Part shown: positions 1 through 64,000 of the stretch, piece after piece
Layout of the letters: each line of letters begins with the position of its first letter
Numbering within the stretch: the first letter of the stretch is position 1
NCBI GenBank assembly: GCA_044892525.1
Contig: CM097888.1
Location: 15,500,001 to 15,564,000 of the forward strand
Origin: Schmidtea polychroa
Taxonomy: Eukaryota
Length of the DNA stretch: 64,000 nt
Direction: 5' to 3'
Position numbers and translations under genes: made by a program
Notes under the pieces: model-generated
The model's input: only the letters and a program-made list of their open reading frames with translations
The model's database searches: none
What the model was told of the DNA's origin: nothing

Positions 1-282
1 ACAGTGTTAATAGATACTTAAAGCAGTGTTTCCCTAAATTTTTCAACCTGCTGACCACTAATACACATTTAACAATTTAGTGTTATTATTATAATCTTTA
101 TATATTGACCTGTGAAATAATAGTTACATCAATAATACAAATAATAGCATACAATAACATTATTATAAATTTATTATAAAACAAAAGTTGACATAAATCA
201 CATTATGCAATTCAATTTTAATTTAAATTAAATTTCATTTAGTTCATTATTGGAATTGTCAAAATATATCTAGTGGGAAGTG

Positions 283-806
283 AGTAGGTAGTTAGTGGCC
301 CCCTACACGACTATCCGGTGGGGGGTTTGCTGCAATAATGTTTTTGCTCAGCTATTACGTAATTGCTGCAGTGAGACACTCTTATTTTTTCTGGGATTTT
401 CAATACAAAAAAGGTTCTATACAAAAAGACTGTTTTTTCTGACTATACTTAGGGTGAAGGTTTAAGGAGACCCCCTAATTATAGTCAGAAATATCCATGC
501 TTTTTTAGTGTAGAATGATATTTGTATTGAAAATCCCAGAATCAAGGAGACCCACTTTAATTCATGCTTTATCTAGAATTGGATTTTGTATTGAAAATTC
601 CAGGATCAATCGAGACGCCCTCAGTATAGTCAGAAAAACATGGCTTTTTTTATATAGGACATTTTTTGTATTTTAAATCCCAGAAAAAATAAGAGTGGCC
701 CACTGCAGTAATTACATAACCGTTGAGCAAAAAAATACTGCAACAAACTCCCTCCTGGGGACTCCCAAAGGATGGTCAGGTTGTAGGGGGCCACTAAATA
801 CCTACA
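283..806. mobile_element. Miniature non-autonomous element with Polinton-like termini (candidate mini-Polinton)
   Basis: About 25-bp TIR (AGTAGGTAGTTAGTGGCCCCCTACA ... TGTAGGGGGCCACTAAATACCTACA) flanked by identical 6-mers GAAGTG at 277-282 and 807-812. Interior has degenerate repeats (GAAAATCCCAGA) and no credible ORF. Confidence 0.6.
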
Positions 807-2068
807 GAAGTGCAATTTATATTAAAAACTACTCGTTGAAGAGTGCATTTCGGGAAATGTGTACGTTTATTCTATGCTTAGAAAACATTGCTCGGCTGTG
901 CAATTGATTTATTTGACTCAGTAGTTTGAGTAATATTAAATAGTCATATTCAGAGGATAATGAAATCAGTAAGTTTAACACTAATATAACGCAACCGATA
1001 GAAATCTATTTAAATTTTTCTTCTCAGTATATTTATTGGATAACCAGACAATTCAATATGATCCGCTAAATTTACAAAATACTTATAAATTAAACGAATT
1101 AGTATAAAACATTTTCCTACAACAGTTTTATAACACAGTTTTCATTGATTGATAAGTATATTAACACGTTCAGGTCGGTGAGTACCACCAGTGGGACGTA
1201 TTTATTGTTATTAGACGTATTATTAGAAAATAACATTTATCTTTAATTACAATTATAATTAATAACGTATTATAAACATAACTTTAATGATACGCACATA
1301 ATGATAGATTAAAAGTAATAGGAATAAAATGATGTATCAAATAGAAAAATGGGACTTAAATTTGACAAAACAATGGCTTTAATTATTTGTGCGCAATCAT
1401 ACACACAATTTAAATACCCTCGTCACATAATTAATAGTGGAAACGTTAAAATTAGTCACAAATGGTGGAAAAAATGAAATTAAACACAAATACAAATAAT
1501 CAAACAAACTCTTAATTATTTATTTCCCTTGCATTCTTAACTTGTGTCACCGGCCTCATGTGAAATTTCCTTTAAACCTTTCACTACTGCTGGCGCTATA
1601 TACACTTGTCAATATCTGCTACATATAATTTAAATACCAACATAGTTAACTTATTAATATTCGCGTTAAAATTACTCCGCCCTGGCCCTAATGATAAGCG
1701 TAGGAAGTCAGCACCTAGTAAAGTAAAAATGAACCTAAGGTGTTCAGCAGTGAAATGATTAAATACTGCCCCAAGCGTCTCACCAGTCTCATGTGAAGTT
1801 TTTTATTTGTTCTATTACCTTTATGTTGCCAATGCCTCATATGATATTTAGAGTAAAAATGAGGCTGATTTGACATTTTAAACAATTGAAATACAACTTT
1901 ATTTTATGCTAATTCATTTAATTTGTAGCTATTTTGTAAATTAAAATGGGTGTTAAACTGTCAGTGTGTTGACATGTCATAGAATTGATTTATTGGTACC
2001 GGTAAATTATTATATATATAATTTACTTTCATTGTATCACCATTTTTTTACCAATATTAAAAAATTAC

Positions 2069-2625
<557 letters not shown>

Positions 2626-2826
2626 ATTTTTAAATAATATTTGTAAATTTAAACACAAGGTGGAAAATTGAATTTATTTTGTTAATTCTTTTTTAAATAA
2701 GGGATAATAAAATTTTATTTTTTGAACTCTGAAATTTTGACAAAATTCTTAAAAAAATTACTATTAGTACTATGTGATAAATTATTTTCATTTTGACAAA
2801 AATGATCAAATATTTGTGATTATTAT

Positions 2827-2920
2827 AAATATATTATAAATAAAGTAATTATTATAAATAAAGTAATTATTATAAATAAAGTAATTATTATAATTATTAA
2901 TTATTATAAATAAAGTAATT
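2827..2920. repeat. Short tandem repeat of TAAATAAAGTAATTATTA (about 4 degenerate copies)
   Basis: Direct repetition visible in the sequence. Confidence 0.6.
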
Positions 2921-2936
2921 TAATTAGTTTATTAAA

Positions 2937-3129
2937 AGGGGTTGCTAGACGTCCCGGTCAACCAGGATTGTTCCGTTTCTACATATATTTTTGAGCGTCT
3001 TCAAAAAGCGACTTAGGGACGGTGAAAAGTTTCAATTTAGATTTAATATAAAAGTATAAGTATAATTTATGTAATATATAGTCTAGAGTTTCCGGACGTT
3101 CAAATTAATCAAGACGTCTGACAACACTA
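2937..3129. mobile_element. hAT MITE (Blackjack-like termini)
   Basis: Imperfect TIR AGGGGTTGCTAGACGTC ... GACGTCTGACAACACTA, 8-bp TSD TTATTAAA on both sides, subterminal GTCCCG/GGGACG motifs. Confidence 0.6.
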
Positions 3130-3974
3130 TTATTAAATCGAAATTTGAAAATTGAAATCCGGTTTCATCTTTGTTTTGTATATGATAATTTATTTGAAAA
3201 AAATTATTGGTGTTCCGTGTTGTTATGACTTCAAATGAACTTAACATAAAATCTTTATTGTGGGGGGTTGTGGCTTTGGACTTAAAAATTGTAGTTTTTA
3301 TTACTATTTCGCATCAGTATCAGAATTATTAATTTAATAACAAAGTTGAGAACTATCATGGCCTATTATATCATAGGATTACCAGGTGTTATGTGTCATA
3401 ATTTACTAAAAGTGTTTAATCATCCCAAGTCTTAGTGGTGCTATTTAAATTATCTGTAGTCATTCAGTATTTTGTATATCCATGAAAAGATGTAAATTGA
3501 AAACATTGAAATTATTTCAGGGAAAAACTAAAATAAACAGAAATTTATAATTAATGTCCACGTTAGATTACTCTTTCAACGACGAGTCTACTGCCAGTTT
3601 TGTCAAGGCTTGGTTCATGTAGTTAATGTAACCGTCGCAATGTCTAGAGTTTATTTAGTAGAATTAGAAATCTGTATTGCGATTTTTGTCCTCCAATTGG
3701 TTGATGGTCCGCCTGTGAACGTTTTGTTACGAGAAACTTCGATATATGATGTCAATTTTTTATATGTTTAACTTCTTCAGTCAAGTTTTCTTCCAGAAAG
3801 TATTTCTCTAGTTTCTCTGTTAATTAAAAGTTTTCCATTTGTAGGCACCGTTTTTGAATTTTCTGGAACACGTGGAGTCAGAGTAACCAACGGTTGATTT
3901 TTGGTATCATAAAACCCAACAGAATAATTCCTTAGTATTTGGTTCGAATTTAGTGTTACTAATCAACTAGACAA

Positions 3975-4667
3975 AAATTTTGGCATAAAAGAGTGTCTTG
4001 CGGCGAGAATGTGGCGGTATTTATACTTATTTTCTGTCTGCGAGTACGTGTGTGTGCATTGATGCAGTAAAACAAACTCGAATTCTTTTCAATTCTAGAA
4101 TATTCAATTTTTGATTTTTAACTATTTTAATGGTAATTTTTGTGCTATAATTTTGGTTTTTTATTTTTGAATTATTCTTTAATTTTGCCTTCATGATGGA
4201 TTTGGGCATTTCCAGGACATTCCATATCTAATTTATTTTAACTTTTATTTTAGAATCGTTTTTTGTGGATTCTTTTTTAGGATTTCTATTTTTTAAACTA
4301 AATTATTTATTTTTGTTAACTTTTATTGTATTGAATGGTATCCATGATGTATTTTGCCGTTTTTATGGATTGTTCTCGGTTTTTGTCTATAATTTTCTTT
4401 TATTTCCGATTTTCTACAGTTTTTCGAATTCATTCGAGTTCGTTTTTGTACTTTTGTGCTTTTCTGTTGTGTTTGAGTCAATTTTGAGGTGATACTTCTT
4501 GCATTTGTTTCGTTTTATCTCTTATTTTAGATGTTTTTATTTTCTGTTATTTTTACTCATTATTATCGTTATTTGAATAAACTTAATGCTAAGTGTGCGT
4601 TTTATGCACCACCACATTTCGTCACATTTTCAAGATTTTGAGTCTAGAATTCAGTTCTAGCCCAACA
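3975..4667. repeat. Dispersed ~700-bp repeat, copy 1 (unclassified non-autonomous element)
   Basis: Shares GTGCATTGATGCAGTAAAACAAA, the T-rich body and the end TCTAGAA.TCAGTTCTAGCCCAACA with 11950-12742. Confidence 0.7.
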
Positions 4668-5316
4668 CGTAGTATGTCTCTTTAAAATAACTTCAGCAGC
4701 GTAACCGTTAAATAGCATAAATTAAAAAATTAGTTAAAAACTGAGTTAAAATTCTGTATAGTTGCCAAAAATTTTGCGATAACGAAAGAACGATCACACA
4801 GCGTGCACCATTGCTTTTCATAAATGAAGTGAAAGATGCTGTAAATTTTAGAAATTTTTTTGGTAAATTTATTTTCATTGAATATATTTTATTTATAAAG
4901 GTCTTATCTTAGTTATTCTATATAAGAACCAGTTAAGTTTTGACTCTCAAATAACAAGACCTCAACATAAAATGTTCTTTCTTATCCTTCCTGTAACTAT
5001 TATCTGATTTCGGTTCACATAAATTAGTAAGTCTTAACAATATATAATTTTAATAAGAAGCATATCCTAAAATATCTCTTATTCAATATTAAATGAGCTA
5101 GATATGGCAAAATCCTAAATAAATAATTGTTTTTCTCTTTGTTTTTAATTGGATATTTTAAATAATTAAAAAAACAATCTTTAAATTAGTTATTCATTAA
5201 ATCATTTTGTTTGAAATTATCAAATTTATATTGTAATTATAGTATTTTTGGATTATAAATGACAAATTAATTAATTTTTTTCAGTCTTTGGTTTCTTATA
5301 TTAGTTTGTACTAATA

Positions 5317-6048
5317 ATGGATTGTTGGATGCTCAGATCATTAAGACTCTTGTTTTCCAATAACTCTGATGATTATTCGAAAATTTATCAAATGTTCCAA
5401 GATTCATTGGATCCCGAATGTGAACAAAAGGTAACAAAAATGACTTCGAAAGAGGCAGTTCAAGACATATCAACTAAATCAAATGTTAAAGTTTCCGAGA
5501 CTGGTAAAAAGATTAAAGGCATTGAAACTGTTAATTCATTACCAAATGCATCCGTAACTAAAACTGTTCCTAAACGGCACTTTCCTTACAAAGATGCGCC
5601 TGAAGACACTGAAAAGAAAAAAATTCAGTTATTGAATGTAGATTTATTTGGTCCTACTCAAATCACTACTTATGATGCGAAAAGGCGTCGTAATGTTTCC
5701 ACTAGTATACCTACAATTGCGAAGGAAAGAATTAATACACAAGAATCTATTTTAACATCAGATATGCTTAATGGCGAGGTTATTCAAGAATTTTCGGATC
5801 TTCATTGTCAAATATGTCATTCTCTAAATGTGTCATCAGATAATATGATAATTGAATGTCACAAATGCCGCAATCTATACCATCAAAAATGCCATCAACC
5901 ACACGTTTCCCAGTCATCTGCTGTTCAATTACACTGGCATTGTTCCAAATGTATTGACGGTGATGATGCACAAAATCATGCTGGAACAGCTGACAAGAAT
6001 TTTGCTCCCATAGATTTGACTGTTACTAATCTTCCAATGAATATTTAA
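5317..6048 (+). CDS. INTS12: Integrator complex subunit 12-like PHD-finger protein
   Basis: 243-aa ORF with a C4HC3 PHD finger (CQICHSLNVSSDNMIIECHKCRNLYHQKCHQPHV...WHCSKC) of INTS12 style. N-terminal helix LRSLRLLFSNNSDD..KIYQMFQDSL resembles the INTS12 N-terminus. Confidence 0.75.
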   Translation: MDCWMLRSLRLLFSNNSDDYSKIYQMFQDSLDPECEQKVTKMTSKEAVQDISTKSNVKVSETGKKIKGIETVNSLPNASVTKTVPKRHFPYKDAPEDTEKKKIQLLNVDLFGPTQITTYDAKRRRNVSTSIPTIAKERINTQESILTSDMLNGEVIQEFSDLHCQICHSLNVSSDNMIIECHKCRNLYHQKCHQPHVSQSSAVQLHWHCSKCIDGDDAQNHAGTADKNFAPIDLTVTNLPMNI

Positions 6049-8399
6049 ATTTAAATTCTTATGTTTTGTCAACTGATTTTCACTAAAATAATTATTGCAA
6101 ATTAATAGTCAAAAATAATTTAATCATTTAATTTTTGACTGAAATTGTATTTATCAAGTCTTTAAAATTTGTTCAGTTAGTAATAATAAAATGTTCAGCT
6201 ATTCTGAAATATAGCTAATGGAATAATGAATATGGTATATTCATCATCAAATATTGAGGTTTTTATATTTATGATAATCTCTAAAATTGAATTTGTTTTC
6301 ATATTGACTAGTTAATTATTAAATTTCCTCTATAAACTATATTAAAATTCCGAGATCTTTATCCATTCTTTTCTGAGATTATCGATCAGCCTTTATTTCT
6401 CATTTCGAGGCAGTTTATTCATTGGCTATCCTATTTAGTAATTATTTTGCTCTTCCTTAACCCAACAATAAGTGTCCATTACAGGGCTAACACATTTCTG
6501 GTCAGCCGATTTGTGATGGCTGATATTGTATTGGCCGGCCAATTATCAGAGAACCCATTCAGTTATACTCCACTGACCCTTGCCCATTTGTCCTTCAAAA
6601 AGTATACAAAAAAAAAACAATAACTTCCGATCAAGCGACTAAAATTCATGTAGTACAGAAAAACTAAGTAAATATTTTGTGAGTGCTCTCTTATATAAAT
6701 TTTTGCCGGATATAGCTTGTGTTGTCCACACACGCATTTACTACTACTTTGAAATCAGGTTATTGTAATAATGAAAATTTTTAGAGTAACACCAATCAAT
6801 CTGTGCATTGGTTTTTATCTTGCATTTGATTGATTGTTTTATTTTTATTTCGCTATTTCTCAAGCACATTTGTAGAGATTTCTTCCTTAATCAATATTTT
6901 TTTTATTTTCACTCTTAATTTAAGTAAATCATATAAGCATACCAAGATTGGTTGAATCCGATCTAAGCTAGGAGGAATTGTATTGGTGCGATAGGACAAA
7001 CGAATTAAACTTTATTCCCCAACTGGTTCTACCACCTGGTGGTTAGTGAAAGAATGTTGGTTTGGGAAAAATCAAATAAATACAAATTACAGAAAAAAAA
7101 GAGAAGAGCTAATGATGATCATAGTGGTGGGTTACTGATGATCAAATATTTTGCTCTTTAGTGCTGTTTCCAGCGTAACCTAGAATACAATTTATAGCTG
7201 ACCACTTGATACCCGTTGAGCAATCAACGTTGGTACTGTATCAAGGGTTTGAGTACTAGCAAAAAGTGAGCACGTTTAACATACTATAATTGTCTAGCAC
7301 CCACTGGGGTTCACGGACTACCATTAGAAGGTTTATGTCCGCTTTACATGGTCCCTGTCGTCGGATAGTGCTCCCGATAACCTGTTAACGTGTCTTGTAT
7401 TCTTCCACGGTGTCAGCTCACCCCACCATTCGTATAAATCATCATTATTCATGGGTCAATCTGTCCTACCTTCCCTGAAGATGGGCCAACTTTTCCGTCT
7501 TCGTTGGATCTCCTTGCGTCTGACATCTAAATGAGATTCGTTACCTAAAGTTGTCCATTGCCCTACTTAATTATGGTTTAAATGCTCATCGCGTCTGGTC
7601 CACTCTGTCAACCTATCCCGACAAGCTACCTAGACCGCCTTATCACACCATTCCACGAGAATTTGCAACTAGTCTAAATTTTAATCTTATATTAATTTAG
7701 CCTAAAACTAATATTCCATCGGAAAAATTAAAATTTTATAATAAATTAAAGTAATAAATCTTTAACTTAAATTAATAAATTAAGTTATATTATTAAATAT
7801 TTGTTTTAAATGATGACGTGATAGTCATTTACTTATCACCCCAAAGCGGTGAATTTAAATTTTTATATTTATTTAGGAATAAAATTTTTAAGTAATTATG
7901 TATGAAATTGCCACTGTATGCGACCTCGCTGAGAAAGAAGCACTAGCATCGAACTTTGTTTTCGAAATGCTTGCTTCTTCCTCAGTTGTGGCAGTCAGCA
8001 GCGGCACAATCCACATTTCTACTCGTTCAGTTTGGTAATTTATATTGTTACATTTATTTTCACTAATTTTTCAGGTACAAGTTAGCAGGAATTGTTCCCT
8101 TTTTTAGGTTCTGGTAACTCGCTGTGGCTATTTTAGTAGAATGTGGAGAGGCTTATTTTTAAATATTCGAATGGAAAGTTTACAACTGAAATCGATTTTA
8201 AACCCAAAATAGAAACACTAGTCGGAGCACACGGGTATAAATTACCTAGTAAACTTTTCAGGAAAAGGTGAATTTCCATTCATTATTGGAATTCTATCGG
8301 CTCTCAAAACGAACAATTTGCACAATAAAAGTTCCTATTTTGTTTAGTTATTTTTTCTTTTTATTCATTCATTCTTATGCTTTCTTATTCTATTTATAA

Positions 8400-8515
8400 T
8401 AATAATAACATTGATAGCAGTAATAATAATAATAGTAATAATAATAATAATGATGATAATAATAATCGTAGTAATAATAATAACACTAAGGGTAATAATG
8501 AGAATAATAATACAT
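8400..8515. repeat. (AAT)n low-complexity tract
   Basis: Visible AAT repeats; they generate the spurious poly-Asn ORF 8377-8721. Confidence 0.8.
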
Positions 8516-8667
8516 GCAAAATTATAAAAAAAATTTTTAGGATTATAGGACGACTAGAATTAACCTTAATTCTTGTTATTATACAACTTGGGGTCTTTAT
8601 GGGGAAAGGTGGTCATATTTTTATAAGGTTATTTTATAAATCTATATATACATACACACATCCACAC

Positions 8668-8705
<38 letters not shown>

Positions 8706-9129
8706 ATATATATGGATATAATTTAAATTAATAATATTGATGTCGTTTTCCGGGGGGGGGTGTTACTAAAAATAGATTTTAGTGATTTTCCGTAATTTTA
8801 TTGGAAGATAAGGCGATTGAAGCTAAATTTAGAGATAAGGGAATCCCAAAATCGATAATTTGGTTTATAATTTTATTTCCATGAAATAAAGATAATTATT
8901 TTAATAATATAATATTAATAATAATGATAATAGTAATTATAATAATAAGAGCGGTAATGTTNNNNNNNNNNNNNNNNNNNNNNNNNNNNNNNNNNNNNNN
9001 NNNNNNNNNNNNNNNNNNNNNNNNNNNNNNNNNNNNNNNNNNNNNNNNNNNNNNNNNNNNNNNNNNNNNNNNNNNNNNNNNNNNNNNNNNNNNNNNNNNN
9101 NNNNNNNNNNNNNNTGTATATTTTTACAA

Positions 9130-10690
9130 GATTACCACATATGGGGGATGGGTCATTTACGAAAAATTATGAATTTATATTTTTAAATGAAATATAATTT
9201 AACTGTCTATGAATATGATATAATTCAGTATACCTACTTAATAGTTAATGGCTACATGATTCGAAGGGGGTCGGTTAAATAAAAAATGCAAGTTATATTT
9301 TTAAAGGTAATATAAGTTGACTATATCTGAAAACAAATTAAATTAGTACTTTTGGGTAATCATTAATGACTATATGATCTGAGGGGGGGGTCATTTATGG
9401 AAATATACAATTTATAGTTTTAAATATAATATAAGTTAAATATATATTAAGATAAGCTAATTTAGTATATTTAGGTGGTGGTTGATGACTATATGGTTTG
9501 TGGAGGGGTCCTCGAGGAAAAATTTTCAACTATAATTTAAAAAGTAATCTAAGTTAAGGATATATATTAAATAGTCTAAATGAGTGTATCAGGTAGTGGT
9601 TGATGGTTATATGAATTAAGGGGGGTCATTTATCAAAATTTTCCAAATTTATATCGTAAAGGTAATGTATTAATGTATTTAGACAATAATTAATGGTTAG
9701 GGGACCTGAGGAATTATTAAGTTTGATAACTGTACATATATAAGTTAATTTATTACTATATATATTGTTCTCGCCAAATGTATAGTTTGAGGGGGGTAGT
9801 TTATGAAAATTTACAATTTATATTTTAAAATATAATATAAGTTAAATGTATATTAAGATAAGCTAATTTAGTATATTTAGGTGGTAGTTGATGACAATAT
9901 GGTTTATGGGGGGGGGGGTCTTTAATGAAAAATTTTCAACTATGATTTTAAAAGTAATATAAGTTAAGTATATATATAAAATAGTCTAAGTTAATGCTTT
10001 AAGGGAGTGGTTAATGGTTATATGATTTAAGAGAAAGTTATTTATGGAAAAATTATAAATTATAGTTTTATAAATTTGGTATCTGTACATATATATGTTA
10101 ATTTATATTGTTTTCGACTATTCGGTAACTTAGGGGGTAGTTAGGGAAAGTTTAATAATTTATAATTTTATGGATTTATTTTCAATTTATAAGTAAGTTA
10201 AATCAGCACTCTTGACATAAATTTGAGCTACCATACTACTTGAGGAAGGCATCTGTGAAAAAAGGTAAATCATACTTTTATAAGTTCTAATATGTCTATA
10301 TATGCTTTATATTATTAACATTAGCCCCTTTTGATTATGATATAACTTAGGGGGGTACTAATGAAAGATTACAAATTGTACTTTATAAGTTCAAAATGTG
10401 CAATTATAGTTTGGAATATTTCTTTGAACATGTGTTTTGGCTATTATACAACCTGAGTGGGTATTTAGGGAAAATTTTATAAATTATAGTTTTATGAGTT
10501 TATTATACATGTATGTATTTTAGATTAATATTTTTAACATTGGTTTTGACTATTATACAATTTGAGGAAAAAATAAAAATAAAAATTTTCTTAGAAAATT
10601 AAAATACATACTTAAGAGAATCTAGTATATATATAACTTATATTAATAATCCTGAGGTTTTTCTTATTGCTACACCTCTTAGGGGTGGGA
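9130..10690. repeat. Degenerate tandem array, unit ~115-120 bp, each with a G-run (GACTATATGA..TGAGGGGGGTCATTTATG)
   Basis: G-run motifs recur at roughly 115-120 bp spacing (e.g. 9145, 9265, 9385, 9505, 9620, 9790, 9910, 10135, 10350); about 13 units. Confidence 0.7.
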
Positions 10691-11949
10691 CAGTTGTACT
10701 TGAAAGTCTATATTTTCCTTGGTTTTGATTTATGCTTTATGTTGAAATAATATTTATGCTTGCAAGTTATCCATGTAACTTTGTTTTGGTTATGATGGAG
10801 AACAGTTTTAACGTAGATCTATTTTGTGGATCCCTATATCATATCTAGAGAAATTTATGCCTGTAAAATATCATTTCAACAACTTTTGAGTCGAATGAAA
10901 AGCACTTTTAGTGGAAAATTGTTTTTGTTATGAATCTATATATTGTAATTACATAACATTTGTGTCGACAATTTACTTTTTATAGCTATTCAACTTAGTG
11001 TAGAATAATGTGAAGATGTTGCCCGAACTTATAAGTTATAGATATAATATTAGTAGTTTATAGATAAAGAGACTTTGTCAATATGTCTACGGGAATTTGC
11101 ACATAGAGAAATTTAGTTTTCATCAAAAATAGGTTATTATGTGGGCATCTATAGATATTAGTTCGCTTACCAGTGCGATTGAGATTATATCATCTTAGGT
11201 CCTACTCATCGCATGAACTTTAGGTTGCAGTATTCTTACAGGGAATAGTTCAGAATTTTTAAGTCTTTAATTGCCTTAAAAATTTTTGCGCAGGGATCTC
11301 CCTGTTATTTTGAGTTAATTAGTTTCTTAGGTTCACCTCGACTTTATCGTTTAAGAGGGATTCGTTTAGAAATAACCAGCTACACTAACATGTTCTATTG
11401 TGTGAAATTTGAGTCAGGGGATATTCCCTGTTTATCAGTTCCTAATGTTGTGTGCAAAATAGTATAATTTAAGTGTTATTTTAGATATGTAAGTTAACGA
11501 AAAGGTCAATTTAATTAAAATTTACCTACTTTCCCGACTACACTGAGTACGGTACGATAGGCCCTATTGTAATATGTATCCACAATTAGTTTCCCATAAT
11601 TATTTCGTCCGCATAGTCCCAGTGACTATGCCAACTACCAAGAAGGATTTATACGCCCTACTCATGGTTAAACACCAATAGTTCGTGGCGACCTCTGGTT
11701 AAGATTATGATTTTAGTGCATGTAGGGTCGAGGACCCGAAATCGTTATGAACTGTGCATTCATAAATGATAAAGTGCATAGGTGCAGGGTTGGCTGGGAT
11801 CTCGCTTCAAAATCATTGCTAACCGATGACCTCATTCAAATCTACACCTCTATAATTAAATAGAAATAATGAAAACAAAGTTTCAATAATAATAATTTAT
11901 AATTCACAATGAAATCGTCCTTACTTAAAATCTCAGAAAAATCAAAATC

Positions 11950-12742
11950 AAAAATTTGGCATAAGAGTAAGCATTAGCATTTGCTTTTTTTTTGCTTAAA
12001 GTGACGAAATGTGTTAGTTTATATAGCCTCTGTTTGACGTGTAAGTATACATGCGTGCATTGATGCAGTAAAACAAATTCAGATTATTTTAATTCTCGAA
12101 CATTCGATTTTTAATTTTTATTGATTTTGATGGCGATTTTTCAGTAAGAATTTTTGTTTTTATTTTTGAAATTTTATTTTCGAATTATTTTTTATTAAAT
12201 TTGCCTCCATGATGGATTTCAGCATTTCCAGAACATTCCATGCTAAATTTAATCTATTTCTTATTTTTAAATTGTTTTTTATGATTTCTTTTCTAAAATA
12301 TTTATTTTTTAAACTAAAATATTTATTTTTTATAAATTTTATTGGGTCGTTTGGCCGTCATGATGGATTTCGCCATTTTTATGAATTGTTCTGGATTTTT
12401 ATTCAAAATATCGATATAATTTTCTTTACGTAAGATTTTATGAAGATTTTCTTTAATTTTCTTTTTTAATTTGTACTAATCGCCTTTATTCGAATTTGTT
12501 TTTTGTTGTTTTATGTCTTTCGGTTATATTTGAGAAGTTTTCGTGTAATACTTCTTGCTCGTGTTTTATTTTATTTTTAATTCAGATGTTTTATTTTTGG
12601 GTATATTATCTCTCTATTATCATTGTTTACTTGGTGTTTTATATATTTTTATTTAAGTAAACTTAATGCTGGGTATGTGTGTTGTGTACTGACACATTTC
12701 GTCCCATTCCCAACTTTGGGTCTAGAAATCAGTTCTAGCCCA
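11950..12742. repeat. Dispersed ~700-bp repeat, copy 2
   Basis: Same orientation and motifs as 3975-4667. Internal inverted pair GTGACGAAATGTG (~12001) / CACATTTCGTCCC (~12693). Confidence 0.7.
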
Positions 12743-13518
12743 ACAATAGAAAAGTCAACGAAAAATTGAAAGATGTTGATTAGTAAAGAGGTACAAAAAG
12801 GTTCCAGTTTATCAATAACCGTAGAAGCACATATCAAAAACGAAATTTAAGGTAAAAAATGAACCGAATCAGTTAATGGAACCATCAACTTCGGAGAAGA
12901 ACCACGAGGAATCTATCTTATAATCAAATTAATAGGTTATAAAAATCCGAAAATTAAAAAATAAAATAATTTTATTTCAGCTGTTTTTAATCTTCTTTAC
13001 AATGTTGCACTATGCAACCTCACAAATTATTAGATACCTTACTAAAAGCATAAAAAAATCTAAAATTTTATAAAAAATTAAAAACAATCAAAATAATAAG
13101 AATAAATTTCACAAAGTTAATTTTCCTACGACTGTACGCATATATCGACATCGGTCAAAAATCTTTTTTGTGAAATGTTCCACATTCAGGTTCTACTTTT
13201 AATAAACAGGACGCAACGAAGGCGGTTACACCTGTCTTTCGTGTGAATAATAGAAAGAGAAATGCGAATGTGCAACTTGGATCAAGTAGCATATTTTATT
13301 CATGCTCATGATTATTCACACATTCGACGAGCGTTAAATGGCGAGAATAAATATATTCGTAAATGACAGCAGAGGACCAAGCGCTAGTAAGTATGGCAAA
13401 TTGAGAAACAAATGTCTAATAAAGGAATTTAAAAAATATCAATGGGGAGAAAGATAAAAGATTTTATTGAAAATTTAAATAGATAAAATTAAGAATTGAA
13501 TACGAAAGTATAATTTCA

Positions 13519-16500
13519 TCAATCTATACTAAATACAGCACCAGATTTCAATAAATCTTCAATTCTTTCGCTTTTATAATTTAGCACACTATTCAAAATT
13601 TGTCTGGTGTGTTCACCATGTTTTGGAGGTTTAGAAGGGTTTCCGGAGATATTCCACGATGAACTTCTAAAAGGAAATCCTGGAACAGATACTTGACCAC
13701 TTGAAATTTTCCAAGAATTAATTAATGTATCCGACAAAAATTGAACCTAAAAATTTATAAATCCTTTCAAATAACACCAACTGAAATAAATAATTAATTA
13801 TTTCTAATTTTTGTAATCGGTTAACTTTGGAGCTATATAATTTTTGCATTATTAGTTATAGTTACATTCTACTCCTATACAAATTTTAAATTAAGACGTG
13901 TTTTATACTAAAAATCAACAGGGGTGAACAAATTGGAAATCTAAAAGCTAAATATAATAATAAAATTAAGTAAGCAAGTAAAGTAGAACAAGAGTGGAAA
14001 AAACAAAATAAGAAGAGCTTTAAACACCATTGACATTTGGTGAATTAAAAAATGATTTAAAATTTTCCAAAATATCATCAAACTCGTTCTCATAGAATAT
14101 AAGTATTAAGTCAGAATTCTAGTGGCTCAACATTGACTATCGTCGAAGGTACTGAATAGTATTATATATACATACACATCAAAGCACATACATTATGAGC
14201 AGTAAAGCCAAAAATGAAGGTTTACTATAAGATATAAGAAATTTATATATAGAAAAAATATAAAATAAAGACCAAAATTATGGATGATCGCCATAAACTA
14301 AGCACATTTATTATTGAAAAGTAGAAAAATAATTTTAGTGAGAAACATAAAATACAAACAAATATACATTACAACCAGTGCTTCTCAAATTTTTTTTGTG
14401 TCCCGGACCGATTATTTTTTCCTAATCCAAAAACATAAATTTTAATTAGTAATATTTATTAAAAGTAACAAATAAACAATATAAAAAAATTATTAACGAA
14501 TACACTAATGTGACGATGTGCTTGTTTGTGCAATTGTAAATATTTTAACGCTTAAAAATAAAATAAAAGTTACAAAAATGTTATATACCAAAGCGCAAAA
14601 AGTATGTGATACAAGTCTTGGCGCTTGAGAGTCGACTTAATCGAATATCTAGGGTTTATGACATATTCATAGCACAGTCTTTTTCAAAACGCAGTCACAA
14701 CTATTTTCTTTTACCGCCCGTAGTTTATTTGTGTCCATTGTTCTGACAATTCCGACGCGTTACATTTAGAAAACAATCGCGATCACTGTGTCCTTGTAGT
14801 TGGCATTTGTTTTCGTCTTTTCTTGCCCTTTCGATGTGAGCTTTCTCTTTTGTTTTATTGTTTTCATTTCTTATGTTGTACGATTCTTTTGATTTGTTGT
14901 ATTTCCTTCTGGATCTTTTCTCCGCATTTCTTGTTCGTTGTAATGAATAAATGCACTATAATAAATCATTTACAGACATTTTTAGAAATTTTAGAAAAAA
15001 ATGACCGAAAAAATTTGACGAAAATTCCAAAAAATCAACTTTGAGTTGTATAGATAATAAAGACATTATTTCGTAAGATTTATCTTCAATTTTTAATAAA
15101 TTTAATATTAGTTTTTTTTCATAGAACATGAAAAAATTCGACTAATTAATGCCTTTAAAAATGTTTATTTATATTTAAAAATATATCTGACTTACACTAT
15201 ATCGAAATAATTCCAAATAACTTCATAAAATTTCATAAAAATCCTAAAAAAATCCTGAAATTTAATTATAATAATCTATATGGATCTATAATCTATATGG
15301 ATCAAAATCCAAGCCTTAAAGTTTACTTTAAATAAAAAAATTACTTGAAAGCCATTTCTAAAATTGCTAAATACAAATAGTTAAAATAGTTAAATTTGTA
15401 ATCTGGATACATGCAGTTAAATCAACTCCAAAAAGTTTCATCACAAATAATGACGCATCTATAATTGGTTGTACATACCACCCCATATTATAGATGCGTT
15501 TATTCAGTGCAAACGGGTGTAAAGTTATTAAATTTCGGAACATTAAATTTCTACACACTAAATTTATTGATTTTCTTTAGATTATAGAAGTTACTAAATT
15601 TCGAAATTCGGTGTACATCAATATGTTAAATGACACATGTTGTGATTAGTACTAACATTTAAAAAAAATGTAGCAAGGATAATAACTAAAACTATGTCGA
15701 GAACATTTATTTAGACATTTATTCTCAGTACCATATCTAATACTTGTAACAATAACTAATATATAATGTTTATTTATTAGTCATATGCGTAGATTTCTCC
15801 TTATTTTCGGTGCAGTGTTCACTGTTTTTAGAATAGTGTAATTTTAATTTTGCTAACAATTTTAATATAAGCCCCGCTTGATCTTGAGGCCTTAGACTGG
15901 AACCTAGATAGCCTATAAGAAAATCCGGGCTTGCTGACAATACTAAACCGAATTAGGTATTAGTATAACTAATGCTAATTAAAAATTTTTAATTTTCATT
16001 TACGCAATAACAATAAGATAAATAATATAGATAGCTAAATAAAAAAGTAGGTACTATCAAAGTATCGTAATATATTTATTTAATATATAAAAGTACGCCA
16101 CAGCTGTCCCTTCGACCCTCTTAACATCCGATTTGTCTGTGGGAACCTATTTGGTTTCAAGTAACATAAAGAGCTTGAGCAATGATATTATATTTTTATG
16201 AGATCAAAATACAAACATTTAAGTTATGTATTTTAAAACTACTTAACCAGAAGCCGTTTTTCAAATAAATATCTAAAGATCAACGTTATTCTAAAAAATG
16301 CGGTGCACTATATTCTCAAAATCTGTGATGTAATCTTTATGGTTCTTACTATACTCATGACTTCTTACAAATAAATGATTACTTGCTCATTTTTAAAAAC
16401 ATCTTTCAAATTGTTAACAGGACCATTAGGCAAGGTACTTTTCTGAAACAACTTGACCCAATATTCCAATGTATTATTGGAAAATTTTTCTTCTAGTATT

Positions 16501-18651
16501 CTATCAAGCTCTTCTCTATTATTTACTCGTTTAGAATTTGTTAAAAATCGTTCATTACTCGCAATTTCCGGCATTTGAACTGTTGCGCATAATTCTTTGA
16601 ACTGGTTATCATTTCCAGCACCAATAATAAAATATCGATGATCGGATGTTAAATATGCACGATAAGGCACAAGGGTACTATGTGAGGTACCGATTCTTGA
16701 AGATTCAATATTATCTAGAAAGTGGAATTATATCTCATGTTTTAATTTATAATTTTCATATAAATCTCTGATTCTCAACCCGAAATCCACAAAACTATGT
16801 GAAAAAATATGGTGGATATAATAACAAAAAAACGTAATAAATTCTAATTAGATGCTGGTACGCATTAACTCAAGTAATTGAATCATGAATAAATAATTTA
16901 AAATATTCTTTTATGCGTTTGGCACGTCACGAATTTATGTTTTAGTAGTGAAGTGTTAAAGATTCAACCGTAACAACTGCAACAAAATGACAAATAGTCT
17001 ACATTCCACTCTTCGTGAAACTATATAAATATTCTCGTTGAAGCACAAAGTCGTTCACCTTAAGAACTAATAAGGAATCCTTATAATTTTATCAGATTTG
17101 AAGTACTAAAAATATTTAATCGTACTCATTTTATCGTAGCCCTTGAAATATTAAAATGTAACTCAAAGATTCTCTTATAACTATATGGAAAAGAACTTCT
17201 TATCACTATTTCATTAGCATTGAAAACAATGAACTACCAAATTCATGCACTATTGTCTGTTATCGATATGGTAAAAATACAATTTATTTCGACGGCACTT
17301 CGTTGACTATGAAAAAAATTGATCAAACTAGAAATTTTTCTTATCAATTGAAAAAAGAGATGATACAAGAGAATTTCAACCATAGGAAAGTATTATACTT
17401 TCTAATTAAGCAAAACGAGAACACCAACTGATTCCTGACAATTCTAAGACCCTTCAGGATGATAAAATCTCAAAAAGTTCAAATTGCCTTCAAATATGTG
17501 AAAAACCAAATATCTTCACGATTACACAATTGAACATCAAACAATTATTCCAGGCCCCGACTTGTTTATCACATTTTCCAATTTCTTAAATCACGAAAAA
17601 AATAGATCGTTTAATAAGCTTTTTATCTATGACTCAAAAAAGTTATAAAATTGTTCCTTATATACAAGTATCAAAACCGAAGAAATTAGTCATTTAGTCA
17701 TGCATTGTAGTGCTACTATCAAAATGGGACATAAAAACAAAACCAAATGAAAAATTATTCAAATGTGAATGGCGTTTCAAAAGAGACGTATAAACTCCTG
17801 ATTTAGCAAGCAAATTTACAAAGGATTAAAGCTTGCTAAATTAGCTGTCATTCGAAATGGTCCTAAGGTATTTTGATTGTAATATATTCCGTCAAAAATA
17901 TTGAGATTAATGTAATTTTTCGTTACGGATCCAATATTCGACAAAAAATAGAATTAAATTTAGAAGATAATAGTAATTGTATTTATTAGAAATTTTTTGA
18001 CTATGAATCAGTAAAGATATCGATGTTTTATATAATCACGAATTTTCGGCACATGTCTTTTAAGTGATTTTGAACATTATCTATTGAGAATACAGAGAAA
18101 AATAAATATATTCTGTATTTTATATTATTGTTTGTCAATTTTAATTTTAATATCTAATTTTAAATTTTAACATGTTTTAAACGAATGTCCTTGAAATTTA
18201 ATTTAATTTAGTTGAATGTTGATGGAGGGTTTGTTTTTTGATAAAAAGACTTTCTGCGGTTAATCTTTGTAATGTATTTTCGAACGCATCTTGTAATAAT
18301 TGGTATTTTATTTTGTGTACTAATGGTGATGATTTGTGTACTTTTTTCCAGTGTTCGTAGTATTTGCTGGTTTTGTTTTTGATGTGTTCATTGATGCATG
18401 GCCGTTCTTAGTTGGTGGAGCGATTTATTAGGTTACTTCCGATAACGAACGAGAGGTCTGTGATGCCCTTAGATGCCCGGGGCCGCACGCGCGCTACAAT
18501 GGCAGTACTAACAAGTTTTCCTAACTAGAAATAGTGGGGTAATCTCTTGAGACACTATCGTATCAGGGATTGTGAATTATGATTATTTCACATGAACGAG
18601 GAATTCCTAGTAAGCGCATATCACTAGCTTGCACTGATTACGTCCGTTCCT

Positions 18652-18684
<33 letters not shown>

Positions 18685-21600
18685 AATGTTCATGAACGGC
18701 GTTGCAAGTTATTTGATACACAATGTTTTTTGAGAAGCAAAAACATTTGGTAGAGGAGTGGCATGAACAATATCGACTAAATTGATCTGATATTAGAGAT
18801 TTTTGAGATTACCGAAGTTGTGATTTAAAAGATACAGCGGTGGTAAAGGTTGGGCGAACAAAAACTGGTAGATTCGTATTGTGGATGTAAGATCTGATTA
18901 TATTACATGTTTTTTTGTTTAAGAAAGGGAAGCCTAAGTATATTACTGGTTTGTTAACATGTTCTTTTTGTGTATTGTGATTATTGGAGCTATATTCATT
19001 TAAAAAGTATTTTTTTTACGAACTATTTTGGGAATCCATTTTGCGAAAAACGTGATTTGAAGTTTTCCAGGGGTTCTTGTTTTTTATTTATGTCAGAACA
19101 GTTCATTATTACTTTTCTCTCTCCTACTAATACACCAAAGCGCATTTGATTATCATAAATGAGACATTCATTTAGCAATGTCAAATGAGTTTTGTTTTGG
19201 ATTTTAGTTAAATTTTAAGTGTTTTTGTTTAAATAATGAATAAAGAAGTAAAATATTTATTTATTTATTTAAATATACATTAAATTTTTCATAGTTCACC
19301 TAAAATATCCAGTTTCTTCAAGCATTTAGGGAAGAATCTTTAATATGATTTTTGAAATTACTATGATATGGTTTTCGAAATTCCTCGTTAACTGCTTGGT
19401 ATATGGCAGTAAATCTTTCATTGAAGGTAAATCTGTCTGCTAAATCCATCAGCCGAAGAAACTTTAATCCTTACCCTATTTTTAATTTTGCTAAACACTT
19501 TCGATGGGGTTCAAAAATGGATTATATGGCATTTTTTCAATTTGAACAGTCAATGAAGATATATTATCGTGAATGGATTAGCTCATCTTTGGATATTGGT
19601 ACCTCGATTTGTTGGCATATTGTTATAAATTCTATCCTACTCGTGATCTACCGAATCTTTTGTTCGTCCATGTATTGAAGAGCATTCATCTATGAATTTA
19701 TTGAAATGAATATCTCGATTCTGATGAAGTTTCTGACATTCTCGTATATTTTTTTATAATTAATTAATTTTAAATTGAATTTTTTAGCTAATTGAATGTC
19801 CGTATGATAAATCAATGTCGAACCGTGTTTGTATGTATTTATTTATTTTTCTTCCAACAGCGATTTTTTCTATCTTTCTATAGTGTAATTGCTAATTCAA
19901 TGTCACACCTGGCTATGACACACACACACACACACGCACGCAATAAGTTGAATAAGTTAATATTTATATTATTAAATTTGCAAATCAATGTCCATTCGAT
20001 GATAATCAATTGTCGGTTGGTGTAGATCTGATTTTTTGTTGAAGTGAAACGTGACTTTCCCAAGTAAGAATATGTCCACTGTGTAGACTTTTAGTAAATA
20101 AATCTGTGTTGAAAGTGAGTGTGTCTTGGCCTACAGATTAACTTATCATGGTATCTAAAATAGAAATTTCGCCTTCTGCGTTAGGTAGTTCAAGAGTGAA
20201 TTGTATATTTGTGTTTGTGGAGTTTGCATGTGATAAGATGTTGAGATGTACTGTGGAGACTATGAAAAAGTCATCAATATATCTCTTCCACATTAGAATT
20301 TTATCTCCAAAAAATTATCTAATCTTAGTTTCTCTATGGTTCGTGTAAAAAATGGGCGAAAGGTTATCCATGAAAAAAATTTGGACTGATTATGTGCGAA
20401 TTATCACTATCAAAAAAAAATGCCACTAGAATGTCAGAAGAATTGAAAATTCAGTTAAATTATCTTATGACGTAAGTAAAGAACATGATAAAAGAAATGA
20501 ACTTGTTTGAAATTTTATGAAACCATAAAGATAATTTGGAAAATTTATAAATAACAATAATGACAAATATTCAACAGTATTAGAATATGAAAAAAGCCTT
20601 TCAATAAACAAAATCCAAACATCGTAAAGTGATACCCCTAAAAATGATTTGTTTTTAAAAATAATCAAAATTGTTATAAATAATATAAATGATTTATAAT
20701 TCAAAGTGGAATAATGATCAAAATGATCGAATAGAAATAAGAAATAGATTCATTACCTGTAAGATAATTAGCTCCAATGTGAAAGAGCATACTGATTTGA
20801 GTGCTCAATAAATTACAATCGAGATGACAGCCACCATTTTTAACTCGGCTGATCAAACCAGATAAAATGGACGTTAAACTTACCATGCCTGTCATTAAAT
20901 CAGTGACTGCAACACCTACGCGACACGGTGGACCATTTTCCGATCCAGTAATATTTAATAATCCACCGACTCCAGCAACTACAACATCATAACCAGGACG
21001 ATGTGCCATAGGCCCTTTTTGACCAAACCCTTAAAAATTTATTTAGTCTTATTATTAAATGAACTTGTTTGAAATGTTATGAAACCACAAAGATAATTTT
21101 ATTCAGAATTCTTTAAAAATTGCCATTTTATATTTCAAAAATCTCAATGACTCCTGGAATTTAAACGGTTAATGTACAACTAAATTAAACGTACATTTAA
21201 TATAACATTTAGTTACAATTACACCGTATATAATTTGTATATAAACTATATAAACTGTATATAATTTGACATTGGTTTTTTTATGCGCACACAGACGCGA
21301 GCAGTGTAATTTAAAAAGATTATTATTGAGTTTTTGAGGTCAGTTTGGAGCTTTTTCGGATTTCATTGGAATTTTGGAGTGATATCGAATTTTTAAGTTT
21401 TGTGATTTGGTGTTCTAGAAGGATTTTTGAAAATAAAATTTCTTTAATGGCTTCGATTAATACAGATGATTACTATTATCATAAATGCAACAGGAACGTT
21501 CACATATCTCAGAATGGTAAATGTGTGACGTGCAATGATGGATTTATTGAAAGAATTGAATCGGATAACTCAATGGAAAGTGATGATGATGCCTTGAATG

Positions 21601-24507
21601 TTTTTCATATTATTTGTCATATTCCTGGTGGAAGTACTACAAACGAAACTGATGGTTCCTTTTTTATTACTCCAAGAGATCCTGATAACTTTAATAGTGT
21701 TTTTGGCCAACTAATATCAAATTTATTTGTTGGATTGCTGCCGCAGAATTTTAGATCAGATTCGCCAGATTACATATTTTCAGATCAAAGTTTCGACAAT
21801 TTTGTAACGAGTATTATGAATCAATTTGAACAGAGTGGTCCTCCACCAGCAAATGAGGCAGATATTGAGAAATTACAAGTCAATAAAATCACCGCAGCTA
21901 ATGATACAGGTTCCATTTGTCTGTCAGATTATGAGGTGGCCGATGAAGTGTACGAGTTGGCCTGTCAGCATAGATACCCTGTTCAGTGTCTAAAAGGGTG
22001 GTCAATTAAACATGTCGAATGATGTATATATTACGAAGTTTGAAAAAAATCGAAGGTTTTTGACCCTTTGAAAGTTGAGGACACACCTTAGACCGTCGAG
22101 GATATAACCATTGGATAGAGCTCTTCAAGACCTTTCAAATGATAGACTTGGTCGGCGGTTTGAGCTTATAGAACCTTTGGAATTTCAAATTTAAAAATAC
22201 GATGAGTCATGCCAGGGGTGATGAGTCATATGTCTTTGTTCCCGGCTCCTAACTGTAAACCAGGCTTGTCCAACCCGTAGCACGAGGGCCACATGCGGCC
22301 CAAGACTGATATGAATGCGGCCCAACGACAAATCGTAAACTTCCACAAATTATGAGTGATTTCGGCTGCAAATACCATTAATAACACTAAAAATAAAACT
22401 TCAATTTAATGAAGCTATTAATTTATAATAATTCATAAAATTATTCTCAAACAATTTCTTATCATTCTGTTAGTGCTGTTGCGTTTAATCTTCAATATGC
22501 TCTTGTACCAGTGTTGCACTTGTACCACGGGATTTTTAAGTCTAAAGCACGCGGTTACTCGCTTTTCTGATATCTGGCAAACAGGCAGTGCTATCGTTTC
22601 AGTACAAATTTTTTAGTAATCTTAAAACCTGTTAATAAATTTTAGAATTTGATACAACGAAATTATTTTTATTTGATTTATTTACTTATTGATAATACAC
22701 TGTCAGCTACGAAATTATCCGTTAAATTTAACCATCATTATTATAGGCTAACTTTGCTTTCCGATTTAATACAGGAGTTTGAGAATAGGTTCCAAGATCT
22801 CCGGAAAAATGATCTACTTTTTGGTATATTCGCGACTCCTTTTTCAGTAGAAATTAACTCATTACCAGCCAATTTTCAAATAGAATGCATAGAGTTACAA
22901 TCTGACATTCAACTTAAAGAAAAATGTCATCGACTCTCTTTACTCAACTTTTATAAGATATATCTTCCCAAAGAAAAATATCTCTCGCTTCACAACCATG
23001 CCCTATTTATGTCATCGTTATTTGGAAGCACCTACATTTGTGAGCAGTTATTTTCACGGATGAAGCACAAAAAGAATAAAAATAGAACGAAACTATCTGA
23101 TGAGCACCTTGAGCAATCACTAAGAATTGCAACTACTTCCATCGAAGCAAATATTGACGCATTAGTATATCAAAAACAAAGTCAAGTGTCTCACTAATTT
23201 CTGAATTTGGTTTTGTCTTTTACTTTTGGAATAAGAAATTAATAATTATATAAAATACATAAATATTTTAACTATATAACATAAATTTTATTTTCTCATC
23301 AGCCATTATTAGTGTAAGTGAATTTTTTTTGTGTGGCCCAAAACAACTCATCTTGTGTCTAATGTGGCCCAGGGAAGTTGAAAGGTTGGGCACCCCTGAT
23401 GTAACCCATGTTATAGATGCGTTTATTCAGTGCAAACGGGTGTACTGTTTCGGCCGATTTTTGTGTGTTTTTGACTTGTGATGGTTTGTTGTGTTTTCGC
23501 GTGTGTGGGCTGAGTATGTCGAGTTTTTATTTTCGCATGCTGCTGATTGGTGTATATTAACCAACAAATCCTACCAAATAGAATTTTATGATTTCTTTGT
23601 CAAGATAAAAATTTTGAATCGTAGCAATAAAATGATTATCAATTCGAAGTTTATTTTTTCAAATGGGAACTTCTATTCAGGCATCCGAGGCTTTTAGATA
23701 TTAATAATTTCACTGATTCGGAACATCACGCAACAATGCATATGATTCCACTGTTCTTACAGTCTGAAATACTGTGACAACAATTATTACTCCTCTTGCA
23801 TTGCATATTCGAAATTTACGTTTCAGGCCCACTCCAAAATACGAAACTATTTAATTCACTTAAAATAACCGGTTTACAAATCTTTGCAAAATTCAATAAA
23901 TCCGATCCAATTCAAGACATCAAATTATCACTTGGCTCTCACATCAATAGTAAATGATTTCAAGTATTATAATCAATTCGAAAATCAATACGAAATTATA
24001 ATTTTAAATTAATTTTTCATAATTCAAATATAAAACGTCAAATATAAAATTCAGATATAAATAATGAAAATTTCTTAAGAAAAATGTAATGATTATTTGT
24101 GAGATAAATATTATTCTAGTTAAATAATTCTTACCAGTTATTGAACAGTACACGAGGTTCGAATTCAAGCTTTTCACCGAATCATAATCCAAATTGTACT
24201 TTTTTAAAGTTCCAGGTAAAAAATTTTCAATTAATACGTCACATTTTGGAATGAGGTCTTCAATAACTTTTTTACCATCGTTATTTTTAAAATTTACAGC
24301 CACACTCGATTTATTTCTATTAACAGACCAAAAATAAAGAGAATTTTCCTCAGCAAATGGTGGTCCCCATAACCGTGTTTCATCACCTTTAATTGTATCT
24401 TCTATTTTTATAATTTCAGCTCCCATGTCTCCAAGTAGCATTGAACAAAATGGACCTGCTAGAACACGAGATAAATCTAGAACTCTTATTCCTTTTAAAG
24501 GAAGCAT
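13519..24507 (-). CDS. SUGCT: Succinyl-CoA:glutarate CoA-transferase-like (CaiB/BaiF family III CoA-transferase), 4 exons, 401 aa
   Basis: Exons 24507-24135, 21029-20757, 16714-16383 and 13746-13519 (373+273+332+228 = 1206 nt, phases compatible, GT-AG). Motifs GIRVLDLSRVLAGPFCSMLLGDMGAEIIKIE, SITGFGQKGP...PGYD, GVAVTD, GTSHSTLVPY, PPKHGEHT. Confidence 0.92.
18395..18688 (+). pseudogene. 18S rRNA gene fragment (3-prime third) with an internal deletion
   Basis: Conserved 18S blocks GCATGGCCGTTCTTAGTTGGTGGAGCGATT, GATAACGAACGAGA, GGTCTGTGATGCCCTTAGATG, GCACGCGCGCTACA, CATGAACGAGGAATTCC and TTGTACACACCGCCCGTCGCTACTACCGATTGAATG. Lies in SUGCT intron 2 with no other rDNA nearby. Confidence 0.9.
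19300..19800 (-). mobile_element. Degraded Tc1/IS630-like transposase remnant
   Basis: Minus strand near 19534-19470 reads MPYNPFLNPIESV.SKIKNRVR, matching the C-terminal PYSP.LNPIE..W/FS.+K motif of DD34E transposases; frameshifted. Confidence 0.55.
21447..22022 (+). pseudogene. RNF126/RNF115-like RING-H2 E3 ligase, intronless and degenerate, nested antisense in SUGCT intron 1
   Basis: N-terminal zinc ribbon YYYHKCNRNV...CVTCNDGFIE, then DYIFSDQSFDNFVTSIMNQFEQSGPPPA. RING reads GSICLSDY...LACQHRYPVQCLKGWS, with ligand substitutions and no final CxxC. Confidence 0.7.
22023..22254 (-). mobile_element. Solo terminal fragment of a related Polinton family
   Basis: Reverse complement begins AGTTAGGAGCCGGGAACAAAGACATATGACTCATC; the AACAAAGACATATGACTCATC block is identical to the left TIR of the full element (~32189-32209). 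Confidence 0.55.
22261..23398 (+). mobile_element. Internally deleted hAT (Buster/SPIN-type) transposon
   Basis: TIRs CAGGCTTGTCCAAC / GTTGGGCACCCCTG, subterminal GCGGCCC/GTGGCCC motifs, degenerate nnnTAnnn TSD (CTGTAAAC / ATGTAACC). Confidence 0.85.
22649..23197 (+). pseudogene. C-terminal fragment of Buster/SPIN (GTF2IRD2-like) hAT transposase
   Basis: FQIECIELQSD...FGSTYICEQLFSRMKHKKNKNRTKLSDEHLEQSLRIATT...KQSQVSH; catalytic N-terminal half absent. Confidence 0.85.
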
Positions 24508-24882
24508 AGCAATCTGATTACAAGTTAACTAATAAATAATTTATCTTTCAAAAGTATTACATTGAATTATATAATTTCAATTTATTTCAAATAAATCACT
24601 AAAATTTTCAAATTATTTCGTATTTTTAAAAAATAAAAAACAATTAAAATTAAATTAAAAATAATCAAGTTGGAATATTTCAAAAATATTGAGAACGAGT
24701 AAATTTAAATATCATAGTTAAACAAAAGTTTTCTAGGCCAATGAATTTTTTTTCTTATAATAATTTGTTATTAATTTAAGATTTTTATCTAAATCTGATT
24801 TGTTATGAGTACAGTCGCTAGATTCGGACAGCAGTTGATATACTCCAAGTACAATGGTTAAAAGACATATATACTTGAAGAA

Positions 24883-25508
24883 TAAGGTGACCAGATTTTT
24901 AGATGGACAAAGCGGGACAACTTTGAAGGAGGTGGTATCAACAAAAATTTTCATATAGAATAAAAATAATATAAGTACAATTATAAATATAAAAAATGGT
25001 ATAATATTTTATTTCTTGACATACTATAAGTTTGATTAACTTAAAATATTTGCAAAATTTTATTTTTATATTTCTTTCTAAAATTTCTTTTAAGATTAGG
25101 GTCAGCGATATACTTTTTGTTATCAATATACAATTAAAGACTACGAGTATTTTAAGCTAAGTTTAAGAAAATTTATGTATTTATGAAATATACAAATAAA
25201 CTACTTCCCTTAATTTTGTATGGTAAGTAGCAGATTTGTAATATTTATTTGTTTAATTAGCTTCATAGCACGCAGTACGAACACGAAGTGTATTATCCGA
25301 GAAACAAATACAATGTAACTGGGTAAGAAAAGCAATATGTTAGTCTTAGTAGTCCGTAGGATTTTTAGAATGCAAAACAATGATTTTCAAAAATATAAAA
25401 TTTAACTTAATTCTAAAAGTGGGGACTTTTGAAAAACGTTGTGAGACGCGGGATAAATCGTGATAAATCGGGACTGTCCCACCAAAAGCGGGACGTCTGG
25501 TCACCTTA
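24883..25508. mobile_element. hAT MITE (Blackjack-type), 626 bp
   Basis: Perfect 13-bp TIR TAAGGTGACCAGA / TCTGGTCACCTTA, perfect 8-bp TSD TTGAAGAA (24875-24882, 25509-25516), subterminal GCGGGAC motifs. Confidence 0.92.
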
Positions 25509-28500
25509 TTGAAGAAGCTATTATTGGGTAAAAACCCAGAGAATAATCGAAACGAAGAAAAATTGCGGGAAAATGCGAAGAATTTAAATCATAAAATAAA
25601 AAAATAGCAAAAAATAAGAGAAATAAATAAATTAGATTAAAATAAATTGGAAGAGAAAGCAAAAAAAAGAATACATAAATAAAAACGTAAGAACCAGAGG
25701 ATAAAATAATTATTAAATTAAAAAACATCAAAATAAAAAAATAAATAAACATCCATTAAAACAAAAATTAGTAACTTGAAAATCAATAAAAAAAAGAAAA
25801 ATCAGAAATAAAGCAGAATAATGACAGTAAAATACCATATTAAAAACCGGAAGGCATTAGAGAAGTAAGATCAATGAACGTATGATGGAGAAAGCAATTG
25901 TATCAAATATGCAGTTGTGTAAAAATGAACAACTACAACATATTATGTTCACGTAATCGTATATGATTCGACTGAAAACACTAATCATAATCTCGCATTT
26001 TCGAATTCGCTGAAACTCATTTTTAATGAAAACTTTAACATAGAAGTCCAAGGTAGACTGCAACCCCTATAAGATTGAGGAAATCATAAAACGATGAAGG
26101 GACAAGAGAAAATTTGGCATCACACAGCATCGAAAAACATTTGATCTAGATCCTGTTGTTGGAACACAGCTTTTTGTAAATGATTTGATTGAAATTATAG
26201 TTCCAATGCATTCTTTTTCCTGTATTCAATCGAATCAATAAAAAGTATTCATAAGAATATGATAAGAATACTGATTATACATTAAATTTATACACATAAG
26301 TCCTAGCGCTTTAGAAGTTAACTGCGACCTCAATTACCATTATGTAGAGGTCTCAAAAACTAGATTTTGAAAAGTACACTGGTTTTTGGGTTTGGTTGAA
26401 ATTAGAAAATTGTCAAAAAGGTTTTTATCAAAATGATAATATTCAAATAGGACCCCCGGAGAATTTAATAGATTAAAACGAAATGCAAATGGTAATAATA
26501 AAAATACATTAAAATTTAAAATGAAATTAAAATAAATTTTTTCAGGAAAAAAATAAAAATATTAATATATGGGAAAATTTAAAGCACATAAACACGTCTT
26601 AAAGTGCTTTATAGAATCTTCTAGAAACGGTTAAGCTGTTTTTATCTACTAATAAAACAATGTTATTTCAAAAGAAAATAAAAATAAAACATTTGATTAA
26701 AACAAATTATTGAAAATGAAGAAATGATGTAAGTAAAATCAGAAAAATTGATTGGCATAAGAATAATAAAATAAAGTCCAATTAAAACCAATAATTATAT
26801 TTACTTTGATAAAAATGAATTTTAGAGTGATTTTATAAAGTCTTTATGAAAAGATGTTAGTTATTTCAATATCAAAGAAGAATTCTATAAAGAATACACT
26901 AGAATAAAATTGATTATTTTAAATTATTTTTCGTTGGCCTGATTTTAAAACAAAATATACGGCCTGCAAATAGTAATCGGTTTATCTGACACGGTTCACG
27001 GTGATTAAATGAAAACCTACAGAAACCAACAACAAAACTTTGTAGGAGTCCACAATAAGCAGATGGGCATCTACCGAAGTTAAAAATAGTTTATAAAGAT
27101 GTAACGAGCATGTTAGGTTATATGTTATTCGTATGTTATTGTTATTGCTAGGTTATACGTTATTCGTATGTTATAGTTATTGCTAGGTTATACGTTATTT
27201 GTTATTTAACAAGAAATTTGAAGAGCCCGAAACAGTCACCGATAAAAAAATGTGTCGGGACAATCGGGGTGAGTGTTGTGTAATGTAAATCAAAATACAA
27301 TAATAATAAACAATAATATATTATAATCAAACTTTTATCTAAACTAAATAGAAAAACCTTGAGTCCGGAGGATGAGGACAATTTGAGGACAAAAATGAGG
27401 ACAATTTGGTAATAGCAATAGGATAAGATGAAACTTCCCTGTTCAATTATAATGTTTTATTGAGATAATAATTTTGATAATCCTGAGGAAAACTCGAAGC
27501 AAATAATTCAGATTTTCTAGTTTATTCGTTCTTTGCCAATGTAAAGGTTTAAAACCTCGTTTAACTTTTATTGCTGGAGGATACTCTGGTTTATGTGGGA
27601 ATACTTTGATAATGTAATATCTTTGCTTATTCCAATAAATATTTTATTATATCTTCTTTCTTTCTTTCTTTGGTTTAATAAATTTTTAATGGACTTTTAA
27701 TATTCTAGTTTTGTTTCTAGTAGCTTCTTTCTTTCTATGGTTATTTAATTTTTAACTTTTTATTGATTTTTTAAAATTTATTATTTTTGTCATTTTCTAT
27801 AGTTTATTTTTTTTAAAAGTAAAATAAAAAACCTTCTCCACGTGCAACGTGCAGAATAGTTATTTACATTCATATCAAACGATTAACAGAACCAAAAAAA
27901 TAAAGAATTACAATACATTACAGAACAGAACACCAGAACTAATACTGAGTATGAAACTCTAAACTTAGGACTAACTCTTAAAACTTGAAAAGTGAAATTC
28001 ATAAACTCAAGCTAAAACTCTCTAACTAATTTCGTCACCGGTTCGGTCTTGTTTAGTTATCGACGATGAATAAAAGGTCTTTGTACTTGAAATCATTAAG
28101 GTTTGAGATTGAGACAACAAATGTTCCGTGTCTATGTAGGTGGCCAGATTTGTCACTTATAACAAAGATCTAAGTCTCATTAATTCCAAGTCAAGATCCT
28201 TAATCTGCAAAATTTATTGCTCCCCCATAAGTCTATGTTTAGTCTCTGTAGATAAAGTATGTATTGTGCGTATAAATGATACATATAGTAAGATTGAAAA
28301 CTATTGTTCTATCGAAACAATTTTAATAATCCAATAAATATAATCCCCATTATTTTTAAGTTAGTTTTTTGTTGGTTTAAACTTTAAAGCGTCTAGCATT
28401 ACACAAAATTTATTTAACACGCAATTATCGTGAGTAATGGCATCATGTTTCCACTTGCCTCCGAAGACATGTTTATTTAAAATTCGAAATTCAAATAATT

Positions 28501-28624
28501 AATTTTAATAATTCCTAGACCTAGTTAATTAAAATTATATAATAAAATTTTTGATTTTTATCAAATGAATAACAAAATAACAATATTTATTTCTAGGAAA
28601 CGAAAAATTTAATTTTTCTTTCAA

Positions 28625-29071
28625 TTAAAAAAAATCTTTTAATCGATAAGAATACTGTTTTTTTTCTATTGATTTTTTAATGAAATAATTCGGAAACTTA
28701 AAAATTCTTTCTTGGATATATTTAATTATTTTTGATTTGAAGGGAATTTGACTTTTCGAATTGAGTGTTTTTGGAATATTTTTATTAGATTCATTAAACA
28801 TAAGGCAGAATTCGATTGAGTATATAATAATTGTAATCCCCACTACCATTAGAAACATGTAACCGGCAATGGAGACCAATCTCCCTAAAACATATTGAGT
28901 AGAATTTTCTTCTGAATTAGGTTCTTGAACTGGATTGTCTCCATGATTTTCGATATTTACATTTGATTCCATGTTAGAATCTCGAGTGATGTCCACGTAA
29001 CTGCTTTGCTCTTGAACGACTGTCGATAAGTTTTCAGTGTCTCCAATAGCAGTTAAATTGTTTATAAGCAT
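28625..29071 (-). CDS. Hypothetical protein or terminal exon with one predicted transmembrane helix
   Basis: 148-aa ORF in AT-rich DNA with hydrophobic stretch LVSIAGYMFLMVVGITIIIYSI; possible AG acceptor near 29096. No family recognised. Confidence 0.35.
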   Translation of the reverse strand: MLINNLTAIGDTENLSTVVQEQSSYVDITRDSNMESNVNIENHGDNPVQEPNSEENSTQYVLGRLVSIAGYMFLMVVGITIIIYSIEFCLMFNESNKNIPKTLNSKSQIPFKSKIIKYIQERIFKFPNYFIKKSIEKKQYSYRLKDFF

Positions 29072-32000
29072 GCAAACATCTGGGCTGGATTGAACTAAAA
29101 TATGTAAAATGTCAAAAAAATCCTTTCGAAGCTCAATACCAGCATGAAAAAAAACAGTGAAATAAACAAATACAAACTAATCTTAATTCAAAATAGTTGA
29201 TAGTTGACAATTAAAAGTACTATAAGTTCTAAAATATGAAATTTTGAAATTAATTAAAAACTAATAATAATGAAAATAATATTAATATAATACAGTTCCT
29301 GATTTATGATATTGTTTGGGACCGACAAAATGGCGCACAATTAGAGACTAAGAATCCATACAAAAATGGGTGGTTCGGTGGCCAAGAAAAAAATATTTAT
29401 GATAATAAAAAGCAATTTTCACCATTATTTGTAAATAAAACATTTCATTTTACTCTAAATAATTTCTCTTTTTTTTAATATAAAAATTCAAAAATATTAA
29501 AATGCTGTGCAATAAAACTTAAAGCTAAGCATAATTAAAGTTATGCATATAATTCACTAACTTTTAATAACTTAAATATAAACTTTAACTTTTATTATTA
29601 AATTTAACTTTTTCAAAAAATTAATAAATTTCTATCTTCTGAATCTGCAATATTTTCATCGTTCTCACTTTTCTGGATAAAATAGCTTCTGTCGTTTTGT
29701 AGGTGTTATTATGATACTTTCTTCCTGCAAATATTTTCTGTAGGAGCAGGCGTAGTTCTGTGATTTATGAAACTTGATATCAATGAATGTATTGCCTCTG
29801 ACTTCCACATTAATAAAAATATTAACTTAATAATTAAACTTAAAATGTATTATTAAATTAATTAAATTAAAATTATTGTTTTAATATTATTTTCTTTCAA
29901 AAAAACGATATAAAAACATCATTCGACATCTCATCAAAAATCAATAAAAAATATGCCAAACATTCGAGAAGATGAACCTTTGTTTACCTAGCTATGATCT
30001 CTCTGTCGATGAGCTTGATCATCAACACCTATTCAACCAAAGAAGTTTTCATTAGAAAACTAATTCGCGATTCTAGTGATTCTATTGATAAAGTTTGTTA
30101 AGTGAGCCGGTTTGACCCATCCGTATTCGATTGCTAAAAGGAGTCAATGGACAAAGTTATTCCAGATAAAGATTCCAATACTTTCACATCGTACAATACT
30201 GGAGTCTACATGTCCAAATGCGAGTTCGTCAACAATCTCAGCACAATCGCCAGATCAGATGCTTTCGTGGGCACATTAACTGCTGGAGCAAATATTTCTA
30301 TGATCGCTTTCAATGTCGTATTCAATAAAAACTTTATGGAAATTAGTTTCGTGTCCCTACAATGAATGCTTTTTGGAGAGATCTGTCTGTTTTTTAATTT
30401 AAAGTACGGTGCTATAATTAGTAGATGGTGCACAGGATATTAAATGATTATAATTACGCACAGCTTTGAGACGAATTGAAACTCCATAAAATGGCATGTT
30501 AAGTTGATTATTGTGTTTCATTCATAACATTAACACTTTCTTAAGTAATGGACTTCTAGCATGAAATGTTTTATTAAAACAAACAGATGTACTTGCCACA
30601 ACTACATATCTTATCTTTCTTTCAATATTTTTATAGCTCGAATGGTATATTCTCCTAACGAAAAATCATTTCCAATTGGTGTTGAACCGTCACCTTTATG
30701 TAATCTATCCAAAATTAGAATTCTTGTTTCAAATTTTACTGCTTTTTTTCGACATTTCTAAAAGAATTTAGAAATTAAATAATTATTAACCAAATCTCAA
30801 ATTCGAAGCATGTCTTATATACCAATACATCATACATACATAAGATTGACGTGAAAAAGATTGCCACCTTGAGGTGAAAGACGATCAACTGGACGTAAGA
30901 CCTTCTAGTGACGCCGATAACCTGCTAGAAATCAAGGGGGAGTAGTTGTATGGCAGTCCTTTGTTAATTGCAAATATTTTGCCTGACAGCTGTTCTATGC
31001 AAATCACTTTGTAATCAATAATGATTAAGCGTAAAACAAATTTCTACCTTTTGTGTAAAAGTTCACACATATTAATTGATTTCTTAACATATTTAATTAT
31101 AATAATTATATATTACTAAATATGTATATATTTATTTATAAATTACTTAATATAGTATTTTATCTGTATTTATTAGTAATTATTTATTCTAAATATAGTA
31201 ATTACTTATTTACCTAACCTATTTATAGTAATTAATTCTAATTATAGTAATTACTAATTATTTATACTTATTATTATTATAATTATGACCCTATCCTCTA
31301 TATGGCTAATAAAATTGCTCCCAGAATGAGCCCAACCCCAACAGTTTGTTCCAAAACCAAAACTCTTCAAATAGTCTGCTTACCTTTTACCAAAACGCCA
31401 ACACCTATATTACAACAATGAATACATACTACTAGCTATAAACCGTCAAAAACGACGGTCTTTTGTTTATATATCATATTTTATATTTATTATTATTATT
31501 TTTCATCACTCTACTGACAAAGGTAAGTAGTAAGTTAAATAAAATAATAATTATATAATTACATAAAATTAATATTGTATGCACAGACATACATATTCAC
31601 TTAGATACTTAGAGATTTATATAGTTGAATAGAATATTTAGAATTTCAAGTAAGCCACTTCTAAAAGAGTATATAATGATAAAAGACACGATTATATTGT
31701 TAGGGATAGGCTCTTGGTCTTAAAATAATTTGATAGATAGATAAAATAAATAGATTCAGTATAATAAAAGAATAAAATAATTACTTAAAATAAAAATATA
31801 CATAGATAAAATACTAAAAATAGAAGTAGTATATTTATAGTAATTATAATTAATGATAATACTATAAATAGTATTTCTGTTATTACTAAAAATATAATAA
31901 ATATATATAATATAGTATAAATACTTGTTCAAAATTTGAAAAAGGGGAAACGGAAAAATAAACGAGTTTGCAAGTGAAAAAGAAAAGCCACGATTATAAT

Positions 32001-32110
32001 TATTGAAAAAGTACAAAGTACTTGTGTGTTAGAAAAGAATATAAATCGATTAATTGGAATATAGCTGTGGTAACTAAAAGATGAGAGCTAGAAATTCTGT
32101 ATAGCGTTTA

Positions 32111-33006
32111 AGTAGAGAGAAGTGTGCTCCATGACTCATCGTTTTTTGTCATTTTTTTGCACTACCCCCCCCCGATGACTCAGTGCAAAACAAAGACATA
32201 TGACTCATCGATGACTCATCCATTGCAACCGTGGTAACTGGATCAAGGTCATATGACTCACCCATAGCAACCATGGTAACTAGATCAAGGTCGCATGACT
32301 CATCCATAGCAACGGTGGTCCCCATGGCAACTAGGCCAAGGTCATTCTATTTTTAGCAACAAGGTCACATGACGTCATCGATGACTCATCAAGGTCATTC
32401 TATTTTTAGTAAATAGGTCAAGGTCATTCTATTTTTAGTAACAAGGTCACATGACTCATCATTTTTAAACAAAGACGATGACTCATCATTAAAGTACATA
32501 TGATTCATCACCGTTGATCCTGCCCGATGACTCATCATTTTTAAACAAAGAAGATGACTCATCAAGGTCATTCTATTTTTATTAACAAGGTCATATGACT
32601 CGTCATTTTTGGAACAAAGCCAACTGACTCATTATTAAAGTATGTATGACTCATCATTTTTTAAACAAAGACATTTAATCAAATATTTAAACAATGACAT
32701 GTAAACAAATATTTAAATAAATACATTTAAACAAATATTTAAACAAAGACATTTAATCAAATATTTAAACAAAGACATTTAATCAAATATTTAAGTACAT
32801 TTAAACAAAGACATATAGACAAAGACTCATCGATGACTCATAGTTTAGATAGGGGGTTTCTTTTTTTTTGCATACTCCCCCCCCCCTTGTATGACTCATC
32901 GATGACTTTTTTGAACAAAGACCAATCATTTATTTTTAAAACAAAGACTCATCACACGACTCTAATTTTTAGAACAGACTTCTTTTTTGGAAAACCAAAA
33001 TTTATT
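32111..33006 (+). repeat. Left TIR of Polinton (at least ~900 bp, runs into N gap)
   Basis: Reverse complement of 47541-48338; internal tandem subrepeats (ATGACTCATC, AAGGTCATTCTATTTTTAG, ATTTAAACAAAGAC). Confidence 0.93.
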
Positions 33007-33218
33007 NNNNNNNNNNNNNNNNNNNNNNNNNNNNNNNNNNNNNNNNNNNNNNNNNNNNNNNNNNNNNNNNNNNNNNNNNNNNNNNNNNNNNNNNNNNNNN
33101 NNNNNNNNNNNNNNNNNNNNNNNNNNNNNNNNNNNATAATAATAATTAACTTAATAATATTTATGCCAATAATAATAATAATATATCAGACAAAAGATAA
33201 TTTAAATCAATACATTTA

Positions 33219-33719
33219 TTAAACAATGAAATAATTTAAAATTAACAATGGCCATTTAAATATTGATGTACTCATATTTGCTGCCATCTTGTTTGAAATT
33301 GGTAACGTTGAATTGGTTTTCAAATTTTCTATCGATTCTTTTATTGTTCGAATTTCGAATATTATTAAATCAATCTTTCTTAACAAATGATCATGTTTCT
33401 TATCAATAATTTTCATATTCTTTTTATTTTCAACAATTGAGTTATTGAAAACCTCAATATGATCAATCAATTTAAATTTTATATTTTGTATATATTCAAA
33501 AGATAGGTCATAGCTGTTTTCTAAATTCTCCAATCTTTGGGATATTCTTTTTCCTGGATGCTTTGCCCATTTTGGTTTGTCAAGAATATAGAAAATATCC
33601 ATCAACTTGGCGGTATTTGGACAAATACATATTGATTTATTAAAAGGCTCCACCGTTATTGTTGTATTGTGTGAGCACACATTCCTTATAATAATTAGCA
33701 ATAGAAATATAGTTTTCAT
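33219..33719 (-). CDS. Polinton accessory protein: signal peptide, N-glycosylation sequons, coiled coil, hydrophobic C-terminus
   Basis: 166 aa: MKTIFLLLIIIRNVCS leader, sequons NTT, NKS, NNS, NST, NMS; heptad-like central region; tail IFKWPLLILNYFIV. Confidence 0.7.
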   Translation of the reverse strand: MKTIFLLLIIIRNVCSHNTTITVEPFNKSICICPNTAKLMDIFYILDKPKWAKHPGKRISQRLENLENSYDLSFEYIQNIKFKLIDHIEVFNNSIVENKKNMKIIDKKHDHLLRKIDLIIFEIRTIKESIENLKTNSTLPISNKMAANMSTSIFKWPLLILNYFIV

Positions 33720-33761
33720 GTTGTATCAAATCTATTATGTTTTACATTTATAGTCTATCAA

Positions 33762-33801
33762 CCAATCAGAATCATATTACACACACACAGTAGTATAAAT
33801 A
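33762..33801 (+). promoter_or_regulatory. CCAAT box and TATA box upstream of the Bcl-2-like gene
   Basis: AACCAATCAGA at 33760-33770 and TATAAATA at 33794-33801, ATG at 33831. A minus-strand TATAAAT at ~33746-33752 could serve the divergent gene. Confidence 0.55.
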
Positions 33802-33830
33802 AGACAGTATATTAAAAATTATTGTAAAAA

Positions 33831-34348
33831 ATGTCTAAATTTATTGAAAACGTCCTAAATGGACTAGTCACAGCGAATATAGTCGACAGCCTCAATTTCC
33901 TGGTCAATCGGACCGAACAAATTATTGAAGGCAACCATATCGACTACCAGAGCATGCTTGATATGGATTGTCTTGAATCAAAGAAGAATTATTTTAACAA
34001 TATATTTCAATGTCTCTGCGATGAAGACATGCAATGGACAAGAATTATTGTAGGGTTCACCTACATGAAGATAATCATTGCGAAAAGCCAACATGACTCA
34101 GAACATTATTATCAGTGGTCTTTAGAAGTAAATTTATTATTATTATTTTTATTATTATTATTTTTTAGATAATCAAATCCAAGTTTAGTCCATGGATAGA
34201 AGATAATGGCGGATGGGATACACTCAATCAACTCGCCCGCAATGCTAAAGAAACTGATGAAATCAAAAGAAAAATGAAAAACTATATTAAACTCACAACA
34301 GGAGTTGTTTTATTGTATATGTTATTTAAATATTTAAATAAATATTAA
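33831..34348 (+). CDS. Bcl-2 family protein (viral Bcl-2-like), 2 exons, 158 aa
   Basis: Exons 33831-34127 and 34169-34348 with a 41-nt GT-AG intron. BH1-like MQWTRIIVGFTY, BH2 PWIEDNGGWD, C-terminal membrane anchor LTTGVVLLYMLFKYL. Confidence 0.85.
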
Positions 34349-34390
34349 TTTTTGTTATTTTTCTTATGTATAAAAAACAAATTTTAAAAT

Positions 34391-34819
34391 TTAACATTTA
34401 TTAACACATTCACAATAGTCATCTCCACATTTCATAATATTATCAACTACATGATCTATACAATCGTTAGGTTGTTCTTGATTGTTTTCTCCATCAATTT
34501 CTTGGATGTTTTCTCCATCAATTTCTTGGATGTTTTCACTAATTTCTTGGGTGTTTTCACTAATTTCTTGGGTGTTTTCTCCATCATTTTCTCCATCAAT
34601 TTCTACATCAGTTTCTTGACTCACTTCACTTTCATCAAATCCTGAATCTTGACTTTCAACTATCCAGCCTATATTTAATGCATTTGCAACAGATAATATA
34701 TCCTCAACATTTACACCAGCTATTTCTGCCAATTTTTCCAACAAAAAGTTGATTACAATTTCTAAATAATAAATAATTCGGTAAGTTATTAATCAAAATT
34801 AACCTTTTTCTGTAGTCAT
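34391..34819 (-). CDS. Polinton accessory acidic repeat protein, 2 exons
   Basis: Exon 34819-34804 (MTTEK), 42-nt GT-AG intron, exon 34761-34391 in frame. Repeats of QEI(S/D)(G)EN and a Cys-rich tail CGDDYCECVNKC. Confidence 0.65.
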
Positions 34820-34971
34820 TTTTATTAACACTTTTAAACTATAATGTAAGTTTGTTTATAGAATGTCTTTGTTAAATTTGCATTACTGTTGCATTAATAT
34901 TAATAAAATAAATAAGATTAAATACATTAAATACATTTATTAAAATACATTATATACATTTATTAAATACA

Positions 34972-35379
34972 TTAAAATAGTTGTGAAAGCCTAGCAGACA
35001 TAATTTTCCAAATTGGAGAATACACATCATTATTATCGACTTTATATCCTTGGATTGCAATTGTTATATACCAATTTTCGTTTTCTTTGAAACTGATTTC
35101 ATCAAAGGCATCATAAAATTTTGCATATCGGTTGTTGAACCATGCATTTTGATTACATGATAGATTTGAATTCAACCGTTTGAAAACTTCATCTATGGTT
35201 TTAACATCTACCATTGAAAGCGTGCCGGATAAGAATTGAAATTGAGTTGGAATTAACTTGACCGGTGCAACCAATTTCATATTGATTTCTTCTTTTAAAA
35301 AATACATTTTGTAGTTGTGGAACATTTGAACAGGCTGAACAAGTTCATCTTTCGGTTTTTCAGTGCATTTCTTGACCAT
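34972..35379 (-). CDS. Polinton accessory protein, possible OB-fold ssDNA-binding protein
   Basis: 135-aa intact ORF with its own TATAAAA (35414-35420) and CCAAT (35442). Beta-rich C-terminus YITIAIQGYKVDNNDVYSPIWKI; function is inference only. Confidence 0.65.
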   Translation of the reverse strand: MVKKCTEKPKDELVQPVQMFHNYKMYFLKEEINMKLVAPVKLIPTQFQFLSGTLSMVDVKTIDEVFKRLNSNLSCNQNAWFNNRYAKFYDAFDEISFKENENWYITIAIQGYKVDNNDVYSPIWKIMSARLSQLF

Positions 35380-35675
35380 CGTGAATTATGATTAAAATGA
35401 AATGGTACAGGGTTTTTATACCTTCAAAATAAATGGAACAACCAATCAGATTAAAGTTTAAATTACATCAATGTTGCACATGCTTTGCATTTGTATTGCA
35501 CATGTCTTTGTTTAAATTGCATCAATGTTGCACATGGTTTGCATTAATGTGTCTTTGTTTAAATTGCATTAATGTTGCACATGTATGATTATTATTATTA
35601 TTATTTTTGGTCATCAATATATAAAAAAAAAAAACAAAATACATAAAAAATATTTATTAATTTAAATCAACAATC

Positions 35676-35873
35676 CTAGAATAAGTTTCTAAGTGTTTTT
35701 ACTAAATTCCATTCTACATATCGCTGATAACGACCAACTGCATCCAATGATACATGGATATTCCATTTCTTTCTGCATTCTGTCGATCTACTCATTGGAA
35801 TTGATTTAATATATCGAACATCCAGATTCTTGTATACCAAATCTGGTATAATCTCTGGATCCCTGTCCTTCAT
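35676..35873 (-). CDS. Small hypothetical Polinton ORF, possibly disrupted
   Basis: 65-aa ORF between two accessory genes on the same strand. An upstream 41-nt intron-like stretch (35920-35960) does not give a clean in-frame model. Confidence 0.35.
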   Translation of the reverse strand: MKDRDPEIIPDLVYKNLDVRYIKSIPMSRSTECRKKWNIHVSLDAVGRYQRYVEWNLVKTLRNLF

Positions 35874-36057
35874 TCAATTGAGGATAGAAATACTTGAGGC
35901 AATCATTTGGAATATTCATCTATAAAATATATAAAAAATATATATAAATTAAAAATTTACCGTAATTATCGATCTCAGACATTGATTTTGCCGCGCTAGT
36001 ATTAATGACATCTAAACAGTTAATATTATTATTATTAACCAATTAGAAATTAACCAA

Positions 36058-36495
36058 TTAGAAATCGACCAATGAATTTAACTCATTCCGAACATTGTTA
36101 ACAAATTCCCTATAGTCTAAATTTCTCAACCCAAGCATGACAACCTTTCCACTTGAAAACACATTGACACATATAGGGTTATATTTTAATAGTCTTAATG
36201 CCGGAAACAATTCCGGTTCAAACATACAATCACATTTTCTCGATATTTTGTATAAATTGATAGTATGTCCCATATCCATAGTAACGGTAATTGATTGAAT
36301 TTTAATATTATTGATTCGATATTGTAATTTATTAATATCCAATGGTTCCTTACATCCCATAATTCTGCATTTGCCAGTCTTGAAAAATATTATCGGATAT
36401 TTCCCGCTTCTATCGACAATTTGCTGTGGTTTTCCTGGTGGGAACCTCATTTTTGAAACATCAAAATTTCCTCGATAATTTATATTTGCAAGCAT
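36058..36495 (-). CDS. TATA-binding protein (TBP)-like protein encoded by the Polinton
   Basis: 145 aa, two half-repeats: IIFFKTGKCRIMGCK (cf. LIFxSGKMVCTGAK) and FEPELFPAL...VNVFSSGKVVMLG (cf. YEPELFPGL...LLIFVSGKVVLTG). Confidence 0.85.
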   Translation of the reverse strand: MLANINYRGNFDVSKMRFPPGKPQQIVDRSGKYPIIFFKTGKCRIMGCKEPLDINKLQYRINNIKIQSITVTMDMGHTINLYKISRKCDCMFEPELFPALRLLKYNPICVNVFSSGKVVMLGLRNLDYREFVNNVRNELNSLVDF

Positions 36496-36603
36496 AATTA
36501 AATCATTTATGAAATTTTACTCTTTATATACAACTTTAGCAAGAGTTCATTAAAATCATCTAATATAAACAATAACTAGATATTTTAAAATTAAAAATAA
36601 AAA

Positions 36604-37227
36604 ATGCAATTAAGAAATGATGCAGTATACCAAATCGTTGGCCCGAGTGGTAGCGGGAAAACATTGTTTGTTTGTAAATTATTACAATCAAAATTATTCA
36701 AGTCAAAATTTAATAAAATTTATTGGCATAGGGGAGCTGATGATGAAAGCGGAATGACACAAGATCAGTTTTGTAAAATCAAAATGACAATCATAAAAGG
36801 GTTCGATAAAAACTGGTCATCTAGATTACGACAGGGTGATGTGATTATTATTGATGATTTATATCAAGAAGCAAATAAAGAAAAGGATTTTAATAATTTG
36901 TTTACAAAAATTAGTAGACATAAAGGTGTCACTGTAATTTTTATCACTCAAAATCTTTTTCATCAAGGTGGATCTCACCGAACTCGTAATTTGAATGTTC
37001 AATATTTAGTTGTTTTCAAAAATCCGAGAGATGCTACAGTGATTGACTTTCTTGCAAGGCAAGCATATCCAAATAATCGAAATTTCTTAATGAATGCATT
37101 TGTCGATGCAACAAAATCCCCACATGGATATATTTTTCTAGATTTTACACAACAGTGTCCTGATGAATTACGAGTAAGAACAGATATATTTAACAAGGAA
37201 GGAGCTATAGTATATAAACAAAGATAA
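36604..37227 (+). CDS. Genome packaging ATPase (A32/FtsK-like)
   Basis: Walker A GPSGSGKT, Walker B IIIDD, RHKGVTVIFITQN and N..YLVVFKNPRD motifs. Confidence 0.95.
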   Translation: MQLRNDAVYQIVGPSGSGKTLFVCKLLQSKLFKSKFNKIYWHRGADDESGMTQDQFCKIKMTIIKGFDKNWSSRLRQGDVIIIDDLYQEANKEKDFNNLFTKISRHKGVTVIFITQNLFHQGGSHRTRNLNVQYLVVFKNPRDATVIDFLARQAYPNNRNFLMNAFVDATKSPHGYIFLDFTQQCPDELRVRTDIFNKEGAIVYKQR

Positions 37228-37248
37228 AACCAAAATAAATTATCAATC

Positions 37249-37740
37249 ATGTTACTAAAAACTCGTGTAAAGACAAAACCTACAAGAAGGAAACCTGCAA
37301 AAGTGGTTAAGATTCCACCAAAAACTAGTTTCACACCATCGAAAAAATTGCTTATTGATAATATTCCGCCGAGTAATCGTATTCCACCGAGTAATCATAT
37401 TCCGCCGAGTAATTCTCATCGTAGTTTTCCGTTTTTCATTGCATTACTTAAGGCTCCCAGTATGAGAAGAATGAATATTTTACAGTCTTTTCCAAATTAT
37501 GTTATTGATGATTTACTTGCTATTTTAATTAAAGTTGTTAAAGGTAAATTCCGTATAAGTACATCAAATAAAAAGATTTTGAACAGACACAAGAAACCAC
37601 TATTATCATTAGTAAATACTAAAAATAAAAAACGTATGCGTAAAATCATATATAAACAACAAGGAGGCTTCATTGCAGCCTTGATACCAATAGCATTATC
37701 TTTATTGGGAGGGGCAGGTTTATTAAAATCATCATCATAA
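37249..37740 (+). CDS. Basic virion/core precursor protein with C-terminal QxGG cleavage site and amphipathic tail
   Basis: Lys/Arg-rich 163 aa ending KQQGGFIAALIPIALSLLGGAGLL, a pattern typical of small Polinton virion proteins. Confidence 0.75.
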   Translation: MLLKTRVKTKPTRRKPAKVVKIPPKTSFTPSKKLLIDNIPPSNRIPPSNHIPPSNSHRSFPFFIALLKAPSMRRMNILQSFPNYVIDDLLAILIKVVKGKFRISTSNKKILNRHKKPLLSLVNTKNKKRMRKIIYKQQGGFIAALIPIALSLLGGAGLLKSSS

Positions 37741-37795
37741 ACAATGGGTCAATCATTACCAAATCTTAATTTGAATTTTAAATCCTCCTGTTGTA

Positions 37796-38183
37796 ATGGA
37801 GAAGATTTGGACGAACCCAGAAGACGAAGCCGGTTTCGGTGGAGTGGCAAAATTAAAGAAAAGAGTTCCGAATTCGAAAAAAGAAACCCAGAAGTGGTTA
37901 TCAAATCAACTAGCGTACAGTTTGAACAAACCAATGCAGAAAAGATTTCCAACAAGAGCGTATAAAACATATGGAATAAATGATTTGTGGCAAATGGATT
38001 TGATGGAGATGATACCCTATTCAAAAATTAACAAGGGGTATAAATATATTTTAACGTGTATTAATGTATACAGCAGGTTTGCACGAGCAATACCAGTCAA
38101 GTCAAAATCTGCAGATGAAATGTCCAAAGCTATTAATATTTTATTTAAAAATGGACATCCTAATAATTTACAAACGGATTTAG

Positions 38184-38221
<38 letters not shown>

Positions 38222-38865
38222 ATATTATTATTATTTTAGGTAAAGAATTCTACAACAGTAAAGTTAAGCAAATCCTCGATAAACTGAAAATAAATCACTA
38301 CTCGGTACATTCTCAATACAAAGCTGCTCATGTTGAAAGATTTAACAGAACCTTGAGAGATAGATTAAAGAAATTGTTCGTGTATCAAGGTAATAAAAAA
38401 TGGGTATTGGTTTTACCAAAAATTATAACCAGTTATAATAATTCATCACATCGAGGACTTAATGGATTGAGACCGGTTGATATCACATCAAAAACATTCT
38501 ATTCTAAAAAATCTGAAAAAATTACAAAACCGAAATATAAAGTTGGTGACCATGTTAGAATTAGTAAAATTAGTGCATCACCATTTATTAAAAATTTCGA
38601 TACAAATTGGAGTGATGAAGTCTTTGTAATTTCGAAAATAAATACTAGCCAGAACCCTGTGATGTATGTCATCAGAGATTCTGAAAATAACATTGTACAA
38701 GGGAAATTTTATGAGCAAGAATTACAAGTCATTCCTCCCCCAAAAGTATTTAGAATTCAAAAAATATTGAAAACTAAAATGGTGGGTAAGGATAAACAAT
38801 ACTATGTCAAATGGCATGGATATAAAAACCCATCATGGATATCGTCTCGAGACCTCGTAAAATGA
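37796..38865 (+). CDS. Retroviral-type (rve) integrase with C-terminal chromo-like domain, 2 exons
   Basis: Exons 37796-38183 and 38240-38865 with a 56-nt GT-AG (ATT)n intron. Splicing restores DLWQMDL...LQTDLGKEFY...VERFNRTL (D-D-E); C-terminus YYVKWHGY...SWI. Confidence 0.95.
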
Positions 38866-39881
38866 ATTTTTACATTATTTTGCCAAGTAATAGTTGTCCG
38901 AATATACATCCAGAAAACACTGCCAGTAAATTTATGGTCAATCTCCAAAATCCGATTTATTTAAATGGTAATTGGGAAGTTGCTCTCCTTGACTTTACAT
39001 TTGTGTACAATCTCTTTCCAATTTATAGTAAAGCTAAAATTGAATATAAAAAGAAAGAGACGCAAAGAAATATCTCTTTTGTCATTGATAATGTAGAAGA
39101 TCGAATTGATATTGGTCCTTCCGATTCAATTGTCAAAATGTATATTGATCGTCAATATTTAATAGTTGAATGTAAATATCATCCCTTTACTATAAAATTT
39201 GATAGTTTAGCAATGGCAAAACGATTGGAATTAACAAGTCAGAGTAATAGAAATCATACTAATATATTCCAAGTACTACGGCCGAGATTTACCAAAGTAG
39301 CAGCGCGATATGAGACAATTTCAATGAAAGTTGAGTTTGAGGGTGAAACTGAAAATACATATACGTTTAATGAGAATTTATACATTTCTAAATTGGAGGA
39401 ATTACAATCATATTTAATTCAGAATTGTGGATCAATATTTAAATCATTGGAATTAGTAGACAATACTTTGTTCAAATTCAGTTTGAATACTGATATTACT
39501 GAAATTACTTTTGATAAAAATCTAATAAAAACATTAGGATTATCAAAAGGAACATATATTCAAGATGGAAAATTAAATGTAGGTATGAATAAACCGAAAA
39601 TAATTAAACTTCATCATCAAATGTTTCTCTATACTAATATTATTGAACCCATAATTGTTGGTGATTCTTTGGTTCCTCTATTGAAATCTATTTGGGTTGA
39701 GAAACATGAACAAGATGATGTTGTACAAATCAATGTAGAAAATCCCATGTATTTGCCTGTTTCAACATCCTGTATAAACAATATAGAAATAAATATAAGA
39801 GATGATTCTGGTCAATTAATCGAATTTGCAAAAGATTCAAAAACTCATTTGACACTACATTTTCGTAAAGTAGATGGCTAA
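38862..39881 (+). CDS. Minor capsid protein (penton, single jelly-roll)
   Basis: MNFYIILPSNS...F.VNL.NPIYLNGNWEVALLDF and MFLYTNIIEPIIVGDSLVPLLK...YLPV...INNIEINIRDDSG...LHFRK. Confidence 0.9.
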   Translation: MNFYIILPSNSCPNIHPENTASKFMVNLQNPIYLNGNWEVALLDFTFVYNLFPIYSKAKIEYKKKETQRNISFVIDNVEDRIDIGPSDSIVKMYIDRQYLIVECKYHPFTIKFDSLAMAKRLELTSQSNRNHTNIFQVLRPRFTKVAARYETISMKVEFEGETENTYTFNENLYISKLEELQSYLIQNCGSIFKSLELVDNTLFKFSLNTDITEITFDKNLIKTLGLSKGTYIQDGKLNVGMNKPKIIKLHHQMFLYTNIIEPIIVGDSLVPLLKSIWVEKHEQDDVVQINVENPMYLPVSTSCINNIEINIRDDSGQLIEFAKDSKTHLTLHFRKVDG

Positions 39882-40260
39882 TTCTGATATTATTAGTATG
39901 TATAGTGGTAGCCAAAGTGGTGGCGAATTACCATATTTTGTTGGTAAACAGTACGGAAGTGGGTGGTTGAGAACAATTGGTAGATTTGCGTTACCAATTC
40001 TTAAACGTATTGGTAATTTCGGTATGAAAACTGCAAAAGATGTAATTATGAATGACAAGAAAATATTACCATCGTTGAAATCAAATGCAATTGCTGAAAT
40101 AAGTAAAGTAATACCTGGTATGTTTAAAACTGAACCAGCACTGGTACCAGTAAAACGTAAATTTGAAAGTGAAATTAAAACAAGTATGGGAACTAAACGC
40201 AAGAGAGGGAGGCATATAAACAAACGAATGAAAGGACACGGAACCATATTTGAAGAATGA
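39874..40260 (+). CDS. Small conserved Polinton core/virion protein
   Basis: QSGG and QYGSGWLRTIGRFALPILKRIG motif; basic C-terminus; lies between the penton and major capsid genes. Confidence 0.8.
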   Translation: MANSDIISMYSGSQSGGELPYFVGKQYGSGWLRTIGRFALPILKRIGNFGMKTAKDVIMNDKKILPSLKSNAIAEISKVIPGMFKTEPALVPVKRKFESEIKTSMGTKRKRGRHINKRMKGHGTIFEE

Positions 40261-41483
40261 TTTGCGGTAAATCTGAATTATGTCTATTTGATCGACCATC
40301 GCCTCAGGCGGTTATCGAATATGGAGCATTTGAAGATGTATTTCCAATGAATTCTATTACCGATAGTAGAAATGATGTGGAATTTTACATTAATGGTTCT
40401 CAAACAGAATATTTAGATTTGAACGATACTTTGTTGTATGTTCAAATAAAAGTTGTAGATAAAGACAATAAAGCATTAGCTGCAGATGATACAACTGAAC
40501 CTAATAATTTCTTGTTTCATACTCTCTTTAAAGATGTTATTCTTGGATTTAATAACATTAAAATTGAGGGTGGAAACAATACATATGCTCACAAGGCAAT
40601 TATCGAAACTATTTTAAATTATAATAATGATACTAAAGATACTTGTCTAACTCCAATGGGATATGGTGTATCTGATGATCGAAAAAAGTGGATTAAAGGC
40701 TCAAAAACTTTCAACATGTGTTCATCTCTACAATTGGATTTTATGGATCAACCCAAATATTTACTACCAGGTGTTAATGTACATATGAGATTGAAAAGAT
40801 CTGATTCTGCATTGTCATTATCAACTGGAGTTGCAGGTGCAGCACCTAAATTAATATTACTCGATGCCAAATTAATGGTTCGAAGAGTTCGATGTGAATC
40901 GTCTGTATTAGCGGGACATCAAATTGGATTAAATACCAAACATGCAATTTATCCGATAAAAACAAAAGAAATTGTATCATTTGCAATTGCTAAAGGAGCA
41001 TCATCTTTTTACAAGGAGCAAATATTTGGAGATCGAAGAATGCCTAATTTTATCCTTGTAACTTTTCAAAGTGAAGCTCAATATAACGGATCTTATGATA
41101 CATCTTCATCAAAATTCAAACACTTTAGTGTAACTTCTCTTTCATTATCGAAAAATACTGATTATCGAGAAACTTATACTCAAGATTTTGATAATGATAA
41201 TTATTGTACTTCATATATGCAAAGTCTTGTCAGAAATTTAGGATATTTGGATAAAAATCTTAATTGTGGTATAAGTCTGGAAGAATTCAAAACATTCTAT
41301 CCATTTTTCACATTTGTTCTGGCTCCAGATTTTGATTTAAATCAAAGTCAATTACCTCAAAGTGGCAATTTGAGATTGGATATTAAGTTCGGTAAAGCAA
41401 CTACTGAACCAGTCCATGTAATAATCTATGGGGTTTTTGAAAATGAAATCCAAATTACTGCAAATCGAACTGTACTAGTATAA
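40257..41483 (+). CDS. Major capsid protein (double jelly-roll)
   Basis: 408 aa; SELCLFD.P..Q, EF.I.GS..EYLDLNDTLLYV, NNFLFHTLFKDV, Y..KA.IET.LNY, LQLDFMDQPKYLLPGV, LRLDIKF. Confidence 0.93.
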   Translation: MICGKSELCLFDRPSPQAVIEYGAFEDVFPMNSITDSRNDVEFYINGSQTEYLDLNDTLLYVQIKVVDKDNKALAADDTTEPNNFLFHTLFKDVILGFNNIKIEGGNNTYAHKAIIETILNYNNDTKDTCLTPMGYGVSDDRKKWIKGSKTFNMCSSLQLDFMDQPKYLLPGVNVHMRLKRSDSALSLSTGVAGAAPKLILLDAKLMVRRVRCESSVLAGHQIGLNTKHAIYPIKTKEIVSFAIAKGASSFYKEQIFGDRRMPNFILVTFQSEAQYNGSYDTSSSKFKHFSVTSLSLSKNTDYRETYTQDFDNDNYCTSYMQSLVRNLGYLDKNLNCGISLEEFKTFYPFFTFVLAPDFDLNQSQLPQSGNLRLDIKFGKATTEPVHVIIYGVFENEIQITANRTVLV

Positions 41484-41513
41484 ATGAAGAAATTTAAAAG
41501 ATTAAAGTTTTTT

Positions 41514-41898
41514 ATGGAGTAAGATTTTTATTTTATAATTTAACTTATTGATTAGTTCTATTCAGGTGTCTCGAATTGGTACTCAATTATTGGGAAACGA
41601 ATTTCTTGGAGTTTATCCACTGGATAAAATTCCATATTTGAGAAATAATCAAGCCATAATCGTCAATACTCATACATCTAGTTTAGGAGGTGAACATTGG
41701 ATTGCTGTATATGTGAAACCAAACCGAGTATATGCATTCGATCCCTTTGGATATTATTACCCAAATTTATTAATTAGTAAATTGCAAACTATTGGTAAAC
41801 CTATTGTATATAATCGAACTCGGTATCAAAATCCATTTTCAATTACTTGTGGCCAACATTGCCTTGCATGGTTGTTATCAATGTATAATTTTGTTTAA
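41514..41898 (+). CDS. Adenain-like cysteine protease, 2 exons
   Basis: Catalytic H (GEHWIA), D (FDPFG) and Q/C (YQ...CGQHC). A 37-nt GT-AG intron (41519-41555) joins ATG GA to T TCT ATT CAG, giving an MDSIQV start. Confidence 0.9.
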
Positions 41899-41920
41899 TA
41901 AATGTATTAAATGTCACAAG

Positions 41921-41971
<51 letters not shown>

Positions 41972-41989
41972 ATTATTAATTAATTTTAT

Positions 41990-42200
41990 TATTCATATCA
42001 ACAAATTTCATGCACTTGTATTGCATGTCTTTATGTGAGTAACAAAGACATTATTTGTTACTATGTGAGTCATCGATGACTCATTCTTTTTTAAACAAAG
42101 ACATGAATATGTGTGCGTTAATTTTTTCTATCCTATCTGCATTTTGATTGGATAAACGTTACATATATAATCTATGTTTTTGTAATTCTTTTTCATTTAT
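41990..42200 (+). promoter_or_regulatory. Putative promoter/enhancer of the polymerase unit
   Basis: TGAGTCA and TGACTCA, AACAAAGACAT twice, ATTGG at ~42147 and TATATAA at ~42164, upstream of ATG 42206; same motif set as the TIRs. Confidence 0.5.
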
Positions 42201-42205
42201 TCAAA

Positions 42206-43060
42206 ATGCAAAATATTTCAAATGAAATCAAGGAAATGATTCGAAGAAATCGTATGGGTAATTTTTTTTTTAATGTTTTTATTTTTATTTATATTTTAGT
42301 CTACATTAATGAAAATAATGTTTCGGGAACTTATAATTTTTCAGCAAGTAATGGAATTGAAAATAATGTTTCCGGAAATTATGGTAAATTTAATTTTTAA
42401 ATTATTATTATTATTATGATTTTTTAGTAAATAATGCTGTACACAATCTCGCGTGCAAGAAACCTAAATGTAGGTTTTTTAAAATTTTAAAATTAATATG
42501 CTTTAAATTATTATGATTTTTAAATTAATTTACTTTAAATTATTATGATTTTTTAAATTAATATGAAGTCAATTTTGTTATAAAGAAAATGTATGAAGTC
42601 AATTTTGTTATGAAACAAATAATGAAATTAATTTTTATAAAGAAAATGAATATGTTTTTATTTAATTAAAATAAATTTAAATATAATACACTTATGAGCA
42701 AGGGAGGGACAGAATATTTTGTCGTATAAACTCAGATTATATAGTAATAATAAATAATAATAATTTTGATAATAATAATAATAATAATTTTGATAATAAT
42801 ACTATTTTACTTATTTTATAGGTTATAAATATCCAACCTTTTGTAACAGTGCTACACATCATGACTGTGACGATATTATGGAAAAATATTATGGTCATGA
42901 ATATAAAAGTGTAACATACTTGTTATGTCCTACATGCCAAACTCTTGAAACATCGACATATACCGAATTTTATGATAAACATCGTAATCATTTAACCCAA
43001 TATATGCCTTCTAAAAAATCAGTTTTCAAAATTGCGTATCAAAAATATATCATCAACTAA
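42206..43060 (+). CDS. Spliced zinc-finger ORF upstream of pPolB, probably its N-terminal exons
   Basis: Exons 42206-42257, 42300-42383, 42428-42469 and 42822 onward, all GT-AG with compatible phases; encodes CPTC...HRNH. Confidence 0.6.
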
Positions 43061-46000
43061 TAATAGGAACACCGAAAACTTACAAAATCGACAATTAATG
43101 GAAACATCAACAAAAATCAATAATAGGACCACCAACAAAAGTATGATTAATGCCATGTTGATACAAAATCGACAATTAATGGAAACAGTCAATAGATTAA
43201 TAGGAATAATAGGTAATAAAAGACATTTAGAAATTCCCACAGAAATTCCCACAAAAAAGATGAAAGAAATAATAGTCATTAGTGAAGACGACGATGATGT
43301 TGTAAGTAATGAAGTTGTAAATAGTGAAGTTGTAAATAGTGAAGTTATAAATAGTGAAGTTATAAATAGTGAATTTGAAAATAGTGAATTTGAAAATAGT
43401 GAATTTGAAAATAGTGATGTTGTACCCCAAGTAGGTAGTGGTATAGTCGACGTAGTTTCCGACCTGAATAGTTCCCATGTAATAGTTAAGTTGGATATAT
43501 CTTCCTTGAATTGTAAAATTCTTTCTGTTCCTGACGTTCTCATAGAAAAATTGTTAGAAATTGTAAATAAAATGAAATCAGTAAAAATTCAATTTTGTAT
43601 TAAAGTAGAGTTTGAGAAAAATGATGAATTTCAGTCTTTCATAATCTCAAACTCTGCTCGTGTATGGAGCGACACATTTATTGATGATGGTATCTCTCTT
43701 TTAAATGAAAAAATTAGTAAAATAAATGAAAAGGGAAGTAATTGGACCATTAACAAAATAGAATACATTAGTTTTATTGTGACAAAATATTCAAAGATTA
43801 GTAGGTTGAGTGGTCGTAAATATATTGAAACCCCGAAAACATTAATCAGGAAAAAATGTATAATAAATGTAAATAATGATGACGAATTTTGTTTCCTTTA
43901 CTCGGTTTTGGCTCTTATAAAATATGATAGTACTCCTGATGAATTGCGTCATCTGCCTAGTTCTTATAACCTTTCAGATCTGATATATAACCCGGCAGAT
44001 ATGCCAATGAAATTATCAAATATCTCAAAATTTGAACGACAAAACCCAGGTTATTCAATTAATGTTTTAAGTTATGACGAAACTGGGTTAATTTCGGGTC
44101 CCATCATGAAACATCCTTTTATAGATATAATTTATCGCAGTAAAATAGTAGGAGGTACTTGTCTAAATTTGTTATTATTACAGAATCGGAAAACCTACCA
44201 TTACGTCGCTATATCTGATTTAAACATCTTTCTTAATTGCCGAAATTCATCAATAAGTTCTGTTCGTATTTACTGTAAGTGGTGTCCTAGATGTCTGAAT
44301 GGATTCAGATTTGAAGATAGTTTTATTAAACATCAAGGTCTTTGTGAACGAAACCAATTAGGAACCACAATGTACACACTACCAAAAGATCCATTATTAG
44401 AATTCACAGACTATAGTAAAATGATTACTCCTCCTTTTGTTATTTATGCCGATTTTGAGGCAATCCTTCCTAAAGATTCTAAATATTATCAGAAACATTT
44501 ACCCATTTCGGCTGGACTTTTATGTATAAATAATAATACAGGCGCAAAATTTTATAAATCATTCATAGGCCTTTCTTGTATAGACGAATTTTTAAAAGAA
44601 ATTAATGATATCGCTAAAAAGATTGTAACTCCCTATTATTATAAAAATAAAAATAAGAAAATGATATTCATAGAAAATGACCAAATTAATTTTAATAACA
44701 GCACAAACTGTCATTTGTGTAAAAAATTATTAGTTAAACCAGTCAGGGATCATGATCACTTTACCGGTCAATTCCTTGGTGCTGCTTGCAACACTTGTAA
44801 TCTTTCCAGGAAAATATACCACACACTACCTGTAGTCTTTCATAATATGAGAGGATATGATCTCCATCATATCCTCAAATTTGGCTTGGCTAAATATAAG
44901 TCCTGGCATATTTCTTGTATACCGGTGACAAGTGAAAATTTTTTATCTCTTTTTGTGCATATTGATTCCCTGACTGTGAAATTTATAGATTCTTGTCAGT
45001 TTGTAAATTCGTCTTTGAAAAATGCTGTCTCAACCCTTAACACATTACCTTTGACAGAATCTGAGTTTAGAGGGTCTATTATTAAGAGTAAAGGGATTTT
45101 CCCTTATGATGTAGCAACTTCCCTTGATGTATTAATTTCTACATTAGAATTGCCCCCTAAATGGAGTGATGTATCCGATGATGAATACAATAAAGCAAAA
45201 CTAATCTGGCAAGAGACATCATGTAATTCCCTTTTGGATTATATGATGGTCTATTTGAAATTAAATGTATTTCTGTTGGCTGACTTTTTTCAGCAATTCC
45301 GAGCTAAGAGTATTGCTCATAATAGGCTTGAGCCTTTGAATTTCCTAGGTATCCCCAGTCTTTCTTGGAGTTCTGCTTTGTTAAGTCTTGATAAACCGAT
45401 TGAGCTTCTCACCGACATGGAAATGTATAATTTCTTTGAAGGTGGGATTAGAGGTGGGATAACGTTTGTGAATAAACATTTTGTTAGTAGTGATGAAAAT
45501 ACAGAGTTGTTGTATATTGACATCAACAACCTGTATGGATGGGCTTTATCACAAAAGCTTCCCGACGGTGGTTTTGAATGGGTGACTGATGACATTGCTT
45601 TAGAGAGATTATTAATTGAGTGCACAACGGAAGATTTAAATCAACTTGATTATGGCTATACTATAGAAGTAGATTTAAAAATACCGAAATCTATCCATGA
45701 CAAACTAGATGATTTTCCGGTAGCTCCTGGTAAGATGTGCCCACCTTTTTCTAAAGTGGAGAAGTTGCTACTTACACACGATCCGAAAACACACTATGTT
45801 TTACATTGGCGACTTCTCCAAATCTTTCTTCAGTTAGGTGTTGTTGTTACCAAGGTACATAGGGCTATTAGGTATACACAAAGCACTGTCTTCAAGAAAT
45901 ACATAGATACCAACACACAACTACGAGCCGCATCCATAACACCGCTCGATAAAGACTATTACAAGTTGCTCAATAACAGTTTGTATGGAAAAACTGTTGA

Positions 46001-46784
46001 GAACTTGAAAAAACGTATTAACTTACGACTGTGCAATTCCGCACAAAAACTTATCACATATGCCTCAAAACCGGCATTTAAGAAATCTACTAGGATAGAC
46101 GATGATTTGATTTCGGTTTTGCTTATGAAAGAGTCTGTATGTTTAGATAGGCCCAGCTACATCGGGCAAACTGTACTTGATCTTTCTAAACTGAGAATGT
46201 ATCAGTTGCAGTATAATGAATTGCAAAAATATCGCGATGAGTTTAACTGTGAAATTAATATAGTAGCTAGTGATACAGACTCTTTCTTTTTGGAAATTAA
46301 AAATTGTAGTCTTGACATTCTCTTACCTGCCATGATTCGTGACTCCTTGCTTGACACATCTAATTATAACCCACAACATCCTTTATATAGTAGAGCACTA
46401 GATTCCGTCATTGGAAAATTCAAAGACGAGAATAAAGGATTGAGATATAAGGAGTGGGTGTTTCTTCGTCCCAAGTGTTACAGCTTATTAGGTGATAAAG
46501 AAACTCTTAAAGCAAAATCTGTCACGTTGAAAGATACTGGCTTAGATCACAATTCCTATCGTGATTGTTATTTTAACAATAAGGTTTACTCTGTGCCACA
46601 ATTCCGCATTGCATCCAAAAATCATCAATTGTACAGCATAAAAAACATTAAGAAGGCGCTGACAAATAGAGATGACAAGCGGTATTGGAAATCGAAAAAC
46701 AAGAGTTTGGCATATGGGCATTATCGGATAGGGGACACTTTTATATATGATGATGACGACAATTTTGACGGAGAAAATTACTGA
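43032..46784 (+). CDS. Protein-primed family B DNA polymerase with endonuclease VII-like insert
   Basis: 1250-aa ORF. Exonuclease YADFE, FHNMRGYD, KGIFPY; CHLC...RDHDHFTGQFLGAACNTCN; polymerase motifs YIDINNLYG, KLLNNSLYGK, SDTDS. Confidence 0.97.
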   Translation: MRIKNISSTNNRNTENLQNRQLMETSTKINNRTTNKSMINAMLIQNRQLMETVNRLIGIIGNKRHLEIPTEIPTKKMKEIIVISEDDDDVVSNEVVNSEVVNSEVINSEVINSEFENSEFENSEFENSDVVPQVGSGIVDVVSDLNSSHVIVKLDISSLNCKILSVPDVLIEKLLEIVNKMKSVKIQFCIKVEFEKNDEFQSFIISNSARVWSDTFIDDGISLLNEKISKINEKGSNWTINKIEYISFIVTKYSKISRLSGRKYIETPKTLIRKKCIINVNNDDEFCFLYSVLALIKYDSTPDELRHLPSSYNLSDLIYNPADMPMKLSNISKFERQNPGYSINVLSYDETGLISGPIMKHPFIDIIYRSKIVGGTCLNLLLLQNRKTYHYVAISDLNIFLNCRNSSISSVRIYCKWCPRCLNGFRFEDSFIKHQGLCERNQLGTTMYTLPKDPLLEFTDYSKMITPPFVIYADFEAILPKDSKYYQKHLPISAGLLCINNNTGAKFYKSFIGLSCIDEFLKEINDIAKKIVTPYYYKNKNKKMIFIENDQINFNNSTNCHLCKKLLVKPVRDHDHFTGQFLGAACNTCNLSRKIYHTLPVVFHNMRGYDLHHILKFGLAKYKSWHISCIPVTSENFLSLFVHIDSLTVKFIDSCQFVNSSLKNAVSTLNTLPLTESEFRGSIIKSKGIFPYDVATSLDVLISTLELPPKWSDVSDDEYNKAKLIWQETSCNSLLDYMMVYLKLNVFLLADFFQQFRAKSIAHNRLEPLNFLGIPSLSWSSALLSLDKPIELLTDMEMYNFFEGGIRGGITFVNKHFVSSDENTELLYIDINNLYGWALSQKLPDGGFEWVTDDIALERLLIECTTEDLNQLDYGYTIEVDLKIPKSIHDKLDDFPVAPGKMCPPFSKVEKLLLTHDPKTHYVLHWRLLQIFLQLGVVVTKVHRAIRYTQSTVFKKYIDTNTQLRAASITPLDKDYYKLLNNSLYGKTVENLKKRINLRLCNSAQKLITYASKPAFKKSTRIDDDLISVLLMKESVCLDRPSYIGQTVLDLSKLRMYQLQYNELQKYRDEFNCEINIVASDTDSFFLEIKNCSLDILLPAMIRDSLLDTSNYNPQHPLYSRALDSVIGKFKDENKGLRYKEWVFLRPKCYSLLGDKETLKAKSVTLKDTGLDHNSYRDCYFNNKVYSVPQFRIASKNHQLYSIKNIKKALTNRDDKRYWKSKNKSLAYGHYRIGDTFIYDDDDNFDGENY
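43304..43420 (+). repeat. 15-bp coding tandem repeat (AATAGTGAAGTTGTA; NSEVV/NSEFE) in pPolB N-terminal linker
   Basis: About 7-8 copies visible. Confidence 0.85.
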
Positions 46785-47540
46785 TCATTTCGGTAATAAT
46801 AATAATTATTATTATAATTATTATTTTTTATTATTAATAGTTGTCAATGAAGCCAAGATTGTAAGAAACAATCAATGCAACAGACATTTGTAAAAATGAC
46901 AATGTAAAATTGTAAATTTGTAATTTAAATATATTTTGTTGATTNNNNNNNNNNNNNNNNNNNNNNNNNNNNNNNNNNNNNNNNNNNNNNNNNNNNNNNN
47001 NNNNNNNNNNNNNNNNNNNNNNNNNNNNNNNNNNNNNNNNNNNNNNNNNNNNNNNNNNNNNNNNNNNNNNNNNNNNNNNNNNNNNNNNNNNNNNNNTGCA
47101 CTTGTATTGCATGTCTTTATGTGAGTAGAAATTACTCAGTTAGTAACAATGACTCATCGATGAGTCATATTCAGAGAACAAAGCATCGATAATATCCAAT
47201 TCTGATTGGTTAGATGTTATCGATACTTTGTACATCTTTTCAAATGAGGTAATTATTATTTTTTTATGATTTAAATTTTTTTTTATAATGAAATTTTTTT
47301 ATGATTAATTTTTATTTTTTTTTTTATGAAACCAGTTTTTATGAAAACAAATTATATGATTTATGAAATAAATTTTATGAAAACAAACTTTTTNNNNNNN
47401 NNNNNNNNNNNNNNNNNNNNNNNNNNNNNNNNNNNNNNNNNNNNNNNNNNNNNNNNNNNNNNNNNNNNNNNNNNNNNNNNNNNNNNNNNNNNNNNNNNNN
47501 NNNNNNNNNNNNNNNNNNNNNNNNNNNNNNNNNNNNNNNN

Positions 47541-48338
47541 CAATAAATTTTGGTTTACCAAAAAAGAAGTCTTCTAAAAATTAGAGTCGTGTGATGAGTC
47601 TTTCTTTTAAAAATAAATGATTGGTCTTTATTCAAAAAAGTCATCGATGAGTCATACAAGGGGGGGGGGAGTATGCAAAAAAAAAGAAACCCCCTATCTA
47701 AACTATGAGTCATCGATGAGTCTTTGTCTATATGTCTTTGTTTAAATGTACTTAAATATTTGATTAAATGTCTTTGTTTAAATATTTGTTTAAATGTATT
47801 TATTTAAATATTTGTTTAAATGTATTTATTTAAATTTTTGTTTAAATGTATTTATTTAAATATTTGTTTAAATGTATTTATTTAAATATTTGTTTAAATG
47901 TATTTATTTAAATATTAAATATGTCTTTGTTTAAAAAATGATGAGTCATACATACTTTAATAATGAGTCAGTTGGCTTTGTTCCAAAAATGATGAGTCAT
48001 ATGACCTTGTTACTAAAAAGAGAATGACCTTGACCTAGTTACTAAAAATAGAATGACCTTGATGAGTCATCGATGACGTCACGTGACATTGTTACTAAAA
48101 ATAGAATGACCTTGACCTAGTTACTAAAAATAGAATGACCTTGACCTAGTTACTAAAAATAGAATGACCTTGACCTAGTTACCACGGTTGCTATGGATGA
48201 GTCATATAACCTTGACCCAGTTACCGCTGTTGCTATGGATGAGTCATATGTCTTTGTTTTGCGCTGAGTCATCGGGGGGGGGGGTAGTGCAAAAAAATGA
48301 CAAAAAACGATGAGTCATGGAGCACACTTCTCTCTACT
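47541..48338 (-). repeat. Right TIR of Polinton
   Basis: Reverse complement of the left TIR, with different subrepeat copy numbers. Confidence 0.93.
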
Positions 48339-51143
48339 CGTTTACGTGGAAATAAAATAAATATTAAAAACACAGCTGTGATGGAAACGAAAGAATGTGA
48401 CTATAAATTGGAAAAACAGATCAATCGAAAAACTGGTAGAATTCAGAACGATATTTGAACCAGAGAAATTGTGTCAATTGAAGAAGCCAATCAATACCAT
48501 TCTTAGGTAAAAAGTTTCATTAGTGAAGGATAAATTATTATCCTTTTGTTGTGGTCAATTTAGTATTCCCTGGGTGCCCCAAAATCATTAACCAACTTAC
48601 TTATCTTTTCTCTTATGGTTTATTCAGCGATCGTTGTGCTACACAGGAACCAACAATTTCTTACAGGCTGCGACAAACGGCAAGGATAAATCCGTTTCTT
48701 GTATTTGCTTTTACATCACATTGTATAAATTATTTTGTAAAATTATAAATAAAAATTATTTAAAAACAGAAGTTGGTTTTTTCATTAAAATTATTAATTA
48801 CACGCAACCACACGAAATATTCATTATTGACCTTATTAACATTAATATTATATTTATTGGAGTTAATTGTGTTAAGATTAGTGACACCCATGGGCGCTTT
48901 TACTAATAGGCAAACTTAGGCAACTGCCTAGAGGCGCCAACCGAAAAAGAGCGCTTGCAATATAATTTTCTTTGTAATTTTTTTTCCATAATTTTTATAT
49001 ATTTATTGATAATTATAATTAAATTATGTAATTAAACAAGATAATACTATTAATATACATTAATATTATTTATAAGTAGTACTTTGTTTTTGTTTTACTG
49101 ACGGTTTTTACTGATGGGTTTTCAAATTAGTTGTATGTAAAATAAAACGATTATAGAAGTTAAAATTTTTAAAAATTTGAATTCAAGTTGAATTTGTTAT
49201 AACTTTATAGTACAGAATATTTTATATTGCTATTTGGTGATTTATATAAAATTTTCTCTAAGTTATAATTTTATGGTAAGCGAATTTTACATATTTTAAA
49301 TATTTTTTTACAGAGGTATTGTTTTAAAATTTAGGTAAAATAAATTAAATGGAAGGGCGTAAAAAATAGTGGTTATCAAAGTAGAAAATTAGCAAAAGAA
49401 AAACAAAGAAGTTCGATAAAATCATTGAAAAAACAACTAAAACTAGATGGATTTTTAATTTAAAAACCCGGAGCCGTAGCTCAAGAACAGGTAAGCAATT
49501 GTGTTTCAATTGTGGAAATACATAACGAAACTACCACAGATGTCTCATATCAATTCAAACATTTAATGATTTAGAAAAAAATAAACACCCTGACACAAAT
49601 AATTTAGAATAAAACACTGACACATCTGCTAATTGTTCAAGAATGGTAAATCTGTCCGAAAATCACACAAACATTCAAATAAACCTTGATCCTGTTACAT
49701 GGAAACGGTGTGATGACTCTACTATTACATATTTATCTAATAAAAATAATTCCATTAGTCAAAACATCCCTACAGATTTCTCGTCAACAAAGAAGGTTTA
49801 TACCGACAAAAGAGCAAGATATTTAAATGAATGTGTTTTTTTAGAAGAAAATTGCAAAATGGTGAATTTATACGTCAAAATTATCTAGTATATTCTCAAA
49901 GTAACAAATCAGTTTATTGTGTTCCTTGTCGATTGTTAGGTGGTGGAACAGCACTGGCAACAACAGGTTATTCTGATTGGAAAATGTAACAGAATGCTTA
50001 TCTCAGCACGAATAATAAAGCAGCTATTATTAGGAGACTTTGCGTCAAATGTGAATGAACTATTAAATTCAGAAACTCTAAAGGGAAAAAAATTATTAGA
50101 TTCAGGTACTCAAACGGGTTGTGTGTATTATACGAAAACTTGCTAGCCAAACATTGCCTTTAAGAGGAAAAACTCAAATAATTGGAAACATTAATAATGG
50201 CAATTTTTTAATGGCCGTGGAATTAGTTGCCGAATTTGACCCGTTTGTAGCCGCGCATATTGAAAAATATGGAAATCCAGGAAAAGGAGGTACATCATAT
50301 TTATCGTCAAAAGTTTTCGAAGAAATTGTGATATTGATGGCCGAAAAAGTAAAACAACAAATATTTAAGGAATTATGAGAAGCAAAATATTATTCAATTA
50401 GTGTTGACTACATTCCTGACATATCACATACTGATCAAGTTGCTTTTATTATTCGATATGTAAAAAATGAAGTCCCCGAGGAACATTTTTTGAGGTTTTT
50501 GGAAAATGTAGCATAAATATGGAGGGGAAAGAAATTATACAATTTTTAAATGAAAACAAAATTGAAATAAAAATTTGAGAGGGCAATCATATGATAACGC
50601 TAGACACATGCCTGGAATTTATTCAGGACTTCAAGCACGAATTAAGAAAATCAATGAATTAGCTCATTTTATACCTTGTACAGCACACTCAATGAACTTG
50701 GTTGGAAAATTTGCGGCAGATTGTTGCCGAGATGCAGCATCCTTTTACAATTTTTTTACAAGAATTATTTAATTTCTTTTCTTCTTCAACAAGTCATTGG
50801 TTAGTGTTAACTACTACTTTAAAAGGGCGAACCATAAAATTTCTTTCCGAAACAAAATGGTCTTGTCCAACGTTCCCTCTAAGCTGGGCAAACGGGCGGC
50901 CGCCCAGTTAAAAATTGACATTTGCCCACTCAGCATTTCTATCCGCCCACTAGAAATTATTGCAAACAATAATTTTTTTTATTTGTCACCATTTTCATTG
51001 CGTAAACGACCCCAGTTGAAAATTTCGTATAGATTTCCACACTAAATTTTTTTATTATTTACATATTACAAAAATAAAATGATAAAAAAAATTTTTTTTT
51101 GAAATTTTGCCCAATTTTTTTAAAATTTAATATACTTGCACAC

Positions 51144-54100
51144 TAGGGTGGGTCGAATGTTAATAAATTTTGAGTTCAAGAAAGGAAACATGGTTAAAAA
51201 GTTGTATTTTGGTATAGAAAAATCGAATCAAACCATTTTACTTAGATTTATGGACATTTACTGCTCCCAACTTTTCTCCGAAAATGCAGTTCAACATAAG
51301 TGTGAAAACAATGTAATTTGGCTAGTGTCGGAATGTGTTTTGCGCCTTTGTCCATATTTAGATGTAGCTTTCTTAAGAGCTTATAAGTATATTATTTACT
51401 CTCTTGGGCTGAGATAGTATATTCTGTGTCCTCATCCCGCATTGAAATATATCCTGACAACGTCAGTGATTAGGAAGGGCCAAATTTGAATTATCCTTTT
51501 CAAAGACAAAAATCAACTTTCGAAATTATTTTTTATTAAAAACATCCAGCCAAAAGTTTAGAAATGTATTAGCGAGGGCATAAAAAGAAGTCACATGAAA
51601 TCAGCTTTGCTTTGCACCTTGGGCAATTCCTTCCTTGATTTTTTACACAGTAGTACCATACCATGTCTGGACTTGTGACCAAACACTTTGCAACTGGCAG
51701 AAGAAACATCTTTGATGGCTCTTTCAACGGCTTGAGAATGACAGGGAAATTGTTCTAATGTAATTTTCTTATTCATCTTCAATTCATGATCCAATATATG
51801 AGATAAAAGAGGGGGAGGCGTCAAATTACATTTTGTCCAGTCAATCATGTCAACATATGATGTAGCAGACGACTGAAGAAAGACAGTATTCTTGTCCATA
51901 GTGCGAATCACTTCGGAAGGGAGAAAATTTTGTCTTGCAGTTATGATTTTTTCTGTTGCAAACTTAATGATTTCTTCATCATCATCACCAACAGCAGCTA
52001 GGAGTATATTTTCTGGATGTGAGAAGTAATTGTTGTTCTGAATGACAGGAAAGATGATTTCTTGGTCTGATGGATCCAAATCCTGCAGAAGTTGGAGCAT
52101 ATAAAAAATATTTCTTGCACCATCTTGGCATGACGAGTGAGTCTTTATATAAAACCATGACGGTCCATAGAAATTGACAATAAATTTCACTATTCGCATG
52201 AGAGGTTCAGATGGAGCAGTTTCGGACATATATAGTCGCAGAATTCTATTAGCTTTCGTTAGCCAGCGACTGTGATTCAAATTTCCTGGTTGTGCCATTT
52301 GTAGAAAAGGGACATCCTTGTTGTTGTGGTACCCTTTCTGGACTGCCAAGCATACTCTGAGGAAATACAATTGATCAGTGTTCAATTCTTTCTTGACATT
52401 TTCACTAATATCTACGACCTTTCCAGGAAGGGACATAAAGGCTACTACGGGCTTGTCTTTTGGATCAAAATCAAGAACGCTTCCTATTTCACCACATGAC
52501 GTTTTTGGACCTTTTGTTTCTCCACCATCGACGACTGAAAAATACTTCCTGAATGGCAATTCATTTGCATGCAACAAGCATATCAGCCATTGTAGAGGTC
52601 GCCCTAGGCTTTTTTCGAGTCTTCTGATTATTCCATTATTTTTTCCGGTGTTTGTATTGGTTCCATCGCACACAATTGCTTGAAGGGTCAGTGAGGACTG
52701 CGTGCTAACGATGATTGACATGATTTCTTTGCCAATATCCACAGCTTTACTACTTTGAGGTACAACATGATCGATATATGTATCCCCTGGAAAGGCGACA
52801 ATCACATAATGCTCCTCTTTTAGGATCCTTCTATGAAGTAAGGTGGAATCTTGTTTCCCGTCGAAACCGAGGCAAATCAAGTTTTTCGCTTATGCTGAAT
52901 GCTGTTCAATTTCTCTCTCCCTCCAGTACTTTCTCTGACGCCGTAATTTTGCGGGATCGATGATTGTTTGAGAGGATAACAGTTCCATATCTTTCAGAAA
53001 TGCGTTTACTAGCAAACACGTGTCTCTGTTGCTCACACCACATCTGTCAACAGCTTTACTTAATTCAGGATAATGTCTTCTATTTTGAAATTCATCACAT
53101 TCTTCTACGCTTGACTCTGAGCTTTCTGTTGAATTGTCTAACTTATCTTTACTTTCATCACTAGCGGCTTCACTCTCCGTGTCACTTCTTGAGGTAGGAT
53201 GTATATCGTTAATTTCAGTGTCCATTATTTCATTTTTCATTTGTTTTCCTTTTCCTGTAGGGCTGCTTTTCGTTTGTTTTCTCTTCAATTTTGAGGTTTC
53301 CTGTCTGTCCGTATTTCCGATTTTCATGTTTCTGGTAGTTTGTTGGTCAATCCAGAACATCCACTCTAAGGTAGGAATTTTCAAGGCCAATCGGCATGTA
53401 CACTGACTTCTTCCACGAGCACCATCATTAAAACATTTGCAGCAACATATGTCAAACAATTTGGAAAACGAGCTTAACTTATCTTGAAATTTGGCAGATG
53501 ACCTCTTGCATTCTGGATACTTCTCTAATTCACGCACTTTTGATATTAGTCGCTTGACACGAACCACAATACTACTGAACTCAACAGTTGGGATACTTGC
53601 CTTCATATAAATTTCCTTCACCTTATTTGCGAGAAGAGTTGCTTGTTCGTTAAAGTTAGTATGAAATTGCGTACATTTCTCATTGTAACAGTAATCACGA
53701 AACACATCTTCACAAGTAGGTAATTGGTTTCTGGGTAGTTCACAAGTTTGACCAAACAGACAATGACGTGATTTACTTCTTGTTTTGCGAAATTGCTTAT
53801 TTCTCTGTCCCTTCATAACTGCTCTTCTGTACTCAGCTCTGGCAAAATAAAAGTGAATCATCAAGTTAACTTTTTTAATTAGGTCCAGCAAACACTTGAC
53901 ATCCAATCGAAACAAATTAAATTATCTGAGTTTAGACTGACTAGTAGTATCCATGTGGATTATGTGTTGACTGTAGTGTGTGTGTGTTAGTATTGTTCAG
54001 AAGAAATTGTCTTTGTGAGTGCTTGTGTGAAGGTGCTTCCGTGAATTAACCTCTCTATACATGCACGCGTTAGCTTGGACTTGTGAATAGAGCATGTCAA

Positions 54101-54317
54101 AAATGGTCTTTCTGCAAGCGTGTGACTGCTTGCAGGATGAATTTACAATGGCACGTGTGCGAGCATTTTTACTGGGATAGTACTAATACATACAAACAAA
54201 AGTTGGGACCTGTAAACCCTTTTAAAAAGCTGTCTTTTGCAGGGATATTTCATTTTCTAGCATAAGCACAACTTTTTAGGCATGTTTGGAGAAAAAAAAA
54301 ATTTTCGACCCACCCTA
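51144..54317 (-). mobile_element. hATm-type transposon, near full length
   Basis: TIR TAGGGTGGGTCGAA / TTCGACCCACCCTA; 8-bp TSD TTGCACAC / TGGCACAC (7 of 8 match). Confidence 0.9.
51591..53915 (-). pseudogene. hATm transposase with one in-frame stop at 52890-52892
   Basis: ORFs 53915-52890 and 52880-51591 are in the same frame. Motifs GFDGKQD, CDGTNTNTGKNNG..LEKSLGRPLQWLICLLHANELP, PCHSQAVER. Confidence 0.88.
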
Positions 54318-55110
54318 TGGCACACATTGCAGTTAGCACACACACCAATTTTAAAAATTGTTGGTATGATGCATGCAAAGCTCTGTATGAAAACTGGGCG
54401 GGAATATCTGAAGCTTTAAAAAAATATCACAAGTGGAAACAGTATCTTCTCAAGTTAGAAGCCAAGCACAAAATATTAACAAACAAATGAATCGTCTCAA
54501 ATGTGCTTTTATGATGACATTTTGTAAATCTATTTTAGAACGTTTTAATGCTACTAGTTTAAAGTTACAATACATTGAAAATGATTTATCGATTGTTGTC
54601 GAGCAATACAAATCATTGATTGAATTCGTAAATTCAATGTCAAATTTATAAGAAAACTTTGAATATAAAGCCATAGAAATATCTTTTGTTAAATAATTTC
54701 AAAGAAAACGAGGGAAAAAACCGAAAATGTTTCATGTTGAAACAAATGAAGAAGCGGAATTACATAGCAATCAGAATTTTAAAACCAAAACATTTAGTGT
54801 TATAATTTCATGTCTTAGTGAAGAACTGAAAAAGAGGCTTGAAGCATATGAATTAATTTACAAAAACTTTGAATTTTTAAACAATTTAACGAAATACCAA
54901 CCTAAATTAATATTAGAAAATGCAGAAAATTTATACCAGATATACAAGAACGATTTAGATGAATGTTTTATGGAAGAATGTGTGTGGAAGTTCATATTTG
55001 AAAGCTAATGAAATTTCTGAAAATTCGATATTAGAGCTCACTAAATTAATATATAGCAAAAAATTAGAAACTGTTTTTCCAAATATAAATATAATCTTAT
55101 TGAAAAGATT

Positions 55111-55346
55111 AAAAGACCTATAAACTTGAAGATTAAGGTGACCAGATTTTTAGATGGGCAAAGCGGGACAACTTTGAAGAAAGGGGGTATCAACAAAAAT
55201 TTTCATATAGAATAGAAATAATATGGTAATATTTTTTGATTTTTAACATAAGTACAATTATAAATATAAAAAATTGTATAATATTTTATTCCTTGACATA
55301 CTATGAGTTTGATAAACTTAAAATATTTGCAAAATTTTATTTTTAT
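55111..55346 (+). repeat. Partial copy of the 24883 MITE plus its left flank, inside the Tip100-like transposase
   Basis: AAAAGAC.TATA.ACTTGAAGA.TAAGGTGACCAGATTTTTAGATGG.CAAAGCGGGACAAC... matches ~24861-25070. Confidence 0.8.
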
Positions 55347-55816
55347 ATCGTTATTGAAAAGATTGAAAACCTATTTAAGATCTACTATAAAGGAACAACG
55401 CTTAAACGCATTAGCTCTATTATCAATAGAAACACATTTTACATCAAATATAGATTATTCTGATATAATTGATGATTTTGCAGACAAAAAATCAAGGCGA
55501 AAATTTTAATGTGTTAAAAGGAAGTAAGAAAAGCAAAATTTTGCGTAATTAAAGCGTACTCCACTGTCTTTTTTAGTTCTTATTAAATCACTAAATTAAC
55601 AAAAACAACAGATAATTAGTTTTAATTGTATATTTGTACTTTTTAATTTTCAATACGAATAATGGGGTGCGTTAATATATGTATATATTGCCTAAGGGCG
55701 CCAAAGATACAAATGCATCAATGGTGACACCCTTTTTTGATCTTAACAATATTATCTAAGCAACAACCGCTGATGCTACAAATCAAATTTACACAAAAAA
55801 ATTATTCTATTATAAT

Positions 55817-56789
55817 CAGTGGTGTCGCTAGGCGGGTGTGGGGGTGCGGACCACACCGGGTGACACTAAATGAAAATTTGCAAATTTTACAGAGCAGACG
55901 TTGCTCGGTCCAGTCGTATTTTATAAGTGGATAATCAATTGTAGCTAAATAAATACATGACTAAAAGGCAGAACTGGGTCAGTGTGTAGTCTGCAGAGCA
56001 TCTGGGGCTCATTTTAATGAGATTTAGAGCTGGTAGGATCAAAATTTTGAGTTATTTAGGAACGCGATAATTAATGAGGTAGAATAAAACAATAGACTTG
56101 GAGGCGTTTCCGTAGGTCGAGTGCTTCATGCGCACGAGGTACCATCTTTGGCTTGACACTTGGTATGACATGGATGTGCAGGCGTTTATATACTCGTTTT
56201 TTATCAAAAAAGTAAATTTTGTGAAACTTGTAATTTGTATCACTGACCTATTTAGAGTAAATTAGAACATGGCGTAATTTTTATAACAGACGAACAGCGA
56301 AGAAAGGATTACATTCAAAAAATGAGTATTACTAGTAATTAATTACTATTATGATAATAAGAACACGCGCACATTCGTTGACCTGCTATGAACCCTCTCA
56401 ATTGATACCGGTACTTAAAGACGTTCCTCGGTCTACAATTGACAAACTAAAGCTGATAAAGAATTATTTACGATCCATCATGGGACAGTCAAGACTTTCT
56501 GATCTGGCTTTATTATCAATTGAAAGTTAGACGGCGAAGGACATAGACTTTGATGAAGTGATTGACAGGTTTGCAGCTCTGAAGACCAAGAAATGAAAAG
56601 TTTAAAGAATGTATTAATATCAATAACTTAACGTTGTTACAGTTCTTTAATACTTGTGCACGCTGACCTTCAGTTAACTTGTTTTTCGTTTGTCATTTTG
56701 ATATTGTGGACTTATTACACGTTGAATAAATAAGAATAAGTCAGTGATCGAAATCTGGAGGGGTGACACCAACCCTAGCGACGCCACTG
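55817..56789 (+). mobile_element. Non-autonomous hAT (Tip100-like), 973 bp
   Basis: TIR CAGTGGTGTCGCTAGG / CCTAGCGACGCCACTG, perfect TSD ATTATAAT; dimerisation-domain remnant KLKLIKNYLRSIMGQSRLSDLALLSIE. Confidence 0.9.
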
Positions 56790-57060
56790 ATTATAATACT
56801 ACGTTAAATAAATGCTTCTATTTCACTATTAATAAAATTTTATGACTCAAAGATGTAATCAATCTATCGCTGAGTGGCCTTACCTTACGGACGACAGTGA
56901 TGACTTATTACAAATTATTGTTGGAAACTTCAAAGCGAATATAGTTACTTAAATTATGTTTATTAAATTTATAAATTTTTAGATTATCAATAAAATATTA
57001 AAACTGCAAAATATTTGAATTTGAAAATTAAATATCAAGTTAATAATATATAAACAATTA

Positions 57061-58355
57061 CCGGTGACAGCTTGATTGGGTAATTCCACTCCTTCGTCAT
57101 TTTCTTCAAATTTAGCGGCAAAAATAGATGTTAAATAACGAAAATCAAAATCTAATCTAAAAGCTTGAAATTATTACAATAAATAAAATTTTATTAAAAC
57201 ATGTACTCATTATGTTCATTCTGGATTATATTCTTTTCTTTTTGAAGATCAGCAAATGATTTTGACGAACCGGGTATTTTTAGCTTTATATTTTTATTTT
57301 CATATTCGTCATTTAATTGAGAAAATTCTAAATTTATAAACTGGAAATCATGTTATGAAAACAATGGAAGTCAACTTAAAAATGTTTAAATATTAATTAT
57401 TTCTCAAAAATAAAATTAGAAGGCAAGTTGCGATCAGATACGAGTTTCTTTTCTATTTCATTACTCCGTAATTTTTGTATTTTTTACCAAAACAAAAATT
57501 AAAATATTGTTGAGGTCAGTAAATTAATATAAATTAATATTGTATAATATAAAATAACTTATTCGGTTTCGTACCGTTTAATCGATTTAAACTTAAGACT
57601 CGAATCTATAATTAACTCCGACTCGTTATATATGATTTTATATAAAGTAACACATTTACCAGAAAAATCAATAATTATTTGAAAACAAGCAAGATAACTA
57701 AAACTTAACCTTTTCAAATTAGTATTTTTTTATCAACTGGTTAAACCTTTCGATCATATTGTTCATAGAAGATGAAAGATTCGTAACGGTTTCTATTGTT
57801 AGACCTATATAGTTTTAAAACAAAATTTTAATGAATTCTGGAAGTGTCATAAATTTTGGATTAAAAACATCTAGTGGTTGTATAATTCAGGATATCATTA
57901 ATACGGTTTGTTGTGGTTGGCGTAGTCCTTTCTGGTAATTTGGCAATAGTTGCACCACTTTTCAATTGATCATCTATTTTGTCTATTTCAATTAATATTT
58001 TACCTTGTTCAACTTCAGATTTTAAGTTACAGGTTTGCAAAAGATCTGATTTGTTCTTGAATAAATTAGACATTGCATTGAAGAAATTTTGTTCGATTTT
58101 CTCTAAAACATTTCCAATATAATTCATTATAGAATCGGAATCCGTGAGTGACGTAAAATTTCTTCCATCGAATTCGACTTTAATTTTTTTACATAATTTA
58201 TTTACTATAATTCGGCAATTATGACCATTTATTAATAATGCAGCAAAATGCAAGTTATCATTTCCAAAGTTCTCTACATTGAGATATTTTAGAGAATCCA
58301 TGCATTCGAATGAATCTTTGGAATAACAATAAGAATTTTTAGCTAGCGAAAACAA
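57061..58355 (-). CDS. Unidentified multi-exon gene or pseudogene fragments
   Basis: 164-aa ORF 58355-57861 plus an AG/GT-bounded exon-like segment ~57157-57061 (LDFDFRYLTSIFAAKFEENDEGVELPNQAVT); no family recognised. Confidence 0.35.
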
Positions 58356-61300
58356 CCCAATTGAGGTTTTTGCATATCGTTTATTTTACTCATAAAAATA
58401 TTCTGATGAATAAGTCAAATTGCAGGTAAAGATATTTTTAATTTAAATTACAAAGTTTTTAATTTGAATTACAAAAATTTACAGATCTGAGTAAAACAAA
58501 AATATATATATAATAGAAACTACATAAAAAATGTAAATATAATCAGACCAGGTAAACATATTCAACAGGCATTTCTCATTTACAAAATGTTAACTAAAAA
58601 TAATAATTTCATATAGTCCGATTATTTCTAAAGATTTTACAGCCTGCCGATTTGTCCATGAACCATTTTGACCATTGTCATTCGCATACAATATTTGAGG
58701 AAATGTATATCCTTTGCCGTTCTGATCCTTTTTTGCATTATCACCTTGATCAGAATTTGTAAAGACGTGTGGTGGTTTGATAAAAAGATCTTTTCGGGTT
58801 CATATTATTGTTAGGATTTGTTCCGTATTTCGCGAATTGTAATGGATGAGGGTGTTGGTCTATGAAAGCCAACACTAAAACTATTGGGAGCCGAATACAG
58901 TTTATCTTGATAATGATAACATGGCATCGAATTTGCTTTACTCGCCTGAGATTGATTAATAGAGCCTGATTGATAAGTAGAAGTATTAGCTGATCGCACG
59001 AATTTTGATTGACTGTAATTGTGTTCTGCTTGGTCCTTATTCGCTGGTGACCGCGCATTTATAGATATAATATAATATAATATAATATAATATAGTATAA
59101 TAGGTATATAGATATTGTTAAGGCCGTGTAACGGCTCACTACACGGTTGACAAGAGAAATCTATTACAGCTCATAATTTAAATGCCTATAAGCTTTTGAA
59201 CATCCAATTTAAATTAAAAAATAACCGTATAGCTCATGAGTATGCTAATATCCGATGGAAGTTATTTCAATACCAAAAACGGATTTTAGCTGTAATTTTA
59301 AATATTTATCGAGAAATATAATCATTGATAAACACGATGACGACACATTTAAACTAAATAAGAAAATATTTTTTTAACTAAGCCAATATAAAGGAATAAT
59401 TGTAAAACCAAGAATAATCAAAATGTTGCAGAAAGGGAAAGAATACTTTTAAAATTATAATTCAAATTCCACTTAAATTTTATTTGTAAATCCTTCATTT
59501 TACCGAAATTTTAAACCGTGAAATCTTTTTTGAGCGTTTCGTAAGTTTCAGATAAATGAAGGTTGAATGTATTTAATTAAATGAAAAAAGATTATTACCA
59601 ACTATTTTGCTGTGAATTAATGTTGCTTCACCAAGTGCAGATTTGTAATAAGATTTGAGGGCGTTGATAAGCTGAATCGCAATCATATCTATAACAAATT
59701 TAAGGAATTAATTTGACAAAAGTGGTTTAACGTTCAATATTTTTCATTAAAAGGATACAGTTTTGCTTCTCGAAAAAGTATAAGGTCAGCTAAAATAATA
59801 AATTATTCAAAGTATGAAATCGAATAATTTTTTAATATTTTTAATACATACTAAATTTTACTTCCTTAAAGTATGTGTCAAGTACATTTTAGTTCGTTCG
59901 AAGTATTGTCGATTAACTGCATATATTACGCAAGTTATAAAATATCAAATCGTAAATAGGTGGTGTAAGTATCACTATATACTTGTTCAAACCAGTTATA
60001 GGTTAATGTTTTAAGGAATAATGGTTAAGTCAGTAAATGTTAGTCTTTTGGATTATTATTATTACATTAATTTCTAACAAATTATACAAATCGCTTGTTT
60101 CCAGACGATTACACTGTCGGTTGTGTAGACGGTCTCAATTTAAAACCCAGGTCACCTAGACCTAGGTTCTTGGTGGTCATGTGCAGAATATGTTTAGTTT
60201 CTCACTGACTGGGCCGGAAGAATTTTATTGTTAGTTCGGAGTTCGAAGAAAGAATTATTATGAAATTAGTTTATGCATATTCGGACATTTTTCACAAAAT
60301 TTACAGATGGAATTATTTGAAATATAATATAATATAAATAAATTCAAGTTTAAAATTACTTTAAATTGTAATAAATCGAAAATTAAATCATAATTTCATG
60401 AAAATTCTTTGCTGACAAGTTATGAGCAACGAGAAAAATAGCTGAGCAGCTGAAATCAACAAATGTGCAACATCTTTTTTACACTGATACAAAATTGGTG
60501 ACTTAACGCTCGTAGTTGATGTTATTTTTAATTTAATTTCTGTTTTTAATTTAGAAAATTCAATATAAATTCAAATAGTAAAAATTTGTTTGGTTTGATG
60601 AATTTTGGTGTGCACGATAGCTTGTGATAACTGTGCAGGATTTTCAAAAAACTGTTGTACGGTCGCTAACGCGCACAGCTTAGAAGGGACGTTGGTTATG
60701 AGTTGCTTGACACATAAACTACTATTGAAAATAACTAATAGTAGATTAATAGATGGTAGGGTGGCTATTGTTCCCTCCTACAATAACTAGCAAGAAATTT
60801 TTATAATTTTTTAATGTTGCAGCCCTTTATTACTGCCTATAAGAAAGATGACGTTTCATCAAAAACTTTCAGCTTTTAATGTCAAGATAAATTTCGAAAT
60901 TATAATTGCAAGTTATTGAAATAAAATATATCAAAACAATAGATAGTTTATATTTTTAAACCAGTAAGACATCTATATCATTTAATGTTCGATTTTATAA
61001 CAATTTATAACACAAAATTACTTAAACCTGACAATGGCCCCCTCCTCCTAGTAAACGACCTGGATCCACCACTGTAAATGATAATATTCTATGGAACTAA
61101 ATGTAGATGGATATTTACTATTTACCCCATCTAAATAATTGAGCGACTTATTAATACATTCATTATACTTAATTATTAATTTTAGTGTCCATTAAAAATC
61201 TTAGATCCGACATCAGTGTAGGAAAACAGTCCCGTTACTATATAAAGGTTATAACGATGTTTTGTGATATTTTTTGGAAAATTTAATTGAATTCAGGAGG

Positions 61301-62661
61301 GGAAAACTTTAACTATTATTCAGATCATGTAAATAAATTATCATGACAAAATAATTTTGATAAAATAAAAATAGTTTAAACACTAAATTACTAATTTCAA
61401 ACACTTCGGAAGGCTTGGAAAAACCTCATTGCAAGTAAGATTTCTTAAGCACTTATAGCATTGAAATGCCGAATCTTCCGTGAGACCATTTTCCTTTAAT
61501 TTCTTCGAATAATATTTGAATTAAATTTAACATTTTATTAAATAAATTTATATACTTCTGCTTTACCAAATAATATTTCACGTTCTTCTTTAGACAAAGC
61601 TAATATTCAAAATATATAATTTTATAAATTGAAAAATTAACAAAATTACTAATTTCAATTTCATTTGAACCCAAAATTTTATGGATCACATAATCAGACA
61701 TCTGATACTTTTGATTTTCAAATTTAATATCAATTTGCCTTGTAAATTGGTTACGTAAATGCAATAAAACAAATCTAAAAATTGATTGCTTATGTTGTTT
61801 CTTAGAATTCAACTTATATAGTGTGTAACAAAAATAAGTCTTTAAAATGCAAAATTATATTATAGTTTTTTTTGAAAGTTTAAATATCGAATTAAATAAT
61901 TATTAAAATGTAAAAAATAATTCAAAAATTCAAAATGAATTACAAGTCAATAAAGTCTATACTTTATTATACTTTTTCAACTCCAAAGCTCACAAATTAA
62001 AGTCTATTATGCTTTTTTACCTCTGACCACAGCATCTCCCTTATAAAAGTTTGCATGAAAAGGGAACAAATGATAATAAGAACAAGAAAGATCCACATTG
62101 GCATGCTGTAGGATTGCTCGAAGCACATTTTCATTTTTGAAAAAAGAAAGAAATTCGTGGATTTTATTTGTTTATTATTGTTGGCGTCGCCACTCGGTTG
62201 ACACTAGATGAAATTAAATACTAGGGGATAAAGGTCTCTTATCGAACTTAGAAACACAAAACTGTCGAACCTGAGTAGTGAACCAAATGACCGTTTTCTC
62301 ATCATGGTACCCATTATTTGCATCATGTTGGTGCTGCACCATGATGGTGGAACATGATGGACCAGGTGAGCCCCTTTCTTAAGACTACTCTTTCCCGAGG
62401 AGGGCTTACGTCTATTCATGTTTTTAGCACACCCCGGGAAATGGAACTCTCACACCACTTATACTCTTTACTGGCAACGTGTCAACACTCTACTAACATT
62501 TATTGAAAAGAACAGAACACACTTAGACCAAATGAACGCAACAAAATTTATTGGATATATTGACATCAATATGCTACCATAAATGCGACAACAACCAAAT
62601 TAAAAATTGCATTTTCGGACAAATGAATAACATGGAAAAATAACTGATAGTTGAAAATCAT

Positions 62662-63110
62662 TCAGCTCGTCAGCTCCGAGGCTGCTTCTACCATCAAAAG
62701 ATCAATATCAAAGAAGTCCGTGGCATTTTCTTCCCAAGAGGTACCTGTCAACAGTACCACAAGGAACTGGTTGACGAGTTCGTTGAGGTGTACTGGAGGC
62801 GGTTCGAGAGATACCGAGTTTTTCTCGACTATTGTCCTGGCGTAATTTTCGCTTCTTCTTGTGCTCGGCGTGAGACAATTGCCTGCGCTGGGTTTTGATG
62901 GTAGTATAGTTGCAACAGATACCTTTTTAGATGTATTCGGCTTAGATTTCGAATTACTGGTACCGGTGATAACTACGTCCGAAGTAGTAGGTGATAAGCT
63001 CGCTTCGATACAGCTGTGTTTCCCGGAAGGCTGACGAGTGACTTCTGTGTGATGGTGATGAAGCTGGAAAACATTATCGGCCTCCGCGGTGGCGATGTCA
63101 AATATGAATT
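62662..63110 (-). CDS. Start-less 149-codon open frame, relatively GC-rich; possible terminal exon
   Basis: Follows TTAG acceptor at 63111-63112; reads FIFDIATAEADNVFQLHHHH...FFDIDLLMVEAASELTS-stop. Confidence 0.4.
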
Positions 63111-63285
63111 CTAAATGTATATGAAATCTAAATGGACATCAAATTCACCGATTGAAACATTCCATAAAACATATTCAAGATGAGAAAAGTAATTCCTTGG
63201 GAATTTTAAAAATATTTATTTATTTTACATGTTTTGAAATTTTATCTTTATAATCAATGAAATATTATCCTTTTATTTCTTTGTT

Positions 63286-63816
63286 TTATTGTGACTTAAA
63301 GTGAAATATCGATTTTGGTTTAATTATTTGTACAAATTTCTTATTGGTAATCAAGATGTTACAAAGTCTATCCTCAGTTAATTCTAAAGCTTTCCGCAGA
63401 GGGTCTTGTAAAGTTTCATAAACATTTTGTTCTTCATTTGTACAATATCCTTCTAATATGTTCAAATCAACATTCAAATCAATTAAACAATCCTCGTCAG
63501 ACATGAAATCTTCCATTGGTAGTTGATTTGTCGAAATTTGAATATCGGGTTCGTTTATTTTAATTGAGTCTTTAATCTCGATATCGTTCAATACAGTACT
63601 TGGTACTTCTATTTCCAATGTTTTTGAAGTACCTTCAGAAATTTCTATACTAATTTCATTTTCGAACTCTTTTGGCTTATTGAAGTAATTTGCTATTGTT
63701 AACTTAAGCCAATTGTTCATTGGTAAGACCGAAAGTAGGAGGACAAGGCTTAATGGTATCGTAAACCATAAATTCAAATGACTATCAAAAATCCAATGTG
63801 CAATTATTGTTTCCAT
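63286..63816 (-). CDS. Hypothetical protein with N-terminal hydrophobic segment and acidic body
   Basis: 176-aa ORF; hydrophobic LWFTIPLSLVLLLSVL; no family recognised. Confidence 0.45.
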   Translation of the reverse strand: METIIAHWIFDSHLNLWFTIPLSLVLLLSVLPMNNWLKLTIANYFNKPKEFENEISIEISEGTSKTLEIEVPSTVLNDIEIKDSIKINEPDIQISTNQLPMEDFMSDEDCLIDLNVDLNILEGYCTNEEQNVYETLQDPLRKALELTEDRLCNILITNKKFVQIIKPKSIFHFKSQ

Positions 63817-64000
63817 TTTTAAATATAGTTTGGTTGAGATTTCAATTAAAACAAAATTTTCAAAACTTTATGCAATAGTTTTAATTTTATAGGAAACAAT
63901 TTAATATATTCTCTGTCAAAGATTTACGGAATTGTATAAAGTTACATAATGGCTGCTGACTGGTCAGGCTGAAGCCATTGCTTACTTTTGATAGAATATT

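Follow-up and report, generated by a model that had tools for sequence, protein, structure and literature searches.

A putative late transcription factor of TBP fold and its candidate promoter word in a recently amplified Polinton family

Within the 64,000-nucleotide stretch of DNA analysed here (the window), the element at 32111-48338 belongs to a Polinton (Maverick/adintovirus) family, of which it is a full-length copy with slight damage, and it encodes a TATA-binding protein (TBP) of about 145 amino acids. The best explanation of our data is that this mini-TBP acts as a late factor, which would read a private word, (C/T/G)ATAAAC, upstream of the genes for packaging and for the capsid and would recruit host TFIIB and Pol II, in a recently amplified family; we assign this reading a probability of roughly 0.58. 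It bears on whether animal Polintons still make virions, and on how their genes are run without an RNA polymerase of their own.

Anatomy, age and condition of the element

The element has the ends of a Polinton/Maverick. Its terminal inverted repeats (TIRs) are imperfect, about 1 kb long and of the AG...CT type, 63 nt at the termini AGTAGAGAG.../...CTCTCTACT form a perfect inversion, and the 6-bp target site duplication (TSD) CGTTTA flanks each side, so that both termini and the perfect TSD claimed in the first-pass annotation were found. TGACTCA/TGAGTCA in the TIRs we take to be AP-1-type sites. The hallmark genes pPolB, retroviral-type DDE integrase, packaging ATPase and adenain protease are all present. 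The following features were assigned:

32105..32110, no strand: left 6-bp TSD, sequence CGTTTA
32111..33135, no strand: left TIR, about 1 kb, 15 TGACTCA sites
33219..33719, minus: 166-aa ORF, signal-peptide-like N-terminus, 5 N-glycosylation sequons
33831..34348, plus: Bcl-2-like gene in two exons (33831-34127, 34169-34348), with the BH2 word WIEDNGGW and a hydrophobic tail, preceded by CCAAT and TATA
34391..34792, minus: acidic repeat-rich ORF, start provisional
34972..35379, minus: single-stranded DNA-binding protein (SSB), predicted OB fold, T7 gp2.5/Enc34/ASFV CP312R type
35682..35873, minus: small ORF downstream of TBP, common to this host's Polinton families
36058..36498, minus: two-lobed mini-TBP of about 145 aa that lacks the N-lobe helices and retains the TFIIB-stirrup glutamates
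36604..37227, plus: packaging ATPase, A32/FtsK type (PF04665, E 1.2e-6; catalytic words); TATAAAC at 36564
37249..37740, plus: likely basic core-protein-like ORF (weak lead); TATAAAC at 37213
37744..37965, plus: Met-Gly ORF of 73 aa, overlapping the start of the integrase; conserved in 11/21 loci; CATAAAC at 37736
37796..38865, plus: rve integrase with chromodomain (PF00665; D, D, E words); intron 38184-38239
38835..39881, plus: minor capsid protein, assigned from its place and length; GATAAAC at 38791
39874..40260, plus: conserved virion-module ORF, 128 aa
40257..41483, plus: major capsid protein, likely with a double jelly roll; TATAAAC at 40215
41484..41898, plus: adenain-type cysteine protease (PF00770, E 1.4e-7; catalytic words); intron 41519-41555
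42823..46784, plus: pPolB (5' exons provisional) with CxxC exon, GSNW word, OTU-like Cys/His words, Exo with endonuclease VII-like insert, polymerase motifs
47413..48338, no strand: right TIR, 10 TGAGTCA sites
48339..48344, no strand: right 6-bp TSD, CGTTTA

The introns of Bcl-2, integrase and protease (41, 56 and 37 nt) are GT-AG introns, and the reading frames are kept. As a side observation, contigs of two runs guessed to be RNA (X12 and X19, without silent-stretch control) begin at 38241, the acceptor of the integrase intron, which is taken as a hint.

Exo and Pol words were found in pPolB; hmmscan gave no PF03175 match to the frame at 42823..46784 itself, and relatives with 55-58% identity match this model with 113-120 bits. 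The GSNW word is presumably of TP type. The endonuclease VII-like insert matched PF02945 under its cut-off (E 3.8e-4) and, at E 7e-4 to 3e-3, three models of endonuclease VII from PHROG. Together with the NNLYG word, we assume this insert to mark group 1 (Beta) pPolB. Since HNH inserts are described for some group 2 pPolB2 in the accessible text of PMC10748475, the insert alone does not place pPolB. Ten capsid homologs yielded one weak Capsid_N match (E 0.0079) and one weak DJR-like match (E 0.039), and a PDB sequence search with the capsid gave no match. The two genes are taken as likely capsid genes from where they lie, how large they are and how well they are conserved, the tools themselves lending weak support.

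A recently active Polinton with TBP and Bcl-2 had been proposed from the window, and at the level of the family this was borne out. At least 102 capsid matches were scored in the genome, all 102 at 98-100% identity and 97 without stops. Among 20 copies of subfamily A that were fetched, both ends were present in 17, with a perfect TSD in 16 of those 17, and the median divergence of the A copies from the window copy in the core blocks was 0.17-0.20%. The burst of the family is thus very recent. All six core frames are open in 6/20 copies only. Changes private to single copies (three mosaic or divergent copies left out) were missense in 114 cases, silent in 34 and stops in 8, a missense:silent ratio of 3.4:1 compared with 3.1:1 expected, which looks neutral. 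Between subfamilies A and B (three pairs), dN/dS was 0.15 for TBP, 0.13-0.16 for SSB, 0.10-0.11 for capsid, 0.16-0.20 for integrase, 0.39 for the 166-aa signal-peptide ORF and 0.40-0.48 for the acidic ORF; all accessory genes examined are under purifying selection. Mosaic copies and a dS that varies from 0.2 to 2.9 by gene indicate exchange between lineages. Repbase contains Polinton families from a planarian, and the family of the window may already be named there.

The six core genes of the window copy had been described as open. All six frames are indeed present; in pPolB, a 2-base indel relative to 17/20 sisters puts the CxxC exon out of the polymerase frame near 43044, the two being fused in 14/20 copies. 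Private pPolB changes affect position 584 (Exo II word) and position 723 (Exo III word) and are shared by 0/18 scored A sisters, and a change at position 525 is common to 1/19 A sisters. Integrase position 90 and pPolB position 1141 were rejected as private damage, both being found in 18 A sisters, and no hypermutation of the window copy was seen. The part of pPolB from TP to palm is a single unbroken frame of 1228 aa, and therefore the polymerase might still start at a downstream ATG. Most likely the window copy would need the polymerase of a sister in trans, and its virion competence, as judged from these frames, is doubtful. A chimera across the N stretches was ruled out: sister copies are N-free there, gene order is identical, and 17/20 sisters have both ends and the same order.

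The mini-TBP and the (C/T/G)ATAAAC word

The mini-TBP matched PF00352 with an E value of 2.9e-16. Its predicted fold (pLDDT 96) aligned over the whole chain to yeast and human TBP (Z 13.6, rmsd 2.4-2.5, 145-146 residues) and contained no helix of four or more residues within residues 1-62; two spans of the N-lobe are 13 residues shorter each than in three host paralogs. Helices H1/H2 of the canonical N-lobe, which bear the basic patch bound by TFIIA, TAF1, Mot1 and Brf, are accordingly not found. In the part of PMC7221094 consulted, the H2 patch is the TFIIA/TAF1/Mot1/Brf site and E284/E286 are the contact to TFIIB; this numbering was transferred to the mini-TBP by motif match. Both stirrup positions are acidic in 103/104 homologs and in 129/138 representatives found without word seeding. 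Three phenylalanines are conserved, and no secure counterpart of the first intercalating Phe of the N-lobe was identified.

No match to the TFIIB family was found among the 16 element ORFs scanned. A multicopy TFIIB of 304 aa was rejected as a viral TFIIB, two of its loci being without other long Polinton-like gene frames. A complex of mini-TBP and the TFIIB core of a near relative was predicted with a score of 0.40 versus 0.00 for the best control, with contacts agreeing at 90% or more between runs and a partner pLDDT of at least 83. The complex mark was reached by 51/78 solved and 2/108 mismatched pairs, and of the pairs that reached it, only 5 of the 78 solved ones but all 4 passing mismatches did so with scores of 0.60 or under; the score gives weak support and may merely echo a similar complex that is already solved.

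Recent capture of a host TBP was rejected, as identity is 17-25% to three host paralogs and 39-63% to most database homologs; at E 0.01, tblastn with the mini-TBP did not match the canonical host TBP locus. Viral contigs contained one distant TBP only, and 9/9 further TBP places sampled were Polintons with virion-module genes. The TBP adjoins SSB in 21/81 loci and lies near the ATPase in 27/81, and its companions in 80 metagenomic loci are ATPase, SSB or protease, not Bcl-2. The mini-TBP, usually accompanied by the SSB, belongs to an old and widespread Polinton family that occurs in several gene orders and was not recently captured from a host.

The word (C/T/G)ATAAAC, whose TATAAAC form is one base off the canonical TATA box, was scored at -60..-16 of start codons. 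It precedes the ATPase in 22/22, the core ORF in 5/5, the major capsid in 10/12 and the minor capsid in 12/17 starts, compared with TBP 0/23, Bcl-2 0/3, glycoprotein 0/2 and SSB 3/10, and it is missing at 16/21 integrase and 7/11 Z2 starts; some starts were guessed. The background is 2.9% of 10,732 ATGs. These counts are not independent, since the loci are related, and the G variant and the distance windows were picked after inspecting the data. The loci bearing the word have ATPases 38% to 87% identical to that of the window, and before the capsid gene the word is conserved even within the upstream coding frame. Two promoter classes, the word and ordinary CCAAT/TATA, can thus be distinguished by sequence in these Polintons. 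All scored loci were chosen for carrying TBP, and a TBP-less Polinton control was sought and none found; the word may therefore serve Polintons at large as a promoter for host TBP. Neither a Polinton mini-TBP nor the word was found in the literature searched.

Accessory genes of the left arm

The left arm had been annotated as a block for host manipulation with glycoprotein, Bcl-2, acidic protein, putative SSB and TBP. The TBP fold, Bcl-2, an OB-fold SSB, the acidic ORF and the ORF with five sequons were recovered; the 'glycoprotein' showed no clear transmembrane anchor and no Pfam, atlas or Burro-Env match. TBP is an old Polinton gene, and the evidence points to its controlling the element's own genes and not those of the host.

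The Bcl-2 gene has BH1/BH2 motifs and a C-terminal anchor; its BH1 deviates from the NWGR word. Exon 1 matched PF00452 (E 0.0045) and exon 2 TIGR00865 (E 3.5e-5), and in sister copies the Pfam cut-off was passed across the intron. The predicted protein would likely keep host cells alive. In the tree, L164 is nearest, with weakly supported forks. For the SSB, the top four fold matches were ASFV CP312R, DUF2815, Enc34 and T7 gp2.5 (Z 6.4-7.5, 101-125 residues aligned, rmsd 2.7-4.0), where Z under 8 may reflect merely a common arrangement. Poly(A)-like loose ends were noted at 34355 after Bcl-2 (one contig, run X12) and at 34923 past the SSB; the runs are guessed to be RNA, and this is a hint.

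Synteny of TBP and Bcl-2 in other Polintons, as suggested earlier, was searched, and the idea of a general pair was rejected: Bcl-2, the glycoprotein-like and the acidic genes occurred in 0/80 metagenomic loci (tblastn, mostly partial contigs) and were found only in this host's families, and no Bcl-2 family match turned up in 147 of the 221 unexplained ORFs of 23 loci. The block combines two histories, the widespread old TBP/SSB and the Bcl-2, glycoprotein-like and acidic genes seen only in the host's families.

A proposed two-phase programme, its rivals and known systems

Because the word stands before ATPase and capsid but not before TBP starts, we infer a herpesvirus-like late switch with host TFIIB and Pol II. 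The early set (glycoprotein-like gene, Bcl-2, SSB, TBP and probably pPolB) would be transcribed by host factors from ordinary CCAAT/TATA promoters, perhaps helped by the AP-1-type arrays of the TIRs. SSB and pPolB would then replicate the DNA via protein priming, while Bcl-2 would delay apoptosis. The mini-TBP, escaping the host N-lobe regulators TFIIA, TAF1 and Mot1, would next activate the ATPase, core, integrase and capsid genes, and the integrase would insert new copies with 6-bp duplications. A bolder version is tentative, and we hold it to be somewhat improbable as a whole: a widespread Polinton lineage would possess a two-phase transcription programme smaller than any other known from viruses (a 145-aa TBP without host-regulator surfaces, host TFIIB/Pol II, private ATAAAC leading to capsid), and a young family of hundreds of copies in a regenerating flatworm, carrying a Bcl-2 of its own and AP-1 arrays that respond to wounds, would make real particles.

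It is unlikely that the element is an intracellular transposon only, active in stem or germ cells, with capsid module and mini-TBP left over from a virus in its recent ancestry and particles no longer made. The neutral look of the private mutations and the few copies with six open frames fit such an element, as does the piRNA silencing of planarian Polintons described in the portion of PMC8532177 seen; neutral decay after insertion is, however, expected under both routes. Strong purifying selection on capsid, ATPase and TBP between co-resident young subfamilies argues against it, as do the virion-module genes at all nine sampled TBP places and the lineage exchange seen in dS and mosaic copies. 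Slightly less probable still is a mini-TBP that serves mainly as a decoy for host shut-off, binding TATA and TFIIB and unable to join TFIID/TFIIA, so that host transcription (e.g. of defence genes) is dampened and host TBP reads the element's promoters. Loss of the regulatory N-lobe surface with retention of the TFIIB stirrup also fits a dominant-negative protein, and in this genome its gene neighbours host-directed genes such as Bcl-2; yet a decoy leaves unexplained why a non-canonical word is fixed ahead of morphogenesis genes across distant TBP-bearing Polintons, and in the metagenomic loci TBP goes with ATPase, SSB or protease instead. A role in replication or packaging rather than transcription, with SSB on AT-rich terminal or internal DNA, would suit the proximity of SSB and ATPase genes, but the almost invariant TFIIB-contact glutamates and a conserved word at promoter distance from start codons make it very improbable.

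If the late-factor reading holds, a dedicated factor and its promoter word form a switch that is open to knock-down, with capsid-module RNA as readout; a planarian is the likely host, an animal amenable to RNAi in which Polintons are reportedly derepressed once SMEDWI-2 is lost (PMC8532177, in part). The mini-TBP would be a natural minimal TBP that has kept the surfaces for DNA and TFIIB and dropped the regulatory lobe helices, and a particle-making family would make the Polinton virion, which has never been seen, accessible to study in a tractable animal.

The element resembles adintoviruses/Polintons in its TIRs, pPolB, rve integrase, FtsK/A32 ATPase, adenain protease, two capsid genes and size of ~16-18 kb (Starrett et al. 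2021, PMC8502044; PMC6431247; both in part). Bcl-2 and TBP are each already known, named separately in PMC8502044: the adintovirus maps of its Supplementary Fig. S2 carry Bcl2 and SSDBP labels in some cases, and a legend names TBP for non-animal MELD viruses; the legible part of the animal maps includes no flatworm element and no TBP label, and neither the build of a mini-TBP nor a promoter word is described. The giant Burro LTR retrotransposons found in planarians are likewise mobile elements with a Bcl-2-like domain (PMC6431247, in the text available), and a Bcl-2-Env-PR-RT-RH-IN frame of Burro kind is present in the same genome. Their Bcl-2, as far as described there, is a domain of a retroelement polyprotein, whereas that of the Polinton is a free-standing spliced gene, and the sequences are not close. 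NCLDV TBPs share the TBP fold and the lost N-lobe regulatory signature; according to the sections of PMC7221094 used here, E284 is ~40% conserved in other viral TBPs, most of which are accompanied by a viral TFIIB and have a diverged stirrup, whereas the element keeps both glutamates. A functional analogy is ORF24/BcRF1 of beta/gamma-herpesviruses, where a TBP-like factor and a variant TATA direct late structural genes through host Pol II without a viral polymerase (PMC7498053, in part). These herpesvirus mimics are large, act with five viral partners and use an additional N-terminal domain to grip the CTD of Pol II (same source), whereas the mini-TBP, with ~145 aa and no extra domain, has retained the TFIIB stirrup.

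Anatomy, copies and competence of the Polinton

On every feature tested, the element is a Polinton. The window is arranged as follows:

5305-6048: PHD-finger exon, host flank
16365-24528: CoA-transferase family III exons, host flank
21330-22022: RING-finger ORF between the CoA-transferase exons, on the opposite strand
32111-48338: Polinton, flanked by two copies of CGTTTA (6-bp TSD)
32111-33135: left TIR, array of 15 TGACTCA sites
36058-36498, minus strand: mini-TBP
37744-37965, plus strand: 73-aa ORF with a Met-Gly start, overlapping the integrase start in another frame
47413-48338: right TIR, array of 10 TGACTCA sites
51591-53921: two long ORFs without Pfam match, transposon-derived in appearance

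The TIRs are imperfect over ~1 kb, with the outermost 63 bases perfectly inverted; together with CGTTTA at each side, this confirms the two termini and perfect TSD described in the first-pass annotation. Pfam searches matched the ATPase, the integrase with chromodomain, the adenain protease, TBP, weakly Bcl-2 (exon 1) and, below its cut-off, an endonuclease VII-like insert inside the polymerase. The Bcl-2, integrase and protease frames are each kept by a short GT-AG intron (three introns). The capsid genes were tentatively identified by position and conservation, with weak profile matches. The Met-Gly ORF, which the first-pass annotation does not list, is conserved in 11 of the 21 loci at lengths of 54-83 aa and is possibly a small myristoylated virion protein.

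The host genome (781 Mb, four large contigs, AT-rich) was searched for further copies. For the capsid protein, at least 102 matches at 98-100% were found (102 scored out of 5005 candidates). For TBP, 150 of 4167 candidates were scored: 85 at 96-100% (subfamily A, the type of the window copy) and 65 at 92% (the co-resident subfamily B). A Pfam TBP search returned 140 more rows of non-host type, and all nine places sampled lay inside Polintons. Ten of the 65 B copies and 20 A copies were fetched, the latter all with identical TBP and thus biased toward young copies. Both ends were present in 17 of the 20 A copies, which measure 16.3-17.1 kb except for one deleted copy of 11.8 kb, and 16 of these 17 have a perfect TSD. 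Since the two-ended sisters share the same gene order and contain no N, a chimera across the N gaps of the window is ruled out. Median divergence from the window was 0.17% in the middle block, 0.20% in the polymerase block and 1.0% in the left block. Copy number and divergence support recent activity at the level of the family. The left block of the window is a minority variant.

Three fetched copies (L007, L011 and L053) are mosaics with arms or capsid modules drawn from different subfamilies. The dS separating the two subfamilies also varies by gene, from a low of 0.2 to a high of 2.9; together these observations show that the lineages recombine. The two arms of a fold-back at L154-L155 mirror each other, each with Bcl-2 and incomplete Polinton genes.

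The window copy itself is probably not competent on its own. A 2-base indel near 43044 separates it from 17 of 20 sisters and puts the CxxC exon off the polymerase frame, whereas both form a single frame in 14 of 20 sisters and in the further families C and D. Its Exo II and Exo III words carry private changes. Against incompetence, an ATG at 43098 leads into a single 1228-aa frame that takes in everything from the GSNW word through the palm. The claim that all six core genes are open was not confirmed for this copy. All six core frames are open in 6 of 20 sisters, and every tested frame in at least 3 of 20. With three mosaic or divergent copies excluded, private mutations look neutral (114 missense, 34 silent; expected 3.1:1); with these included, the counts are 185 and 102.

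Accessory genes and their relatives

In the proposed left-arm block, TBP and, weakly, Bcl-2 (exon 1) are those recovered by Pfam. The putative SSB was modelled with pLDDT 90, its best four matches being T7 gp2.5/Enc34/ASFV-type OB folds at modest Z. Between A and B, dN/dS was below 0.5 in every accessory gene scored (the sixth small ORF left out), with Bcl-2 exon 1 near saturation. No relatives of the signal-peptide ORF were found beyond the A and B types.

Bcl-2 is present in A, B and family C, where it is intronless, has 23% identity and adjoins SSB and TBP; none was found within the family D stretches examined. A search for the TBP and Bcl-2 pairing in other Polintons found no Bcl-2 among metagenomic relatives, and the protein database held only two close matches. 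The nearest gene to the Polinton Bcl-2s is intronless (L164:4551-5012, 39% to family C), and no Polinton gene was found in its 10 kb; it may be a donor or a relic. Other TBP-bearing Polintons (L064, L085, L089, L095, L110-L137) carry dual-specificity phosphatase, E2 ubiquitin-conjugating enzyme, LRR, RING, PLA2-like, KilA-N and C2H2 genes.

The host has a cluster of at least seven near-identical Bcl-2 genes of its own type (L142-L148, G000:C4:89.9-90.8 Mb). Bcl-2 is also part of the single 3053-aa frame (Bcl-2, Env fusion glycoprotein, PR, RT, RH, IN) of a giant, many-copy LTR retrotransposon (L160-L161, G000:C1:210857000-210876999), the same layout as in Burro of planarians (PMC6431247). On this ground the host is likely a planarian.

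Candidate promoter words and hints of expression

Canonical TATA was found 28-45 nt 5' of 7 of 12 starts compared with 24 of 589 background ATGs, in a window picked post hoc and with one start mis-set by 9 nt. The word (C/T/G)ATAAAC, at a background rate of 2.9%, precedes the starts of ATPase (22/22), core (5/5), major capsid (10/12) and minor capsid (12/17), and those of SSB (3/10), integrase (5/21) and the gene class Z2 (4/11); it was absent upstream of TBP (0/23), Bcl-2 (0/3) and glycoprotein (0/2). The loci counted are mutually related and all TBP-bearing.

The TIRs hold 25 TGACTCA sites, whereas the 47.8 kb of the window beyond the element contain 7. In B-type TIRs the number is 17-27 apiece. 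TGACTCA is an AP-1-type site, and AP-1 is tied to wounding. The arrays may make the element responsive to host bZIP factors. A hint of expression comes from runs assumed to be RNA: in one, single contigs stop in poly(A)-like tails just beyond the Bcl-2 and SSB genes, and in two the integrase acceptor is the start of contigs.

Spread and structure of the mini-TBP

Starrett et al. (PMC8502044), in the part available, name Bcl-2 and TBP separately and without analysis. For the anatomy of the mini-TBP and for the word (C/T/G)ATAAAC, no description came up in the literature searched; relevant accounts may exist in Repbase, in the 2006 founding paper or in slide supplements.

The database contains 169 mini-TBP homologs; the majority of the 120 listed measure 130-180 aa, and a profile search gave 60 clusters at E below 1e-30. 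A core Polinton gene accompanies 39 of 80 metagenomic mini-TBP loci, and 19 of 21 among loci of at least 4 kb. Because these loci have at least three gene orders and capsid identities as low as 26%, capture from the host was rejected and the mini-TBP is regarded as an old lineage gene. The host basal transcription set is expanded, with at least 13 intronless, near-identical, clustered TFIIB-like frames of 301-310 aa (e.g. L202:4572-5486, L203:4682-5596), several divergent TBP paralogs (L173, L175, L190) and two Brf1-like genes (L196, L197).

In its predicted structure the mini-TBP aligns to TBP over its whole length, without either N-lobe helix. A predicted complex with the TFIIB core of a near relative (P0124, which matches the host exon at 92%) scored 0.40 versus 0.00 for the control, which weakly supports an interaction; the score is probably driven by likeness to solved structures. 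According to PMC7221094, the N-lobe surface of TBP is the site for TFIIA, TAF1, Mot1 and Brf, and E284/E286 contact TFIIB. Among the homologs, 103 of 104 retain the two glutamates, as do 129 of 138 in a second set that possibly includes some cellular TBPs. Other viral TBPs, by the same source, have mostly lost E284/E286 and are supplied with their own TFIIB, whereas the mini-TBP keeps both.

Follow-up and report, generated by a model that had tools for sequence, protein, structure and literature searches.

The window, the whole 64,000-nt stretch of Schmidtea polychroa DNA that we analysed, holds a 16.2-kb Maverick/Polinton element that carries a small Bcl-2 gene 700 nt inside its left terminal inverted repeat (TIR). 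The features of both are given in Table 1. We identified the element by the hallmarks of its class, namely long TIRs, AG-rich ends that start with 5'-AG, and a 6-bp target-site duplication. The TIR arms (I1, I2, I15) were 96-100% complementary.

Table 1. Features of the Maverick element and of its Bcl-2 gene, with positions in the window.
Feature	Position	Strand	Remarks
Maverick/Polinton, 16.2 kb	32111..48338	.	ends AGTAGAGAG...CTCTCTACT
Left target-site duplication, 6 bp	32105..32110	.	CGTTTA
Left TIR, about 1 kb	32111..33135	.	internal tandem repeats; part is N
Accessory ORF, 166 aa	33219-33719	-	coiled-coil
TATA-like word	33793..33800	+	GTATAAAT, 31-38 nt before ATG
Bcl-2 gene, exon 1	33831..34127	+	99 codons, six predicted helices
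BH3-equivalent helix	33900..33917	+	without GD; BH3 mapping is a reading of the alignment
BH1-like motif	34032..34058	+	QWTRIIVGF, Thr at canonical Gly position
Bcl-2 gene, intron, 41 nt	34128..34168	+	phase-0 GT-AG, TTA microsatellite, T-rich 3' end
Bcl-2 gene, exon 2	34169..34348	+	59 codons plus stop
BH2 motif	34193..34216	+	WIEDNGGW, no intron after it; aligns to Bcl-xL BH2
Predicted C-terminal membrane anchor	34286..34336	+	mean hydropathy of 1.44 in a 17-mer, flanked by basic residues
Candidate polyadenylation signal	34337..34342	+	AATAAA
Accessory ORF	34391-34792	-	acidic
Accessory ORF, 135 aa	34972-35379	-	
TBP-like gene	36058..36495	-	PF00352, E 3e-16
Packaging ATPase	36604..37227	+	Pox_A32-like, Pox_A32 E 1e-6
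DDE integrase with chromodomain, split by intron	37796..38865	+	rve E 4e-7
Integrase intron, 56 nt	38184-38239	+	phase-1, GT-AG
Conserved ORF, 408 aa	40257..41483	+	major capsid candidate by size and position, without Pfam match
Adenain-type protease	41514..41898	+	Peptidase_C5 E 1e-7
Predicted protease intron, 37 nt	41519-41555	+	GT-AG, just past start codon
PolB-type DNA polymerase, main ORF, 1228 aa	43098..46784	+	family-B motifs read by eye
Right TIR	47413..48338	.	
Right target-site duplication, 6 bp	48339..48344	.	CGTTTA

The core genes have counterparts in other Mavericks. The TBP-like gene kept 53% identity in a distant sister lineage, and capsid candidates of 408 aa and 348 aa were conserved across Maverick lineages. 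The intron of the integrase interrupts a glycine codon of the core and ranged from 42 to 117 nt among four other copies; a segment similar to the predicted protease intron was also found in a lineage whose Bcl-2 gene is intronless. For the PolB-type ORF a weak match to Endonuclease_7 was the sole Pfam match, and no PolB family matched at E≤0.5. The AT-rich region 5' of this ORF (42206-43100) contains several TTA-rich GT..AG-like segments, together with an open frame of 86 aa that includes cysteines; the region probably holds spliced PolB leader exons. On the minus strand, the interval from the 135-aa gene to the TBP-like gene holds a 65-aa open frame (35676-35985) with a donor-like site near 35962, possibly another small spliced gene. 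The three accessory genes around the Bcl-2 gene were conserved and had no significant Pfam family.

The sequence-only reading had described the gene as a Bcl-2 homologue that an intron hides from the ORF track, and every element of that description agreed with the sequence. The unspliced ORF (33831-34172) encodes 113 aa, and removal of the 41-nt GT..AG segment joins 99 and 59 codons into a product of 158 aa, with QWTRIIVGF in exon 1 and WIEDNGGWD and a hydrophobic tail in exon 2. Alignment also bore out the replacement of the BH1 glycine by threonine and the missing BH3 GD. The BH1 region aligned to the Bcl-2 family with its Trp and Arg retained, and the predicted C-terminal anchor aligned with the tails of Bcl-xL and of the host gene described below. 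To follow these positions we used 132 rows, which are loci with an exon-1 match, drawn from search tables and not at random, with three duplicate loci dropped and a few intronless places represented twice. The BH1 glycine position held Thr in 79 rows, Ser in 42, another residue in 4, and was unreadable in 7, so that all 125 readable rows lacked Gly. In an alignment of 19 rows the BH3 leucine (L24) was invariant and GD was absent throughout (19/19); the LxxxGD motif of pro-apoptotic Bak and Bax was found in none of them. Upstream, the TATA-like word GTATAAAT occurred 18 times in the window, where 9.3 +/- 3.1 matches would be expected by chance, and stands again 36 nt before the protease ATG; it is likely the putative promoter of the Bcl-2 gene.

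The Bcl-2 gene is highly repeated, which allowed the supposed intron to be examined across copies. The 751-nt Bcl-2 region was present in at least 40 copies at 97-100% identity in the same genome (40 scored of 1941 candidates), and exon 1 matched all 150 of the places scored at 82-100% (2417 candidates). Among the 132 rows, the junction segment was located in 89, absent in 2, and not found by pattern in 41. The two rows without it were the host gene L032 and L133, whose sequence is decayed and has stops at the junction and which we did not count as a clean loss. The 41 pattern misses comprised 27 rows of the intronless lineage together with 3 close and 11 older copies, the older ones with exon 2 lost or decayed. 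GT..AG bounded 85 of the 89 located segments, which were 38-104 nt long and sat at one conserved codon boundary; their lengths fell into all three frames (14, 29 and 46 segments with lengths modulo 3 of 0, 1 and 2). Two further copies had segments of 71 and 131 nt. The boundary segment was present in subfamilies with exon-1 identities of about 97, 84, 65-70, 45, and 31-35%, and the interiors did not align between subfamilies, the microsatellite being absent from the older ones. Among 20 near-identical copies exon 1 was 297 nt in 20/20 and exon 2 was 180 nt in 19/20, while the intron ranged from 38 to 50 nt and held almost all of the length change.

Comparison with cellular protein sequence placed the exon junction exactly. 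Exon 1 ended at residue 126 and exon 2 started at residue 127 of a planarian Bcl2-like protein, with a gap of 0, and when 12 Bcl-2 sequences were aligned, a copy with its in-frame intron read through showed a private 16-residue insert. We calculated dN/dS for 19 pairs against the window copy, which are not independent of one another, and obtained 0.01-0.21 for exon 1 where dS was unsaturated and 0.21-0.54 for exon 2. These ratios indicate purifying selection on both exons. Since a short GT-AG intron also splits the integrase and another is predicted in the protease, the element appears to depend on short introns in any case. Together the comparisons argue very strongly that the Bcl-2 gene of this Maverick is a spliced gene. 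That the 41-nt segment stays in the transcript, either as an inserted microsatellite by which the gene is cut short or with the 113-aa read-through product as the real one, is highly improbable: the segment is short and microsatellite-filled in the window's subfamily and the public gene calls (P0003, P0004) are unspliced ORFs only, but GT..AG is held at one codon boundary in all three frames, around sequence not alignable from one subfamily to the next, older subfamilies have a junction segment free of the microsatellite, exon 2 is under purifying selection, and the integrase core is split in the same manner. We found no minimum intron length stated in the available text of a Dugesia genome preprint. 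At 34355, 13 nt past the AATAAA, one contig from run X2 breaks off into an unmatched tail of C followed by 16 A, and all 41 matching genomic strings (some places counted twice) run on T-rich there; this is a weak hint of a polyadenylated transcript, and we did not count it as evidence.

We assessed membership in the Bcl-2 family by profile and by predicted structure. For exon 1, PF00452 (Bcl-2) was the sole Pfam match at E≤0.5, at E 0.0038 and 18.2 bits, below the gathering score of 31.4 bits. Longer relatives passed this score: P0006, a natural copy 97% identical to the window gene with a 48-nt in-frame intron read through, reached 34.4 bits, P0005, the intronless 144-aa protein of a sister Maverick, 32.7 bits, and the host protein P0007 45.9 bits. 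Searched by sequence against PDB, exon 1 alone had no match, exon 2 alone matched Bcl-xL (best E 0.001), and a profile of exon 1 matched BAK first (E 4e-5) with Bcl-xL behind (E 0.1). The Atlas placed exon 1 in the Bcl-2 family (0.93, 209 shared features) with recognition below threshold. The families of E1B-19K and poxviral Bcl-2-like proteins (PF01691, PF06227) were not among the Pfam matches at E≤0.1, and appeared only as minority families in Atlas clusters and in weak rows of the fold search.

The model of P0005 (pLDDT 80, pTM 0.77) superimposed on Bcl-xL with Z 14.2 and an rmsd of 2.2 A over 120 aligned residues (Foldseek probability 1.0), and the top 37 rows of its fold search were all Bcl-2-fold entries by title; against a viral library its matches were Bcl-2-like and weak (best E 0.02). 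Exon 1 modelled alone gave six helices at pLDDT 61, with a best Foldseek E of 0.7 and a best VIA Z of 5.6, to an unrelated chain. The structural check that the sequence-only reading had proposed thus came out clearly for the intronless sister and with weak matches for exon 1 of the window. Because exon 1 alone folds weakly, the fold evidence rests on this sister protein, which is 23% identical; with that model as its basis, a Bcl-2 fold for the product of the window gene is predicted with near certainty.

Searches for further relatives returned little. The unspliced ORF matched only two unspliced gene calls in protein databases, a protein search with P0005 confirmed 0 of 27 candidates, a library of 1.84 billion proteins yielded only P0004 and one 20-residue repeat match, and 0 of 30 pattern matches in viral contigs were confirmed. 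Of 252 metagenome candidates one, L197, remained, and we dismissed it as coincidental; it falls within a 420-aa bacterial ORF that neighbours a TonB-receptor-like gene.

Among 15 host-context Bcl-2 loci (L021-L035), only L032 was matched by the Maverick exons, and by sequence comparison this single host gene is their nearest cellular relative. L032 is single-copy, its next-best matches being Maverick copies, and it shares 86-87% identity with the Schmidtea mediterranea 'Bcl2-like protein' entered in UniRef (C9WPR4, ACW83059.1; P0009), whose best PDB matches were Bcl-xL. The Maverick protein is colinear with the S. mediterranea protein over both exons and the tail (25% and 32% identity), and both have a BH1 of the form W-[ST]-R and lack the BH3 GD. 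The S. mediterranea protein differs in being 184 aa long, single-copy and cellular, with a longer loop between helices 1 and 2. L032 likewise has W-[ST]-R, in which Ser replaces the BH1 glycine, and is devoid of a BH3 GD. Since the host gene thus agrees with the element in both respects, both traits were likely inherited from it; the divergent motifs that the sequence-only reading had put down to a viral mode of evolution are present, but likely reflect this inheritance and not virus-driven divergence. Seven other host-type copies (L021-L027, C4:89.9-90.8 Mb) are near-identical to one another, carry canonical NWGR, and appear to lie in a segmental duplication. At L033 about 0.8 kb separates a Maverick-type TBP-like fragment (positions 230-664, minus strand) from a Bak-like exon of the host.

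The intron position, which the sequence-only reading had suggested comparing with host Bcl-2 genes, proved not to be common to the two. L032 has an intron of 2972 nt directly after the GGW of BH2 (we found its last exon, which matches P0009), and the short Maverick intron lies 16 codons upstream. GT followed GGW directly in 5 of 8 host-context Bcl-2 loci (L032 and four others), a site which we take to be an old animal Bcl-2 intron site, and no Maverick copy examined had an intron there. With the host intron 16 codons away, the Maverick intron was likely gained within the element. The sister lineage with an intronless Bcl-2 gene, one codon shorter at the junction, has integrase, capsid candidate, protease, PolB and TBP-like genes alongside it. 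The simplest history would be that an intron-free copy of the host gene was captured and that a new intron then arose in part of the Maverick radiation.

The phylogeny with host Bcl-2 genes that had been proposed was run on the exon-1 region (31 rows, 103 columns); its deep forks stayed open, among them the one that joins the host gene to the Maverick genes. A single Maverick clade (p-AU 0.22) and a clade of the intron-bearing genes (p-AU 0.56) were neither rejected nor shown. As the tree neither shows nor rejects capture followed by gain, an early gain of the intron with later loss in the intronless lineage is a possible alternative history.

The same tree bears on the direction of transfer. 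An old viral Bcl-2 could have arrived with the element and L032 could be its domesticated copy, or the traffic could have been mixed; the tree does not separate L032 from the Maverick genes, one planarian entry was the only L032 orthologue found, the Atlas cluster nearest to P0005 was 55% viral (E1B-19K 20%, Bcl-2 16%, a weak assignment with recognition below threshold), and Bcl2 genes are present in adintovirus elements of fish and nematodes, according to the labels given in PMC8502044. We consider this quite unlikely, because the L032 intron occupies the site directly after GGW where GT also stands in four other host Bcl-2 loci, and a domesticated copy would need to have regained an intron at precisely this point. 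The 20 kb around L032 contain no Maverick core gene, and L032 has the longer helix 1-2 loop and a higher family-model score than the Maverick copies. Transfer from host to element is thus strongly favoured, and the proposal of a captured apoptosis regulator found support in the Maverick context, in the Pfam and fold matches, and in the one clear cellular relative.

A Bcl-2 gene in a Maverick is not new in itself, as homologues of Bcl2 and IAP have been observed in adintoviruses (Starrett et al. 2021, PMC8502044). The element described here resembles adintoviruses in carrying a Bcl-2-family accessory gene in a Maverick/adintovirus genome. The adintovirus Bcl2 occupies one sentence of the main text and three labels in Supplementary Fig. 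S2 of that report, so that the likeness is one of labels; the string 'splic' is absent from the main text, and the passages available give no donor gene, splicing or function. The planarian gene is set apart by being spliced, by its intronless sisters, and by a traceable cellular relative. What we add is the test by intron position, the intronless sister lineage, the non-canonical BH1 common to element and host, and the fold. In the literature searched, partly in excerpt and with subscription papers and Repbase outside its scope, we found no description of a spliced Maverick Bcl-2.

Introns also set this element apart from other described Mavericks. The vertebrate elements are reported to be without introns in the text available to us (PMC8097293), a reported and non-defining trait that the planarian element lacks. 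Mavericks of nematodes (with wasp and krma) are described in the accessible part of 10.1101/2022.07.12.499685 as having intron-bearing cargo and intronless core genes; their cargo is taken to be host-derived with its introns, whereas the intron of the planarian cargo is not at the host position, and the core genes called intronless in nematodes are split in the planarian element.

The gene product shares with Bcl-xL and the viral Bcl-2 mimics a helical bundle predicted for the sister P0005, a BH2 motif, a predicted tail anchor and a compact size. After Bcl-xL, the P0005 model scored Z 12.8 with ASFV A179L and 12.1 with KsBcl-2. The identity to Bcl-xL, A179L, KSHV Bcl-2, BHRF1, GIV66 and E1B-19K is about 20% or less, and Thr or Ser stands in BH1. 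The Maverick gene is likely a capture from the host independent of the known viral Bcl-2 mimics.

We consider it reasonably probable that the product acts in favour of cell survival. In the portions of PMC7022251 available, the BH3 motif is said to be necessary for pro-apoptotic activity, and most viral Bcl-2 proteins that regulate apoptosis are said to sequester pro-apoptotic members through their groove; with no BH3 GD and a Bcl-xL-like host relative, we concluded that the role is probably pro-survival. Two findings speak against it, namely the absence of the BH1 glycine from all readable rows and the preference of the exon-1 profile for BAK. Replacement of the BH1 glycine impairs partner binding in mammalian Bcl-2 and Bcl-xL.

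In the mechanism we propose, an ancestral Maverick would have taken up the host gene in a form that lacked the post-BH2 intron, either via mRNA or with later intron loss, and one Maverick branch would then have gained a phase-0 intron 16 codons upstream, as happened in the integrase and protease. The host spliceosome would excise this intron, and the 158-aa protein would insert its tail in the mitochondrial or ER membrane. There it may restrain host Bak or BH3-only proteins and so lower mitochondrial apoptosis, and the delay in cell death would buy time for PolB-driven replication and packaging. Taken whole, a host-captured, spliced Maverick Bcl-2 that acts as a pro-survival viral Bcl-2 is our best explanation, one that we hold with some, and not high, confidence.

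A protein of Bcl-2 fold could instead act outside the BH3 groove, in autophagy, ER calcium or innate-immune signalling. Besides the lack of the BH1 glycine in every readable copy and of the BH3 GD, the roles of poxviral Bcl-2-fold proteins in NF-kB signalling and of herpesvirus and ASFV homologues in autophagy, as set out in the available text of PMC7022251, would fit such an activity, and the folds of A52, A46 and B14 also matched the P0005 model at Z 6-8. We nonetheless regard it as unlikely, as the canonical pro-survival folds stand far above these on the same model (Z 12-14), BH2 and the tail anchor are retained under purifying selection, and the same BH1 change is found in the cellular relative whose best PDB matches are Bcl-xL. 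It is improbable that the product is pro-apoptotic, or a dominant-negative decoy of a host survival protein that promotes particle release or the removal of element-free cells. The exon-1 profile does match BAK best, and nematode Maverick cargo can turn toxin (10.1101/2022.07.12.499685, in its accessible part), but the BH3 GD needed by pro-apoptotic members is absent, in sequence the nearest cellular relative resembles Bcl-xL, and the genome tolerates at least 150 copies whose exons are mostly open.

The pro-survival reading would be open to experiment in planarians, a group with RNAi and a known bcl2 knock-down phenotype, since loss of bcl2-1 leads to systemic cell death (PMC6970515 and PMC3566077, both citing Pellettieri 2010 in the passages available). 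An accession search linking the S. mediterranea Bcl2-like protein to the RNAi-tested bcl2-1 returned nothing.

Genes that counteract cell death are typically found in viruses whose replication kills or stresses the host cell. Maverick particles have not been seen, according to the available text of PMC8097293, and purifying selection on Bcl-2 across many Maverick lineages would support a replicative, virus-like phase. One genome here holds the likely donor, the intronless form and the intron-bearing forms, a natural series of capture and intron gain. For annotation, the consequence is that ORF-based methods miss Maverick genes in this planarian lineage.

Mavericks are not the only planarian elements with such a gene, as the giant Burro LTR retrotransposons carry a BCL2-like motif (PMC6431247, available text). 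In the same genome we found Burro-like LTR elements with a Bcl-2-like domain adjoining a viral fusion glycoprotein domain at about 80 places, and LTR-type ORFs with a Bcl-2-like domain, L042 and L173-L176 among them, reached about 3000 codons. The Burro Bcl-2 differs from that of the Maverick in being part of a polyprotein, in having no intron at either site, and in forming a long separate branch. We offer as a doubtful, speculative extension that planarian Mavericks are an intron-gaining virus lineage in which a host survival gene was stripped, given a new intron and amplified to hundreds of copies, and that with the independent Burro capture two classes of mobile element might set the apoptotic threshold of stem or germ cells, element-borne Bcl-2 contributing to host cell-death phenotypes. 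Elsewhere in the genome, L039 and L040 (C1:203.69-203.70 Mb) form a fold-back Maverick remnant with 3-kb arms that are 99.6% complementary, each of which holds the Bcl-2 gene and pieces of PolB.

Follow-up and report, generated by a model that had tools for sequence, protein, structure and literature searches.

At positions 32111-48338 of the window (the whole 64,000-nucleotide stretch of Schmidtea polychroa DNA analysed here) lies an element that, judging from its sequence and a structural model of one of its products, is a Polinton/Maverick. It shows a hallmark of the group, long terminal inverted repeats with AG...CT ends, and belongs to a family with more than 100 related copies in the host genome; all 15 copies in which both ends were located, the window copy included, have their own 6-bp target-site duplication. 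The adenain protease (PF00770) and the A32-type ATPase (PF04665) both match over the Pfam cut-off, and the model of the major capsid protein (pLDDT 66) resembles the capsids of iridovirus, mavirus and Sputnik with E about 1e-11. The viral contig collection searched yielded no relative. The ends of the element and the genes in which no intron was seen are as follows.

32105-32110 (+): target-site duplication, 6 bp, repeated at 48339-48344
32111-48338 (no strand): Polinton/Maverick element, 16.2 kb, ends AGTAG...CTACT
32111-33135: terminal inverted repeat, left copy, masked in part; its partner is at about 47413-48338
36058-36495 (-): TBP-like gene (PF00352, E 3e-16), no intron seen
36604-37227 (+): packaging ATPase (Pox_A32), intronless
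38862-39881 (+): ORF before the capsid gene, intronless, no Pfam match found; candidate minor capsid protein by position only
40257-41483 (+): double jelly-roll major capsid protein by predicted-structure match, intronless

The interrupted genes, with their putative introns and one further intron-like segment, are the following.

33831-34127 (+): Bcl-2-like exon 1 (weak match to Pfam PF00452, E 0.004, below cut-off)
34128-34168 (+): Bcl-2 intron, 41 nt, phase 0, GT..AG
34169-34348 (+): Bcl-2 exon 2 with hydrophobic tail (dN/dS 0.26-0.43)
34804-34819 (-): acidic-protein exon 1 with the ATG, from exon phase and translation
34762-34803 (-): acidic-protein intron, 42 nt, phase 1 (GT..AG in 30/30 located sisters, 41-48 nt)
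34391-34761 (-): acidic-protein exon 2, from translation and dN/dS comparison
35920-35960 (-): candidate eighth intron-like segment, 41 nt (GT..AG in 23/23 located sisters), missed in the preliminary description
37796-38183 (+): integrase exon 1 (rve E 5e-7, just under cut-off; dN/dS 0.09-0.15)
38184-38239 (+): integrase intron of 56 nt in phase 1, GT(ATT)n..TTAG, lying at an AG|GT site
38240-38865 (+): integrase exon 2 with chromodomain (dN/dS 0.11-0.38)
41514-41518 (+): protease exon 1, the start ATG and 2 further nt
41519-41555 (+): protease intron of 37 nt in phase 2, whose retention would place a stop at codon 3
41556-41898 (+): adenain-type protease exon 2 (PF00770; dN/dS 0.10-0.23)
42206-42257, 42300-42383 and 42428-42469 (+): three polymerase leader exons
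42258-42299 (42 nt) and 42384-42427 (44 nt) (+): short polymerase introns, phase 1
42470-42821 (+): long intron of the polymerase, 352 nt, phase 1, with a Cys codon predicted to straddle it
42822-46784 (+): large polymerase exon, with a Cys/His-rich domain, then a putative family-B polymerase

The preliminary description had placed eight introns in these genes and likened most of them to host introns in size. Seven are present, as GT..AG segments at sites where uninterrupted relatives run continuous, and six of the seven measure 37-56 nt, in keeping with the 44, 47 and 46 nt counted by eye in three introns of host TRAPP-family genes. The eighth, a possible 31-nt polymerase intron near 43036-43066, was a mistake: the window copy has a private frameshift near 43040-43050, and all 23 sisters located there differ from it, 21 reading into the polymerase and 2 stopping earlier. 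GC content is 4-17% in the segments and 33% in coding DNA. The phases that follow from the exon lengths agree, and each exon, translated singly, is free of internal stops; the 6.5 kb of continuous ORFs in the element contain no GT..AG segment of 30-60 nt with GC at or below 15%. Between sisters, segment length varies through different frame classes and the ends are near-invariant (GT..AG in 27/28, 30/30, 39/39, 23/24, 24/24 and 23/23 located sisters, segment by segment). GT..AG ends, AT-rich interiors and compatible exon phases are traits of U2-type introns, as are interiors and lengths that diverge while the ends stay, at sites continuous in relatives. By eye, the introns share no sequence among themselves beyond AT-richness and ATT runs, and the introner pattern of similar introns at unrelated sites was not seen within the element. 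A search for sisters free of the segments, which the preliminary description had named as evidence against introns, turned up none: 0 of the 23-39 located copies lacked any of them. The dN/dS values of the flanking exons are mostly 0.09-0.43, which indicates purifying selection; one acidic-exon comparison gave 1.07 (with a poorly aligned copy) and several were saturated. Since the sisters share the segments with near-invariant ends and selection on the neighbouring exons is purifying, the segments are, on these comparisons, inherited and not damage after insertion.

Comparison of more distant relatives indicates that the introns are not all equally old. The protease intron is found in 49 of 53 protease hits as 17 distinct sequences without an ATT tract, all GTAAG..AG and 36-47 nt long; relatives with as little as 51% amino-acid identity, among them the metagenome contigs L115 and L121-L123, keep its position and ends, and it is absent from a relative at 40% identity (L134). 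By these alignments it is old, common to distant lineages and four metagenome contigs. A 47-nt version of this intron was rejected, being in the wrong frame. The acceptor of the long polymerase intron is likewise, by alignment, old and common to distant lineages: it reads AG|G[TC] in 46/46 copies (13 distinct contexts), with GA or GG never following, and uninterrupted relatives have Cys at the site. Two diverged copies (L095 and L073) match the leader layout, with exons all in phase 1 and of unrelated sequence. A 348-nt version of the long intron with a later donor was discarded on the T|GT donor of diverged copies and the Cys of relatives; a 348-nt intron would be possible from a different ATG. 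For the large polymerase exon, neither Pfam nor PDB sequences nor phage records gave a match to a polymerase; the translation of the exon contains YIDINNLYG, KLLNNSLYGK and SDTDS, which I take to be polymerase motifs, and a weak Endonuclease_7 match reminiscent of pPolB2 with HNH. For the Bcl-2 intron, 28 of 40 sisters were located, 27 with GT..AG ends, at 32-93 nt and in all three frame classes. In family A this segment consists largely of (ATT)n and differs from copy to copy; diverged copies have a non-repetitive intron at the identical position, and a distant Bcl-2 (relative L168) is continuous there. The acidic-protein intron also has no ATT tract.

The integrase intron has a different history. 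It splits the Gly codon of QTDLG, whose DLG motif aligns with retroviral LQTDNG (an uninterrupted relative scores over the rve cut-off and aligns to retroviral integrases). All 39 located sisters have GT..AG ends around 30-123 nt, 120 of 120 integrase homologues are continuous at the site, with one residue between G and EF, and the tree gives a single gain. On this evidence the intron was gained once and recently, and intronless sister families persist in the same genome. The intron gain proposed in the preliminary description is thus borne out for the integrase; an ATT tract as origin of the Bcl-2 intron is contradicted by the tract-free diverged copies. The generality it implied is not supported: introns are absent from capsid, ATPase and polymerase core, and a genome-wide pattern search returned similar numbers of intronless (112) and intron-type (136) integrase sites.

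Very probably, then, the element belongs to a Polinton/Maverick family of recent spread in which inherited GT..AG segments interrupt the integrase, protease, polymerase 5' end, Bcl-2-like and acidic genes and are removed as constitutive introns by the host spliceosome. Because five genes are interrupted by segments common to relatives, the element likely needs the host splicing machinery. Host RNA polymerase II would transcribe it in the nucleus, and the RNA would then be spliced and translated; unspliced RNA would give a protease stopped at codon 3, a truncated Bcl-2 without its tail and an integrase either frameshifted or interrupted by poly-Ile. The protease and long polymerase introns would be early gains of the clade and the integrase intron a single recent one, and ATT slippage would alter intron length afterwards, changes that the element may tolerate because the segment is likely spliced out.

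Public contigs were aligned to window positions 33700-41900, a stretch that ends before the polymerase introns, with repeats masked at the Bcl-2, 35920 and integrase introns; runs X1-X3 are RNA by guess and X8 is of unstated type. No joint was listed at any intron in this stretch, where 84 joints were not displayed and the three repeat-rich introns were masked; the joints listed all came from X8. One X1 contig lies inside the acidic-protein intron, so unspliced molecules exist in that run, if it is RNA. An X2 contig equals 34508-34761 without difference and ends exactly at the acceptor of the same intron, with 23 further letters undisplayed, a weak hint of splicing. Unaligned contig tails at the integrase intron are compatible with a spliced or an unspliced form. 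The protein databases searched yielded no spliced product of the family, and the two database relatives of the Bcl-2-like gene are unspliced read-throughs.

It is improbable that the introns also form a regulated switch, as the preliminary description proposed, retention holding protease, integrase and polymerase off until a given tissue or stage splices them; this would add to constitutive removal and not replace it. Retention would give a clean off state for the protease (the codon-3 stop occurs with all 17 distinct introns), and it is enzymes that bear introns, capsid and ATPase having none. Yet a GTAAG donor in phase 2 creates that stop of necessity, intron interiors are unconserved, and families with an intronless integrase coexist at similar copy number.

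Still less probable is that the integrase segment stays unspliced, older copies translating a poly-Ile insert and frame-shifted copies being integrase-dead passengers mobilised by the enzymes of others. In most of the older subfamily the segment has a length of 3n and lacks stops, leaving a frame of at least 337 aa open in 64/72 rows at 93-95% identity, so that splicing is not forced there by frame logic alone; some copies have only 30-33 nt, possibly too short for splicing, intronless integrase families of the same genome could act in trans, and family A is too young to show decay. Against this, the insert would place about 8-40 Ile directly after DLG, where none of the 120 homologues has any, GT and AG are fixed while the length is free, and triplet slippage by itself would yield 3n lengths. 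Of the 41 copies that are identical in exon 1, moreover, 32 have only short open frames, which makes the frame-breaking form the prevalent one in the youngest burst. Frame-shifting segments occur in 9 of the 15 copies with both ends and their own duplication, and both exons are open in 17 of 19 copies with such a segment. That the segments are microsatellite expansions or insertions inactivating single copies has practically no chance left: (ATT)n makes up most of the integrase segment and of the Bcl-2 segment of family A, with differences between copies, but all located sisters, independently inserted, carry the segments at the identical base. Moreover, the Bcl-2 intron of diverged copies is non-repetitive, the protease and acidic-protein introns lack such a tract, and purifying selection acts on the exons to either side.

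Returning to constitutive splicing, a bolder and tentative extension, which I hold to be somewhat less probable than its opposite, is that the integrase intron has been caught at birth in a spreading element, itself a member of a wider splicing-dependent polintovirus lineage that also occurs in environmental contigs and is discarded as defective by surveys for which intact means intronless. A short duplication at AG|GT would have produced an in-frame, stop-free insert, which ATT slippage would then have stretched to spliceable size, after which frame-breaking variants could spread freely. With intronless sisters and more than 100 copies of graded length in one genome, this gain is datable; the mechanism of intron origin and the minimum intron size of the host should therefore be testable from RNA reads. 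The tandem-duplication model, as set out in the accessible text of PMC3443670, has introns gained at AGGT sites. The integrase intron fits it: AG|GT stands at either end, each time preceded by TTTAG, and uninterrupted relatives read GATTTAGGTAAAGA at the site; the TTTAG repeat may be chance, since TTTAG is a common acceptor in the host genome. It departs from the model in that the interior is an ATT microsatellite with no recognisable exon duplicate.

With the vertebrate and nematode Polintons/Mavericks (adintoviruses, Eupolintoviridae) the element shares terminal inverted repeats, 6-bp target-site duplications, integrase, a putative family-B polymerase, A32-type ATPase, adenain protease and double jelly-roll capsid. 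That introns are conserved in its core enzymes implies expression in the nucleus with splicing by the host, a point relevant to polintovirus lifestyle. In the related adenoviruses, the E2B polymerase and terminal-protein mRNAs are host-spliced, the polymerase taking its start codon from a small upstream exon, within long, alternatively spliced units; the present introns are, by comparison, short, AT-rich and host-sized. Bcl-2 homologues are reported from adintoviruses in the accessible part of PMC8502044. Core genes of Polintons/Mavericks are given as intronless in the available text of PMC8097293 and bioRxiv 10.1101/2022.07.12.499685, unlike the three core genes with conserved introns described here; the literature searched contained no report of introns in Polinton core genes, and Repbase records or supplements may already annotate some. 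The large survey in PMC8097293, in the portion available, counted only intronless ORFs as intact and took Genewise 'introns' as damage, a filter that would class the present elements as degraded, as the preliminary description had foreseen, so that intron-bearing Maverick lineages may be undercounted. Nematode Mavericks, according to the available text of bioRxiv 10.1101/2022.07.12.499685, have spliceosomal introns in host-derived cargo genes (wasp proteases), whereas here they lie in viral core genes with continuous relatives. Dinoflagellate eupolintoviral proviruses, in the part of PMC12166617 available, harbour mobile introners, most of which entered after integration, and there are signs that insertions into genes are selected against. 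These proviruses and the present family both have intron-forming sequence inside polinton-like elements, but the introns of the present family are mutually unrelated, inherited and kept by a family that spreads.

The element (32111-48338) is a Polinton of 16.2 kb whose ends are inverted repeats and which is flanked by a 6-bp target-site duplication; its host is an animal with an AT-rich genome of 781 Mb with four large contigs. The genes and introns considered here are the following:

Element gene: A32-type ATPase (profile match)
Element gene: adenain protease (profile match); intron 41519-41555
Element gene: rve integrase with chromodomain (profile match); intron 38184-38239
Element gene: Bcl-2 (weak match); intron 34128-34168
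Element gene: double jelly-roll capsid protein
36058-36495, minus strand: short TBP-like protein (PF00352, E 3e-16)
34762-34803, minus strand: intron of the acidic-protein gene
42258-42299, 42384-42427, 42470-42821: polymerase introns

A long ORF shows family-B polymerase motifs when read by eye, with no match in database searches. Its large exon opens with a Cys/His-rich domain (42822-43060, plus strand) that had no match in Pfam but has 35 database relatives, many of them short separate proteins. The TBP-like protein also occurs in metagenome relatives (loci L114, L123, L130, L134). The terminal repeats (32130-32960, 47560-48320) are rich in TGACTCA/TGAGTCA motifs, which are AP-1-like. Outside the element, two long ORFs at 51591-53921 (minus strand) look by eye like a DNA-transposon transposase and are unrelated to the Polinton introns.

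Seven of the eight introns listed in the preliminary description are present as GT..AG segments with compatible exon phases and stop-free exons. Their GC content is 4-17%, versus 33% in coding DNA, and the element's continuous ORFs (6.5 kb) contain no comparable AT-rich GT..AG segment of 30-60 nt. A host TRAPP-family gene in the window has three introns, of 44, 47 and 46 nt. The eighth candidate, a possible 31-nt polymerase intron, was rejected: all 23 located sisters (related copies elsewhere in the genome) differ there from the window copy, and since 21 of them read on into the polymerase (2 stop earlier), the break is a frameshift confined to the window copy, and the three introns before it are part of the polymerase gene. 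A further GT..AG segment (35920-35960, minus strand; 41 nt, 5% GC), followed by small ORFs, is kept in 23/23 located sisters.

Sister copies were sampled from one search (its first 20 sister matches) and from an integrase exon 1 search that gave at least 150 matches at ≥93% identity; 20 were hand-picked from the latter, several for their long open frames, which biases frame counts in this second set, though not in the first, towards lengths divisible by three (3n); the total was 40 copies. The reading of the segments as introns held up, as they are missing from none of the located copies, the others being truncated or too diverged for anchors. GT..AG borders were found in 27/28 located copies for Bcl-2 (32-93 nt, all three frame classes), 30/30 for the acidic protein, 39/39 for the integrase (30-123 nt) and 23/24, 24/24 and 23/23 for the polymerase introns. 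All 15 copies having both ends carry their own target-site duplication and are therefore independent insertions. Pairwise dN/dS per exon is mostly 0.09-0.43 on either side of the introns, with one poorly aligned pair at 1.07 and several saturated. Microsatellite expansion does not account for the Bcl-2 intron: because copies about 77-81% identical have a non-repetitive intron at the same base, comparison indicates that its ATT tract is secondary. A distant Bcl-2 (23%; locus L168) is continuous at this site. The copies (L031-L110, L158-L197) are mosaic, near-identical integrases adjoining polymerases only about 31-73% like that of the window, which suggests module exchange between families.

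The introns of the protease and the long polymerase intron are old, as judged from their distribution. The protease starts with ATG and two bases, followed by GTAAG..AG, in 49 of 53 matches (the remainder being two partial and skipped, one decayed and one intronless). This intron has 17 distinct interiors of 36-47 nt, persists down to 51% amino-acid identity, and is found in 4/5 metagenome contigs reaching the gene; database proteases start with M-N-S-V-Q (P0125) or with N-terminal read-through intron text. Metagenome contigs L115, L121, L122 and L123 combine capsid, ATPase and an intronless integrase with the same protease intron. AG|G[TC] precedes the large polymerase exon in 46/46 copies (13 distinct contexts, 32-100% identity), and uninterrupted relatives have at the junction the Cys expected from a split codon T|GT or T|GC. 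Two diverged copies have leader exons, three in one and four in the other, that are unrelated in sequence but all phase 1 and stop-free.

The integrase intron, by contrast, is young, and its distribution points to a single datable gain. The motif D-x-G-x-E-F is uninterrupted in all 120 integrase homologues examined and in every metagenome locus whose sequence extends this far (32 of 37). Pattern matches in the genome are 136 intron-type versus 112 intronless, the intronless families showing 71-84% identity over full or nearly full alignments of exon 1. In an exon 2 tree of 54 distinct rows (aligned copies) out of 72, four further decayed intron-type copies being left out, a single branch (support 100/99) separates the intron-bearing rows from the rest; L190, a decayed long-branch copy, counts as intronless by rule, yet GT-ATT follows its exon 1. 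The intron has the structure GT(ATT)nTTAG and sits at an AG|GT site. Most copies of the older subfamily have a stop-free intron of 3n length, and 64/72 rows at 93-95% identity are open for at least 337 aa. Among the youngest copies, frame-breaking forms predominate: 32/41 have short frames, and in 19/30 the intron is 3n+2, both exons staying open in 17 of these. This difference fits birth as an in-frame insert, which slippage would then have lengthened until it could be spliced; no intermediate was found.

Among the joints listed for public contigs aligned to 33700-41900, none falls at an intron, the three repeat-rich introns being masked and the polymerase introns lying outside this stretch. 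One contig, from a run guessed to be RNA, lies inside the acidic-protein intron, and one stops exactly at its acceptor, a weak hint at most. Nuclear transcription of the element, followed by constitutive removal of its introns, is the likeliest mechanism. The splicing-level control proposed earlier is possible but unsupported: a retained protease intron would switch the enzyme off at codon 3, but such a stop follows from any GTAAG donor in the same phase, intron interiors are not conserved, and families with an intronless integrase thrive alongside.

In the literature covered, which includes parts of bioRxiv 10.1101/2023.08.22.554363, no account of Polinton core genes with spliceosomal introns turned up; the 2006 description, the 2024 review, Repbase and supplements lay outside this scope, and the portions seen of PMC6431247, PMC11296320 and bioRxiv 10.1101/2022.07.28.501842 held nothing bearing on the question. 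According to the parts consulted, intact vertebrate Mavericks lack introns, "intact" being defined by intronless ORFs (PMC8097293), core genes are intronless and introns occur in cargo genes (bioRxiv 10.1101/2022.07.12.499685), and endogenous mavirus-like elements have none (PMC8547959). The same partial reading records introners in dinoflagellate proviruses (PMC12166617), group I introns in PLVs (PMC12220804), Bcl2 homologues in adintoviruses (PMC8502044) and piRNA silencing of planarian polintons (PMC8532177). Birth of the integrase intron from an in-frame insert would agree with the AGGT duplication model, as far as described in the part of PMC3443670 consulted. Intron-bearing core genes kept in a spreading Polinton family are, on the sequence evidence, a real and unusual variant of a known element.
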